Below, one piece after another: positions 1 through 64,000 of a DNA stretch of 64,000 bases. The stretch spans positions 192,758,001 through 192,822,000 of the forward strand of contig OX597814.1 of assembly GCA_951406725.2 (NCBI GenBank), written 5' to 3'. The notes below the pieces were generated by a model. The model was not told where the DNA came from. It ran no database searches and was given only the letters and a program-made list of their open reading frames with translations. The stretch comes from Octopus vulgaris (taxonomy: Eukaryota). The first letter of the stretch is position 1. Each line of letters opens with the position of its first letter. The translations under genes and the position numbers were made by a program.

Positions 1-149
1 AAAATGTCTACGATGAGTCAACGGTTAAAAGAAAAATTTACCATCATTTTTTTCCCATTTTTAATGCATTTTTTTGGCTATAACTCTCTAAAAATGCTTA
101 TATAGTTATTTCCCTTACAAATCCGAGCAACGCCGGGCGATACTGCTAG
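1..149 (+). mobile_element. Non-autonomous Helitron-like element, 3' part
   Basis: Ends in CCGAGCAACGCCGGGCGATACTG-CTAG|T (subterminal hairpin + CTAG); same sequence as the copies at 768, 1355, 1869 and 60032. Confidence 0.7.
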
Positions 150-260
150 TTATAAATAAAACTGCAATGTCCTGGTAGGAATTATCAATTCTGTTATTTA
201 AAATGTTACAGTTTAACACCTTTTCTAATATTTTAATCCACCTATAAACGTAAACGTGCA

Positions 261-563
261 GGCGCAATGGCCCAATGGTTAAGGCAGCGGACTTGCGTTC
301 GTAGGATCGCGGTTTCGATTCCAAGACCGGGCGTTGTGAGTGTTTATTGAGCGAAAACACCTAAAGCTCCACGATGCTCCAGCAGCGGATGGTGGCGAAC
401 CCTGCTGTACTCTTCTGCCACAACTTTCTCTCACTCTTTCTTCTGATGGCCTGCTCGCTTAGCCAGCGGGGTAGCGTCATTTGAAGGCTAAAAAAACAAT
501 GCGAAGCGCATTGTGACCAGCGATGTGTAGCAACATCTGATAGCCTGGTCGGTCACGCTGATA
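261..563 (+). mobile_element. tRNA-derived SINE family A
   Basis: tRNA-like head GGCGCAATGGCCCAATGGTTAAGGC...GGTTTCGATTCC (A/B boxes); further copies at 13537-13816(-) and 17637-17750(-). Confidence 0.75.
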
Positions 564-767
564 CAAGTAAATATTTATTTATTTACATGTCTATCTATTC
601 GTCTCTATGCCAATCAATATGGCTAAAATACATTATCTGGAACAATATTTATAAATAAAACTGCAATGTCCTGGTAGGAATTATTAATTCTGTTAAACAT
701 GTTGATTGATAGACAAAGAGACTAATAGATACACATGTAAATAAACCGCGAAACATTTATAGATATA

Positions 768-1302
768 CTAGCAGTATCGCCCGGCGTTGCTCGGGTTTGT
801 AAGGGAAATAACTATATAAGCATTTTTAGAGAGTTATAGCAAAAAAATGCATTAAAAATGGAATAAAAAATGATGATGATTTTTTTTTTTAAATCGTTGA
901 CTCAGTGTCTTCAAGCCATGAAGTCGTTGTTCTAAAAGAACGCTGGTCTCCTTGACAACGCTTTACGACGTTGATTTCTTTACACTCCCTTCCCCACAGC
1001 TTCACGAGGGAGGGAAGAAGGGGAGAAGCAAACACAGGTGCAGGTGTTTGAGCGTGGACGCCAACTCCGCCGCCATCGACACACGAAAATTATGCATTAA
1101 AATGGAATAAAAAATTATGTTAAATTATTTTTAAAATCGTAGACTCATCGTAGACGCGCGCTAATACTCAGAAGGGCTCGATATTAATCACGACTATAAG
1201 ATACCCGAATTTGGTTAAACTGCACCGCAAAATGTGGGAGTAGTTAGGAATCTAAATCGAAGGGGACAGACACTCACACAACTAGAGTTTTATATATATA
1301 GA
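768..1302 (-). mobile_element. Non-autonomous Helitron-like element
   Basis: Minus strand starts TC-TATATATATAAAA and ends hairpin+CTAG; reverse complement of 1355-1868. Confidence 0.7.
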
Positions 1303-1354
1303 TATATATATATATATATGTAAAATATAATCTCGTTCAGAGATTTATTATTGA

Positions 1355-2258
1355 TATATATATAAAACTGTAGTTGTGTGAGTGTCTGTCCCCTTCGATT
1401 TAGATTCTTAACTCCTCCCACATTTTGCGGTGCAGTTTAACCATATTCGGGTATCTTATAGTCGTGATTCATATCAAGCCCGTCTGGCTATTAGCGCGCG
1501 TCTACGATGAGTCTACGATTTTAAAAATAATTTAACATAATTTTTTATTCCATTTTAATGCATAATTTTTCGTGTGTCGATGGCGGCGGAGTTGGCGTCC
1601 ACGCTCAAACACCTGCACCTGTGTTTGCTTCTCCCCTTCTTCCCTCCCTCGTGAAGCTGTGGGGAAGGGAGTGTAAAGAAATCAACGTCGTAATGCGTTG
1701 TCAAGGAGACCAGCGTTCTTTTAGAACAACGACTTCATGGCTTGAAGACACCAAAACAGAAATGGCTAAGAAAGCCCGAATTGGCATCTATAAGGGAAGT
1801 AACTCTCTAAAAATGCTTATATAGTTATTTCCCTTACAAATCCGAGCAACGCCGGGCGATACTGCTAGTCTTTATATATAAAAGTGAAGTTGTGTGTCTG
1901 TCTCCTACGATTTAGATTCCTAACTACTCCCACATTTTGCGGTGCAGTGTAACCAAAAGCGGGTATCTTATAGTCGTGATTCATATCGAGCCCTTCTGGG
2001 TATTAGCGCGCGTCTACGATGAGTCTACGATTTAAAAAAAAATTTACCATCATTTTTTTCCATTTTAATGCATTGTTTTCGCTATTATATAAGGGAAGTA
2101 ACTCTCTAAAAAAATGTCTACAATGAGTCAACGATTAAAAGAAAAATTTACCATCATTTGTTTTCCATTTTTAATGCATTTTTTGACTATAACTCTCTAA
2201 AAATGCTTATATAGTTATTTCCCTTACAAATCCGAGCAACGCCGGGCGATACTGCTAG
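1355..2258 (+). mobile_element. Two tandem Helitron-like elements (about 1355-1868 and 1869-2258)
   Basis: Junction CTAG|TCTTTATATATAAAA at 1868/1869; second CTAG end at 2255-2258. Confidence 0.7.
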
Positions 2259-2617
2259 TTCAGATATAAAACTTGAATATTCCCTGCACTGGAAGCCATA
2301 AAGATTTTAACGCATTTTTAAAGACATAGGAAACGTAAACATCTCGAGTTATTTCCCTTGCACCATTAGATTTTTGTCTTATTTTTGCATTCACGGAATT
2401 TATATCTTTTATCTTTGCCTCTCTCAGTCATTCATAGTTCGACCATGGTCCAGACAATTGAATTTACTATTTCATATTGTGTTGGATTTTTTTATAACCA
2501 ATGATTTTCATTTCCTCACACAATCTCATTATGTCAGTTCATTATTTGTTAGTTCTGTTAAGGACTGATTCTAAAAAATTACAACTGATGGTCTTTCTTT
2601 ATTTTGATAAAAATAAC

Positions 2618-3050
2618 ATCATCATCATCATTGTTCGACCGTGGTCGAGACAATGGAATTTACTATGTTACGCCAGACTTCACGGTCCATCATAGCATTA
2701 CGGAGGTCCTGTTGCTGGATGCCTGTATCCCTGGAGATTACATCAGGGTAGGAGAGTGTGCGCCCTCTGGTATCGCGAGCAGATGGCTTCCAGAGGAGAA
2801 ATCACCTCGTTTTTACAGCTCTACAACAATGTCCAGCAAACTGGACTCTTCTACCTTTCACAAGAGATGATACAGGTGGTAGTTTCCCATATATTTGTAC
2901 TTTGGTTGGATGACGCTTCCACGAGAGATTTTGAGCTCTCATATTGAGGCGAGTGTAAGTTCCATCCAACCGCTCAGTCATTGCTGGGGGAACTGCCTTG
3001 AAAGGTGTAGTCGAATAAATCGCCTCCAGTACTTATTCTTAAAGCATGGT
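2618..3050 (-). mobile_element. RTE-clade LINE 3' end
   Basis: Minus strand encodes LWKPSARDTRGRTLSYPDVISRDTGIQQQDLRNAMMDREVWRNIVNSIVSTTVEQ* followed by a (TGA)n tail. Confidence 0.6.
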
Positions 3051-3268
3051 ATTAATTCCACCGGGGACGTAAATAAACCAACACTGTGGAGAACTAACAC
3101 AAACAGACACACAAACATATACATACGACAGTCTTCTTTCAGTTTCCGCGTGTGAAATTTACTCACAAGGCTTTGGTCGGCCTGAGGCTATAGCAGAAGA
3201 CACTTGGCGGAGGTAAAGACAATGGACCGCACCCCCTTTGGGATGCTTATTTTATTTTTTTTTTTTTA

Positions 3269-3662
3269 GGATCTTTTCGGTTTGAACGGCAGTTTTTTCT
3301 AGCGGTGTCATATGAAATTGTCACATAGTATCGATCTATTGCATTTCAATCTGTTTTAGGGTTAGGGATGGGGGAAGGGTATCTTTTTTCTTCACAAATG
3401 TAAATAAACCCAATCTGTTTCTTAAACGAGGGACATATTCATACGGCACAGAATGTTTTCACCTCAATAGACGTCATTGATTGGTTGAAATTGCAGAAAT
3501 TGAAGAAAACAACAACAAATATCTTACAAACTATAGAATTTTCTCAATAAAGTCAAGAGAAAAAGATGTTTTATAAACACATTCTACCAGTATACGAAGT
3601 TTAAAACTGTTTAGTTACGTGAAAATTATTTTAAAAAACTGCCGTTCAAACCGAAAAGATCC
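3269..3662. mobile_element. MITE with about 30-bp TIR (GGATCTTTTCGGTTTGAACGGCAGTTTTTT), Merlin-like
   Basis: Perfect terminal inverted repeats; internal TTAGGGTTAGGG; degenerate relatives at 46950-47235, about 49673-49950 and 55332-55617. Confidence 0.75.
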
Positions 3663-4463
3663 GACACTTGGCGGAGGTAAAGATAATGGACCGCACCCCC
3701 TTTGTCATGTTTATTTTATTTTTTTTATACTTACAGGAACCACTATATCGAGTGCGGAGATTCCGAATCTGCAAAAAAATCTCCATTTCAAAATTTAGAT
3801 CCCCCTCCCCACTAAATTTCTTAAATTTTCACTTAAAATTTTTTTTTTACGAAATATGTAGAAAAATACAGAGATTATGGATTCTGAATAAAAAATTCTG
3901 TAAAATTTTTCAAAATAATAAATAGAATAAACATTCCTCCCCTCTCCACTATGACAAGAAGTGAAATTAAAGTGTTTTCCCTACTAATGTTTAATGACGA
4001 ACATAACCCAACATGTTGTGGTCAGGGTCTTTTGGAATTAAGAGGGGTCATGTAAAAATTAAATTTTTTGCTCACACACACGCATATGTTTTTCTCCGTC
4101 ACAACATATGAGTGTGAAAGGAAGGGGTGATGAAAACTCTACGGTGAACCCCCCCCCCCCAATCAAACAGCGTTTCAATTCTGCGAGAGTATATGTGTGT
4201 GTATGTACAAGGGAGGTATGTGAATGTTTGTGTGTGCAACGGAAGTGGGATGGTGAGCATTCAACGCTGAAAAGAAAAATCAAACAGCGTTTCAACTCTG
4301 TGTATTTGGTATTTACTTGCCAGCTCACGTGTGTAGTCACGGCCAGCTTTATGTGACCTTAAGTCAAGCAAGGAGGAAGGAAAACTTGAAAATTCTTTTG
4401 AAGGAAACAAGCAGTCAATGGATGTTAGTTGCGAATAGATTTTTCACAAAATATTTGGTTATA

Positions 4464-4850
4464 GGCGCAGGAGTCGCTGTGTGGTAAGTAGCTTGCTTAC
4501 CAGCCACATGGTTCCGAGTTCAGTCCCACTGTGTGGCACCTTGGGCAAGTGTCTTCTAATATAGCCTCGGGCCGACCAAAGCCTTGTGAGTGGATTTGGT
4601 AGACGGAAACTGAAAGAAGCCCGTCGTATATATATACATGTGTGTGTGTGTGTGTTTGTCCCCCCAACATCGCTTGACAACCGATGCTGGTGTGTTTACG
4701 TCCCCGTAACTTAGCGGTTTGGCAAATGGGGCCGATAGAATAGGTACTAGACTTCCAAAGAATAAGTCCTGGGGTCGGTTTCCTCGACTAAAGGTGGTGC
4801 TCCAGCATGGCTGCAGTCAAATGACTGAAACAAGTAAAAGAGTAAAGAGT
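4464..4850 (+). mobile_element. tRNA-derived SINE family B (CORE-like), full length
   Basis: Head GGCGCAGGAGT.GCTGTGTGGTAAG...GTTCAGTCCCAC, internal (TG)n, tail CAGTCAAATGACTGAAACAAGTAAAAGAG. More than 10 other copies or fragments (about 3050-3206, 12820-13230, 15870-16270, 27770-28420, 30829-31180, 32270-32470, 36246-36585, 36762-36910, 56556-56705). Confidence 0.8.
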
Positions 4851-5149
4851 TATAAAAGAATTATTAAACTAAAAACCTGGTTTTGTACCTTATTTATATA
4901 CAAAATACTACAATTAACCGTCAGTTTTGATGGTACGGGGTCAGCTAGTCCACTAATATATAATTCTCTTGTTCTTTTGTCTATCATAAGAGATGACTGA
5001 CGAAAGAAGGGTTAGGGTTAGGGGTGGGAGAAAAGGTGTTCTGTTATCTTTAGAAATGTAAACAAAGTCACGTGTGTACCTATACCGAAGGATCACTAAA
5101 ATATAAACATAAATGAGGATCGGATGAGTTTTGGGTTCGGGTTAGTGAG

Positions 5150-5577
5150 TTAACCCGCCCGTTGGTTATCCCTTTTTGGGAATCTTTTTCCTTCCTTTTA
5201 TGCTCCGACCGACCGCGCAAGCACAGCCTCGTGCATTCTCATCTTTCTTACCACTGCCGTCCATCTTTTTCCAAACGCTCTTTGCGGCACACTCCTCCTC
5301 TCCAGACGGATCTACATGCAAGTTCTGAGAAAGGACGGAATAATTTTATTTTGTCTATCTTTTCCCATATTCACCGCTTGAATTATCTGCCCTTCCTATC
5401 TGACACGCGGTGTCTTAGATTAACTCGAAGCACATGTTTCAGTTAATTTGATGAAATGATCGTTTAAAAAAACCCATAATATTTCTCTAATATATCAATC
5501 AGTATATTGAAATATATCTCTTGAACTAATCCACAGACAAGAATCTTTTGAATTTGTCATCAACATCTCCGAGAGGT
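5150..5577 (+). promoter_or_regulatory. Candidate CEBPZ promoter and non-coding first exon
   Basis: Unique, locally CpG-richer stretch ending in a possible donor GAG|GTATTG (GT at 5576-5577), which could pair with the acceptor at 8388-8389. Inference only. Confidence 0.3.
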
Positions 5578-5777
5578 ATTGTATTTTTTTTTTTAATTCT
5601 GTACATCGTCTCGACTTACAATAATTTTCTCTCGATATGTTTTAAATATTTATTATATTATTATTATTAGCTTATTTTCCTCACGTTCTTCTGCTTTGTA
5701 TTTTGTTTTTATACTCATGAACCAAGAAATTTTACGCTAAAACACGTTTAAAAGCAGAAATATAAGTTGATCTATAT

Positions 5778-5978
5778 CAGTGCTTTTCAAACTTTTTGCT
5801 GGAGTGGAACCCCAAGGAAACATTCCACTGGCTCGAGGAACCCCTGTGCAATAATTTAATAGTCTTATGCACACATATCTGCACAGGAGAATTAAAAATT
5901 ACTGCCGATTTTAGCAGTTTTGTAACTTCTTGCGGAACCCCTGGACTGTACTGGCGGAACCCTGGTTGAAAACCACTG
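5778..5978. mobile_element. hAT-type MITE
   Basis: TIRs CAGTGCTTTTCAA / TTGAAAACCACTG; perfect 8-bp TSD ATCTATAT (5770-5777, 5979-5986). Confidence 0.85.
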
Positions 5979-6221
5979 ATCTATATGAACGCAAAACGAC
6001 AGGTATTCGTCTAATATTAAGTATAACACAGTCACATTGCCCAGTCCCACTGCTTTGACGCGATGAAATTATCGAATATTATAATTCATTGTTATTACTT
6101 ATTAAAGTCTCCCTTGCGATGTTACTTTGGGTTGGCCATTTCTATATTTTAGCAAATCATTACTCGTTTCTGTCCATAAACTTTCATGGTAACTACATAT
6201 CCGCAAGAACTAAAACTGAAT

Positions 6222-6429
6222 GGTACTACTTAAGAACAGTGATCCCGGTGCGCGCACTCGCTCATCCGCGCTAGCTAGTCGTGACTAGTCGATCCTTACT
6301 TTGTTTTAAAAAATTATTTACTTTGTGTTTTTGTGTTTTATTTACTTTGCTAGGTAGTCGTTCTAGGATCGACTAGCTAGCGCGGATGCGCGACTGCGCG
6401 CACCGGGACCACTCTTCTTAAGTAGTACC
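6222..6429. mobile_element. Merlin-like MITE
   Basis: Long TIRs starting GGTACTACTTAAGAA; perfect 9-bp TSD AAACTGAAT (6213-6221, 6430-6438). Confidence 0.8.
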
Positions 6430-6664
6430 AAACTGAATTCTAGAAGTTACGTTTTCTCTTGAAAACCAGAAAATACTCAATTCCTGATCAGCTTCTAATC
6501 CTCTGTAAAACTCAGGTGTTGCTTTTATAATTTAATCATTGCACACATGCTACAACCTCCATCTCACTATTTTAATGGCCTCTGCTCCTCACAGCTTGTT
6601 AGGCCCATGCCTCACCTACTCAGATATTCTCAACTCTTATGTTGTTCCTCCTGATATCATCCTT

Positions 6665-7515
6665 GGGCGGACGTCAGACTTACGAAGCACCAATAGGTTG
6701 GAATTTCTCCTTTTTCACGAAGATTCTTCAGATTTTTTTTTCATGGTACCCTTGAAAATGTTCTGGAGCATCTTTCAGCAAAAAGAAAAAAAAAATGCAA
6801 AAAATGATGTCCTCGCCCCATCTTCCCCCCTCCAGATCGATTTTGGTGGCACCTCGCATTCACAAACTGTAAGAGAAGCCTTTTCGGTAAAAACAAAAAA
6901 AGAAAGAAAAGTAAAATATTTTCAGACGGAAAAGTGTAATTTAAGGGAAGTTTGGCTGTTGTTTCAAGCATATCCCATGGCCGGTAAGGTTTAGGGGTTG
7001 ATAAAAATCATAAATTTTCAAAAAACTTATTTTTAATAGCATAAAAATGAGTTTATGCTATTAATGGGGAGAAAATATTGAAAAAAACATTAATACAAAG
7101 AATAAGTCCTGGGGTCGATTTGCTCGACTAAAGGTGGTGCTCCAGTATGGCCGCAGTCAAATGACTGAAACAAGTAAAAGAGTACTTGTCAGAGTGAGAA
7201 GGAAACGAAAGTGGCCATGGGATATGCTAGAAACAACAGTCAAATCTCCCTTTAATCACATTTTTCATTTAAAAGTATTTTCTTTTTTTTCTTTTACTGT
7301 AGAGGCTTCTCTTATAGTTTTGAAGTGCATAGTGCCTCAAAAAAAATCATCGTATGTAGTGCCCACAAAATCAGTTAGGGGGCATAATTTTTTGCAAATT
7401 CTTTTTGCTCAAAAGATAGTCTAGAGCCTTTCCCAGGGCACTGCGAAAAGCATCTAAAAAATCCCTGTCAAAACAGAAATTCCAATTTGGTGCTTCCTAA
7501 GTCCGACATCTGCCC
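6665..7515. mobile_element. Foldback DNA element with about 320-bp degenerate inverted arms
   Basis: Termini GGGCGGACGTCAGACTTACGAAGCACCA / TGGTGCTTCCTAAGTCCGACATCTGCCC; 6-bp TSD ATCCTT; SINE tail inserted in the centre. Confidence 0.7.
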
Positions 7516-7689
7516 ATCCTTGTGTCTACCTCACAGGCAACATACTATTCATTGCACCTGGTCCTTCCTTCCTAGAACAGTTCTCTGGGATTTCATTTGC
7601 TTATGTCTTTTCCTACAAGTGTTGACAGACCCCAGTTGAACCGTCCAGCTCGTGCTAGCATGGAAATCAGACGTTAAAAGATGATGATG

Positions 7690-8230
7690 AGATCATCCTT
7701 CAGTACTTCATCCCATGTCTTCCTGAGTCTTCCTCTTCCACAACTTCTCTCCACTTTTTGCAACTGTCCTCATCCATCCACATCACATGACCAAACCAGC
7801 ACAGTCTCCTCTCTTGCACACTACATATAATTCCTCTTATGCTTAACTTTTCTCTCTATACATTAGTGCTCTGTCCCCCATGTACACTGATATTGCACAT
7901 CTAGTAGCGCATACCAGCATCATTCCTTTTTAGTCTTTACTACCCACAAGGGGCTAAACACAGAGGGAACGAACAAAGACAGACAAAAGGATTAAATTGA
8001 TTATATCGACCCCAGTACGTAACTGTACTTATTTAATCGACCCTGAAAGGATGAAAGGCAAAGTCGACCTCGGTGGAATTTGAACTCAGAACGTAGCGGC
8101 AAACGAAATACCTGCCTTAGCATTATTCCTTTTTAGTCTTTGCATATCCTCTGCATTCACTGCCCATGTCTCACTACCATGTAGCATCACCATTCACTCA
8201 CATGCATCCTATAATCCTGCTTTCACTTGG
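7690..8230 (-). mobile_element. RTE LINE 3' relic interrupted by a family C SINE
   Basis: Reverse complement resembles 25850-26390 (LHGSETWAV, RGRLRKTWDEVLK). Confidence 0.55.
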
Positions 8231-8403
8231 TAAAGTAGATGTAAATGTCCAACATGAAGTGTTTGTAAGGTTTTACAAGTTCATTTTGTTTCATTTATGG
8301 AAATGAATTTTTCTAAACTGTTGAAGTAATGCAGAATAATTTGCTACATTATTATATTTATTTTATCTTTTTCCCTTCTTTGTATACAGTTCATCAATTA
8401 AAA

Positions 8404-11400
8404 ATGCCAGAAAATTTGAAAATAAAAAAGAAAGCTACCAAAATGGATAAAAGTCTTGTGAAGGAGGAATCTGATGAAATTGTCTCTGATGTACAAGCAT
8501 TTATAAAAGATCTCGGCCTCAATACATCAGTTCCATCTAGTATGAAAAGTAATGTATCTGCACAACCACTGCCTGAGGATTTTAACTGGGGTGACATGAT
8601 GCCAAAGAAAAAAGGAACTGTGCCGCCTTCTGCATCCCAAACTGAAAAAGTGTCAGCTGATACATCAAAGGATGCTGCAGACAGTAAAGGACCAAGTAAA
8701 AAAAAATCAAAGAACAAATATAGACCTCAAACAGATGAGGGTGTTGTGGAATTAAATGAAGTTTCTTCTGAGAAAGTCCAAGATGATGAGATTTCAAGTA
8801 CCACAAAATCGGTTAAAAAAAAGAAAACTGGCGAGAAAAGTGGTAAGAAAGAATTTATAAAATTAGTTGTTGAAGCAGGGACCGTTTGGTATGATTACCT
8901 AGAAAAGAAAAACATGGACAACAAGAGTAGAGACAACACCAATAAGACCAAGCGTACCAGTGCGAAACCTTTGGAGTCGGAAGCTGCAGAAATTTTCCAG
9001 AAGGATGTAGAAAATTATAAGAACCTGAGAGCTAAACGGGAACCTTCTGAAAGCAGTTGGTTTGAAAAGGTTATTGCATCTGGAACTTTGAGCGACAAAG
9101 AAGCAGCTTTCCAGCTTTATGTGACTCAATCACCTGTCCACAATCTTGATTCTTTGGATAATCTTATTGCTATGACACAGAAGAAAAGTCGCCATGTTAA
9201 CATTAAAGCTGCACTTGTTTTGAAAGATCTTTTTATCAAATATATTTTGCCACCGGACAAAACTCTTATGTCATTTCACGAACACAAAACTGATGAATTA
9301 AGTAATTCTAATCGAAAGAAGCAACTCGCCTTGTGGTACTTTGAAAACGAATTGAAGAAACGTTTTGGTGTTTTCGCTGAGTCATTAGTTAGAATGCTAC
9401 AAGACAATGTCGATGCTTGCAAAGAAAAAGTATTGGCTATTATTAGTGAAATTCTTGTTTACACTTCTGAACAAGAGACTATTTTACTGTCATCTCTTGT
9501 AAATAAAATTGGCGACCCTAGTTACAAAGTAGCATCAAAAACAATATACGTCTTGTCTAAATTTTTGAAACTTTGTCCATTGAAAAAATTAAAGGTTATC
9601 GATGAGGTAGAAATGCTTCTGTGCCGTTCTGGCATGAAAGAGAGGGGCCTCTATTACGCCTTTTGCTTTCTCTCGAATCTTCGGTTAAAAGAAGGCGAAA
9701 GCAAAATAGCTGAGAAACTTGTCAATGTTTACTTGAAATTCTTCCAGAAATACATTCAAAAAGGGGAAATGGACAATCGAATGCTTAGTGCTATTCTTTG
9801 TGGTATCAATTTTGCTTTTAAAATTATACATGAAAATCGAGAGTTCATTGCAGAACATACTGAAATACTGTACAAAACTGTACATCTTGTGAACTTTAAT
9901 ACTAGCTTACAGGTAATGATGTTGCTGTATCAAATAATGGAATCAGAAAGTTTATCTGATCGATTTTATATGGTTCTTTATCGTAAAATGTGTGACCCTG
10001 CCTTGAAGAGTTCAAACCGACACATGCACTTCTTAAATCTTGTCTTCAGAGCCATTAAGAATGACCACTCGGAAGCCAGAATAAAAGCTTTTATTAAAAG
10101 ACTTCTTCAGATATGTCTTTATCAGTATCCTCCTTTCATCTGCGGTTCTCTCTGTCTCTTATCTGAAGTCTTTCGTGAGAAGCCTAAATTGCTGAACCTG
10201 GACCAAAACGCTGAAAACTTGATGGATAGCGAGGATGAGGAATGCTATAAAGATGTTGAGTTAGACAGTGATACAGAGTCTCCACAACAAGCAGCATCAG
10301 ATTCAGAGTTGACGAATAAGGATGATAACGAAGAAGATTCCAAGTCATCTGGACAGGTTTCTTCTTGGGTACATCGTAAAAATTTAAAATATGTTCCCAC
10401 CAACATATATTATATGCCACATCACCGTAACCCTCTTTATTGTCAAGCAGAGACAACACTATTTTGGGAATTATACTTACTGTCATTTCATTTTCACCCA
10501 ACTGTCTCTCTTTATGCTTCGACATTACTAAACAATAAGTTTATTGACCATGAAGGTAATCCTTTGCAAGATTACACCTTGATACGTTTCCTTGACAGAT
10601 TTGTATTCAAAAATCCAAAACAAATTAAAGAGAAGTCTTCTGAGCCTAAAAAGAATCGGTATATACCAACAGGTATTAAACTAATTCCTGCAAATGATAG
10701 AAAATATCTTGAAAAAGCGAATAAAATTCCTGTTGAGGAGAAATATCTTTATCAGTATTTCTTGCACAAAAAGGCTGTTACTACCGATAAGGGGATTTTC
10801 AGTGAGGACGAAGAAGTTAGTGATGATGAATTTGACCAAATTCTTGACCAATATGAAAGAAATGCAGATGATAAGGAATTAACAGCATTTGATTTTTATG
10901 GGGAACTTGGAAAACAAAGTGCGAAAAAGAGAAGCTTGGAAGCAGATTTTAGTAGCAGTGAGGGCTCTGATGATGAGTCAGATGATGAAGTTGACTTAGG
11001 GGAAGATTTTATGGCAGAATATAAAGACTTTGGTGGGGAGAGTGATAATGAAAATAGTAACTGTGAGTTTGATGAAGAAAATATCAAATTTTCTGATGAT
11101 AGTGATGGAGAGGATGATTATGAGAAATTTTGTAAACCCAAAATTAAAAAACTGAAAAGGCTTAAAAAGGAATCTGAACAGAATCCTCATGATACGTCTA
11201 AGTTTTTCGTGGCTGCCGAGGAATTTTCTCATATGCTAGAAGATAACATTGTGAGTAACATTGGAAGCCAGGCAGTTGTGAACAAAGACAAATCAAGTGC
11301 CAAACAAATGAAATGGGAAATGGCCAGGGAACAGTGGATGAAAAAATCTGATTGGAAACAGAAACGACAGCCAAAATGGAAAAAGAAAAGTGGTAATAAA

Positions 11401-11469
11401 AGTAAATTTGTTACGAAACCTAAACAGAAAGGAGTAGGGAAAAAACAGAAAAGGAAAAATTGGAAGTAA
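8404..11469 (+). CDS. CEBPZ: CCAAT/enhancer-binding protein zeta (CBF/Mak21/Noc1 family), single coding exon, about 1021 aa
   Basis: Family motifs SGTLSDK..SPVHNL, LSDRFY..LY, RNPLYC..LFWEL..HFHPTVSLYA, GNPLQDYTLIRFLDRFVFKNPK; acidic then Lys-rich C-terminus. The ORF-track start (8329) runs through a polypyrimidine tract and CAG acceptor (8361-8389), so ATG 8404 is preferred. Confidence 0.93.
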   Translation: MPENLKIKKKATKMDKSLVKEESDEIVSDVQAFIKDLGLNTSVPSSMKSNVSAQPLPEDFNWGDMMPKKKGTVPPSASQTEKVSADTSKDAADSKGPSKKKSKNKYRPQTDEGVVELNEVSSEKVQDDEISSTTKSVKKKKTGEKSGKKEFIKLVVEAGTVWYDYLEKKNMDNKSRDNTNKTKRTSAKPLESEAAEIFQKDVENYKNLRAKREPSESSWFEKVIASGTLSDKEAAFQLYVTQSPVHNLDSLDNLIAMTQKKSRHVNIKAALVLKDLFIKYILPPDKTLMSFHEHKTDELSNSNRKKQLALWYFENELKKRFGVFAESLVRMLQDNVDACKEKVLAIISEILVYTSEQETILLSSLVNKIGDPSYKVASKTIYVLSKFLKLCPLKKLKVIDEVEMLLCRSGMKERGLYYAFCFLSNLRLKEGESKIAEKLVNVYLKFFQKYIQKGEMDNRMLSAILCGINFAFKIIHENREFIAEHTEILYKTVHLVNFNTSLQVMMLLYQIMESESLSDRFYMVLYRKMCDPALKSSNRHMHFLNLVFRAIKNDHSEARIKAFIKRLLQICLYQYPPFICGSLCLLSEVFREKPKLLNLDQNAENLMDSEDEECYKDVELDSDTESPQQAASDSELTNKDDNEEDSKSSGQVSSWVHRKNLKYVPTNIYYMPHHRNPLYCQAETTLFWELYLLSFHFHPTVSLYASTLLNNKFIDHEGNPLQDYTLIRFLDRFVFKNPKQIKEKSSEPKKNRYIPTGIKLIPANDRKYLEKANKIPVEEKYLYQYFLHKKAVTTDKGIFSEDEEVSDDEFDQILDQYERNADDKELTAFDFYGELGKQSAKKRSLEADFSSSEGSDDESDDEVDLGEDFMAEYKDFGGESDNENSNCEFDEENIKFSDDSDGEDDYEKFCKPKIKKLKRLKKESEQNPHDTSKFFVAAEEFSHMLEDNIVSNIGSQAVVNKDKSSAKQMKWEMAREQWMKKSDWKQKRQPKWKKKSGNKSKFVTKPKQKGVGKKQKRKNWK

Positions 11470-11483
11470 TTAAAACTGTTTTC

Positions 11484-11489
11484 AATAAA
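11484..11489 (+). terminator. Candidate polyadenylation signal for CEBPZ
   Basis: AATAAA 15 nt after the stop codon, followed by T-rich sequence. Confidence 0.5.
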
Positions 11490-12300
11490 TATTTTTAATA
11501 ATACTTTTCTTTTATGTTAAATTATTAACTGGGATATTATTGTCTGAACTTTGGTTTTGCTGAACTGAGTTGGTTTCTGGTTTCGAATTGCTAAGGTTAC
11601 AGGTTGCACTCTAATACTTGTAATTTCAATTAGAGGTAAAAAGGGGATTAGGAATGAAGGGGTACCTGAAGGTAAGAGGGATGCAAGGGATGAATATCTG
11701 TTGTAAAAGCACCATCCGTTCGTGGCCGTTTACCAGCTCTGTCTGGCACCTGTGCGGGTGGCACGTAAAAAAAGGGCATCCAGCCGTAGAAACACTGCCA
11801 GATCAGACTGGAGCCTGGTGCAGCCTTCTGGCTTCACAGACCCCAGTTGAACTGTCCAACCCATGCTAGCATGGAAAACGGACGCTAAATGATGATGATG
11901 ATGAATCATAGGGGGGAATGAGAGGGAAAAAGATATAGCTAAATGACTAGTTGTTCTGAAAACATAAGGAATTAATCCTAGGAGGTTAAAGTTAATGATT
12001 ATTAAAAATAATGATGAAATAATTAGTGAAAAGCCTCCTAGATTGTTTCTAAAAGATCGAGTAATTTGAATGTTAATGATTTGTTTTGGGATTATTAAAG
12101 AGGAATTTTAAAAAATGAAGGGAAAATTCAAAATGAAGAATTAATGAGAAAAAGAGATCATAGGGATAGAATTCATGTTAGAGAATAAAGATATAAGGTT
12201 GTTGAATTATGATCATCAAATGAAGAAAAAATATCTACTATCATTTTATCAGTTATATTTTGTTTTGTTTTTTTTGTTATTTTTTGGTTTATTAAATTAT

Positions 12301-12719
12301 ATTAGAAATATTGAATTTCTAAATGTCTCAGAGAGACATGAGCGGTGGTGAAGCGATATAGTGGTTGTATACTGTCAACTCAATGTGACAGTCCCGTAAG
12401 GGAATTACACCTCCGCCATTTAGCCCTAGGAAACATCGACGTCTCCTGTCGGCTTTGACACATTTTCTGTGTCCTTATATTTGCAAAGGGGAGGCAATCA
12501 CCCCCGCCAGCTGGGACTAAGCACCTGAAGACATGCTTCTGAGTGTATTTCTCGTCGTCAGTTCAGGGTAGCCTGTCTCGTTCGCTGAAATGACTGCAAC
12601 CTCTTCACAAATATATGCATTTTCAGTAAAATTTATTTACTGATCACCGAAATTAGAAATATTGAATTTCTAAATGTCTTGGGACTGTCACATTGAGTTG
12701 ACAGTATACGACCACTATA
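12301..12719 (-). mobile_element. Penelope-like pseudo-LTR (about 352-bp partial tandem repeat with inverted end)
   Basis: ATTAGAAATATTGAATTTCTAAATGTCT recurs at 12301 and 12651; 12681-12719 is an inverted copy of 12356-12396; second locus at 28863-29325; contains a hammerhead motif. Confidence 0.6.
12524..12567 (-). ncRNA. Minimal type I hammerhead ribozyme motif
   Basis: Minus strand: CCUGAA-CUGACGA-cGAG(aaauaca)CUCa-GAAG-CAUG-UC-UUCAGG. Confidence 0.7.
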
Positions 12720-13299
12720 AATTATATTATTTCATCATATAATAGATGAATTAATAAGGATATTTCTTGCTCAGCTGTCATCAATTTATTTTGTTAGTTT
12801 ACAGATATTCTCTCTTTCGCTTTTACTTGTTTCAGTCATTTGACCGGCCATGCTGGAGCACCGCCTTTAGTCGAGCAAATCGACCCCAGGACTTATTCTT
12901 TGTATTAATGTTTTTTTCAATAGTTTCTCCCCATTAATAGCATAAACTCATTTTTATGCTATTAAAAATAAGTTTTTTGAAAATTTATGATTTTTATCAA
13001 CCCCTAAACCTTACCGGCCATGGGATATGCTTGAAACAACATTTGACTGCGGCCATGCTGGAGCACCGCCTTTAGTCGAGCAAATCGCCCCCAGGACTTA
13101 TTCTTTGTAAGCCTAGTGCTTATTCTATCGGTCTCTTTTGCCGAACCACCAAGTTACAGGGACGTAAACACACCATTGGTTGTCAAGCGATGTTGGGGGG
13201 ACAAACACAGACACACAAACATATACACACACATACATACATATCTATATCTATCTATCTTGTCATCAGGCAAAGAAAGAAGTTAGCAGAAAACTAATA

Positions 13300-14540
13300 A
13301 TGGAGAGATATAGAGCGATAGGTGAATTATAATAAAGCTTAAAGGCATGGAAGTAGATATATTTAGTGGAAGTGCAATGTAAGAAGACAGTCAAAGGTCG
13401 AATTTTATAGAATGGTAGAAATCACTTATAGGAATTAAAGGTATGTTTCTGCCAATGTTTGCAAAGGGATTCTTTGAGAATAGGATAAAAAACAATTCCC
13501 TATTACATAAAGAGCAAAAAGATTTACCTTTGTCATCACCGTGACCGACCAGGCTATCAGATGTTGCTGCACATCGCTGGTCACAATGCACTTCGCATTG
13601 TTTTAGCCTTCAAATGACACCACCCCGCTGGCTAAGCGAGCAGGCCAACAGAAGAAAGAGTGAGAAAAAGTTGTGGCGAAAGAGTACAGCAGGGGTTGCC
13701 ACGTGGAGCTTTAGGTGTTTTCGCTCAATAAACACAGCACTCTGTCTGGGAATCGAAACTGCGATCCTACGACCGCGAGTCCGCTGCCCTTAACCATTGG
13801 ATCATTGCGCCTCCACACCTTTGTCATGTGGTAAAGAAATAGAGAGAATATTCCATTCCAAATTAAATTGTTTATTATGATCTTTTAGATACCAGATTAA
13901 TTTAGTAAGTCCAATATTGTTATGTTTATTGATATGTCTAAATGTAGAGTAATGATTAGATATTCTTTTGGATAACTGAGATGAAGAACTACCTATATAA
14001 AAAAAAGACATCAGAACTGGAAATAATTTTACATTGATAAATAGTGTTTCTACTCTTAGAATTACTGCTAAGAGAAAGAAATGTGATTGGAGTTGACTTC
14101 AGAAACAATAACCCCGCTGTTAATAGTATTAAAAGAATGGCTAGTGTTAACAAAATTAATGATAATATTTTCATTAAGTGGTTTTGTATTTAACAACTTA
14201 TGCGAAGAGATGATTTGTGAAAGATTTTTTTGTGCTAGAAAATCCTATCCTAATCCTATTTCTTTACTACCCACAAGGGGCTAAACACAGAGAGGACAGA
14301 CAGATGGATTAAGTCGATTACATTGACCCCAGTGTGTAACTGGTCCTAATTTATCGACCCCGAAAGGATGAAAGGCAAAGTTGACCTTGGTGGAATTTGA
14401 ACTCAGAACGCAGCGGCGGACGAAATACCACAAAGCATTTCGCCCAGCGTGCTAACGGTTCTGCCAGCTCGCCGCCTAATCTGGTGTGAGTTAATAATTA
14501 AATAGTATCTTGAATTTTTTTCTATTGCTTCACAAAACTG
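13300..14540 (-). mobile_element. Penelope-like element relic (GIY-YIG endonuclease fragments)
   Basis: Peptides SRNTIYQCKI and FYIGSSSSQLSKRISNHYSTFRH...LTKLIWYLKD..FNLEWNIL; interrupted by SINEs. Confidence 0.7.
13537..13816 (-). mobile_element. SINE family A with TSD
   Basis: Reverse complement of 261-563; 11-bp TSD ACCTTTGTCAT (13526-13536, 13817-13827). Confidence 0.8.
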
Positions 14541-14851
14541 GTAAGGGAGGTTATTTATTTTTATTTTATTTTATCTAGTTTCAGCTCACGAGCTGTGGCC
14601 ATGCTGGGGCACCGCCATTTAAAAATCAGACCTATTTCTTTATTGCCCACAGGGGGCTAAACAGAGAGAACAGACAAGCGGATTAAGTCGATTATATCGA
14701 CCCCAGTGCATAACTGGTACTTAATTTATTGACCCCGAAAGGATTAAAGGCAAAGTCGACCTCAGCGGAATTTGAACTCAGAACGTAAAAACAGACGAAA
14801 TACGGCAACGCATTTCGCCCGGTGTGCTAACGTTTCTGCCAGCTCGCCGCT
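14255..14851 (-). mobile_element. Two SINE family C copies (Nin-domain-like)
   Basis: Reverse complements of 63461-63692; carry GTCGACTTTGCCTTTCATCCTTTCGGGGTCGATAAATTAAGTACCAG. Confidence 0.75.
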
Positions 14852-15149
14852 TGTATTTGATCTTTTTACCATATGGAATTATTAAGCAAACAGTTTTGCT
14901 AGGACATACCTTGTTATTATGGTAATTAGCTTTAAAGTCCTCAATGTACCTTTATAATGAAAAAAAAAGTCTTAACGGTTATCTCCCTTATGCTGCAGAA
15001 ATACATTACTTGATTTGATATTGTTAATCAAAATAAAATTGTTAATATACCTATAAACTTAGATATGTTTCGACCAGAGATTGGTCCAGGCCATGTCTAA
15101 CTTAATAGCACCACCTGATAGGATTATTCGAATCCTGTTTAAGTCAAGT

Positions 15150-15390
15150 TTTGTTCAAGTAGTGAGTTCTTGTTGGGTGAGTTGTATCCAGTTTTGTTCA
15201 AGTAGTGAGTTGTATCCAATTATGGGTGGCTTATCTGGTATTCTTTGAAGGAATCTATCCAGACTCTGTTTAAAGTTGATGGGATCCTTTTCCTCTTTGA
15301 TCTCCCTCGGGACAATGTTAAATAGGGCAGGGCCTGTTGAGGAAAAGAAATTATGTTGCAGTGTACATGTATGTTGTGATCTTGAATTTG
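15150..15390 (-). mobile_element. LINE (CR1 group) ORF2 C-terminal fragment
   Basis: FSSTGPALFNIVPREIK..FKQSLDRFLQRIPDKP. Confidence 0.6.
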
Positions 15391-16479
15391 GCAACGGATT
15401 AAGTCGATTATATTGACCCCAGTGCATAACTGGTACTTAATTTATTATTGAAAAGCCAACGGGTACCCTATATCCATTGTAAATCGGCTTAAGTACCCAA
15501 GTCAACCAACATGCTGAAAACACAGAAAACCCAGCAACACATGCTTCCTTAAAATACCCCATTTTAGCGAGAAGGTAACTACAGCCATAAGAAGAGAAGG
15601 ACTAGATATATAACTAGCCCACTCCGGCCCCTCTCTGAGAAGACACCTCACAAAGAAGCGAGTAAGGGACAGCAATTAATGCTAACTAGCAAACTGTCCT
15701 AATCTTGAGACAGATTTATGCCAACGGGTAAATATGTAAAAAATGCAACAAGTTCTAATTGGGTAGCACAAGACCGTTACACATTCGCATCAAAGAACAT
15801 TAGAGCACGAGAGCCTTCTCCTTCAGGAAACATCTAGACAGATGCCGGAACTCTCTTACTCTCTCTCTCTTTACTCTTTTACTTGTTTCAGTCATTTGAC
15901 TGTGGCCATGCTGCAGCACCACCTTTAGTCGAGCAAATCGACCCCAGGACTTATTCTTTGTAAGCTTAGTACTTATTCTATCAGTCTCTTCTGCCGAACC
16001 ACTGAGTTACGGTGACGTAAACACACCAGCATCGGTTGTCAAGCGATGTTGGGGGGGACAAACTCAGACACACAAACATACACACACACACACATATATG
16101 TACACATATACAGCAGGCATCTTTCAGTTTCCCTCTACCAAATTCACTCACAAAGCTTTGGTCGGCCCGAGGCTATAGTAGAAGACACTTGCCGAAGGTG
16201 CTATGCAGTGGGACTGAACCCAGAACTATGTGATTCGTAAACAAGCTACTTACTACACAGCCACTCCTACACCAACAAAAGCCAACAATTACAAATTAGG
16301 CCAATGAAAGAAATTGTGGGTGATCTAAGAATTAAGGAAGCTTTCCTCATACACAGACTAGAGCCCCAAATTAACAAGAGGCTGAAGGCTGGCAGTCAGT
16401 ATATTATTTAGGTACTTCTAGATGCGTGTAGGTTCATTTTTGATAACATGCTCACGTATTATATGAAAAAAGAAAAAAG

Positions 16480-16830
16480 AGTAGCCAACTGGCTTCCGTC
16501 CCAGTGGCACATAAAAGGGCACCATTCGAGCGTGATCGTTACCAACATCGCCCTACTGGCACCTGTGCTGGTGGCATTTGTAAAAAGATTCGAGCGAGGT
16601 CGTTGCCAGTACTGCCTGACTGGCCCCCGTGCCGGTGGCACATAAAAGGCACCCACTACACTCTCAGAGTGGTTGGCGTTAGGAAGGGCATCCAGCTGCA
16701 GAAACACTGCCAGATCAAGATTGGAGCCTGGTGCAGCCATCTGGTTCGCCAGTCCTCAGTCAAAATCGTCCAACCCATGCTAGCATGGAAAGCAGACGTT
16801 AAACGATGATGATGATGATGATGATGATGA
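16480..16830 (+). mobile_element. SINE family D (Meta-domain-like, (GAT)n tail)
   Basis: GAGTGGTTGGCGTTAGGAAGGGCATCCAGCTG...CCCATGCTAGCATGGAAA..GACGTTAAACGATGATGAT; internal GTGCCGGTGGCAC sub-repeats; other copies at about 11705, 17782, 29358, 52130, 62045, 62461, 63247. Confidence 0.7.
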
Positions 16831-17043
16831 AGGAGAAAAATAGGAAACTGCACGTATAATACATAACTTAGAAGCAGCTCTACGGATGTGCCAGTACACA
16901 CGAGCTTGAGACATGGCTGCCCTCATGCACTTCTCATGAGGAATTCTGGAAGGAGCTTCGTGAGACCCCTGCAGGGATGCTTCCGAAAAAAAAAAAGGAC
17001 CGTTGGAAAATCGATCATAGCAGTGACTCGATCAATTCCTAGG

Positions 17044-17085
17044 GATATCTGATGAAAGAATTTTTATATTCCGAAATATTATATC
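17044..17085 (+). ncRNA. Minimal hammerhead ribozyme motif (degenerate)
   Basis: GAUAU-CUGAUGA-aaGAAU(uuuuau)AUUCc-GAAA-UA-UU-AUAUC. Confidence 0.5.
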
Positions 17086-17272
17086 AGACTATGGATGATT
17101 AAATGACACCAGTTATCATAGTCCGTTGTTGTTATTATAGTGCATTGTTGTGACATTCAAGGCTCATTATTTTATACATATATATATGTGTGTGCATACA
17201 CGTATATATATATATATATGTATGTATGTATATGCCTTTTTTTATTCTCCCTCTGTTTATGTTCTTGTGTTC

Positions 17273-17308
17273 CTTTCTGTTGAAGAGCGTAGGCTCGAAA
17301 CGTAAAAG
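17273..17308 (+). ncRNA. Minimal hammerhead ribozyme motif, variant core
   Basis: CUUU-CUGUUGA-aGAGC(guag)GCUC-GAAA-CG-UA-AAAG. Confidence 0.55.
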
Positions 17309-17431
17309 ACTTTCTCACCTTCCCGAGCGTTAATCTAATACATCTGTTTGTTGTTTACGCATCCGTCTTCTTCTTTTGTTTTTTTTTTTGTAAATTCCAA
17401 CTACACACACACACACACACACACACACATA

Positions 17432-17482
<51 letters not shown>

Positions 17483-18475
17483 GTGTATCTACTCGCTGTA
17501 TAACCCGGCCTTGCCTGGGATTAAGTTACGGTTATTAAGCTAATCAAATCCTTCATTTCAAACCAAATTAAGTAATATCGACGTCAAATTTGGGCGAAAT
17601 CCGTTGAAATTGGTTATATTATATATATATTATCATGTGATCACGTGACCGACCAGACCATCAGATGTAGTTATACATCGCTGGTCACAATGCGTTCGCA
17701 TTGTTTTAGCCTTCGAATGACGCCATCCCGCTGGCTAAGTGAGCAGGCCGATATATATTATATATATGTATTATATATATTCATCATCATCGTTTAACGT
17801 CTGTTCTCCATGCTAGCATGGGTTGGACGGTTCGACCGGGAATCTGGGAAGCCAGAAGGCTGCACCAGGCTCCAGTCTGATCTGGCAGTGTTTCTACAGC
17901 TGGATGCCCTTTCTAACGCCGTTATATATTATATATAATATAATATAATATAATATAAATATATATGGGCAACAGACCCGAACACACATACACACACGTA
18001 CGTGTGTAAGTACACTTATTGCATGTTTTGTGCATGCATACATGTTCATAAACAGAATTGAATGGAAAAAATGTTATTAAATTTGTAGATTAACGCTCGC
18101 ATGATTTTCACTGAGAAAAAAAATCTTTTTTTTTTCTTGGAATCAACTACTCTGGCATCCTAATATGCTACAAAACCCTTTTTGTGGTCCATGAAACGGA
18201 GTGGGGTGTGGTGGAAGCCTCGGAAATTGTTACTCATCTCTCTGTTTCTTTGTTGTTAAATACATGGATTCTCAACAAAACACTTTTTTACCTGGCGTAA
18301 AATAAAAACAAAACTCTTTCGCACCCAAAGTAATGTGTGTGAGAGATAGAGGGGGAGAAAGATGAACGATTTAAAATAAATATATTGTAATTGTTGTGTG
18401 AGAAAGTATATATACTATGATTATAAAATATAGTGTCTTTCAAAAACATCTTGAATTTGAACACTAGTTAGTTAG

Positions 18476-18900
18476 TTAGTTAGTTAATTTTTGGCTCAAA
18501 AGCAAATAGCAAGGCCATGTAGGGGGACATGGAGTTAAGTACAGGGTGGTGTTCATGTAAAGAGTTCAGGCCACTTGAGGTCAAGAGAGACTTTGAACAA
18601 AGTGGTCGTCGGCATCTTCACCATCTCGTCTGGCAGCTTGTTCCACGGATCCGCAACCCGGACAGAGAAAGCTCCTCTCCTTCGATTGAGATGAAATCGT
18701 CGCAGGTAGAGCTTTTCGGAATGACCCCGCAGCCGACGCTCTGGAGCAGGAGTGAAGAACAGCTCTTTTGAGAGGTTACACCTTCCGTTTATGATGTTGT
18801 GAGCGAGAATGAGATCACCATGGCAGCGGCGTTTTTCTAGAGAATAAAGGTCGAGCGTCTTCAGCCTTTCTTCATAAGACAAATTTTTGAGACCATGAAC
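18476..18900 (-). mobile_element. CR1/L2-group LINE 3' end with (TAAC)n tail
   Basis: SYEERLKTLDLYSLEKRR..GDLI...RGHSEKL...FSVRVADPWNKLP; same family at 58027-58228(+). Confidence 0.85.
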
Positions 18901-19750
18901 TATATCTCGTGTTTAAGAAAAAAACAAAACATTTTGCATTTTATTTTTTATGAACGTCGTCACTTAAACTCTCTCACTTTGTCTTTCCCGTAAAACTCTC
19001 TGCCTCCTTCTTCCACTTTTCTTTATCTTATTTTTTTTTTGTTAGACGCTATCAAAAAGCTATGGTTGATTTTTATGAACGTTGTCCCTTACTCTCTCTC
19101 TCTCACTTTGTCTTTCCCTTGAAACTCTCTGCCCCTCTTCCACTTTTCTTTATCTTATTTTTTTTTTGTTAGATGCCATCAAAAAGCTATGGCTGAAAAT
19201 AGATTTTACCACTATCCGCGGGTGCCTCGAGGAAAAAAATAAGTTGACAAAACCCCGGTAGGGTGTTGACAAATGTCCTCCTAAAATTGGAGCGACATGC
19301 GTGCTAATTTGTGGACGTACATAAATTACAATCACGTACACACACACATCATGCCTTTTATAGATATGATATATACACACACACGTGTATATACACATTT
19401 TAGTAAAACTGCAAAATTATCCCAGACTGTTACACATTCTTTTTTATTTGTTTTCAGTGATGTGAATGTGGCCATGCTGGGGCTCCTCTTTATGTGTATA
19501 TATTCAAAAGTGGGTTCATATTTGTGTATAGCCTTATTTCTATACATACATAAATATGTGTGTATATATATAAACACATGTACATATACTGTATATAAAT
19601 ATATACACACACAAAGAGAGTGTGTTGATGAATGTTACAACACTGATTGTTAGTCTGTAGAATGCAATATATGTGATGCAGGTTTGATTCCCGAGTAAAC
19701 CATTTTACAATAATAATAATAAGATCGAAGTTTAATATTTCTTAAAATAT

Positions 19751-22700
19751 TTATTTGTCAAAATAAAAAAAAGCAAATGGTTGGCGTCCAGGAATAATTC
19801 CAAAAACCATCAAAGAATTTTCTGAAACATCAAAACCAAGAACTTCAAAGACTTCATTATCATAATTCCTGAGGATTAAATATTTAGGATTATCTTCAGA
19901 TATCAGGATTTCATTATCTTCAGATGTTTCCTCTTCAATATGTTGAGGTATTTCATAAATATTGTTATCTTTATCTGTTATATAAACACATTCACCAATT
20001 ATAGTTAAATGAGGTCTTGAAATATCATATTCCAGACCAAAACCTGTTCTTTCTTCTATTCTTATCCTCCTCACCAAAGACTTTTCCCTGAACCATTCCA
20101 CAAAACACAAATGATCCCAATCTCCAGACTCCTTCTTGATCTCCCTCCTCAAAACAACAACATCACCAAAAGATGTGACTCCCACATCATGCACTCCTTC
20201 ATCTGCCTCCAACCTTCCCAATCTCCTCACCTCCCCGTGACACACTTCATCTTTACATTTCCCATCCTTAATATCAACCACATCCACATAATAAGGGTCA
20301 AAGATGTCGGTGTCTTTGCAGTCCTTGTTTTCCCATCTTCTTCGGTATTTCTTGTATCTCTCTTCTTGAGTTATGTCTCTAATATAATGACCACCACACA
20401 CGAGTTGATTGTCGTTGTATTTATAAATCCTCTTGTAGTATTTCTCAGTTCTGATGGTTTTTAAATGACAGAGATCCCTGTTGAACACCCTCATTTCTCT
20501 CCCAAAGGTGACAATGAAACATTCATCTGTCCACCGACATATGTCCAGTGGTGGTTGTTGTTGTTGTTCATGTTGAAGTATGTCCACTGTTGTTGTTGTT
20601 GTTCTCATTAATGTGACACTTTCTCGAAATATCAACACACTCACATTCTCATCTAACTTAATTAGTTTACTACTCTGGTCCCTAATGTCCACATAATCAT
20701 AATTAACATGTTCCTCGAATGCAGGAATGGAAAAAGGGACCATTGCTGTCCTATATGGAAGTCTCCTCACTGATATTTCATCAATTCCTGAATTATTAAT
20801 CTCCGCTATGTAATTACCACATCTCACCTTTAATCTACTTTTACTAATTATTTCACCTGATTTACCTCTTCTTCTTCTTCCTCCATCTCCATCTCCATCT
20901 CCTCCACTGTATTTCAGTTTATTAATTAATTCATTACTGAATATTTCCTTGTTCGTCTCAGATGTAATGGAAGGGAAACGAAGACCAGAATCAAGATTTA
21001 ATAACGACACAGATTCCAGAATGTTCACTTGGTCCCCATCAATCTTTATGCAATGACATTCAATCAATTCAGTATGTACACACCAGTAAATACCCCCAAC
21101 TTTTCTCCATATTACACCATAAGGGATGAGACTTGGCCAAACTTTAGATGTCTGCAAATCTTCTCCATTCAGTTGAAATATTTCTTTTCTTTTAGGAACC
21201 GTGGCCATTATGTGTGATTCTTGTGTAAAACACACACCACCAACTAAACTTGCAACATTTCTGTGACATAGCAACTCTCCGTCTTCATCAAATATTTTAA
21301 CATTTCCATTATTGGCTTTTTCACACGCAACTGTCTTTCCTTTATCAGAGATATCAAAATCTTTTACTTGAACAGGACATTCGTCTGTTTGTAAACGAGC
21401 AACTGGGAAGCTTTCTCGATTCACCATAAACAACCCTTCAACATACAATCCTTTCTTTTTTCCCCTCCTAGAGCTTCCAACAAATCTTGGTCCTTTACAG
21501 TTTATACTGAAGAAATATACTTCACCTTTATAAATTCTTTCATTTAAAAATATTCTCTTGTATTCCCCATTCTGGGTCAAACACAAAATGTTTTGATAAT
21601 CAGGACAATCTAAATATTTCTCCCACTGACCATGAATGTACAAAAAACTGTCATCAATTGTCATCCGGTCATCACGAAGTAAGTGCTGCATGTAGTGTCT
21701 AACTGAATGTAAATATTGACCATCACTATTTAAGAAAGCGATGTATCTTTCATTTAAGACAATGATGACATCTTCAGCAGTAACATTAATATCCGTGATG
21801 GGAGCATAATTATTTCCATCTTCTCCTCTCCCTAATGATGGTTCAGGTATGTGTATTTGTTTTGTTTCCTTCACATTTGAATGTATTTCATCAATATCAA
21901 CAAAATACAAAAGACTTCTATTTTCGCTTTTACTACAAACTAGTTGATTGTTTGATAAAGAAGCCACACATCTATATTCATCTCTTGTCTGGTAAATTAC
22001 CAACAACAATGGAAATTCCACTTTTAATGTCAACAGTTGGGATCTATTACCAAAATAATCCCAATTTGTAATAATCAGTGTGTTTGAGTGCCATCGACAT
22101 ATTTTAATAAATCTATAAGCATTCCATTTGATTGAATCCACAAGTTGACCATCCAATGTGAATATCTTAATGTTTCCATTCTTCTCGTCCCATCCTGCAA
22201 TCAGGTTATTTTCTGTAATAACCAAATATTTAATCCATACTGGTAATTTGTCTTCCAAATTTTGAGGGAGAGGAATATGTCTGGCTTTATCAGAAACTGT
22301 CAGGTCTTGTAGATATAAAGTAGAAGACAACATTTCACTGACAGAAATGTTTCTGGAAAATACATCTACCAGATCGATATGATAATTAAGTTGATTATTT
22401 ATAAATAGATCATTAACCAACAAATTATGATCATTTATAGCAAACATACGGCTGTTGTCTATCAGATAAACAAATGTTTGGTCAATAGATCCACTGTAGA
22501 GATTTAGGGGATGTTTCACTTGGGACATTAAAACACTGGGGACCATCTTAATACTATAAAGATGATGACTTACATCACCACCATCAAAAATGAAGAAAGC
22601 TTCTGTTTCGTACTCTGAGTCACCGGATACCATCTCAATACTACTAATACTACCATCACTACTACTAATACTACTATCACTGCCACCACTTAGTATTGTA

Positions 22701-25351
22701 AGTATATCACCAGCACTTAGTATTGTACTTAGACCACCACCATCTATTGTAGTGTTGTACTGAAAAGCTTTTCCCCTTGTAACAATTAACAGCTTTTGTG
22801 TTTCCTTGTCTATTGATAAGGATTTCACAAAAAAAGGGATTTTAATTCTATGAATTCTTTCAACTTGATTATAATCTTTCCTAATGGCTAAAATATCTAA
22901 ATATGATGGTTTATCACAATAACAAACAATTTCACCTTCACCCATCTTACACACTCGTATATAAGGCTGCCTTAATGATACACTTCTCACTGTCTTTGAT
23001 AGGTTTCCGATGACCCTTAATTGTTTCAGTAGGGGTAATGTGACACCTATTTGATTAGAATCCCATCGACATATATCTGTAGCTGTAGATGGCAGAGATA
23101 ATCTAGACACAATGTTTCCTTCATTAGAAATGTATAACAAGCAATCATGGTTGATGTCAAACACCACCAACTGTCCATTGGCCAGATTACATATTTCACC
23201 AATGACAAGTTTTTTGTCATTCTCCTTTTCTTTGAGTCGTATATTTAGATTTCTGATATAAGGATTTTTTGTGCGTAAATAACAGCCAGACGACTGGCCT
23301 TGATACTTGTAAAGAAGAACCCTGTTGAGTTGAGTGTCCGGCACATAAACAGTTCCTTGGAAAACAGCAATGTCAGGGTGAACAGGGAAAGGTAGTTTCC
23401 ATTGCCATTTAATTTCTCCATATATCTCATAACATATCAAAATAGAGTGTCTCTTGAAGAGGACATAAAAATAAACATTATCAGAGTAGATGTGATGAGG
23501 GTAGCCATAGAATGGAAGGTATTTTTGAAAAAGTTCTTCACCACATGTGGAATAAAATACCATTTTATTTTCGCTTCCATTTACGACTACAAAATTAATT
23601 GGAGTTGCAGCAATGGTGACATTATAATGTCCCATAGAAATTCTTTCTATAATGTCAACTTTATCTTCGTTGATCAAAAGGATATGGACCTCATTTTTGT
23701 TTTCATTGGTGGTCACAGCTAAAAACTTATTTGATACAATATGACATATTTTCATGTAATCAGTTTGGACCTTTATTAAAGGGCCTTTTCTTAGTTCAGG
23801 ACAGGTGATATACTGAAATCCTTTAATTTCACAATAAAATACCAGGAATCTGTTTGCGTTTATTCTACAAGAGAAAGAAGGAAGCTCAAGGAAAACTAAA
23901 TTATTTTGGTTAATTATTTCCCCATTATCAGTGAATAATTTAGCTTCCTTATTTATGTAAATTATTAATATAGAAGATGTAGACATAGGAAGAATATTTG
24001 TAATGTTGTAGCAATCCTCAATATAAATATAGTCTTTTAAACTGGGGGTATGTAGCTGGTGGTTGTATGATAGTTTGGGCCAAAAGTCTTTATTTATTTG
24101 AATGGCATGTGGTTTGCCACAATAATCTGTTACCAAAATGGTATCTTTACCAACAGAAATAGAGCAGCATTTCCTGCCAATGTCCCTCATTGTTACACCA
24201 CCTTTAGCCGAAATTTTATAAATAATTTGTCCCTGGAGGACATAGAAATAGTTTTGGTACTGAGAGATTTTACTTGGGAGGTGCAGAGAATGGGTCTCTA
24301 CTTCCCATAACTGTTGGCCATCCAGTTTATAACAGATTATTCTGTTAATACTGGAAAATGTGATTAAAAGTATATTCTGGACCCCTACAGTAATATCTGT
24401 TGGCGTTTCTTTGGTCATGAATTCATATCGAATTCTATTATCTTCCCAATCAATTTGGTAAACAGTCTTACCAAACATTTCTACACCTATAAGTGTAGAA
24501 TGTTCCAAGTAAGCAACCAAATGTAATCCCAACTGTATCCTTTTAATCTTGAAAGTTGTGGGGCTGATAATAAGAATCATTTTTTGGAAGGGGAGGGTTG
24601 CTAGAACCATGTCTTCACCGATTCTGGTGAAACTGGTGACAGAAGATGGACAATGAGCATCATTTCTGTCACCGTTTCTTGTCAGACAACATATTGTCAT
24701 ACAATGGCGGGAATATGTTACTACTCCCTCCTGTATGACAATAATATTGGATATTATTGTGCTTTTGTCAAATTCTTCCCCAGATTCCTTGATCTTTGCC
24801 TCTCTGGTCAGAACTGGCGAAAGAGGCCGAAATTTTGTGGTTATTTTTGGTGGCTCAATGGTTTTGTGTTTGTCTTGTAGAATATTTCTCTGTAAATAGT
24901 GTTCCAGGAACAATTCTAGCTTTCCAAAAATAATAAATTCTTGATTGTAATCGCTTTTTTTAATGTCTTTCATCAAAATTTCTATTCTCTGTGTAAATTC
25001 TTTTAGAAAAGTATTTTCATTCATTCCTATATTTTTAAAAAAAGTACGTATTTCTTCCCGAGAATTTATCAACAAATTCATTTTGTCTTCATATGCATTG
25101 AATCTTGTATAAAATATATGTTTGTCAAAACTATTTCGTCTTCGCATTATTTCCCTCTTTTCAGGGTCTCCTTTATGTCTTTTTTGTTTTTTTGTTGGCT
25201 GAGATGAAGCTTGTTTCTCTGACATTTCTCTCCTTGAACTGTCATCTCTCTCATATTTACACCTTTGATGGTCAACTCCTTCTCCATACCATTTTGTTTT
25301 TAAGTTACTTAAAGCCCTTTTCTGAGGGGTAGGTTTTGTTTGGTCTTCCAT
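19751..25351 (-). CDS. Large single-exon protein (1866 aa): basic/helical N-terminus plus about six tandem NHL/TolB-like beta-propeller modules
   Basis: 5.6-kb stop-free ORF; recurring blade motifs (DICRWDSNQIGVTLP, KICRWHSNTLIIT, DICRWTDECFIVT, GGVCFTQESHIMATVP, SFTRIGEDMVLATLP; KIFTLDGQLV, KIFDEDGELL, KLFTDNGEII); splice acceptor TTTCATTACAG 7 nt upstream of the ATG. The fold assignment is inferred. Confidence 0.8.
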   Translation of the reverse strand: MEDQTKPTPQKRALSNLKTKWYGEGVDHQRCKYERDDSSRREMSEKQASSQPTKKQKRHKGDPEKREIMRRRNSFDKHIFYTRFNAYEDKMNLLINSREEIRTFFKNIGMNENTFLKEFTQRIEILMKDIKKSDYNQEFIIFGKLELFLEHYLQRNILQDKHKTIEPPKITTKFRPLSPVLTREAKIKESGEEFDKSTIISNIIVIQEGVVTYSRHCMTICCLTRNGDRNDAHCPSSVTSFTRIGEDMVLATLPFQKMILIISPTTFKIKRIQLGLHLVAYLEHSTLIGVEMFGKTVYQIDWEDNRIRYEFMTKETPTDITVGVQNILLITFSSINRIICYKLDGQQLWEVETHSLHLPSKISQYQNYFYVLQGQIIYKISAKGGVTMRDIGRKCCSISVGKDTILVTDYCGKPHAIQINKDFWPKLSYNHQLHTPSLKDYIYIEDCYNITNILPMSTSSILIIYINKEAKLFTDNGEIINQNNLVFLELPSFSCRINANRFLVFYCEIKGFQYITCPELRKGPLIKVQTDYMKICHIVSNKFLAVTTNENKNEVHILLINEDKVDIIERISMGHYNVTIAATPINFVVVNGSENKMVFYSTCGEELFQKYLPFYGYPHHIYSDNVYFYVLFKRHSILICYEIYGEIKWQWKLPFPVHPDIAVFQGTVYVPDTQLNRVLLYKYQGQSSGCYLRTKNPYIRNLNIRLKEKENDKKLVIGEICNLANGQLVVFDINHDCLLYISNEGNIVSRLSLPSTATDICRWDSNQIGVTLPLLKQLRVIGNLSKTVRSVSLRQPYIRVCKMGEGEIVCYCDKPSYLDILAIRKDYNQVERIHRIKIPFFVKSLSIDKETQKLLIVTRGKAFQYNTTIDGGGLSTILSAGDILTILSGGSDSSISSSDGSISSIEMVSGDSEYETEAFFIFDGGDVSHHLYSIKMVPSVLMSQVKHPLNLYSGSIDQTFVYLIDNSRMFAINDHNLLVNDLFINNQLNYHIDLVDVFSRNISVSEMLSSTLYLQDLTVSDKARHIPLPQNLEDKLPVWIKYLVITENNLIAGWDEKNGNIKIFTLDGQLVDSIKWNAYRFIKICRWHSNTLIITNWDYFGNRSQLLTLKVEFPLLLVIYQTRDEYRCVASLSNNQLVCSKSENRSLLYFVDIDEIHSNVKETKQIHIPEPSLGRGEDGNNYAPITDINVTAEDVIIVLNERYIAFLNSDGQYLHSVRHYMQHLLRDDRMTIDDSFLYIHGQWEKYLDCPDYQNILCLTQNGEYKRIFLNERIYKGEVYFFSINCKGPRFVGSSRRGKKKGLYVEGLFMVNRESFPVARLQTDECPVQVKDFDISDKGKTVACEKANNGNVKIFDEDGELLCHRNVASLVGGVCFTQESHIMATVPKRKEIFQLNGEDLQTSKVWPSLIPYGVIWRKVGGIYWCVHTELIECHCIKIDGDQVNILESVSLLNLDSGLRFPSITSETNKEIFSNELINKLKYSGGDGDGDGGRRRRGKSGEIISKSRLKVRCGNYIAEINNSGIDEISVRRLPYRTAMVPFSIPAFEEHVNYDYVDIRDQSSKLIKLDENVSVLIFRESVTLMRTTTTTVDILQHEQQQQPPLDICRWTDECFIVTFGREMRVFNRDLCHLKTIRTEKYYKRIYKYNDNQLVCGGHYIRDITQEERYKKYRRRWENKDCKDTDIFDPYYVDVVDIKDGKCKDEVCHGEVRRLGRLEADEGVHDVGVTSFGDVVVLRREIKKESGDWDHLCFVEWFREKSLVRRIRIEERTGFGLEYDISRPHLTIIGECVYITDKDNNIYEIPQHIEEETSEDNEILISEDNPKYLILRNYDNEVFEVLGFDVSENSLMVFGIIPGRQPFAFFYFDK

Positions 25352-25849
25352 AGTGAATCTGTAATGAAATAATGGAAAACATTTAGCTTTGTGAAAATAT
25401 TAAAGTTTCAGGGAGATGATGTTTACTTCATTATTTGAAAAACAAACAAAACATTTATGTATTTCTGTCAGTGAATTAATCTTGTATAATTAATATTTAA
25501 ACAACTTTCTGTTGTAATAATAATGATTAGAATTAAACAACTTATTATAATCTGTTTTAAGATGTATTAATAAGTTTCATTAATTACATGGAGTCTAAAT
25601 ATTAGCAATAATTATATTCACTGGAAATGATATTTGCTCTCAACATCACAAAGTAATAATCATGTGTGGTTTAAATTTATTTAACGATAATTAGTCAAAG
25701 AGATTCCCCTGCTCCAAAAGTACTCAATAATGAGACACTCTATGCTGTAGAGAAAATTAACTTTAATTGGTATACATGCTATATTATGTCCCAACACACA
25801 GCAATCATGTTCAAACTTTGTTAACATGGAACAATTAGCAAAACATAGA

Positions 25850-26390
25850 CTTTATGTGCTGAAAGTGTAACGGCTAGAGTAAGAATATCCTGGGCAAAGT
25901 TTAGAGAGCTCTTACCTCTGTTGGTGACTAAAGGCCTCTCGCTTAGAGTAAAAGGCAGACTGTATGATGCATGTGTATGAACAGCCATGCTACATGGTAG
26001 TGAAACATGGGCCGTGACTGCTGAGGACATGCGTAAGCTCACGAGAAATGAAGCCAGTATGCTCCGATGGATGTGTAATGTCAGTGTGCATGCTCGACAG
26101 AGTGTTAGTACCCTGAGAGAAATGTTGGACCTAAGGAGCATCAGTTGTGGTGTGCAAGAGAGACGATTGCGCTGATATGGTCATGTGGCGAGAATGGATG
26201 AAGATAGGTGTGTGAAAAAGTGCCAATCCCTAGCAGTTGAGGGAACCCGTGGAAGAGGTAGACCCAGGAAAACCTGGGACGAGGTTGTGAAGCACGACCT
26301 TCGAACTTTAGGCCTCACTGAGGAAATGACCAGCGACCGAGACCTTTGGAAATATGTTGTACGTGAGAAGACCAGGCAGGACAAGTGAGC
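25850..26390 (+). mobile_element. RTE-clade LINE ORF 3' fragment with in-frame stops
   Basis: WAKFRELLPLL..KGRLYDACV*TAMLHGSETWAV..EASMLRWMC..RRLR*YGHVARM..GRGRPRKTW. Confidence 0.85.
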
Positions 26391-28510
26391 CCAGCCCACT
26401 TATGAATGCCTTTCCTCCCTTGGACACAAAGACCTGTTGAGGCAAGCGAAGTCGATATAGAACCTCATTCAACGACAGGCACCCATGCCAACCCCCTTTG
26501 CTTGCAAAGACATGTTAGGGTAAGCGAAAGCGAAATCGAACTGAACCAGCCAGGATCCCTAGTCTGGTGGTACGTAAAAAGCACTATCCGACTCGTGGCC
26601 GATGCCAGCGCCGCCTCCACTGGCTTCCGTGCCGGTGGCACGTAAAATACACCAATCCAACCATATGACAGGCACACAATTCTGCCAGCTTGTCACAGTA
26701 TTATTAATAATAATAATAATGATAATAATAATAATCCTTTCTTACTATAGGCACAAGGCCTGAAATTTGGGGTAAGGGAACTAGTCGATTACATCAGACC
26801 CAGCCCCTAACTGGTTCGTATTTTATTAATCCCAAAAGGATGAGAGGCAAAGTCGAACTTGTGGAATTTGGTGGAATAAGTACCAGTCGAACAACTCCAG
26901 TGTGTAACTGGTACTTATTGAATTGACCCCAAAAGGATGAAAGGCAAAGTCGACCTTGGTGGAATTTGAACTCAGAACGTAGTGGCAAACGAGTAATAAT
27001 AATAATAATAATAATAATAATAGTTTCAAATTTTAGCATAAGGCCAGCAGTTTCAGGGGAGCAGGTAAGTTGATTACATCAACCCCAGAATTCAAAAGGT
27101 ACTTATTTTATTGACCCTGAAAGAATGGAAGTTGACGCCGGTAACATTTGAACTCAGAACGTAAAGACAACCAAAATGCTGCCAAGCATTTTGCCCAGCA
27201 TGCTAACTGTTCTGCCAGCTCACCACCTACATCATCATCATCATCATCATCATCATAATAATAATAATTAATAATAAACAATAACAACAACAACAACCAT
27301 ACTTTTCCTATTTTATATCCTTCATATGTCCCCTTTTACTTTCATCTCTCTCTCTCTCATTCACTGTCTCCTTTTAAATATCAACTTCAACATTACATTT
27401 CCCTACTTTTACATAAACATATATATATTATGTGTGTGTGTGTGTGAATATATATATAATATATATATATTATAAATAGGAATAAATAAATGTGCCCTTT
27501 TTAAAGCCTAGCCAGGCTCATGGACCCAGTTTCCTGGTTTCTATGGTGTATGTGTTCCCCAGCTGGACGAGACGCCAGTCCATCGCAGTGTTACTCATTT
27601 TTGCCAGCTGAGTGGACTGGAGCAACGTGAAATAAAGTGTTTTGTTCAAGAACATGTGTCGCCCGGTCCAGGAATTGAAATCACAATCTTACGATCATGA
27701 TGCTGACACCATAACCACTACGCTACGTGCCTCCACATATGTATATTATGTATGTGTATATATATATTCTTTTATTCTTGTAATTGTTTCAGTCATTTGA
27801 CTGTTGCCATGCTGGAGCACTGCCTTTAGTCAAACAAATCGACTTCAGGACTTATTCTTTCTAAGACCAATACTTATTCTATTGGTCTCTTTAGCCAAAT
27901 TGCTACTAAGTTACGGGGATGTAAACATACCGATATTGGTTGGCAAGCTATGTTGGTGTGACAAACAGAGACACATAAATATATATGAGGGGCTTCTTTC
28001 AGTTTCTGTCTACCAGATCCTCTCACAAGGATTTGGTTTGCCCAAGGTGCCATGCAGTGGGACTGAACCTAGAACCATGTGGTTTGGAAGCATGCTTCTT
28101 ACCACACAGCCACTCTTGTGCCCTTGGCCCACTGTTTCTAATTCTTGTCACCTCCCACATTACCACTCCCCCCTCTACCTTGTCTCTCATAATATATATA
28201 TATATATATATATATGTTATGTATGTGTATATATATTGTATACTTTTATATGTTTCAGTCATTTGACTGCAGCCATGCTGGAGCACTACCTGTAGTACTT
28301 ATTCTTTGTAAGCCTAGTACTTATTCTATCAGTCTCTTTTGCCAAATCGCTAAGAGATGGGGACGCACACATCAAAATCAGTTGTCAAGCGATGGTGGGG
28401 GGAACAAACATAAACGCACACATATATACATATGTATCTATCTATTTATATTTATATATGTATATAGCTCCTACACGCATTTTTTTTCTCTCCTTGTTTT
28501 TTTCTGTGTA

Positions 28511-28548
28511 TCTTTCTGTCGAAGAGCATAGGCTCGAAACGTAAAAGA
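28511..28548 (+). ncRNA. Minimal hammerhead ribozyme motif, variant core (family of 17273)
   Basis: UCUUU-CUGUCGA-aGAGC(auag)GCUC-GAAA-CG-UA-AAAGA. Confidence 0.55.
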
Positions 28549-28645
28549 CTTTTTGTATTTCTATTCCTGAGCGCTATACTAATACATTTGTTTGTTTGTA
28601 CTCCACCTGCCTTCATCTTTTGTTTATTTTCGCAAACCTTCCCGT

Positions 28646-28679
<34 letters not shown>

Positions 28680-28862
28680 TATAGGGCTTCTTTCATTTTA
28701 CTGTCTACCAAATCCTCTCACAAGTCTTTGTTTGGCCTGAGGCTAGGCTATAATAGAAAACACTTGCCCTAAATGTCACGCAGTGAAACTGAACCCGGAA
28801 CTGTGTGGTTAGGAAGTAAGCTTCTTACCACATATATATATGTGTATATATATATATATATA

Positions 28863-29325
28863 TATAGTGGTTGTATACTGTCAACTCAACGTGACAGTCC
28901 TGTAAAGGGAATCACACCACTGCTATTTAGCCCTAGGAAGCATTGACACTTCCTGTCGGCTTTGACATATTTCCTGTGTCCTTATATTTGCAAAGGGGAG
29001 GCAAGCACCCCCGCCAGCTAGGATTAGCACCTGAAGGCATGCGTGTTTCTGGGTTAGCAAGGTTAGTCCAAGTTAGCAAGTCCTGCTAGCTGAGATGGCT
29101 GCAACCGCTTTGCAAATATATAATATTTTCAGTGAAATTTATTCACTGATCACCAAAATTAGAAATATTGAATTTCTAAATGTCTCAGAGATACATGAGC
29201 AGTGGTGGGGCGATATAGTGTTTGTATACTGTCAACTCAACGTGACAGTTCCATAAAGGGAATCACACCACCGCTATATAGCCCTAGGAAGCATCGACGC
29301 TTCCTGTCGGCTTTGACACATTTCT
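28863..29325 (-). mobile_element. Second copy of the 352-bp Penelope-like pLTR, partial tandem
   Basis: TATAGTG.TTGTATACTGTCAACTCAACGTGACAG at 28863 and 29214; homologous to 12301-12719. Confidence 0.6.
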
Positions 29326-29360
<35 letters not shown>

Positions 29361-31199
29361 TCATCATCATCATCATCGTTTAACGTCCGCTTTCCATGCT
29401 AGCACGGGTTGGATGGTTCGACCGGGGTCTGGGAAGCCAGGAGGCTGCACCAGGCTCCAGTCTGATCTGGCAGTGTTTCTACAGCTGGATGTCCTTCCTA
29501 ACACCAACCACTCCGTGAGTGTAGTGGATGCTTTTTACGTGCCACCAGCACAGGTGCCAGGGGAGTCTGGCACTGGCCACGATCGGTTGGTACTTTTTAC
29601 GTGCCACCGGCACAGAAGCCAGTCAAGGTGGGGTTGGCATCGGCCACGTTCAGATGGTGCTTTTTACATGCCACCAGCACAGAAGCCAGTCAAGGCGGGG
29701 CTGGCATCGGCCATAAATGTGGTAAAAAATTAAACAATTCACAAAACAAAAAAAACCTCACTCCATACAGATTTATAGTGGCAGAGCTGATTCTGGGAAT
29801 GGCCAATGAGCTGGTGTTGACAACAACAACAGAAGCACAATGGCAGAGACCAGATGGGTGTCTTTGAGACTGGAGCCTTAAACAGCTGAAAAAGTAGCAG
29901 GGACAACTACAGCAGTTGTTGCAGACTTGATAATATAGAAAAGATGAAGAACGATGAAAGAGGGAGGAAATGGATGAAGAGGAGGCATGTAAATGAAAAC
30001 TGAGTCAACATTGATGGAAAATAAGTTGAAAAACAGCATCAGAAGATCTACAATATTTAAATGTAATTAATAAAAAATATATTAAAAATATAATCTTTTA
30101 AAATTCAAAAAGATGTTTAACTTTTATAATTTCAAAATACAATTTATAAAGCTGAAATATTGAAACAATAAAATTATTTTTATAAACAATAAATATATTT
30201 GGAATAAAAGAAATATATTTGTTTAAAATATATTAAAACTATGATTTCTATTTTTGATGTTTAACTAAAAGTTAATTCTTGTCTAGCAATGCTATAGTCA
30301 AAAACGCTCTAGCCATGACCCTCCCATAAATTGTCATGATTGAATATTATTTTAGGGGCATTTTAGGGACTTTGTTGTTGGTTTGTAATAGAGTTTATAA
30401 TAATTGCAGACAATGTGAAGTAATTCTTAGAAGCCATCCATCTGGTAAATAATATTGAAGATGGTGAGAAAACATATTTAATGGATCGCACATTATGTTT
30501 GAAATAAGTCTAATGAATGTTTAGCAATGTAAATGTGTTGATAAATTGTGTGTTAAATAAATAGAAGAAGAATAATATTTACCAGAGTCGGTTATTTGGC
30601 TTTGATTTCGGCTTGAAGTCTTTCTATCTCAGAAATATACTGTGAGTCTGCTTCGCTCGAATAGCAATGAAGATATGGCAACAGTTAAGAGGATACTTAT
30701 AATATATCAGGGAGTAGTAGTCATTGCCTCCTTATGTGTGTGTATACATCTTTATGTATGTATATATAGATGGATATACACATTCATACATAAATGTCTG
30801 TGTGTATATACATTTCTATGTGTGTGTAGGTGTAGGAGTGGCTGTGTAGTAAGTAGCTTGCTTATCAACCACATGGCTCTGGGTTCAGTCCCACTGTATG
30901 GCACCTTGTGCAAGTGACTTCTACTATAGCCTTGGGCCAACCAAAGCCTTGTAAATAGATTTGGTAGATGGAAAGTGATAGAAGCCCATCTAAGCTACGG
31001 GGAGCATATACACACACATACATATATATGTATGTGTGTGTATATCCCCCCCACCATAGCTTAGCAGTTTAGCAAAAGAGACTGATACAATAAGTACTAG
31101 GCTTACAAAGAATAAATCCTGGGGTCGATTTGCTTAATTAAAGGCGGTGCTCCAGCATAGCCACAGTCGAATGAGTGACAACTTAAAACGGTATCAAAA

Positions 31200-31310
31200 C
31201 GTGTTAGAAATAATAAAGAAATTTTCCTGAAATAACATACAACCTTCTCATAAACACACACACATTTATATATATATAGATATGCTTATTTTTATATATG
31301 TATGTATGTA

Positions 31311-31352
<42 letters not shown>

Positions 31353-31575
31353 CAAACACATTCACATGTTTATATATACACATGTATGTATATAAATGCA
31401 TGTATGTGTAAAAATCCAGGTTTCATGACAGTAACATAACTATGGGGTTACTGTTGTGAATCTGGCATTTTTTATGCTTGAAGAATTTTGGTATTGGTCT
31501 GGAATCCAACAGCCCAGAGCTCAGGTTCAGTTTCTCTGGAAATAATATACCAAGAACAACTAATATGTATGTATG

Positions 31576-31626
<51 letters not shown>

Positions 31627-31800
31627 TAAAACGGTAAGATAACAAAAGAAAGAAAGAGACCTCAATATTATGTAAATAGAGGAAATTTATCTATGCAATT
31701 ATATGTTGCATTATATCGAGTAATGTAACATATAATTGTGTATATATATATATATATATATATATAAATATATAAATGTGTATATATATATATACATATG

Positions 31801-31831
<31 letters not shown>

Positions 31832-31843
31832 ATATATATACAC

Positions 31844-31892
<49 letters not shown>

Positions 31893-32501
31893 AAAATAAG
31901 GATAAGATCGTTAATTTAAAATGAAATAACGATTTTATCAAGTGGCCAGCATGGAAAAAATAACCTTCAAAGGTAATAATTATTAAAATTATAAATTAGG
32001 GTATCTACGAGATACCACCATGCTGAAAATAGCAGCCATGATCTGACTCTAAAACCACCTTAATTGTCCATATCGCAAACACAGAGAGGAAGCAAAGAGA
32101 CATATGAGGCTAGTAAAAAATTACAGGATAATTCTAGATTCCGGATTTCTGACTTTGCATTTAGGAATGCTTTGCCGCGTCAGTAGAATACATACAGGTT
32201 ATTATACATATACATAAAAATATATGTACCTATATATATATATACCTATATATATATATATGCATTCTTTTATTCCTTTACTTGTTTCAGTAATTTGAAT
32301 ATGGTCATGCTGGAGCACCACCTTTAGTTGAAGAAATCGATCTCACCACTTATTCTTTGTTAGCTTAATAGTTTTTCTATTGGTCTTTTTTGCTGAACTG
32401 CTAAGTTATAGGGGTGTAAACACAGCAACATTGATTCTCAAGCGATGGTGAGGGGGGACAGTCACAGATGCACAATCATATATATATGTATATATATTTA
32501 C

Positions 32502-32545
<44 letters not shown>

Positions 32546-33099
32546 CAGGAAAGAAAAGGAAGAAAAATGGATGTATGAGTAATTTATTTGTATCCTATAA
32601 AGATTTTGAAAATTTTTTTTAAAACCATAACAATATAAATAATTATAAGTTGTAAAGCTGAAAAAATGTGAAAGAACCTACATATATGTTTCGGACTATC
32701 CCCTAGAAATTAAAATGTTAAACTAAGTACTATAAGCTCTTAATATCCCTGAAGAAGTTCTATTCCATATAGCTAGACAATGATTCCTTTCCAATGAGGG
32801 GATGGTACTGAAACATACATGTAGGTTAATGTGATCGAAACATATGTTGGAAAATTATTATGATTAAACCAACTGTTAAATAAACCCAAAGTTTGAATGT
32901 TCAGATTCTTCATTCCCCTTATTATCAATATTGTACTTTACACTCAAAGTAGCCAGGAAAAAACTGTAACATTGGATGAGAGTGAAAAGAAATTTACCAT
33001 AAAATGCATCATCTGAAGGAACCAGCCTTGACATTTCTGTATTTTCCTGGATATTATATCTCACCTCTCTCTCTTTCATTCTCATATACACACACACAC

Positions 33100-33142
<43 letters not shown>

Positions 33143-33412
33143 GGGAGTAAATCCAAACTTACAGGGAAAAATTAGATTTAAGATTAAATCCAATTTTATA
33201 GTATAAATATATATATATATATTATATTAAATTAGAGATAAAACCACTATTAGGCAAATCAAACAGTGAAAATCATAAACCAATACATAGAAATAAAATT
33301 AATTAATAAAAAATATATAAAATATAAAATTCAAAATTTAAAATATTTAAATTAAAGTTAAAATTTTAAAAAATTATTTAGATTAATAATTTATACTTAT
33401 AAAATTTTAAAT

Positions 33413-33446
<34 letters not shown>

Positions 33447-33782
33447 TTTATTATTATTATTATTATTATTATTTTTTTTTTTTTTATATATTAAATATAA
33501 CTATCAAAAAGTATTAAAAGTTTAATATAAGATAAAGGGTAAAACCACTACGATCGTTTCATGCCCATATACCAATTCGAATAGCAATAATTTAAATTCA
33601 ATTAATAATTCGAATTATGGTTATAGTCAATCTTCAGGTTAATTATAATATTTAAATAAATAATCAGAAATATTTAAACAATATTTTTTAAGCAATAAAT
33701 AAAATAATAATTTTTCTTATAAAAATCTCTATTATCAAACTAGAAACTTAACAATTTGCCTTATAGTGGTTTTTATCTCTAA

Positions 33783-33829
<47 letters not shown>

Positions 33830-33830
33830 G
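31200..33830. repeat. (TA)n/(TG)n microsatellite-rich, extremely AT-rich block
   Basis: Many pure TA runs (e.g. 31580-31623, 33101-33135, 33787-33824); source of the spurious YIYI ORFs. Confidence 0.9.
33546..33640 (-). ncRNA. Hammerhead ribozyme motif with long stem II
   Basis: Minus strand: AAC-CUGAAGA-[about 70-nt hairpin with AAUUCGAAU/AUUCGAAUU]-GAAA-CGAUCG-UA-GU; lies between inverted repeats at about 33222-33258 and 33755-33790. Confidence 0.55.
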
Positions 33831-34589
33831 TACACACGTATAGTGAGAGGGAGACAATAACAGATAGCTGGCATTTCTTAAATAGAACCCAAATTTTGGC
33901 AATTCACTCAAGAACAGGATTCTGTTTCAGCTTGAACATAGTAATTATCTCTTTAATTACTTCAAATAAGGTGTAATCCTTTGATTTCTGTGTTTAATTT
34001 CAGACTTCATATATGGGATTAATATTTATGCCTGGAAAGGCATGATTACCCTCTCATTGCATTCATTATCTCAACTTGAATTTTTCTTACAAGTTTTGTA
34101 GTCTCTGCTCTACAGGTTACATAATCCACTGCATTCACATTTATTCATCAACACACACATACATGCACTAGAACAGATTAAACACCTTCATAATTGCACT
34201 CATATATTTATCAACACACATGCACATATATATATCGAGATAGATAGATATAGATAGATAGATATATATACATATACACACAAACTTATATATACATGAT
34301 GGACTTCTTTCTGTTTCTGTCTACCAAATCCACTCACAAAGCTTTGGTTATAGTAGATGGCACTTGCTTATGGTGCCACACAGTGGGACTGAACCTGGAA
34401 CCATGTTGTTGGGACACAAGCCTCTTATCACAAAGACACTCCTGTTGTTATTTGGATTTGATTTTCACTTCCTCCCTCTTATGATCTAACGATCCATTTT
34501 GAAATAATTCCAGTTGTTTGCAACTGAGAAAGCATTCATTTACATTTACTCAACAACTCAAGTGTTTTGTTTACACATTGGCCCCCAAA

Positions 34590-35439
34590 ATGCAAATATT
34601 CACATCCCCACCACCACCACCACAAAAACCACTCTCATCGCCATCATCATCTTATTCATTAGTTTCAGTTGTCATTTATTAAAAATATTATTATTTATTT
34701 GTTAAATATTCTCTCCAACTAATTGTTTTGTTTTATTTCCTTTTCTTGTCCACGGAATAAAAAAGTGAAGCAGCAAAGATGTGTGTCTTTTCTATCAGAA
34801 TGATTATCATTTAATGTTTTACGTTTTGCAGTATAAACTTTGTGACCATGCTGGGTCACCACCAACAGCTTCAGTTTGGTTCCCATGCCATCCGTCCTCT
34901 TCAAAAATCATGCGCACATTGCATCACAACACCAAGGCAGAACTTTCTCACCTCCAATGACCCTGCTCTCTTTAACATCGTGCCATGACACATAGGACAA
35001 GAGAAAAAAGAAAAAGAAACAATTATTGTATTGAAATGGTTCCTGGGTGAATATCTCCAACAAATTTCAGTTAAACCCTATACACCCAGATATAACAGTG
35101 CAAACTATAACTCTTTACTTGAAAGGGTTATGGTACCCACAGAATTACTGTAATGTGAAATATCATTAAATGTTGTTTCCAAGTGGTTTTTATTAAGTTA
35201 ACTTATCTGTGTATCTAAGTATATAAGTACACATACATTAATACATATGTGCGCGCACACACACACACAAACACACACACACACACACACAAACACAAAC
35301 ACACACAAACACAAACACACACACTACAATCAGCCTAGATTGTTGTGTATTGTTGGTCTTCAAATTTAACAGTCCTCAATGTTTATTGCACACACTTGCT
35401 TTGTGTATTGTTTTTGTTTTTCTGTACACAACCTCATTC

Positions 35440-35477
<38 letters not shown>

Positions 35478-35975
35478 AAATAATCACTCTGAAAACATTT
35501 GAACCTTGTTCTTTTGATTTCGTTTCCACTCCCTCTCTCTCAACATCTAACAATCCGCTTTTGTGTCACAATGGCTAATCTGCCTTTAGACAAAAATAAA
35601 TATAATTGAAACCTCTTTGCAAACTGATAACCCATTCATTTACAGATTCAGGGTCATCTCAAGGGTTTTGTTTTTAAAACCCTTAGAAACTGTAGTTTTT
35701 CTAATGAATATGCATTGTTCAGTATAAATTTCCCTTTCTTCAGTATGAGTGCAAATACTTACACCAACACCACCACCACCACCACCACCACTACCACCAA
35801 TAACAACACTATTATCACCTTCGTCATCATCATCATCATCATCACAATCATTGTATTAATTATTTTGTATTTATTAAAAATAAATTTATTTATTCTATTT
35901 TTATTTCCTTTGCCATTCACTGATTAAAAAGGTGAAGCAGCACCTTTGGGTTTTTACCTTTTTCCTATCAGAATG
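34590..35975 (+). repeat. Old diverged duplication (about 34590-34805 vs 35770-35975)
   Basis: Same order: (CAC)n, (CAT)n, ATTTATTAAAAATA, TTTTATTTCCTTT, AAAA.GTGAAGCAGCA, CTATCAGAATG. Confidence 0.5.
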
Positions 35976-36641
35976 CAAACTTGGAGGTTTACCCGTGGAA
36001 AGAAAAGCCTACGGAAAAGACCACGGTAACCTCAGTCAATGAAGTCACATGTTACATTTTTTTACAAATAAGCAACTCTCTGTATTAATTTTTACGGTTC
36101 ATAGGATCATAGTCAAGGTGGCTTCGTCATTCATACGTGCCATAGATAGACAGATTGATATATATATGTATATAGATGGACACAGATAAATAGATATATG
36201 TATATATATCTATACAGACTGATGTTTTCTTATATATACATATAGATGCAAGTGTGGCTGTGTGATAAGAAGCCTGCGTCCCAACTATATGGTCCCAGGT
36301 TCAGTCCCACTGAGTAGCACTTTGGGCAAGTGTCTTATACTGTAGCCTTAGTCCAACCAGATCCCTGTGAGTGGATATGGTAGAAGGAAACTGAAAGAAG
36401 CCTGTCGTATATATGTATATATTCGTGTGTCTGTGGTTGTCCCCACACCATCACTTGACAACCGATGTTGGGTTTTTTTACATCCCTGTAACTTTATGGT
36501 TCGGCAACAGTGACCGAGAGAATGAGTACGAGGCTTACATAAATAAAACCTGGGGTTGATATATCTGACTGAAGGTGGTGCTCCATCTACCTTCTATCTA
36601 CCTTCCTATCTATCTATCTATCTACCTACCTACCTACCTAC

Positions 36642-36696
<55 letters not shown>

Positions 36697-36928
36697 ACTA
36701 TCTATCTATCTATCTTTGTAGCTACCTTTTTATTTATCTTTCTATCTATGTCTGTGAATATAGGCGTAGGAGTGGCTGTGTGGTAAGTAGCTTGCTTACC
36801 CAACCACATGGTTCTGGGTTCAGTTCCACTGCGTGGCACCTTGGGCGAGTGTCTTATACTACAGTCTTGGGCCAACCAAAGCATTGTGAGTGGATTTGGT
36901 AGACAGAAACTATATTATAGTAATTATA

Positions 36929-37320
36929 ATTTTTTCTGTAATGAGATAAAAAAAAACCCAAGGCTGTGTAGATTTCGGAACATTTATAAATAGAAGGTCT
37001 TACAGCTGTTTCTAGGATATTCATTATATCCCTTCAGTGTGAGAAGATGGTTAAGCTATAGTTAATTTAGATAAGATAGAAAGTGAGGTGAATGAATGAA
37101 AATAGATACAATATCCCAGCATATCTCACATCTATTTTCATTCATCAACCACACTCTCTATTTCGTATCTTATCTAAATTAACTATTGCTTAACCATTTT
37201 CTCACACTGTCTCCGATGAAGGGATATAATAAATATCCTGGAAACAGCTGTAAGACCTTCTATTTATAAATGTTCTAAAATCTACACAGCCTTAATTTTT
37301 TATCTCGTTACAGAAAAATT
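36929..37320. repeat. About 390-bp foldback (arms 36929-37107 / 37130-37320), inverted pLTR-like
   Basis: Arms are reverse complements with scattered mismatches and a 22-nt loop. Confidence 0.85.
37209..37256 (+). ncRNA. Minimal type I hammerhead ribozyme motif
   Basis: GUCU-CCGAUGA-agGGAUAU(aauaa)AUAUCCug-GAAA-CAGCUG-UA-AGAC; predicted cleavage after GUA (37252). Confidence 0.7.
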
Positions 37321-37717
37321 TTTTTTTATATACACACGCTGATATATGACCTAAGTTGGACCCCTTATACACATAATCACTGAATCTGGAACTTAAGTAT
37401 GGTCTATCCATAGCACTTATTCAGCATTATCTGACACCTTTGGGTCTCACTGACACCATTACCTCTCATAACCCCCCCCTCTCTCTATATATATATAAAT
37501 ATAAGGGGGAATTTTTTTAACCATTATGTGAAAACCCTTATGCTAGAAGAAGATACGCTATGGTCTCAACCACTAAGAATTGTTCTCCAGAAAATTCCCT
37601 CTTATATTTATGTATGAAATACTATTAACTGAATCTCAGTTTTTTTATATGCTAGACCACTGGTGTTAAAATTGATGTTATCAAATTAATATCCAATTTG
37701 TCACCCTCATTTTGATT

Positions 37718-37772
<55 letters not shown>

Positions 37773-37874
37773 CCGGAGTAAACAAGGTGGAAAAAAGAGT
37801 ACTCAAATACCAGTGGTAGAGTAATATGCTTTAACAGAGTAACAGGTTTTGTTGGATTTTCTGCTGCTTTAAAT

Positions 37875-37924
<50 letters not shown>

Positions 37925-38427
37925 TAAGTCTATGTCTGGTCATACAGTAGCTTTAGAGTCTGACAAGCCATCCATGGGGCTAAGCCCTTTGTAGTTGCAA
38001 AACAATCGGTCATTCTGTAGTCGGAGGACACAGACTAAACCGTATATGAATACATTACTGCCGTTTGCTTTTAGAGTGTTCTTCTTTTTTCGGATATCTG
38101 ATAGATTGACAATATATGTATGTGTGTGCGTCTTTTTTTGTTTCACTGCTCGTTGTTTTTTTTTTTTTACACAATTGTAATCTAGCTGTTCAATAAAATG
38201 ATACTGATAGAATAAATCCTAGGCACAAAAGTATTTACTGGGATTGATGTCATTGACCAAACCCCTCAAGGCATTGCCCCAGTATGGCCGCAGTCCAGTG
38301 ACTGGCACAAGTAAAAAAAATTAAACTAACGAAATTCATATTAAATTTGTAAATTGACTTCTATTTCCTAGAATCATCACAATTTTGAATATAGACAGAC
38401 AGGCAGATAGAAAGATAGATAGATAGA

Positions 38428-39065
38428 TATGTTTCTTTGTTAGCCACACAGGGCTGCACACAGACGGGACAGATAACAAAGTAGAGCTTTTTTGGTGGGG
38501 AGAAAAAAAGTGGGGGTAGGTTTGCGATCAAAAGGGATTGTGAAAGGAAAAGAAAGAAAAAAAAGAACGATCAATAGGGATCGTGTATCACAGAAATGTC
38601 ATGATGTAAAGTGTAAAGGGGGAAGCAGATAAGGTTTATCCGTGGAAAGAAAAGCCTACGGAAAAGACCACGGTAACTTCGGTCAATAATGTTACATGTT
38701 ACCACATTTGTTTGCAAGTAGGTAACCCTCTGTTTTAAACTTTTTCGGGTTCATAGAATTATGCTCAAGGTGGTTTCGTCATTCATACGTGCCATCCTTG
38801 CTACATTCACCCATCTTTTTTGAAACATTCGCTAGACAAAACTTGTTTCTCTACTCTCACTTTCCTTTTCAAGTGATACTTGAAGAAGTTGATGAGAGAT
38901 TGACCAGAGAGGAAAGTGTTTGTTCACTAGATACATTCTTTCGCCATAGCCACAAGAATGATGAAAATAGCTCTTCCTTCCCGTTTGAAGGAGGCGTGAC
39001 AATATTGACGATAGACTCGGCTGATAAACCGACTCGTCCCACACGCGACAGCAGTCGTTCGACAT
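38428..39065 (-). mobile_element. L1/Tx1-like LINE 3' fragment lying in a (GATA)n tract upstream of DCTD (co-amplified)
   Basis: Minus strand VERLLSRVGRVGLSAESIV...LVAMAKECI...INFFKYHLKRKVRVEK; related to 56873-57440 and 35975-36140; GATA repeats on both sides. Confidence 0.65.
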
Positions 39066-39113
39066 AGATAGATAGATAGTGGGTGGACTAAATGTAAGGG
39101 ACATAAATGGCGC

Positions 39114-39210
39114 TATATAAGCAAGGGAGATAACTAGAAGCATATTGCGTTTCTAATAAGCTTGAGGACGTAAGCGGTAAATATTTCCCGCAAAATCTTA
39201 CGTATTTGAA
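39114..39210 (+). promoter_or_regulatory. DCTD core promoter: TATA (39114-39120), E2F site TTTCCCGC (39184-39191), CHR-like TTTGAA (39205-39210)
   Basis: Consensus matches within about 100 bp of the ATG, retained in copies 1, 2 and 5; consistent with an S-phase nucleotide-synthesis gene. Confidence 0.55.
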
Positions 39211-39215
39211 TCACT

Positions 39216-39812
39216 ATGGCCGAAGGTACTTCAGTTAACGGTGTTGCATCAAGCATGTCTAATAAGCGGCAAGGTTACCTTGAATGGGATGATTACTTCA
39301 TGTCAGTGGCTTTCCTCTCTGCTCAACGTAGCAAAGACCCAAGAACTCAGGTAGGAGCTTGTATTGTTAACGAAGATAGACGTATTGTTGGCATCGGATA
39401 TAACGGTATGCCTCGTGGTTGTAGTGACGATGATTTTCCTTGGTGCAATGAAGGTGTCACTGAGCTAGAAAACAAAAATTTCTACGTATGTCATGCTGAG
39501 CTTAATGCTATTCTCAATAAGAATTCTGCAGACGTTCGCAATTGCACTATATATGTTGGTTTGTTTCCTTGCAATGAATGTGCTAAAGTCATTATACAGT
39601 CTGGAATTAAAGAAGTCATATACTATTCGGATAAATATAAGGACCAAATTACCTCTAAAGCTTCTCGAATTATGTTGGATCGTGCTGAAATTAAATATCG
39701 CCAGTATCGACCTACAAACGGACAAATTGTTATAGATTTTACTTCATTAGAAGAAAAGAAAGACCGGATTATAAGTTCAGTTTTGTCCCCCATTTCTGAA
39801 CTTTCACTTTAG
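39216..39812 (+). CDS. DCTD: dCMP deaminase copy 1 (198 aa)
   Basis: [48 protein letters not shown] zinc-deaminase motifs; intronless. Confidence 0.97.
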
Positions 39813-40905
39813 TCAGATGCGAACATAAACACTTGGAATTCATTATATTGCCAACATTGCCTTTTCATAATGATATCCTGATATATTTTCTAGTTAAAAT
39901 TAATGGAACTGGTGAAGATTTTCTAATTTTTATATGAAATATTAACTGCTGTATTTTTAACGAAAATGTTTATTCCATTTTGTTTTCGTTTGTGTGTACA
40001 TAATATTTTAACTGCCTCTTTCTAAGAAAAGGAAACTATCCACATTTGTTCCAATACGCAGTAGCGTAGCTGGGGTGGGGTGTGTGTGCATTTTGGGCCG
40101 CACTTTTAAAGAGGCACCACCTTTGAGTCTGCTGTAGATAATGTTTTTTTTTTGTGATGGTCCGGGGGCAGCAAACAGAAAGGCATCCCCGGGCAGCACA
40201 GATTCTAGCTACGCTAGTGCCAATATTTCTTCTAACTCCATCTAATAAAAAGTTATCCGACTTCCACCCAGGATGTTGCGTCTTCTCACTAGCCTTCCTA
40301 CTACATACCCACTATTCACTGGAGCTGGTTGATGTCATACCTATTCTACTCAGGATCACCCGACTCCCTCTACCCTCTCGTCTCTTATTCAAGAAAGTAG
40401 CACGGATATTGTGTGTGGATGGAACCGCATGAATGCAAAACAGGACGAAACCCAGGTATCAGTGTGGAGGCGGGGCTCGTGGGGTCCAAGCTAAACCTGT
40501 CCCTCCACTCCATCTGTAATGTTTTCCAGTCTGTATTAGCATTCGATTTCTCCGATTTCATTATATGTTTGTAATTATGTGTAAATTTTTAATTTCATCC
40601 TTTGTGTAAAATCATTCGTGAATCTGACCCCAAATCAGGTTCTTTGTTCGCCCCTTGTGGGTACTAAAAAAACAGGTATGTATGTGTGTGTGTGTGTGTG
40701 TTCCCCCCACTCCTCTGCTTGACAACTATTTTTGGTGAGTTTACATCCCCATAACTTAGTGGTTCAGCAAAAGAGACTGAAGCAATATATACTCAGCTTA
40801 AGAAAAAAATTCCTGAGGCTAAAATTCTTCAAAGTGTATTCCATCATGGCTGCAGTCTAATGATTAAAACAAGTAAAAAAATAAGACATAAGTATGTACA
40901 CACAT

Positions 40906-41125
40906 ACGAGATAAGGTCAAAAATTATCTGCACTCTTGCCATAACAAATCTTTATTGTTGTCACACTGCCTTCAGTGCATGCATACTTATAGTTGGTACT
41001 ATTTTGGTGACGTGATCAAAGTTTGAGTCTGATTGGGCCATTTTTCTTTCTGGCATCACAGTGTAAGCATAGTCACTCCACTAGCAATGAGCACCAAAGA
41101 ATAACAAAGAGCAGTGATCTGAGAG
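40906..41125 (+). mobile_element. Mariner 5' end relic (also about 44042-44260 and 57687-57905)
   Basis: TA-CGAGATAAGGTCAAAAATTAT terminus; start of transposase STKE*QRAVI*. Confidence 0.55.
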
Positions 41126-42351
41126 ATGGTAATGGTATGGTCAGAGGACACAGACTAAACCGTGTATAAATACATTACTGCCGTTTGCTTTTAGAGTGTT
41201 CTTCTTTTTTCGGATATCTGATAGATTGACAATATATGTATGTGTGTGCGTCTTTTTTTGTTTCACTGCTCGTTGTTTTTTTTTACACAATTGTAGTCTA
41301 GATGTTCAATAAAATGATACTGATAGAATAAATCCTAGGCACAAAAGTATTTACTGGGATTGATGTCATTGACCAAACCTCTCAAGGCATTGCCCCAGTA
41401 TGGCCGCAGTCCAGTGACTGGCACAAGTAAAAAAAATTAAACTAACGAAATTCATATTAAATTTGTAAATTGACTTCTATTTCCTAGAATCATCACAATT
41501 TTGAATATAGACAGACAGGCAGATAGAAAGATAGATAGATAGATAGATATGTTTCTTTGTTAGCCACACAGGGCTGCACACAGACGGGACAGATAACAAA
41601 GTAGAGCTTTTTTGGTGGGGAGAAAAAAAGTGGGGGTAGGTTTGCGATCAAAAGGGATTGTGAAAGGGAAGGAAAGAAAAAAAAGGGGAAAAAAAGAACG
41701 ATCAATAGGGATCGTGTATCACAGAAATGTCATGATGTAAAGTGTAAAGGGGGAAGCATATAAGGTTTATCCATGGAAAGAAAAGCCTACGGAAAAGACC
41801 ACGGTAACTTCGGTCAATAATGTTACATGTTACCACATTTGTTTGCAAGTAGGTAACCCTCTGTTTTAAATTTTTTCGGGTTCATAGAATTATGCTCAAG
41901 GTGGTTTCGTCATTCATACGTGCCATCCTTGCTACATTCACCCATCTTTTTTGAAACATTCGCTAGACAAAACTTGTTTCTCTACTCTCACTTTCCTTTT
42001 CAAGTGATACTTGAAGAAGTTGATGAGAGATTGACCAGAGAGGAAAGTGTTTGTTCACTAGATACATTCTTTCGCCATAGCCACAAGAATGATGAAAATA
42101 GCTATTCCTTCCCGTTTGAAGGAGGCGTGACAATATTGACGATAGACTCGGCTGATAAACCGACTTGTCCCACACGCGACAGCAGTCGTTCGACATAGAT
42201 AGATAGATAGATAGTGGGTGGCACAAAATGTAAGGGACATAAATAGCGCTATATAAGCAAGGGAGATAACTAGAAGCATATTGCGTTTCTAATAAGCTTG
42301 AGGACGTAAGCGGTAAATATTTCCCGCAAAATCTTACGTATTTGAATCACT

Positions 42352-42948
42352 ATGGCCGAAGGTACTTCAGTTAACGGTGTTGCATCAAGCATGTCTAAAA
42401 AGCGGCAAGGTTACCTTGAATGGGATGATTACTTCATGTCAGTGGCTTTCCTCTCTGCTCAACGTAGCAAAGACCCAAGGACTCAGGTAGGAGCTTGTAT
42501 TGTTAACGAAGATCGACGTATTGTTGGCATCGGATATAACGGTATGCCACGTGGTTGTAGTGACGATGATTTTCCTTGGTGCAATGAAGGTGTCACTGAG
42601 CTAGAGAACAAAAATCTCTACGTATGTCATGCTGAGCTTAATGCTATTCTCAATAAGAATTCTGCAGACGTTCGCAATTGCACTATATATGTTGGTTTGT
42701 TTCCTTGCAATGAATGTGCTAAAGTTATTATACAGTCTGGAATTAAAGAAGTCATATACTATTCGGATAAATATAAGGACCAAATTACCTCTAAAGCTTC
42801 TCGAATTATGTTGGATCGTGCTGAAATAAAATATCGCCAGTATCGACCTACAAACGGACAAATTGTTATAGATTTTACTTCATTAGAAGAAAAGAAAGAC
42901 CGGATTATAAGTTCAGTTTTGTCCCCCATTTCTGAACTTTCACTTTAG
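42352..42948 (+). CDS. DCTD: dCMP deaminase copy 2 (198 aa)
   Basis: Intact HAE and PCxxC; private changes are synonymous. Confidence 0.97.
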
Positions 42949-45486
42949 TCAGATGCGAACATGAACACCTGGAATTCATTATATTGCCAACATTGCCTTT
43001 TCATAATGATATCCTGATATATTTTCTAGCTAAAATTAATGGAACTGGTGAAGATTTTCTAATTTTTATATGAAATATTAACTGCTGTATTTTTAACGAA
43101 AATGTTTATTCCATTTTGTTTTCGTTTGTGTGTACATAATATTTTAACTGCCTCTTTCTAAGAAAAGGAAACTATCCACGTTTGTTCCAATACGCAGTAG
43201 CGTAGCTGGGGTGGAGTGTGTGTGCATTTTGGGCCGCACTTTTAAAGAGGCACCACCTTTGAGTCTGCTGTAGATAATGTTTTTTTTTTGTGATGGTCCG
43301 GGGGCAGCAAACAGAAAGGCATCCCCGGGCAGCACAGATTCTAGCTACGCTAGTGCCAATATTTCTTCTAACTCCATCTAATAAAAAGTTATCCGACTTC
43401 CACCCAGGATGTTGCGTCTTCTCACTAGCCTTCCTACTACATACCCACTATTCACTGGAGCTGGTTGATGTCATACCTATTCTACTCAGGATCACCCGAC
43501 TCCCTCTACCCTCTCGTCTCTTATTCAAGAAAGTAGCACGGATATTGTGTGTGGATGGAAACCGCATGAATGCAAAACAGGACGAAACCCAGGTATCAGT
43601 GTGGAGGCGGGGCTCGTGGGGTCCAAGCTAAACCTGTCCCTCCACTCCATCTGTAATGTTTTCCAGTCTGTATTAGCATTCGATTTCTCTGATTTCATTA
43701 TATGTTTGTAATTATGTGTAAATTTTTAATTTCATCCTTTGTGTAAAATCATTCGTGAATCTGACCCCAAATCAGGTTCTTTGTTCGCCCCTTGTGGGTA
43801 CTAAAAAAACAGGTATGTATGTGTGTGTGTGTGTGTGTTCCCCCCACTCCTCTGCTTGACAACTATTTTTGGTGAGTTTACATCCCCATAACTTAGTGGT
43901 TCAGCAAAAGAGACTGAAGCAATATATACTCAGCTTAAGAAAAAAATTCCTGAGGCTAAAATTCTTCAAAGTGTATTCCATCATGGCTGCAGTCTAATGA
44001 TTAAAACAAGTAAAAAAATAAGACATAAGTATGTACACACATACGAGATAAGGTCAAAAATTATCTGCACTCTTGCCATAACAAATCTTTATTGTTGTCA
44101 CACTGCCTTCAGTGCATGCATACTTATAGTTGGTACTATTTTGGTGACGTGATCAAAGTTTGAGTCTGATTGGGCCATTTTTCTTTCTGGCATCACAGTG
44201 TAAGCATAGTCACTCCACTAGCAATGAGCACCAAAGAATAACAAAGAGCAGTGATCTGAGAGATGGTAATGGTATGGTCAGAGGACACAGACTAAACCGT
44301 GTATAAATACATTACTGCCGTTTGCTTTTAGAGTGTTCTTCTTTTTTCGGATATCTGATAGATTGACAATATATGTATGTGTGTGCGTCTTTTTTTGTTT
44401 CACTGCTCGTTGTTTTTTTTTACACAATTGTAGTCTAGATGTTCAATAAAATGATACTGATAGAATAAATCCTAGGCACAAAAGTATTTACTGGGATTGA
44501 TGTCATTGACCAAACCCCTCAAGGCATTGCCCCAGTATGGCCGCAGTCCAGTGACTGGCACAAGTAAAAAAATTAAACTAACGAAATTCATATTAAATTT
44601 GTAAATTGACTTCTATTTCCTAGAATCATCACAATTTTGAATATAGACAGACAGGCAGATAGAAAGATAGATAGATAGATAGATATGTTTCTTTGTTAGC
44701 CACACAGGGCTGCACACAGACGGGACAGATAACAAAGTAGAGCTTTTTTGGTGGGGAGAAAAAAAGTGGGGGTAGGTTTGCGATCAAAAGGGATTGTGAA
44801 AGGGAAGGAAAGAAAAAAAGGGGAAAAAAAGAACGATCAATAGGGATCGTGTATCACAGAAATGTCATGATGTAAAGTGTAAAGGGGGAAGCAGATAAGG
44901 TTTATCCGTGGAAAGAAAAGCCTACGGAAAAGACCACGGTAACTTCGGTCAATAATGTTACATGTTACCACATTTGTTTGCAAGTAGGTAACCCTCTGTT
45001 TTAAATTTTTTCGGGTTCATAGAATTATGCTCAAGGTGGTTTCGTCATTCATACGTGCCATCCTTGCTACATTCACCCATCTTTTTTGAACATTCGCTAG
45101 ACAAAACTTGCCTCTCTACTCTCACTTTCCTTTTCAAGTGATACTTGAAGAAGTTGATGAGAGATTGACCAGAGAGGAAAGTGTTTGTTCACTAGATACA
45201 TTCTTTCGCCATAGCCACAAGAATGATGAAAATAGCTCTTCCTTCCCGTTTAAAGGAAGGAGGCGTGACAATATTGACGATAGACTCGGCTGATAAACCG
45301 ACACGTCCCACATGTGACAGCAGTCGTTCGACATAGATAGATAGATAGTGGGTGGCACAAAATGTAAGGGACATAAATAGCGCTATATAAGCAAGGTAAA
45401 TAACTAGAAACACATTTGCGTTTCTAATAAGCTTGAGGACGTAAGTGGTAAATATTTTCGGCAAAGTCTTACGTATTTGATTCACT

Positions 45487-46056
45487 ATGGCAGAAGGTAC
45501 TTCTGTTAACGGTGTTGCATCAAGCATGTCTAATAAGCGGCAAGGTTACCTTGAATGGGATGATTACTTCATGTCAGTGGCTTTCCTCTCTGCTCAACGT
45601 AGCAAAGACCCAAGAACTCAGGTAGGAGCTTGTATTGTTAACGAAGATCGACGTATTGTTGGCGTCGGATATAACGGTATGCCTCGTGATTGTAGTGACG
45701 ATGATTTTCCTTGGTGCAATGAAGGTGTCACTGAGCTAGAAAACAAAAATCTCTACGTATGTCATGCTGAGCTTAATGCTATTCTCAATAAGAATTCTGC
45801 AGACGTTCGCAATTGCACTATATATGTTGGTTTGTTTCCTTGCAATGAATGTGCTAAAGTCATTATACAGTCTGGAATTAAAGAAGTCATATACTATTCG
45901 GATAAATATAAGGACAAAATTACCTCTAAAGCTTCTCGAATTATGTTGGATCATGCTAAAATAAAACATCGCCAGTATCGACCTACAAACGGACAAATTG
46001 TTATAGATTTTACTTCATTAGATGAAATGAAAGACCGGATTATAAGTTCAGTTTAG
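45487..46056 (+). CDS. DCTD: dCMP deaminase copy 3 (189 aa, L190*)
   Basis: Intact HAE/PCxxC; TTG->TAG removes the last 9 aa; 8 private missense changes. Confidence 0.9.
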
Positions 46057-46949
46057 TCCCTTCTTTCTTAACTTTCACTTTAGTCAGATGCGAACATAAA
46101 CACTTGGAATTCATTATATTGCCAACATTGCCTTTTCATAATGATATCCTGTTATATTTTCTAGCTAAAATTAATGGAACTGGTGAAGATTTTCTAATTT
46201 TTATATGAAATATTAACTGCTGTATTTTTAACGAAAATGTTTATTCCATTTTGTTTTCGTTTGTGTGTACATAATATTTTAACTGCCTCTTTCTAAGAAA
46301 ATGAAACTATCCACATTTGTTCCAATACGCAGTAGCGTAGCTGGGGGTATGTGTGCATTTTGGGCCGCACTTTTAAATTCTTAGATTATTCACATTGTAG
46401 TCTTTGTTTAACTTTCAAGTTTATTTGAATTTTATTCTTTATTTTAAAAATTATTCATTCAAATCTTGATAAGCATGTTATTGTTTGAATTTTTCAACCA
46501 TAGTTTGAAATTCCACTAATTCTCAGAATTTCCTTAAGAACATTTTATTCATAATCTATGTTGTACACACCCCCAAACTGTCAACGTCAGATGACCCAGA
46601 TAATGCAGAGGAAACAAGCAATGGAATTATTTCTATTCATATCCTAAAAGATACAGAATATCTCTGTCAGTGGTTCACAACTGGGATTTATATGGACCCT
46701 GAGGGGGACCATGTAAGGTTTTGTTGCTAAAATTTTCATCTACATTAAATTGGTTCTATTTGTACAATACACAAAATATTTTAGTTTTGTTTTAATACAA
46801 TTCTTCATAATATTATAAAAGTATAATAGGATTTCTCTAAATGACGAACGGCTATGGGTGATTCACCTGTGTAAAATGGGAATCAAAGGGGGCCATAGGT
46901 GAAAAGTGGTTGAGAACCACTTATCTATGTAATTAAAGTCTTAAAGTTT

Positions 46950-47235
46950 GGATCTTTTCAGTTTGACTGGCAGATTTTTAAAATAATTTCTTTGTAAGTA
47001 AATACTTTAAAACTTTGTATACTGGTAGAATGTGTTACATAAAACATCTTCTCATGGTTTTCTTGAGAAAATTCCGTAGTTTGTAACAACAAATAGCTTA
47101 CAAACTACAGAATTTTCTCAAGAAAGCCAAGAGAAAAAGATGTTTTATGTAACACACTACCAGTATATGAAGTTTGAAAGTGTTTAGTTACAAAGAAATT
47201 ATTTAAAATATCTACTGGTCAAAGTGAAAAGATCT
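46950..47235. mobile_element. Degenerate GGATC-TIR MITE with 8-bp TSD TAAAGTTT
   Basis: Same TIR family as 3269-3662; co-duplicated in units 3, 4 and 5. Confidence 0.65.
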
Positions 47236-48205
47236 TAAAGTTTTAACTGTGAGAGCAAATGAAATAATATCAGGTATCATATAAAAGTGATATATAACAA
47301 ATGTCTTATCCTATGAAATATAAAAATTAAAAAAATATTGTTTGGAATATGCAATCTTTATAATGTAGTCAGTTGTTCTGTTGATTTATATTTTTCTATC
47401 TTGAAATAAATATGTTATCAATTCTTAATGTTTTTCTAACTTTACTAATGAACTATCCTCAAAAATTTCATATTCTTACTTCTTCATAACATTTCATTGA
47501 AGATATTTTTCTGTGAAATTCACCTGTTGCAGCCAGAAGTCATATTGTATTTTCCAGCATATATATTTCTTTACTGCCCACAAAGGGCTAAACATAGAGG
47601 GGACAAACAAGGACAGACAAAGGGATTAAGTCGATTACACCGACCGCAGTGCGTAAACTGGTAGTTTATTTATCGACCCCGAAAGGATGAAAGGCAAAAT
47701 CGACCTTGGCGTAATTTGAACTCAGAACGTAACGACAGTCAAAATACAGCTAAGCATTTTGCCCAGTGCGCTAACGTTTCTGCCAGCTCGCTGCCTTTTC
47801 AATTTTTCCAGCCTATATGTTAACACAATATATTGTATAAACATGTAGTGTAAAACATTCAGACATCATCATTATCTTCCCATATCCTGTTATACATTCT
47901 TTCGCCATTGCCACAAGAATGATGAAAATAGCTCTTCCTTCCCATTTGAAGGAAGGAGGCGTGACAATATTGACGATAGACTCGGCTGATAAACCGACTC
48001 GTCCCACACGCGACAGCAGTCGTTCGACATAGATAGATAGATAGATAGAGATAGAAAGATAGATAGACAGTGGGTGGCACAAAATGTAAGGGACGTAAAT
48101 ACCGCTATAAGCAAGGGAGATAACTAGAAACATATTTGCGTTTCTCATAAGTCGAGGAAGTAATCTGTAAATATTTCCCGCAAAATCTTACGTATTTGAT
48201 TCACT

Positions 48206-48802
48206 ATGGCAGAAGGTACTTCTGTTAAGGGTGTTGCATCAAGCAGGTCTAATAAGCGGCAAGGTTACCTTGAATGGGATGATTACTTCATGTCAGTGGC
48301 TTTCCTCTCTGCTCAACGTAGCAAAGACCCAAGAACTCAGGTAGGAGCTTGTATTGTTAACGAAGATAGACGTATTGTTGGCATCGGATATAACGGTATG
48401 CCACGTGGTTGTAGTGACGATGATTTTCCTTGGTGCAATGAAGGTGTCACTGAGCTAGAAAACAAAAATCTCTACGTATGTCATGCTGGGCTTAATGCTA
48501 TTCTCAATAAGAATTCTGCAGACGTTCGCAATTGCACTTTGTATGCTGCTTTGTTTCCTTGCAATGAATGTGCTAAAGTCATTATACAGTCTGGAATTAA
48601 AGAAGTCATATACTATTCGGATAAATATAAGGACCAAATTACCTCTAAAGCTTCTCGAATTATGTTGGATCGTGCTGAAATAAAATATCGCCAGTATCAA
48701 CCTACAAACGGACAAATTGTTATAGATTTTACTTCATTAGAAGAAAAGAAAGACCGGATTATAAGTTCAGTTTTGTCCCCCATTTCTGAACTTTCACTTT
48801 AG
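48206..48802 (+). CDS. DCTD: dCMP deaminase copy 4 (198 aa), predicted catalytically inactive (E95G)
   Basis: Full ORF; CAT-GCT-GGG at 48482-48490 gives HAG instead of HAE; Zn ligands H93, C119 and C122 retained. Confidence 0.88.
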
Positions 48803-50905
48803 TCAGATGCGAACATAAACACTTGGAATTCATTATATTGCCAACATTGCCTTTTCATAATGATATCCTGTTATATTTTCTAGCTAAAATTAATGTAACT
48901 TGAGAAGATTTTCTAATTTTTATATGAAATATTAACTGCTGTATTTTTAACGAAAATGTTTATTCCATTTTGTTTTCGTTTGTGTGTACATAATATTTTA
49001 ACTGCCTCTTTCTAAGAAAATGAAACTATCCACATTTGCTCCAATACGCAGTAGCGTAGCTGGGGTGGGGTATGTGTGCATTTTGGGCCGCACTTTTAAA
49101 TTCTTAGATTGTTCACATTGTAGTCTTTGTTTAACTTTCAAGTTTATTTGAATTTTATTCTTTATTTTAAAAACTATTCATTCAAATCTTGATAAGCATG
49201 TTATTGTCTGAATTTTTCAACCATAGTTTGAAATTCCACTAATTCTCGGAATTTCCTTATGAATATTTTATTCATAATCTATGTTGTACACACCCTCAAA
49301 CTGTCAACGTCAGATGACCCAAATAAAGCAGACGAAACAAGCAATGGAATTATTTCTATTCATATCCTAAAAGATACAGAATATCTCTGTCAGTGGGTCA
49401 CAACTGGGATTTATATGGACCCTGAGGGGGTCCATGTAAGGTTTTGTTGCTAAAATTTTCATCTACATTAAATTGGTTCTATTTTTACAATACACAAAAT
49501 ATTTTAGTCTTGTTTTAATAGAATTCTTCATAATATTATAAAAGTATAATAGGATTTCTTTAAACGACGAACGGCTATGGGTGATTCACCTGTGTAAATT
49601 GGGAATCAAAGGGGGCCATAGGTGAAAAGTGGTTGAGAACCACTTATCTATGTAATTAAAGTCTTAAAGTTTGGATCTTTTCAGTTTGACCGGCAAATTT
49701 TTAAAATAATTTCTTTGTAAGTAAATACTTTAAAACTTTGTATACTGGTAGAATGTGTTACATAAAACATCTTCTCATGGTTTTCTTGAGAAAATTCTGT
49801 AGTTTGTAACAACAAATAGCTTACAAACTACAGAATTTTCTCAAGAAAGCCAAGAGAAAAAGATGTTTTATGTAACACACTACCAATATATGAAGTTTGA
49901 AAGTGTTCAGTTACAAAGAAATTATTTTAAAAATCTACTGGTCAAAGTTTTAACTGTGAGAGCAAATGAAATAATATCAGGTATCATATAAAAGTGATAT
50001 ATAACAAATGTCTAATACTATGAAATATAAAAATTAAAAAGTATTGTTTGGAATATGCAATCTTTATAATGTAGTCAGTTGTTCTGTTGATTTATATTTT
50101 TCTATCTTGAAATAAATATGTTATCAATTCTTAATGTTTTTCTAACTTTACTGATGAACTATCCTCAAAAATTTCATATTCTTACTTCTTCATAACATTT
50201 CATTGAAGATATTTTTCTGTGAAATTCACCTGTTGCAGCCAGAAGTCATATTGTATTTTCCAGCATATATATTTCTTTACTGCCCACAAGGGGCTAAACA
50301 TAGAGGGAACAAACAAGGACACACAAAGGGGTTAAGTCGATTACATCGACCCCAGTGCGTAACTGGTACTTAATTTATCGACCCCGAAAGGATGAAAGGC
50401 AAAGTCGACCGCGGCGGAATTTGAACTCAGAACGTAACGGCAGGCGAAATACCTATTTCTTTACTACCTACAAGGGGCTAAACACAGAGAGGACAAACAA
50501 GGACAGACAAACTGATTAAGTCGATTACATCGACCCCAGTGCGTGACTGGTACTTATTTAATCAACCCCCGAAAGGATGAAAAGCACAGTCGACCTTGGC
50601 GGAATTTGAACTCAGAATGTAACGACAGTCAAAATACAGCTAAGCATTTTGCCCAGTGCGCTAACGTTTCTGCCAGCTCGCTGCCTTTTCAATTTTTCCA
50701 GCATATATGTCAACACAATATATTGTATAAACATGTAGTGTAAAACATTCAGACATCATCATTATCTTCCCATATCCTGTTGTATTTCACATAAAAATTT
50801 TGGTCCTCCAAAGTCGCCTTTGTGTATAAATTAGCCTAACTATTTTGGTTTTAAAAATTTGATTTTTATGCTGGAAAATGCAGGTGAGTTGAAATTGAAA
50901 ATACA

Positions 50906-52027
50906 TTGACTTTGCTAAGGCTTTCAACTCTGTGCCACACAAAAGGCTTATGGTGAAACTCTCTGCAATGGGTGTGGGGGATGACCTTTTTAACTGGTTG
51001 AAATCCTTCATCCTCAGCCGAAAGGAGGTAGTCACAGTTCTAGGACAGCACTCTACACCATATGAGATGTCATCGGGTGTACCACAGGGATCTGTCCTTG
51101 GTCCCCTCCTGTTTGTGGCATACATTAATGACATAGATGCCAATTTAAAGAATGCCACAGTATTGAAATATACAGACGACATCAAGCTGTACCTTGAAAT
51201 CAAGAGGACTGATCCTGATGTCTACAACTCTTTCCTGTAATCAGACCTAGACACAATGCAGCAATGGATCACAGACTGGCAACTGAAACTGGCTGTGGAC
51301 AAGTGTACCACCATGCATTTTGGGAGAAAAAACCCTGCGTCCACATACTCCCTCCACAACACTGATATCAAGAAATCCTCTTGTGAGCGTGACCTAGGCA
51401 TCACTGTCAGCAGTGATTTGCGTTGGACAAAGCATATCTCTAAAATTGTCAAGAAGGCCGAGGGTGTCTTGGCATCACTCAGCAAGACTTTTGTTAGCCG
51501 CTCTCCAGCCATCTATTTAAAACTGTATACAGCTATGGTACGACCACACTTGGAATTCGCATCATCAGTTTGGAATCCCTATCTTGCTCAGAACATTGAC
51601 CTGGAATCTGTCCAGAGACGTGCAACCAAACGCATACCCTCCATCAGACACCTACCATATTCTGAGCGCATTGTTTCCCTGGGCATGGATTCACTGAAGC
51701 TCCGGCGTCTAGCGACGGACTTGGTAAACACCCACAAGGTTATCAACCACCTCACCAACAACAACACTGAACACCTTTTTGATCTCCATGTGTCTAACAC
51801 ACGTGGACATGCCTACAAAGTCAGAAAACAGCACAGCTTCCATGACTTTCGGAAACATTTTTTCACGCTCAGGGTTGCTGAAGCGTGGAATAAACTGCCT
51901 GCATCAGTTGTTGACTGCCATGACACTGCATCCTTTAAGGCCCTCATGCTTCCCGAAATCCGTCGAAACTACACCTGATTATATATACACTTTAGATGAG
52001 TTGTAGTGCACCTGAGCACTGTACACA

Positions 52028-52058
<31 letters not shown>
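50906..52058 (+). mobile_element. 5'-truncated CR1-group LINE (RT domain to (TTA)n tail)
   Basis: IDFAKAFNSVPH, SGVPQGSVLGPLLF, KYTDD, ERDLGI, VRPHLEFASSVWNP, RGHAYK; one in-frame stop at 51238-51240; absent from the paralogous site at about 56407. Confidence 0.92.
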
Positions 52059-52060
<2 letters not shown>

Positions 52061-53008
52061 TTGTTTTCATGACACTGACAAAGCTTGCAAAGGCTAAAGG
52101 TATTGTATAATTTCTTCTCTGATTAGGTCATCATTATCATCATCATTTAATGTCCCTTTACCATGCTAGCATGGGTTGGACGGTTCAACCGGGGTCTGGT
52201 AAGCCATGGAGGCTGCACCAGGCTCCAGTCTAATTTGGCAGTGTTTCTACAGCTGGATGCCCTTTGTAATGCCAACCACTACGTGAGTGTAGTGGGTGTT
52301 TTTTACGTGCCACCAGCACAGGAGCCAGAGCAGGCTGGCAAACGGCTACGATCAGTTGGTGCTTTTATGTGTCACCGATATGGACGCCAGTCAGGCGGCA
52401 CTGGCATCTGCCAAGTTCGGATGGTGCTTTTTATGTGTCACTGGCATGGGTTACCACATTTGTTTGCAAATAGGTAACCCTCTGTTTTAAATTTTTTCGG
52501 GTTCATAGAATTATGCTCAAGGTGTTTTCGTCATTCATACGTGCCATCCTTACTACATTCACCCATCTCTTTTGAAACATTCGCTAGACAAAACTTGTTT
52601 CTCTACTCACTTTCCTTTTCAAGTGATACTTGAAGAAGTTGATGAGAGATTGACCAGAGAGGAAAGTGTTTGTTCACTAGATACATTCTTTCGCCATAGC
52701 CACAAGAATGATGAAAATAGCTCTTCCTTCCCGTTTAAAGGAAGGAGGCGTGACAATATTGACGATATACTCGGCTGATAAACCGACTTGTCCCACACGC
52801 GACAGCAGTCGTTCGACATAGATAGATAGATAGTGGGTGGACTAAATGTAAGGGACATAAATGGCGCTATATAAGCAAGGGAGATAACTAGAAGCATATT
52901 GCGTTTCTAATAAGCTTGAGGACGTAAGCGGTAAATATTTCCCGCAAAATCTTACGTATTTGAATCACTACGGCAGAAGGTACTTCAGTTAACGGTGTTG
53001 CATCAAGC

Positions 53009-53566
53009 ATGTCTAAAAAGCGGCAAGGTTACCTTGAATGGGATGATTACTTCATGTCAGTGGCTTTCCTCTCTGCTCAACGTAGCAAAGACCCAAGAAC
53101 TCAGGTAGGAGCTTGTATTGTTAACGAAGATAGACGTATTGTTGGCATCGGATATAACGGTATGCCTCGTGGTTGTAGTGACGATGATTTTCCTTGGTGC
53201 AATGAAGGTGTCACTGAGCTAGAAAACAAAAATCTCTACGTATGTCATGCTGAGCTTAATGCTATTCTCAATAAGAATTCTGCAGACGTTCGCAATTGCA
53301 CTATATATGTTGGTTTGTTTCCTTGCAATGAATGTGCTAAAGTCATTATACAGTCTGGAATTAAAGAAGTCATATACTATTCGGATAAATATAAGGACCA
53401 AATTACCTCTAAAGCTTCTCGAATTATGTTGGATCGTGCTGAAATAAAATATCGCCAGTATCGACCTACAAACGGACAAATTGTTATAGATTTTACTTCA
53501 TTAGTAGAAAAGAAAGACCCGATTATAAGTTCAGTTTTGTCCCCCATTTCTGAACTTTCACTTTAG
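53009..53566 (+). CDS. DCTD: dCMP deaminase copy 5 (185 aa from the second Met; first ATG mutated to ACG at 52970-52972)
   Basis: Intact catalytic motifs; Met14 lies near the N-terminus typical of animal DCTDs. Confidence 0.9.
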
Positions 53567-54233
53567 TCAGATGCGAACATAAACACTTGGAATTCATTAT
53601 ATTGCCAACATTGCCTTTTCATAATGATATCCTGTTATATTTTCTAGCTAAAATTAATGGAACTGGTGAAGATTTTCTAATTTTTATATGAAATATTAAC
53701 TGCTGTATTTTTAACGAAAATTTTTATTCCAATTTGTTTTCGTTTGTGTGTACATAATATTTTAACTGCCTCTTTCTAAGAAAATGAAACTATCCACATT
53801 TGCTCCAATACGCAGTAGCGTAGCTGGGGTGGGGTGTGTGTGCATTTTGGGCCGCACTTTTAAAGAGGCACCACCTTTGAGTCTGCTGTAGATAATGTTT
53901 TTTTTTTTGTGATGGTCCGGGGGCAGCCAACAGAAAGGCATCCCCGGGCAGCACAGATTCTAGCTACGCTAGTGCCAATATTCCCTCTAACTCCATCTAA
54001 TAAAAAGTTATCCGACTTCCACCCAGGATGTTGCGTCATCTCACTAGCTTTTCTACTACATACCCACTATTCACTGGAGCTAGTTGATCTCATACCTATT
54101 CTACTCAGGATCACCCGACTCCCTCTACCCTCTCGTCTCTTATTCATTTGCATAAAACACTACACCTGATCCTTCTGAGACGTTAACTCTTGGAATATCT
54201 TTTCTGGAGTTGTTCAAGAACATCAGTTACATC

Positions 54234-54562
54234 GGTTCTACTAGCGAACTGTGGTCCCGGTGCGCGTACTCGCACACTCGCGCTAGCAAGTCGTAAGTAG
54301 TCGATCCTACAACGACTTTTTAACCCTAACCTTAACCCTAATTTTTTAACCCTAAACCCAACCCTAACTCTAACCTTAGTTTGTTTATAAAAATAATTTA
54401 TTTACTTAGTTTAAAAAATTATTTACTTTGTTCGAAAAATATTATTTAATTTTCTTTGATATGTATTCAGCCTTGAAATACAAACATATGCGCAAGTCGT
54501 TGTAGGATCGACTACTTACGACTAGCTAGCGCGCACCCGCACCACTGTTCGCTAGTAGTACC
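54234..54562. mobile_element. Merlin-like MITE carrying (TAACCC)n telomere-type repeats
   Basis: TIRs related to 6222-6429; 9-bp TSD AGTTACATC (54225-54233, 54563-54571); TAACCC array at about 54322-54378. Confidence 0.8.
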
Positions 54563-56872
54563 AGTTACATCAACTCAAACAGTTTCGGAGTCGCCTACGA
54601 AAGGTCACCAGTGCAGACCCTCACAGGTCAGACCAAACCATGAAAAAAAAATTAGTTTTATTAGGTTAATTATGTGTTAATTTCCTTAGTTTTCATTATG
54701 TTAGTCCCTGAAATAATTGTGCCTATTTTTAATGTTTTATTCTTGTTTTTTTCCCGTTTAATTCTTAGACTAAACATTGTAGTCTTTGTTTAATTTTCAA
54801 GTTTATTTGAATTTTATTCTTTATTTTAAAAACTATTCATTCAAATCTTGATAAGCATGTTATTGTCTGAATTTTTCAACCATAGTTTCAAATTCCACTA
54901 ATTCTCGGAATTTCCTCATGAATATTTTATTCATAATCTATGTTGTACACACCCCCAAACTGTCAACGTCAGATGACCCAAATAAAGCAGACGAAACAAG
55001 CAATGGAATTATTTCTATTCATATCCTAAAAGATACAGAATATCTCTGTCAGTGGTTCACAACTGGGATTTATATGGACCCTGAGGGGGTCCATGTAAGG
55101 TTTTGTTGCTAAAATTTTCATCTACATTAAATTGGTTCTATTTGTTCAACACACAAAATATTTTAGTTTTTTTTTAATAGAATTCTTCATAATATTATAA
55201 AAGTATAATAGGATTTCTTTAAACGACGAACGGCTTTGGGCGATTCACCTGTGTAAAATGGGAATCAAAGGGGTCAATAGGTGAAAAGTGGTTGAGAACC
55301 ACTGATCTATGTAATTAAAGTCTTAAAGTTTGGATCTTATCACTTTGACTGGCAGATTTTTAAAATAATTACTTTGTAACTAAATACTTTAAAACTTTGT
55401 ATACTGGTAGAATGTGTTACATAAAACATCTTCTCATGGTTTTCTTGAGAAAATTCTGTAGTTTGTAACAACAAATAGCTTACAAACTACAGAATTTTCT
55501 CAAGAAAGCCAAGAGAAAAAGATGTTTTATGTAACACACTACCAGTATATGAAGTTTGAAAGTGTTCAGTTACAAAGAAATTATTTTAAAAATCTGCTGG
55601 TCAAAGTGAAAAGATCTTAAAGTTTTAACTGTGAGAGCAAATGAAATAATATCAGGTATCTTATAAAAGTGATATATAACAAATGTCTAATACTATGAAA
55701 TATAAAAATTAAAAAGTATTGTTTGGAATATGCAATCTTTATAATGTAGTCAGTTGTTCTGTTGATTTATATTTTTCTATCTTGAAATAAATATGTTATC
55801 AATTCTTAATGTTTTTCTAACTTTACTGATGAACTATCCTCAAAAATTTCATATTCTTACTTCTTCATAACATTTCATTGAAGATATTTTTCTGTGAAAT
55901 TCACCCGTTGCAGCCAGAAGTCATATTGTATTTTCCAGCATATATATTTCTTTACTGCCCACAAGGGGCTAAACATAGACGGGACAAAGAAGGACAGACA
56001 AACAGATTAAGTCGATTATATCGACCCCAGTGAGTAACTAGTACTTATTTAATCAACCCCGAAAGGATGAAAAGCAATGTCGACCTCGGCGGAATTTGAT
56101 CTCAGAATGTAATGACTGTCAAAATACAGCTAAGCATTTTGCCCAGCGCGCTAACGTTTCTGCCAGCTCGCTGCCTTTTCAATTTTTCCAGCCTATATGT
56201 CAACACAATATATTGTATAAACATGTAGTGTAAAACATTCAGACATCATCATTATCTTCCCATATCCTGTTGCATTTCACATGGAAATTTTGGTCCTCCA
56301 AAGTCGTCTTTGTGTATAAATTGGCTTAACTTTTTTGGTTGTAAACTTTGGTTTTAAAAATTTGATTTTTATGCTGGAAAATGCAGGTGAGTTGAAATTG
56401 AAAATACACTCTTTTGTTTTCATGACACTGACAAAGCTTGCAAAGGCTAAAGGTATTGTATACTTTCTTCTCTGATTAGGTCATCATCATCATCATTTAA
56501 TGTCCGTTTTCCATGCTAGCATTGGTTGGACGGTTCGACCGGGGTCTGGTAAGTCATGGCTGTGTATTTAGAAGTTTGTTTCCCAATGATTTATATCTGG
56601 GTTCAGTCCCACTGTGTGGCACTTTGGACAGGTGTTTTCTACTATAGCCTCAGGCCGACCAAAAAATTTGTGAGTGTATTTGGTAGATGGAAACTGAAAG
56701 AAGCAGAGTGGTTGATGTCGGGAAGGGCATCCAGCTGTAATATCCTGCCAAATCAGGTACAGAAGTCTAGGGTAGTTTTTCTACCTGGCCAGCTCCTCTC
56801 AACCGTCCCACTCACGCATGCATGAAAGATGGATGTTAAACGGTGATGATGATGGTATGTATGTGTGTGTGT

Positions 56873-57440
56873 TTTATGCCGAACAACTGTTGTCACGTAC
56901 ACAAAGAGTACAGCTGTCGATTGAGTCTATTGTAAAGATTGACCTACCGGATTTCCCCTTGAAAGAAGGTAAGAATTGTTTTCTCGTTGTAGTTGCATTT
57001 GCGTGAGAGGTGATTTGGAAGACGAGGCTGAAAGGTATAGAGTCAGGCAATTTCATCTCTGGCCCTGGATTGGTGAATTACTTCATCTTTCACCTGAAAA
57101 GGAAAATAGGGCTAGACAGAAAATGCCTGACTGAGCCAGTGTTTGAAATTCGATGGAAGAAAGTAGCACGGATATTGCGTGTGGATGGAACCGCATGAAT
57201 GCAAAACAGGACGAAACCCAGGTATCAGTGGCGAGGCGGGGCTCGTGGGGTCCAAGCTAAACCTGTCCCTCCACTCCATCCGTAATGTCTTCCAGTCTGT
57301 CTTAGCATTCGATTTCTCCGATTTCATTATATGTTTGTAATTATGTGTAAATTTTTAATTTCATCCTTTGTGTAAAATCATTCGTGAATCAGGTTGTATT
57401 GTCCCTTCTTTGTTCGCCCCTTGTGGGTAATACAAAAACA
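56873..57440 (+). mobile_element. L1/Tx1-like LINE 3' fragment with 19-bp TSD, inserted in a SINE microsatellite
   Basis: YAEQLLSR..LVVVAFA*EVIWKTRLKG..FHLKRKIGLDRKCL..FEIRWKKVAR; TSD GGTATGTATGTGTGTGTGT (56854-56872, 57441-57459). Confidence 0.7.
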
Positions 57441-57444
57441 GGTA

Positions 57445-57475
<31 letters not shown>

Positions 57476-57919
57476 TCCCCCCACTCCCCCCCTTCACTGC
57501 TTGACAACTATTTTTGGTGAGTTTACATCCCCATAACTTAGTGGTTCAGCAAAAGAGACTGAAGCAATATATACTCAGCTTAAGAAAAAAATTCCTGAGG
57601 CTAAAATTCTTCAAAGTGTATTCCATCATGGCTGCAGTCTAATGATTAAAACAAGTAAAAAAATAAGACATAAGTATGTACACACATACGAGATAAGGTC
57701 AAAAATTATCTGCACTCTTGCCATAACAAATCTTTATTGTTGTCACACTGCCTTCAGTGCATGCATACTTATAGTTGGTACTATTTTGGTGACGTGATCA
57801 AAGTTTGAGTCTGATTAGGCCATTTTTCTTTCTGGCATCACAGTGTAAGCATAGTCACTCCACTAGCAATGAGCACCAAAGAATAACAAAGAGCAGTGAT
57901 CTGAGAGATGGTAATGGTG

Positions 57920-58280
57920 AACTGGTTCACCATTACCATCTGTCAAGCTTGCTGAATCTTCTCATCCGTGGTGGGGGCTGATGGGTGTCCTGCCCCCTCT
58001 TCATGCAGCATGCTTGCCTGGCAACTCCTCAATCGAAGGAGAGGGGCTTTCTCTGTCCGGGTTGCGGATCCGTGGAATAAGCTGCCGACGACCACTCGGT
58101 TCAAAGTCTCTCTTGACCAGAAATGGCCCGAACTCTTTGCATGAACACCCTCCCTGTACATAACTCCATGACCCCCTACATGGCCTTGCTTTTTGCTTTT
58201 TGAGCCAAAAAATTAACTTAACTTAACTTCTTGATCCACTCATACACACATATCTGCAGTAGTGCACTGTCCCCATCATC
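57920..58280 (-). mobile_element. Inverted mariner transposase fragment interrupted by a LINE end (58027-58228,+)
   Basis: Minus strand GDSALLQICVYEWIK ... HEEGAGHPSAPTTDEKIQQA*QMVMVN (mariner HTH region). Confidence 0.7.
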
Positions 58281-58590
58281 ATAATCATCAGAATTCTCTG
58301 AACTTTTTTCCACTTCATTCTTATTCAGCCTACTATACTTTCCAAACATCTGTGAGTATTGTTAATTAGGTGAACTAGGTAGCAGAAGCAATCAACTACT
58401 TCTAGGGAGTCTTCTGAACATTTCAAAGAAGTTAATCGTCAGCTTCCACCACAAGGTTCAGTCCTTGTGTTGACTTGTGTGCCTCAACGACCCTGAGAAC
58501 TATGCCAGTGCATCGAGGCTGGTAACTTTTACATGGCACCATCACCAGTGCTTTTTACATGACACTATCACTGATGCTTTTTATGTAATA

Positions 58591-59295
58591 CCTATTTCTT
58601 TACTACCCACAAGGGGCTAAACACAGAGAGGACAAACAAGGACAGACAAATGGATGAAGTCGATTATATCGACCCCAGTGCGTAACTGGTACTTAATTTA
58701 TCGACCCCGAAAGGATGAAAGGCAAAGTCGACCTTGGCGGAATTTGAACTCAGAACGTAGCGGCAGATGAAATACTTATTTCTTTACTACCCACAAGGGG
58801 CTAAACACAGAGAGGACAAACAAGGACAGACAAACGGATTAAGTCGATTATATCAACCCCAGTGTGTAATTGGTACTTATTTAATCGACCCCAAAAGGAT
58901 GAAAGGCAAAGTCGACCTTGGCGGAATTTGAACTCAGAACGTAACTGCAGATGAAATACTGCTACGCATTTCGCCCGGCGTGCTAACGTTTCTGCCAGCT
59001 CACTGCCTTTTTATGTAATACCGTCACCAGTGCTTTTTACATGGTATCAGAACTGACTAGGGCGGCGAGCTGGCAGAAATGTTAGCATGCTGGGCGAAAT
59101 GCTTTGTGGTATTCTGCCTGCCGCTGCGTTCTGAGTTCAAATTCCGCTGAGGTCGACTTTGCCTTTCATCCTTTCGGGATCGATAAATTAAGTACCCGTT
59201 ACGCACTGGGGTTGATGTAATCGACTTGATCCTTTTGTCTGTCCTTGTTTGTCCCCTCTGTGTTTAGCTCCTTGTGGGTAGTAAAGAAATAGGTA
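58591..59295. mobile_element. SINE C dimer (-) facing a SINE C monomer (+)
   Basis: 58591-59008 is the reverse complement of the family consensus; 59080-59295 is forward. Confidence 0.8.
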
Positions 59296-59657
59296 TCAGA
59301 GCTGACAGTGTCTACAGAAGCATTGAATTAAGAATTAAGGCACTAATGACTTGAATTCTCATGGTGATTAGTTTTCAATTCTTCTGTTATGGTTTGGAGA
59401 ACTATAGTAGGAAGCTCAGTGGACATCCAACTGCATGCTAAATTTCTTGCTGAATACATAACTTCTTCCTTGCTGATAGTGTCACTATACATGGCTTGCA
59501 TTGCTCTCATAAGACTTTCATGTGTATCTAGGTGGAAAAATCTTCTAATCAACAAAAGCTTGATAATGATACTGCTATGCTAGTCATTGAATATGATACC
59601 TTGTTTTACTCCCTGATTGACTAACCAAGGGATTAGCATATCTCACTTTATTCGATA

Positions 59658-60668
59658 CTAGCACTATGACCTGGCAACACCGGGTCATAGTGCTAGTGCA
59701 TGCATATACAGCTGCGTGCATGCGCACATACACGCAAGTACTGTCCAAATCTCCGACCAATCACATACAACTAGCTGGCATTCAATTGGCGTATCAAGTT
59801 TCGGGCATTTTGATTGGGTTTTGGATAGAAAATTCACAAAAAGGTCACTTCTATTAATTTTTTAATGGCTTTGAGGGGTGACTGGGGAAATGTAAAGATG
59901 TGCACGACCACCCTTGGATGGTTTTGAATGACCATAGAAAGTGCAAGCCCTCTAACTGAAAAATTGTGGATTTGTATAAAGGACGCGCACGCACGCACGA
60001 ACACACACACATTTTGCCGTTTATATATATACTAGCAGTATCGCCCGGCGTTGCTCGGGTTTGTAAGGGAAATAACTATATAAGCATTTTTAGAGAGTTA
60101 TAGCCAAAAAATAGCAAAAAATGCATTAAAAATGGAAAAAATATGATGGTAAATTTTTTTTTAAATCGTTGACTCATCGTAGACATTTTTAGAGAGTTAC
60201 TTCCCTTATATAATAGCGAAAAAATGCATTAAAATGGAAAAAAAACGATGGTAAATTTTTTTTTAAATCGTAGACTCATGTAGACGCTTTCTTAGCCATT
60301 TCTGTTTTGGTGTCTTCAAGCCATGAAGTCGTTGTTCTAAAAGAACACTGGTCTCCTTGACAACGCATTATGACGTTGATTTCCTTACACTCCCTTCCCC
60401 ACAGGTGCAGGTGTGAGCGTGGACGCCAACTCCGCCGCCATCGACACACGAAAAATTATGCATTAAAATGAAATAAAAAATGATGTTAAATTATTTTTAA
60501 AATCGTAGACTCATCGTACACGCGCGCTAATACTCAGACGGGCTCGATATGAATCACGACTATAAGCTACCCGAATTTGGTTAAACTGTACCGCAAAATG
60601 TGGGAGTAGTTAGGAATCTAAATCGAAGGGGACAGACACTCACACAACTACAGTTTTATATATATAGA
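59658..60668 (-). mobile_element. Two tandem Helitron-like elements of different families (about 59658-60030 and 60032-60668)
   Basis: Both have CTAG ends with GC-rich hairpins and TATATATAAA starts; 60032-60668 matches the family at 768-2258. Confidence 0.65.
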
Positions 60669-60699
60669 TATACATAGCGCAGTAGTGGTGAGATATGAC

Positions 60700-61050
60700 A
60701 GCAAAGAAAAGCATACATTCACTCTCTGCATGCAATTAGACTCGGAAAGTTCGTGAGGAACCCATTGACCCAATTTGCTGACTTTTCCGATAGCACACAG
60801 GTGTCAATGAATGGTTGAATGACCAAATCCAAGCTTCTCTGCTAGTTCCTCAACAGTTACGATGATATTTTGTTCCACCAGGGTTTTCAGGATGTCCTTG
60901 TCGAGTTCTACAGATCTTTCAGGATGAGGCTCGTCTTCTAGGCTGTAGTTTATGGCTCGGGATTTCTGGAACCACCATTGACACTGCCTTACGCTTATTG
61001 TCCAATCCCCATATACTGCATTAATATTTCTTGTACTTTGCACACATTTA
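60700..61050 (-). mobile_element. Mariner (Mos1/SETMAR-like) transposase HTH fragment
   Basis: RNINAVYGDWTISVRQCQWWFQK..LEDEPHPERS..TVEELAEKLGFGHSTIH. Confidence 0.8.
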
Positions 61051-61101
61051 TATTCTGTTATTCTTTTATGTTTCAGCCTTGAGGTTGTGGCCATGCTGGA
61101 T

Positions 61102-61135
<34 letters not shown>

Positions 61136-61342
61136 TATCTGTCTGTCTGTCTGTCTGTATGTATATATGTATATGTATGTGTGTGAACAATAATATTTTC
61201 AACAGATGTGTTGCAAATGTATCTGATTGTTCTCAAGCTTCAATACTGTGTGTGTGTGTATGTGTGTGTGTGTATGTATGTATGTATATGTATGTATGTA
61301 TGTATATGTATGTATGTATGTATGTGTGTGTGTGTGTATGTA

Positions 61343-61379
<37 letters not shown>

Positions 61380-63460
61380 ATGTATGTATGTATGTATGAG
61401 TGTATGTTTACTTTATTACTAATTACTCTCTTCCAAGAACATTTTCACTCACTCTTAGCTCTTAGCTTCCCATACATTTTACTCATGTTTCTATCAGCGT
61501 CATAGACAGAATACTTTCACTTTAGTCTTCCTCAAATCACTCTGTCGCTATTTACTTTCATTTTATTCGTTGCCCACTGTCGGTGTGCGTTTGCGTGTGG
61601 TGTAAACCAGACTAAGAAAAGCATTTGACACACACACCAGAATGTGAGTTTTCTGTAAATTTTGCTTAATTGGAGTTTAAATTTTAAAAACTGGACCTGG
61701 CATGACGCGATGCATTGTACTCTTAAAAATGCCAGGTAAATTGTAATTGAAGAAATCCTATATTGTAGATTTGTATAACTCCCAAAGGGAGGCAGATAAA
61801 ATCTGCCTTTTATAATAAGAGATATAGATTTTTGACATTCCAGCGTCTAACCTTTGGTGTTGCTGCTGCTTTTTCTATCCTTAATTCTAGTTTTGATTAT
61901 AAAGCTGTCAACTTCAATAGCAGGTTCATTGTTTGGGTCCACTTAAGTAGATCCTTTATCTTCCTTGCACTGCCTACATTGAGAAACCTCTTGTAGCTTT
62001 TCTGATCCTCTTTCTGTTTAGTGATGATAAGGGTACTTGATGGAAATTGTAGTTGTGATACCTGTGCCGGTGGCACGTAAAAAGCACCAACCGATCGTGG
62101 CCGCTGTCAGCCTCCCCTGGAATCTGTGCCGGTGGCACCTAAAAAGCACGCACTACACTCACGGAGTGGTTGGCGTTAGGAAGGGCATCAAGCTGTAGAA
62201 ACACTGCCAGATCAAGACTGGAGCCTGGTGCAGCCTCCTGGCTTACCAGATCCCGGTCGAACCGTCCAACCCGTGCTAGCACGGAAAACGGATGTTAAAC
62301 AATGATGATGATGATGATGATGAAGGGTACTGTTATGATAAGTGTACCACTATCACTTCTTACCCACACTCATTTCTAACTACATCCTAATTTGCACAAT
62401 TCATTGCTTTGTAATCTGGATCCTCACATTGCAAACTTCTCTTTGCTTCTTTCCATAAAAGACACCATTCGAGTGTGATCATTGCCAGCGTTGCCTTACT
62501 GGCACTTGTGCCCCGTGCTAGTAGGGTACTAAGAACACCATCCGAGCGTGATCGTTGCCAGAGCGGCAAACTGGCTTCCGTGCCGGTGGCATTTAGGAGG
62601 CCCCATTCGAGCGGGATCTTTACCAGCATCGCCTTACTGGCACCTGTGCCATTGGCATGTGCAAAAAATTCGAGCGAGGTCGTTGCTAGTACCGCCTGAC
62701 TGGTCCCCGTGCCAGTGGCACGTAAAAGCACCCACTACACTCTCGGAGTGGTTGGCGTTTGGAAGGGCATCCAGCTGTAGAAACTCTGCCAGATCAAGAC
62801 TGGAGCCTGGTGCAGCCATCTGGTTCGCCAGCCCACAGTCAAACTGTCCAACCCATGCTAGCATGGAAAGTGGACATTAAACGATGATGATAATGATGAT
62901 GATGATACTGCATATATACTTGATGTATAGCATCTCTTCTAGCCAATCTCTCCAGATGTGTCACTCAGCTTTTATGGCTCTATCTATGTTAGTTCACCAC
63001 CGTGTCACTTTCTCTTTGCTTAAAATCCTGCACCAGATACAGATTTGGTCCGTGAATCACAGTTAGTTGTCATCTATGTTACATGTATTTATCTCTACAT
63101 ACTCACCATATACATCATCCAATACTTCATGGAATTTATATGTGACTGAAGGATCTTTCAGGTTGTGGTGTGTGTTGGAACTGAACTCAAAACTATGTGG
63201 TGCAAAGTAAGCTTCTTAACCACACTTCCTTGCCTTCTCCTCCTTATCATCATCATCATCATCACCATTTAACGTCCGTTTTCCATGCTGGCATGGGTTG
63301 GACAGTTTGACCAGAGCTGGCAAGCTTGGAGAGCTGCAACAAACTCCTGTCTGATTTAGCATGGTTTCTATGGTTCACTGCTCTTCCTAACACCAACCAC
63401 TTGACAGAGAGTGTGCTGGGTAGCTTTTTACATGGCACTGACAGAAGACTCTTAGAGGAA

Positions 63461-63692
63461 GGCGGCGAGCTGGCAGAAACGTTAGCACGCCGGGCGAAAT
63501 GCGTAGCCGTATTTCGTCTGCCGTTACGTTCTGAGTTCAAATTCCGCCGAGGTTGACTTAGCCTTTTATCCTTTCGGGGTCGTTAATTAAGTACCTGAAA
63601 CGCACTGGAGTCGATGTAATCGACTTAATCCTTTTGTCTGTCCTTGTTTGTCCCATCTGTGTTTAACCCCTTGTGGATAATAAAGAAATAAG
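63461..63692 (+). mobile_element. SINE family C (Nin-domain-like), full length
   Basis: Head GGCGGCGAGCTGGCAGAAACGTTAGC...GAGTTCAAATTCC; tail CCCCTTGTGG.TA.TAAAGAAATA; more than 10 copies in the window. Confidence 0.8.
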
Positions 63693-64000
63693 AAGACTTT
63701 TACAGGCCAATTCTCTTCACTGGATTTACACTTCTGTTGTGGAGGGTGGGTCTTCATGAGTACAACAAGGCATCAGGCATCTCGGTCCGTTGTCTTCTTG
63801 TTTGAAAGTTTCAGTGCCCTGAAGTCATCCTTCAACACTTGGTCCCATATCTTCCTGGGTCTCCCTCTTCCACGTGTTCCATCCTCTTTGAGAGATCGAC
63901 ACTTCTTCATGTCGCCCCAATTTTAGGAGGACATTCGTGAACACTCTACCTGGGTTTTGTCAACTTATTTTTTTCCCCGAGGCACCCGTAGATACAGGTA

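What the first reader, a model, noticed from the sequence alone, without database searches (positions are those of the whole stretch)
38024..57918. Five-copy tandem expansion of intronless dCMP deaminase with divergent fates
Seen: five near-identical DCTD ORFs, none frameshifted, each with distinct protein or promoter changes. Established: DCTD is normally a single-copy, intron-containing, hexameric, dCTP-activated and dTTP-inhibited enzyme that sets the dCTP/dTTP balance and also deaminates 5-methyl-dCMP. Inference: a lineage-specific dosage amplification now diversifying into a multi-subunit system (long/short, truncated and dead subunits) for nucleotide-pool control, modified-cytidine disposal or antiviral dCTP depletion. 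This is the best candidate for an undescribed system in the window.
Basis: partly seen in the sequence, partly recalled or inferred. Interest (0 to 1): 0.82.

Follow-up and report, generated by a model that had tools for sequence, protein, structure and literature searches.

The report
Octopus tandem dCMP deaminase gene array
This octopus genome carries five head-to-tail, intron-free copies of the gene for dCMP deaminase (an enzyme that balances DNA building blocks), one of them lacking its catalytic residue, and they are likely an ordinary drifting duplicate array rather than a new multi-subunit system.

Summary
Five single-exon dCMP deaminase (DCTD) copies, 96-99% identical, lie in tandem in an Octopus genome, and the tandem junctions recur in public runs from several studies, so this is no assembly artefact. 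The cluster is not new. O. sinensis has six annotated copies on one chromosome, and a 2020 preprint names that cluster as hemizygous. The 'divergent fates' are mostly trivial. The long, short and truncated forms differ only in unconserved tails. Copies 1, 2 and 5 keep all 73 highly conserved positions. Coding changes (22 replacement, 8 silent) do not differ from neutral, and the lack of frameshifts is expected at this divergence. Copy 4 has lost the catalytic glutamate (HAE to HAG), and so has its O. sinensis orthologue, which has decayed further. Best reading: a birth-and-death array with gene conversion, in which the intact copies likely do the ordinary job. The one open lead is that HAG is also the dead-domain motif of vertebrate CDADC1 and of crab double-domain DCTDs, so copy 4 could be a free regulatory pseudo-subunit (about 10%). 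Nothing supports antiviral or modified-base roles.

The parts
39216..39812 (+). DCTD copy 1, 198 aa, HAE/PCNEC/GYNG intact; L89F at a variable site
   Evidence: (PF00383 94.9 bits)
42352..42948 (+). DCTD copy 2, 198 aa, intact; private changes all silent (3); shares alleles with each other copy (mosaic)
45487..46056 (+). DCTD copy 3, 189 aa (L190stop in the unconserved tail), HAE intact, G68D at a site that is G in 106 of 112 homologues; lost the TTTCCCGC motif and the first AATAAA
48206..48802 (+). DCTD copy 4, 198 aa, catalytic E95G (HAE to HAG), V114A, M14R; orthologous to O. sinensis XP_029642106.2 (P0003)
   Evidence: support 100/98
52970..53566 (+). DCTD copy 5: first ATG is ACG, ORF from the second ATG at 53009 (185 aa), core intact; closest to O. 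sinensis P0124
38020..41139 (+). repeat unit 1 (blocks A B G H J)
41140..44276 (+). repeat unit 2 (A B G H J); J|A junction at 41139/41140
44277..47891 (+). repeat unit 3 (A B G K); G|K deletion junction at 46377 with 5 shared bases
47892..52449 (+). repeat unit 4 (G K, LINE insertion, start of y, a dispersed repeat); K|G junction at 47892
52450..57918 (+). repeat unit 5 (B G H x K y J), holding the longest and likely ancestral downstream arrangement
   Evidence: ancestral state inferred from block order
50906..52058 (+). 5'-truncated LINE fragment (reverse transcriptase ORF pieces, (TTA)n tail) inserted in unit 4; empty site at about 56408 in unit 5
   Evidence: (RVT_1, E 7e-11)
41686..42195 (+). 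very high-copy repeat with a (TAGA)n end just upstream of the copy 2 promoter (equivalents upstream of the other copies, cut short in copies 4 and 5)
   Evidence: depth and loose ends; alignment
42250..42327 (+). TATA-like TATATAAG (42250; also 39114, 45384, 52868; shortened in copy 4) and TTTCCCGC (42320; also 39184, 48174, 52938; lost in copy 3). The label 'E2F site' is recalled and the function untested
43380..43385 (+). AATAAA about 430 nt after the stop (also 40244, 53999); removed from copies 3 and 4 by the G|K deletion

Best explanation
This is a tandem array of five single-exon dCMP deaminase genes that likely arose by repeated local duplication and deletion of the octopus's likely only DCTD locus and is likely turning over by birth-and-death with gene conversion. 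Copies 1, 2 and 5 are predicted to make the ordinary zinc-dependent, dCTP-activated enzyme that turns dCMP into dUMP; copy 3 is predicted active but drifting; copy 4 lacks the catalytic glutamate and is likely a dying duplicate. Shown: the copies, junctions, substitutions, the shared copy types in O. sinensis, and the mosaic allele pattern. Inferred: order of events, relaxed selection, enzyme activity, and the absence of another DCTD locus.
For: Block map with distinct junctions and a LINE insertion. Junctions seen in public runs of several studies. Six O. sinensis proteins on one chromosome, with counterparts of copies 3, 4 and 5. The O. sinensis cluster is reported as a hemizygous tandem cluster (10.1101/2020.09.15.298695, section 15 read). 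22 replacement to 8 silent changes, not different from neutral. Substitution density is the same in the CDS and the 3' flank (0.051 and 0.049 per column). 36 of 78 pairs of informative sites are incompatible with one tree. The O. sinensis orthologue of copy 4 departs from 7 of 73 highly conserved columns, 5 more than copy 4. Copies 1, 2 and 5 depart from none.
Against: Only 3 of 19 amino-acid changes fall in the 39% of columns that are highly conserved (P=0.03), so selection on the core has not been absent. Private changes in copies 3-5 are 20 replacement to 0 silent (p 0.004-0.012, post hoc), which could hint at positive selection; but shared silent sites were left out of that tally and K144, K158 and P184 match O. 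bimaculoides, so they are probably ancestral. Counting all indels, slippage included, zero frameshifts has P=0.03. Copy 4 has kept an open frame here since the split from O. sinensis, and a copy-4-like contig is present in a run guessed to be RNA. Part of the decay of the O. sinensis orthologue could be assembly error.
Confidence: 0.68

Rival explanations
1. Dosage amplification under selection: three or four active copies are kept because more dCMP deaminase helps dTTP supply in a fast-growing lineage, and copy 4 is incidental debris.
For: At least three intact copies in this genome, and five of six O. sinensis proteins keep HAE. Changes avoid conserved columns (P=0.03). Contigs with 5' ends like copy 1, copy 3 and copy 4 appear in three different runs guessed to be RNA.
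Against: Copy number appears to vary within one O. sinensis individual. O. bimaculoides and Argonauta have one copy on record. Dctd knock-out mice were viable and fertile in one study (PMC12088426, passage), so dosage is not obviously limiting in animals.
Confidence: 0.14
2. Copy 4 is a retained pseudo-enzyme subunit: it would join active copies in mixed hexamers and tune allosteric response or substrate choice, as the dead HAG domain does within CDADC1.
For: E95G gives HAG, the motif of the inactive CDADC1 N-domain (alignment). 59 of the 120 best double-domain DCTDs carry one domain missing a catalytic or zinc residue, four crab proteins with exactly HAE plus HAG. E95G is shared with O. sinensis. 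The zinc ligands and GYNG motif are intact, and X14 holds a copy-4-like contig (27 substitutions and 22 gap letters seen, 28 and 26 expected).
Against: GAG to GGG is one transition, so the match is cheap. All 8 private coding changes in copy 4 are replacements. The O. sinensis orthologue shows five more hits at conserved sites and an earlier stop. An intact frame is expected by chance for 8 substitutions (P 0.37-0.72). No Octopus fused protein is among the 120 best of 614 longer hits.
Confidence: 0.1
3. Some copies have taken on a new substrate role (modified cytidine disposal or antiviral dCTP depletion).
For: DCTD acts on 5-methyl- and 5-hydroxymethyl-dCMP, and two viral DCTDs act on triphosphates (PMC12088426, passages). 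Copies 3-5 have an excess of private replacement changes (post hoc).
Against: Active copies keep the conserved core of animal DCTD. Copy 3's changes are mostly to residues seen in homologues or to ancestral ones. Cellular DCTDs do not deaminate dCTP. No expression or infection data link the locus to defence.
Confidence: 0.04
4. The array is an assembly artefact (haplotypes or errors written out in tandem).
For: Units 1 and 2 are over 99% alike in blocks H, J and B, so one of them could be an unmerged haplotype.
Against: Junctions J|A, H|J, H|x and K|G are seen in public runs, and the copy 3 promoter haplotype matches exactly in count (12 substitutions, 1 gap) in DNA run X2. O. sinensis has matching copy types.
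Confidence: 0.02

Closest known systems
Eukaryotic dCMP deaminase DCTD (EC 3.5.4.12; human PDB 2W4L; Pfam PF00383)
   Same: Single domain, HAE and PCNEC zinc motifs, GYNG allosteric motif; E 1e-68 over residues 15-181.
   Different: Five tandem copies with an uninterrupted CDS (mouse Dctd has at least four exons, PMC12088426 passage); one copy has HAG.
Octopus sinensis DCTD cluster (XP_029642093.1, XP_029638125.1, XP_029637800.1, XP_029639851.1, XP_029642106.2, XP_036365194.1)
   Same: Same locus type with counterparts of copies 3, 4 and 5; named as a hemizygous tandem cluster in 10.1101/2020.09.15.298695.
   Different: Six proteins on record, including a divergent 219-aa copy with no counterpart in this window and a copy mixing features of copies 1 and 3. 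The paper gives one clause and no analysis of copies.
Vertebrate CDADC1 (dead HAG N-domain plus active C-domain, (d)CTP deaminase)
   Same: The same HAE-to-HAG loss; a dead copy lies just upstream of an active one here (copy 4, then copy 5).
   Different: CDADC1 is one chain and its dead site is also blocked by other residues. Here the genes are separate, 96% identical, and no fused Octopus protein is on record.
Double-domain DCTDs of crabs, thrips and diatoms (P0135, P0139, P0151, P0155, P0205 and others)
   Same: DCTD duplication with one domain losing catalytic residues has recurred; crab proteins read HAE plus HAG.
   Different: They are fused and at most 67% identical to the octopus protein; independent origins are inferred, not tested with a tree.
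Birth-and-death tandem gene families with gene conversion (concept recalled)
   Same: Young near-identical copies, mosaic alleles, a dead member, copy-number variation.
   Different: The member is a housekeeping nucleotide enzyme rather than an immune or sensory gene.

Membership tests
DCTD (dCMP deaminase) | HxE and PCxxC zinc/catalytic motifs | tested here: met
   Copies 1, 2, 3, 5: H93, E95, C119, C122; each invariant in 112 of 112 non-octopod homologues
DCTD (dCMP deaminase), copy 4 as an active enzyme | catalytic glutamate of HxE | tested here: not met
   E95G; the glutamate is described as essential (PMC12088426 and PMC12386326, passages)
DCTD (dCMP deaminase) | allosteric G(Y/W)N(A/G) motif | tested here: met
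   GYNG at 61-64 in all five copies; motif from PMC12088426
DCTD (dCMP deaminase) | single ~20 kDa domain, PF00383 above cut-off, closest solved structure is DCTD | tested here: met
   PF00383 89-95 bits against cut-off 25 for the three copies scanned (1, 3, 4); 2W4L best hit for copies 2 and 4
DCTD (dCMP deaminase) | homohexamer, dCTP activation, dTTP inhibition, dCMP substrate | not testable with these tools
   needs enzyme assay
Retrogene | intronless CDS where homologues have introns | tested here: met
   CDS is one ORF colinear with human DCTD; mouse gene is multi-exon. Intron status in other molluscs was not testable
Retrogene | intron-containing parent elsewhere in the genome | tested here: inconclusive
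   No other named Octopus DCTD among the 120 best of 7923 hits; all six O. sinensis proteins lie on a contig of one length; no genome was held to search
Retrogene | poly(A) remnant downstream | tested here: not met
   No run of 8 or more A within 1 kb after any stop; expected to be lost if the event is old
CDADC1-like two-domain deaminase | dead HAG domain | tested here: met
   copy 4 HAG aligns to the CDADC1 N-domain HAG
CDADC1-like two-domain deaminase | dead and active domains in one chain | tested here: not met
   separate ORFs about 4.2 kb apart; no hit above 67% identity among the 120 best of 614 longer proteins; no acceptor-like site found at copy 5's 5' end by a simple pattern
CDADC1-like two-domain deaminase | (d)CTP deaminase activity | not testable with these tools
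   needs assay
Birth-and-death tandem family | copy types shared between species, with dead members | tested here: met
   copy 4 with P0003 (100/98), copy 5 with P0124 (87/68, weak); copy 3 nearest P0001
Birth-and-death tandem family | copy-number variation and sequence exchange | tested here: inconclusive
   36 of 78 site pairs incompatible; hemizygosity taken from a preprint on O. sinensis; contig depth is not a copy-number measure

The most novel reading that the evidence does not exclude
Copy 4 is a free-standing HAG pseudo-enzyme subunit, kept since before the split from O. sinensis, that co-assembles with active DCTD copies into mixed hexamers: a young, unfused counterpart of the dead-plus-live domain pairing fixed in vertebrate CDADC1 and seen in crab and diatom double-domain DCTDs, caught at the first step of that path.
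Probability: 0.1. Interest if true: 0.65.

Novelty: new member of a known kind. Interest (0 to 1): 0.25.

Why it matters
As an ordinary array it matters little: a worked example of a housekeeping gene caught in birth-and-death turnover, and a warning that read mapping and annotation at this octopus locus will be confused by five 96-99% identical copies. If copy 4 proved to be a working pseudo-subunit, it would give a testable, few-million-year-old model of how dead-plus-live deaminase pairs such as CDADC1 begin, with only a handful of substitutions to dissect. The side finding that about half of the double-domain DCTDs sampled carry one dead domain may be the better lead.

Tried and rejected
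Whole-genome search for a parent gene: no genome is held for this window. Sequencing runs: no RNA holder listed; the RNA labels are guesses, and contigs cannot give expression level or copy number. Gene-body depth above spacer depth in X1, X9 and X14 and the roughly stepped depths in X2 (25-33, 52, 71-79, 105) are therefore noted but not used as proof. The rows for E95G, the G|K junction and most joints were among those not shown (84 letter rows, 448 loose ends and 55 joints hidden), so expression of the dead allele and a copy 4-copy 5 read-through are open. Positive selection on copies 3-5: the 20:0 private tally was rejected as post hoc and biased by shared silent sites and ancestral states. 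'No frameshift' as evidence of selection: rejected at P=0.30. A sigma-70 promoter scan does not apply to an animal and was ignored. TATATAAG/TATAAAAG is common in the window (29 matches) and TTTSSCGC is barely above chance once the four duplicated matches are counted as one, so both motifs are labels only. No structure or complex was predicted: near-identical copies of a solved hexamer would pass by likeness. Literature searches: octopus + dCMP deaminase (2 irrelevant hits), octopus + deoxycytidylate deaminase (2 hits, 1 relevant), cephalopod + DCTD (0), octopus + intronless + retrogene (5 listings, none on this gene by title or abstract start), dCMP deaminase + gene duplication + invertebrate (2 irrelevant), cephalopod + intron loss + single-exon (0); a search for the journal version of the preprint listed 8 of 21 papers, none of them that version. 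Earlier scan notes: none.
Full report
What is there. The window is animal DNA rich in dispersed repeats. Five ORFs for dCMP deaminase lie on the + strand at 39216, 42352, 45487, 48206 and 53009. Copy 5's upstream ATG reads ACG at 52970, and tblastn finds no further fragment in the window. Copies 1, 3 and 4 were scanned and match PF00383 at 89-95 bits; copies 2 and 4 have human DCTD (2W4L) as their best solved relative. The nearest named proteins are from Octopus sinensis (86-99% identity), O. bimaculoides (90%) and Argonauta hians (73%). The window is therefore from an Octopus close to O. sinensis; I did not resolve it further.

Anatomy. Self-comparison and the sequence give the block order A B G H J | A B G H J | A B G K | G K LINE y' repeat | B G H x K y J, where G holds promoter, CDS and about 290 nt of 3' flank. 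Unit 5 has the longest downstream arrangement. Units 1-2 lack x-K-y, units 3-4 lack H-x, unit 4 begins at a K|G junction and holds a truncated LINE absent from the matching site in unit 5. I infer several rounds of local duplication and deletion with different breakpoints. The upstream block A/B ends in a very high-copy repeat: DNA word depth there is 3e5-7.5e5 against about 100 over the CDS. Between it and the ATG lie a TATA-like box and TTTCCCGC ('E2F site' is my recalled label). Copy 3 has lost the latter, and copies 3 and 4 have lost the first downstream AATAAA.

Is it real? One repeat unit (40910-43810) was laid against four of the 24 runs listed. The J|A tandem junction is bridged in 4 of 4 runs (X2 with only 30-33 letters on one side). 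H|J is bridged in X1 and X14. The H|x end of copy 5 appears as a loose end in X9 and X14, and the K|G junction of copy 4 in X14. A DNA contig in X2 carries 12 substitutions and 1 gap over 42233-42429, the same count as copy 3. Another X2 contig has 17 substitutions over 42718-42891 where no window copy has more than 6, so a sixth, more divergent copy may exist in that organism, as in O. sinensis (P0005). O. sinensis has six annotated DCTD proteins on a contig of one length, against one each on record for O. bimaculoides and Argonauta. The multi-copy state is real. Whether units 1 and 2 (over 99% alike in B, H, J) are both present in all individuals is open.

Is it new? No. The bioRxiv preprint 10.1101/2020.09.15.298695 (passages and section 15 read) lists 'Deoxycytidylate deaminase in O. 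sinensis' among hemizygous genes in clusters of tandem duplicates. It gives no analysis of the copies, and its supplement, which may say which copy is hemizygous, was not seen. My other searches found nothing on the copies or on the dead allele; most subscription journals are not covered.

The fates of the copies. Against 112 non-octopod single-domain homologues (the 120 listed, less 5 octopod and 3 double-domain proteins), 73 columns are at least 90% conserved. Copies 1, 2 and 5 depart from none, copy 3 from one (G68D), copy 4 from two (E95G, V114A). Residues 1-16 and beyond about 179 are unconserved, and human DCTD aligns only to 15-181. Copy 5's 13-residue shorter start and copy 3's 9-residue shorter end therefore touch nothing conserved; public models of copies 1-3 also start at the second ATG. 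E95 is E in 112 of 112 homologues and is described as essential (PMC12088426 and PMC12386326, passages), so copy 4 is predicted dead. Its O. sinensis orthologue (P0003; support 100/98) shares N8K, M14R, E95G, V114A, G115A and R165Q, and departs at five more conserved columns with an earlier stop, some of which could be assembly error. The array and the dead allele thus predate the split from O. sinensis. For scale, PMC10700109 (passages) gives 2.5 million years for O. vulgaris-O. sinensis and 34 for the split from O. bimaculoides.

Selection. Over codons 1-190 there are 22 replacement and 8 silent changes, omega about 0.75-0.95, p 0.5-0.84 against neutral. Substitution density is 0.051 per column in the CDS and 0.049 in the 3' flank. 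Flanking blocks show 169 substitutions and 21 indels, 7 of them outside slippage sites; zero indels for 29 CDS substitutions has P=0.30 (0.03 if slippage indels are counted). Results against a purely neutral reading: only 3 of 19 amino-acid changes hit conserved columns (P=0.03), copies 1-2 have 4 silent to 1 replacement private change, and copies 3-5 have 20 replacement to 0 silent (post hoc p 0.004-0.012). The last tally leaves out four shared silent sites, and three of its changes match O. bimaculoides, so I do not take it as positive selection. Thirteen informative sites give seven different splits and 36 of 78 incompatible pairs, which I read as gene conversion or unequal exchange.

Expression. 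No holder is on record as RNA. In three runs guessed to be RNA, contigs have 5' ends like copy 1 (X1), copy 3 (X9) and copy 4 (X14; 27 substitutions and 22 gap letters against 28 and 26 expected). These contigs are collapsed mosaics and the spacer is also covered, so they show presence only.

Intronless state. No second named Octopus DCTD appears among the 120 best hits, so the array is likely the only locus and the intron loss likely older than the expansion. There is no poly(A) remnant. The nearby CBF/Mak21 gene (8329-11469) also has a single coding exon behind a splice-acceptor-like site, so this state is not unique here. Retrogene replacement is a guess that I could not test without genomes.

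The one live lead. HAG is the motif of the inactive N-domain of vertebrate CDADC1 (PMC12088426, section 8 read), and dead copy 4 lies just upstream of intact copy 5. A search of longer proteins found no Octopus fusion among the 120 best of 614 hits (maximum identity 67%). It did show that double-domain DCTDs are common, and that 59 of those 120 carry one domain lacking a catalytic or zinc residue, four crab proteins with HAE plus HAG. Dead-plus-live pairing is thus a recurring outcome in this family, which keeps a pseudo-subunit role for copy 4 open. But the change is a single transition, all eight private coding changes in copy 4 are replacements, and the orthologue looks decayed. I put it at 10%.

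Verdict. Observation confirmed; interpretation partly supported. Most likely an ordinary birth-and-death tandem array of a housekeeping enzyme, already noted in O. sinensis (0.68). Interest 0.25.

Noticed in passing
proteins P0129-P0248: Double-domain DCTDs occur in decapod crustaceans, some insects, sacoglossan slugs and diatoms. 59 of the 120 best carry one domain lacking a catalytic or zinc residue; crabs (Scylla, Portunus, Eriocheir) have HAE plus HAG, and many diatom-like and unnamed ones a dead first domain. Possible independent CDADC1-like enzymes; not searched in the literature.
   Followed up: partly
window 8329-11469 (+): CBF/Mak21-family gene (CEBPZ/Noc1-like, label recalled) with the whole CDS in one exon; a pyrimidine tract and CAG at about 8390 precede the likely ATG at 8405, suggesting an intron only in the 5' UTR.
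   Followed up: partly
window 19751-25351 (-): Single 1866-aa ORF with no Pfam hit; the Atlas feature search points to molluscan NHL-repeat proteins (score 0.93, NHL on 47% of members, low recognition value). Possibly several beta-propellers in one exon.
   Followed up: partly
run X2, contig over window 42718-42891: A haplotype with 17 substitutions in 174 nt that matches no window copy; may be a counterpart of the divergent O. sinensis copy P0005, which also has a duplicated C-terminal tail.
   Followed up: no
window 41686-42195 and equivalents: About 500 bp repeat with a (TAGA)n end at several thousand times the depth of the CDS in DNA run X2, ending about 55 nt before the TATA-like box.
   Followed up: no
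window 54234-54562, 55332-55616, 46951-47234, 49674-49948: Inverted-repeat (MITE-like) elements in blocks x and K; the one in x has short TAACCC-like repeats.
   Followed up: no
window 60804-61094 (-): Mariner/Mos1-type transposase HTH fragment (PF17906).
   Followed up: no
copies 4 and 5, codons 1 and 14: Copy 4 has lost the second ATG (M14R) and copy 5 the first (ACG), so each has one start left; the affected stretch is unconserved.
   Followed up: yes

What the first reader, a model, noticed from the sequence alone, without database searches (positions are those of the whole stretch)
48482..48490. Copy 4 is a full-length pseudo-deaminase (HAE->HAG)
Seen: a single A>G at 48489 gives E95G; the ORF, Zn ligands and E2F site are intact. 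Established: the HxE glutamate is the essential proton shuttle of cytidine-deaminase-fold enzymes, and Glu-less partners such as ADAT3/Tad3 act as structural subunits. Inference: a dead subunit could join hetero-hexamers as a dominant-negative or allosteric tuner, or act as a nucleotide sensor. Because the change is A>G, it is worth testing whether ADAR recodes the same codon in the other copies.
Basis: partly seen in the sequence, partly recalled or inferred. Interest (0 to 1): 0.75.

Follow-up and report, generated by a model that had tools for sequence, protein, structure and literature searches.

The report
Young catalytically dead octopus DCTD duplicate
One of five side-by-side copies of an octopus dCMP deaminase gene has lost its catalytic glutamate in the DNA, a change shared with a sister species, and is most likely a redundant young duplicate drifting after duplication rather than a purpose-built regulator.

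Summary
Codon 95 of copy 4 (48488-48490) is GGG (Gly) where the other four tandem, intronless DCTD copies have GAG; frame, Zn ligands, allosteric GYNG motif and E2F-type site are intact. It is not an error: the O. sinensis orthologue (XP_029642106.2) and a contig of run X1 carry HAG in phase with the other copy-4 markers. Loss of catalysis is well supported by CDADC1's natural dead HAG domain. A selected regulatory role is not shown. All 8 private coding changes are non-synonymous (fits neutral drift, P=0.15; rejects omega 0.2, P=0.001), the TATA box lost 2 nt, and the O. sinensis orthologue has 5 more hits at positions at least 93% conserved, three of them in predicted interface helices. Most likely a redundant duplicate at least ~2.5 My old under relaxed selection (0.55). 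A CDADC1/ADAT3-like structural or pocket-remodelled subunit stays open (about 0.3): changes cluster at the active-site floor, and a limpet duplicate independently lost the same Glu and Val. ADAR recoding is unlikely (5' G context). Transcription and co-assembly are untested.

The parts
48206..48802 (+). Copy 4 DCTD-like CDS, intronless, 198 aa, HAG in place of HAE
   Evidence: PF00383, E 2.3e-25; human DCTD 2W4L, E 2.8e-67
48482..48490 (+). H93-A94-G95: Zn ligand His kept, catalytic Glu lost (A>G at 48489)
48539..48550 (+). Cluster of 4 private substitutions, codons 112-115 (IYVG to LYAA; MYAA in X1 and O. sinensis). V114 aligns with CDADC1 V421, the active-site floor
48560..48571 (+). C119-N-E-C122 zinc ligands, intact
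48386..48397 (+). GYNG allosteric (dCTP/dTTP) motif, intact
   Evidence: motif as defined in PMC12088426
48106..48113 (+). Weakened TATA box: 2-nt loss relative to TATATAAG in the other four copies
48174..48181 (+). E2F-consensus match TTTCCCGC (motif match only; the E2F consensus is recalled)
47893..49100 (+). Copy-4 duplication core shared with all five copies. Its 5' part (47894-48025) is a very high-copy element followed by an (AGAT)n tract
   Evidence: (summed depth 3.7e5-7.9e5 in DNA run X7)
39216..39812 (+). Copy 1 DCTD, HAE, 198 aa
42352..42948 (+). Copy 2 DCTD, HAE, 198 aa
45487..46056 (+). Copy 3 DCTD, HAE, stop at codon 190 (189 aa), G68D at a 97%-conserved site, E2F match lost
52970..53566 (+). 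Copy 5 DCTD, HAE, first ATG changed to ACG; ORF from Met14 (53009)

Best explanation
Copy 4 is one of five tandem, intronless dCMP deaminase genes and carries a genomic HAE-to-HAG change shared with Octopus sinensis; it is predicted to be catalytically dead and is most likely a redundant young duplicate drifting under relaxed selection. Shown: the array, the change, its presence in a second species, and an excess of amino-acid changes at conserved sites in this lineage. Inferred mechanism: the array expanded in the vulgaris/sinensis lineage, the HAE copies supply dCMP-to-dUMP activity, and so loss of the proton-shuttle Glu in one copy cost nothing. If the protein is made, it would still fold, bind Zn and join mixed hexamers as a passenger, because each protomer has its own catalytic site; the number of live sites would be set by the HAE copies. 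It would then be expected to decay further, as the O. sinensis orthologue appears to have done.
For: All 8 private coding changes are non-synonymous: P=0.15 under neutrality, 0.006 at omega 0.3, 0.001 at omega 0.2. In residues 17-180, the HAG lineage (copy 4 plus P0001) has 7 of 13 changes at sites at least 90% conserved in 115 non-octopod homologues, matching the neutral share of 43% (P=0.58). HAE copies have 3 of 50 (Fisher P=0.0003), and the young HAE copies alone 2 of 18 (P=0.017). The O. sinensis orthologue groups with copy 4 (99/93) and has 5 of 8 further core differences at conserved sites: a 2-residue deletion with A32, L34P, P75R, Y90C, K124E. The deletion and L34P fall in predicted helix 24-37 and K124E in helix 120-129, the helix types that form the interfaces in CDADC1. 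An open frame is expected in 12-49% of neutral histories of this length (assumed indel rates). The TATA box is weakened. Other copies also show wear: copy 3 has an early stop, G68D and no E2F match, and copy 5 lost Met1. Glu-dead subunits of the same-fold yeast Fcy1 assemble into active heteromers (PMC10888846 passages).
Against: The decay is lopsided: 1 amino-acid change on the window's side against 7-8 on the O. sinensis side (two-sided P=0.07 or 0.04). I could not see the O. sinensis DNA, and its other copies also carry unusual changes (L89H, C110Y, K142E), so assembly error may inflate the signal. Without P0001, copy 4 has only E95G and V114A at conserved sites. The X1 contig has copy 4 with no gap and one coding difference. 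The copy-4 5' flank is nearly unchanged in organism B (X4: 0 of 205 and 0 of 125 letters differ; X11: 0 of 125, and 1 of 218 plus 4 gap letters). Four of 8 private changes lie within 11 nt (simulated P=0.0009; 3 of 7 within 9 nt, P=0.015; both post hoc). A Patella vulgata duplicate independently lost the same Glu and the same Val.
Confidence: 0.55

Rival explanations
1. Copy 4 is a selected structural or allosteric pseudo-subunit: it co-assembles with HAE subunits, stabilises or retunes the hexamer through its intact allosteric site and interfaces, and may be on the path of constructive neutral evolution that gave CDADC1 its dead HAG domain.
For: Open frame, Zn ligands, GYNG motif and interface helices are unchanged in the window and in X1. 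[quoted passage not shown] CDADC1's N-terminal domain is a natural HAG-dead DCTD domain with an architectural role. In Fcy1, 148 of 207 complementing pairs involved a likely catalytically dead partner, and E64V is more stable than wild type. Only 1 coding change has occurred on the window's side since the split.
Against: No synonymous excess. The O. sinensis orthologue has lesions in predicted interface helices. Copies 1 and 2 show no complementary lesion that would need rescue. ADAT3 and CDADC1-NTD have a second inactivation, a fourth protein Zn ligand, for which copy 4 shows no new candidate residue in sequence. O. bimaculoides and Argonauta each gave one HAE protein in my searches.
Confidence: 0.2
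2. Copy 4 is a neofunctionalised nucleotide binder or sensor: E95G plus V114A and G115A enlarge the base pocket, so the protein would hold dCMP or a modified nucleotide without turning it over.
For: The private changes cluster at the active-site floor (V114 = CDADC1 V421). The limpet duplicate has E-to-A plus V-to-S at the same two positions. CDADC1 E400A still binds dCTP in its active site.
Against: With 7 and 4 other changes, a second shared site arises by chance with P=0.16. Sites next to a lost catalytic residue are also the first freed by relaxation (inference). There are no binding data, and the AlphaFold model is mediocre (pLDDT 66.5) and cannot resolve the pocket.
Confidence: 0.1
3. 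Copy 4 is a dominant-negative subunit that lowers total DCTD activity by poisoning mixed hexamers, for example to offset the dosage of the array.
For: It is 96% identical to active copies, so co-assembly is expected. Dominant-negative alleles of homomers are a recognised class (PMC13181401 passages).
Against: Each DCTD protomer carries its own catalytic site, so a folded dead subunit dilutes live sites rather than removing them (inference). Glu-dead Fcy1 subunits support active heteromers.
Confidence: 0.07
4. The G is tied to ADAR: either an edit was fixed in copy 4, or ADAR recodes the same codon in the other copies to switch them off.
For: The change is A>G, and coleoids recode heavily (PMC9068888 passages).
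Against: The target A has a 5' G in all four HAE copies, which ADAR2 disfavours (PMC11334849 passages; human ADAR2 data). The 201-nt region around the site in copy 2 folds no better than shuffles (z=+0.57; long-range pairing not tested). Only 2 of 8 private changes are A>G. Copy 4 shares flanks beyond the transcript with its neighbours, so it is a segmental copy rather than a retrocopy of an edited mRNA. In the only laid contig with G48489 the G is in phase with copy-4 markers.
Confidence: 0.04
5. G48489 is a sequencing error or a rare private allele.
For: The collapsed coding contigs of X4, X7 and X11 show only A at 48489, but contigs drop minority variants.
Against: HAG with K8, R14, A114, A115 and Q165 is present in O. 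sinensis XP_029642106.2. The X1 contig keeps 7 of 8 private coding sites including G48489.
Confidence: 0.02

Closest known systems
Eukaryotic dCMP deaminase DCTD (human, PDB 2W4L)
   Same: Best match by sequence (E 2.8e-67) and by fold (E 4.8e-20, about 61% identity); PF00383; Zn ligands and GYNG allosteric motif kept.
   Different: Catalytic Glu replaced by Gly, and the active-site-floor Val by Ala; one of five tandem intronless copies.
CDADC1 N-terminal domain (vertebrates; PMC12088426)
   Same: A natural DCTD-like domain with exactly HAG at the HAE position and PCxxC kept; non-catalytic.
   Different: CDADC1-NTD is fused to an active domain, conserved across vertebrates, has a Glu blocking the Zn, and lacks the allosteric site. 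Copy 4 is a separate ORF, 96% identical to active paralogues, a few million years old, with no demonstrated role.
ADAT3/Tad3 (PMC8216470)
   Same: Glu-less paralogue of an oligomeric CDA-fold deaminase.
   Different: ADAT3 is an obligate partner with Glu-to-Val, a capped Zn pocket and an extra tRNA-binding domain. None of these is seen in copy 4, and its partners are homo-oligomeric enzymes.
Laboratory Fcy1 E64V heteromers (PMC10888846)
   Same: Same fold; a catalytic-Glu mutant after duplication that still assembles with its paralogue.
   Different: Fcy1 pairs need complementary lesions in both copies; octopus copies 1 and 2 look undamaged.
Patella vulgata DCTD-like duplicate (XP_055958957-9)
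   Same: Young duplicate (95% identical to an HAE gene on a contig of the same length), catalytic Glu lost (HAA), V114-equivalent changed to Ser.
   Different: Independent origin; it also has GYNG to GYNA; two genes found rather than five; no functional data seen.

Membership tests
Active dCMP deaminase (DCTD) | PF00383 domain and closest relative among solved structures is DCTD | tested here: met
Active dCMP deaminase (DCTD) | Zn ligands His and PCxxC | tested here: met
   H93, C119, C122
Active dCMP deaminase (DCTD) | Catalytic Glu of HxE | tested here: not met
   G95; Glu in 210 of 213 motif instances
Active dCMP deaminase (DCTD) | Allosteric G(Y/W)N(A/G) motif | tested here: met
   GYNG 61-64
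Active dCMP deaminase (DCTD) | dCMP deamination and hexamer formation | not testable with these tools
   needs purified protein
Functional pseudoenzyme (ADAT3 or CDADC1-NTD type) | Catalytic residue lost with fold kept | tested here: met
   (model pLDDT 66.5; prediction is insensitive to point changes)
Functional pseudoenzyme (ADAT3 or CDADC1-NTD type) | Purifying selection on the dead copy | tested here: inconclusive
   Pooled lineage looks neutral (7 of 13 changes at conserved sites; 8 of 8 non-synonymous), but the window side has only 1 change since the split and the O. sinensis DNA was not seen
Functional pseudoenzyme (ADAT3 or CDADC1-NTD type) | Expression as RNA and protein | tested here: inconclusive
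   Copy-4 contig in run X1, whose RNA status is a guess; protein not testable
Functional pseudoenzyme (ADAT3 or CDADC1-NTD type) | Assembly with, and effect on, an active partner | not tested
   No complex prediction was run: a 96%-identical homomer would pass by likeness to 2W4L
Functional pseudoenzyme (ADAT3 or CDADC1-NTD type) | Zn site capped by a fourth protein ligand | tested here: inconclusive
   No new acidic or Cys/His residue among the private changes; coordinates of the model were not available
ADAR recoding site | A in the genome, G in RNA of the same gene | tested here: not met
   For copy 4 the G is genomic in two assemblies. For the other copies it could not be tested, as no raw RNA reads were offered
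ADAR recoding site | Favoured neighbours (5' U/A, 3' G) and local dsRNA | tested here: not met
   5' G, 3' G; local fold z=+0.57
Classical disabled pseudogene | Stop, frameshift or truncation | tested here: not met
   Open 198-aa frame in the window; no gap in the X1 contig

The most novel reading that the evidence does not exclude
Molluscs repeatedly give birth to Glu-less DCTD paralogues by the same two-step pocket change (octopus E95G plus V114A; limpet E-to-A plus V-to-S). Octopus copy 4 would then be a selected, free-standing equivalent of CDADC1's dead HAG domain, caught a few million years after birth, tuning dCTP/dTTP control of mixed hexamers or binding a nucleotide it no longer deaminates.
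Probability: 0.25. Interest if true: 0.65.

Novelty: new member of a known kind. Interest (0 to 1): 0.35.

Why it matters
If copy 4 is only drifting, it is an ordinary birth-and-death duplicate with one practical use: a genomic paralogue with G at this site would mimic an A-to-I recoding of a catalytic residue in cephalopod editing screens that collapse the copies. If it is selected, it is a rare natural snapshot of a pseudoenzyme being born in a homo-hexamer, 96% identical to its active partners. That would allow a direct test of constructive neutral evolution and of how CDADC1's dead domain arose, with a limpet replicate. I found no paper on this array: searches for octopus with 'dCMP deaminase', 'deoxycytidylate deaminase' and 'DCTD' listed none about it, in a library that lacks most subscription papers.

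Tried and rejected
No whole genome is held for this window, so further DCTD copies elsewhere in this genome were not searched. No RNA holder listed: none of the 24 runs is on record as RNA. Word shares of 0.57-0.76 are weak, because 64% of the 31-mers of the stretch also occur in the other copies; I laid 4 of the 20 holders. In X1 the only DCTD record laid is the copy-4 contig. It begins at 48134, 28 nt after the TATAA, and X1 has no cover of the high-copy element upstream that is very deep in X7. This looks like a transcript, but contigs cannot show an RNA start and holes prove nothing, and I laid no separate silent stretch, so it is not counted as evidence. X1 has depth 4.2 and could be a second haplotype of the assembled animal. 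X4, X7 and X11 show only A at 48489 in collapsed contigs, which is uninformative. The supplement of PMC8382921 (1 file held, 64,827 characters) has no DCTD entry; full editing-site tables were not seen and could bear on the ADAR question. The Fisher test used hand counts and was redone from the alignment; only one search is used. The AlphaFold model and fold search confirm the fold only. An Rfam scan of 36000-58000 gave 0 matches. Earlier scan findings: none by place, words or sequence. A retrocopy of an edited mRNA was rejected because the flanks are shared beyond the transcript.

Full report
Setting. The window is octopus DNA: the closest named proteins are dCMP deaminase-like proteins of Octopus sinensis (92-95%) and O. 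bimaculoides (86%). The window's own proteins are in NCBI on a 225.7-Mb contig, distinct from the 213.4-Mb O. sinensis contig. I infer a sister species, probably O. vulgaris; no tool named it. Five intronless DCTD copies lie in tandem at 39216, 42352, 45487, 48206 and 52970, 96-98% identical to copy 4 in DNA, each within a shared core of about 1.2 kb. O. sinensis has at least 6 annotated copies; my searches returned one each for O. bimaculoides and Argonauta, from lists limited to the best 120 cluster representatives.

The observation. 48482-48490 encodes HAG; the other four copies have HAE, differing by A>G at 48489. Frame, H93, C119, C122, GYNG and the TTTCCCGC match at 48174 are intact. Glu is present in 126 of 128 proteins and in 210 of 213 motif instances in the final 205 proteins.

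Is it real? Yes. O. sinensis XP_029642106.2 (P0001) has K8, R14, G95, A114, A115 and Q165 and groups with copy 4 at 99/93. Run X1 has one 1574-nt contig, depth 4.2, laid from 48134 past 49150 with no gap and 5 other letters; it keeps 7 of the 8 private coding sites including G48489, and has M112 as P0001 does. Organism B runs X4 and X11 hold the copy-4 5' flank almost unchanged, and in X4 this includes the K8 and R14 codons; their coding contigs and that of X7 are collapsed and show only A. So 1 of 4 laid runs shows the G. A paper gives 2.5 Mya for the O. vulgaris/O. sinensis split (PMC10700109, passages), a minimum age if the species inference holds. Transcription is not shown: no holder is on record as RNA.

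Is it dead? Very likely. The HxE Glu is described as the essential proton shuttle of DCTDs (PMC12088426 passages and sections 7 and 17; PMC12386326 passages). CDADC1 E400A is inactive, and CDADC1's N-terminal domain carries a natural HAG and is non-catalytic. ADAT3 has Val in place of Glu plus a capped Zn site (PMC8216470 passages). [quoted passage not shown] Activity itself was not measured.

Is it kept by selection? The evidence leans against but is thin. All 8 private changes are non-synonymous on the path through M112: P=0.15 if neutral, 0.001 at omega 0.2. Two of them (M112, Q165) also occur in HAE copies of O. sinensis and may be older. Over residues 17-180 the HAG lineage has 7 of 13 changes at sites at least 90% conserved in 115 non-octopod homologues, against a neutral share of 43% and against 3 of 50 for HAE copies (Fisher P=0.0003; young copies 2 of 18, P=0.017); the two-residue deletion was counted once. 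E95G itself is among the 7, and 5 of the 7 come from P0001 alone, three of them in predicted helices 24-37 and 120-129. An open frame is not surprising (12-49% under assumed indel rates). On the other side, the window lineage has 1 change since the split against 7-8 in P0001 (P=0.07 or 0.04); 7 or more differences between species would be ordinary at 1.5% neutral divergence (P=0.5) but not at 0.5% (P=0.008). The near identity of the copy-4 flank in organism B points to low divergence or to constraint on that flank. P0001 could therefore hold assembly errors; I could not see its DNA.

The clustering and the limpet. Four of 8 private changes lie within 11 nt (simulated P=0.0009; 0.015 without the variable site; post hoc). 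A region search turned up a Patella vulgata protein with HAA and V-to-S at the V114 position. It belongs to a second gene, 95% identical to an intact DCTD, with 8 core differences. A second shared site arises by chance with P=0.16, so this is a lead and not proof. Relaxation next to a lost catalytic residue would give the same picture.

How it would act. DCTD hexamers have one catalytic and one allosteric site per protomer, the latter at the interface. A folded dead subunit should therefore dilute live sites, not remove them (inference). In yeast Fcy1, Glu64 mutants assemble in cells and take part in active heteromers, and 148 of 207 complementing pairs involved a likely catalytically dead partner (PMC10888846 passages). 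This argues against dominant-negative action, although such alleles exist in homomers (PMC13181401 passages), and it shows how a dead copy could become needed once its partners are damaged. Copies 1 and 2 show no such damage.

ADAR. The G is genomic in copy 4. In the HAE copies the A has a 5' G, which clashes in ADAR2 (PMC11334849 passages); squid sites also show neighbour preferences, though the passage I saw gave no letters (PMC4384741 passages). The local fold is unremarkable (z=+0.57). Coleoid editing is extensive and includes housekeeping genes (PMC9068888 passages), so low-level editing is not excluded, and no editing table was seen. The more likely link runs the other way: copy 4 would give false A-to-G calls when copies are collapsed.

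Verdict. A real, full-length, predicted-dead DCTD paralogue shared by two octopus species. It resembles the CDADC1 N-terminal domain in its lesion, fails membership as an active DCTD, and is unproven as a functional pseudoenzyme. Drifting redundant duplicate 0.55; structural or allosteric subunit 0.2; remodelled binder 0.1; dominant-negative 0.07; ADAR link 0.04; error 0.02. New member of a known kind; interest 0.35, and 0.65 if the recurrent-pseudoenzyme reading (probability 0.25) holds.

Noticed in passing
P0140, P0206, P0209 (Patella vulgata XP_055958957-9): A second limpet DCTD gene with HAA, GYNA and V-to-S at the V114 position, 95% identical to an intact gene.
   Followed up: partly
window 48711-48770, runs X7 and X11: A joint going back 60 nt, with diverged pieces nearby, fits a sixth DCTD type with a duplicated C-terminal stretch like O. 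sinensis P0007; it is not in this window.
   Followed up: no
window 48647, run X11: A loose end whose letters match the downstream flank found at 46743, 49466 and 55125, suggesting a 3'-deleted DCTD copy in organism B.
   Followed up: partly
window 47894-48067 and the same place in each copy; also 35985-36143: Each DCTD promoter follows a very high-copy element ending in (AGAT)n, possibly a SINE tail (label recalled); summed depth 3.7e5-7.9e5 in X7.
   Followed up: no
window 19751-25351 (-): A single 1866-aa ORF with no Pfam hit; Atlas look-alikes (0.92-0.93) are mollusc clusters in which 26-47% of members carry NHL repeats.
   Followed up: partly
window 8329-11469 (+): Intronless 1046-aa CBF/Mak21-family gene (CEBPZ-like; the name and its usual introns are recalled).
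   Followed up: no
window 51256-51978 (+): A 240-aa ORF between copies 4 and 5 that looks like the end of a LINE reverse transcriptase (recalled resemblance; no Pfam hit).
   Followed up: no
window 45487-46056 and 52970-53566: Copy 3 has a stop at codon 190, G68D and no E2F match; copy 5 has ACG for Met1. Copy 4's M14R removes the second in-frame ATG that the other copies have.
   Followed up: yes
Mya arenaria has several DCTD-like proteins on two contigs, and Batillaria and Littorina two each, so DCTD duplication recurs in molluscs.
   Followed up: no
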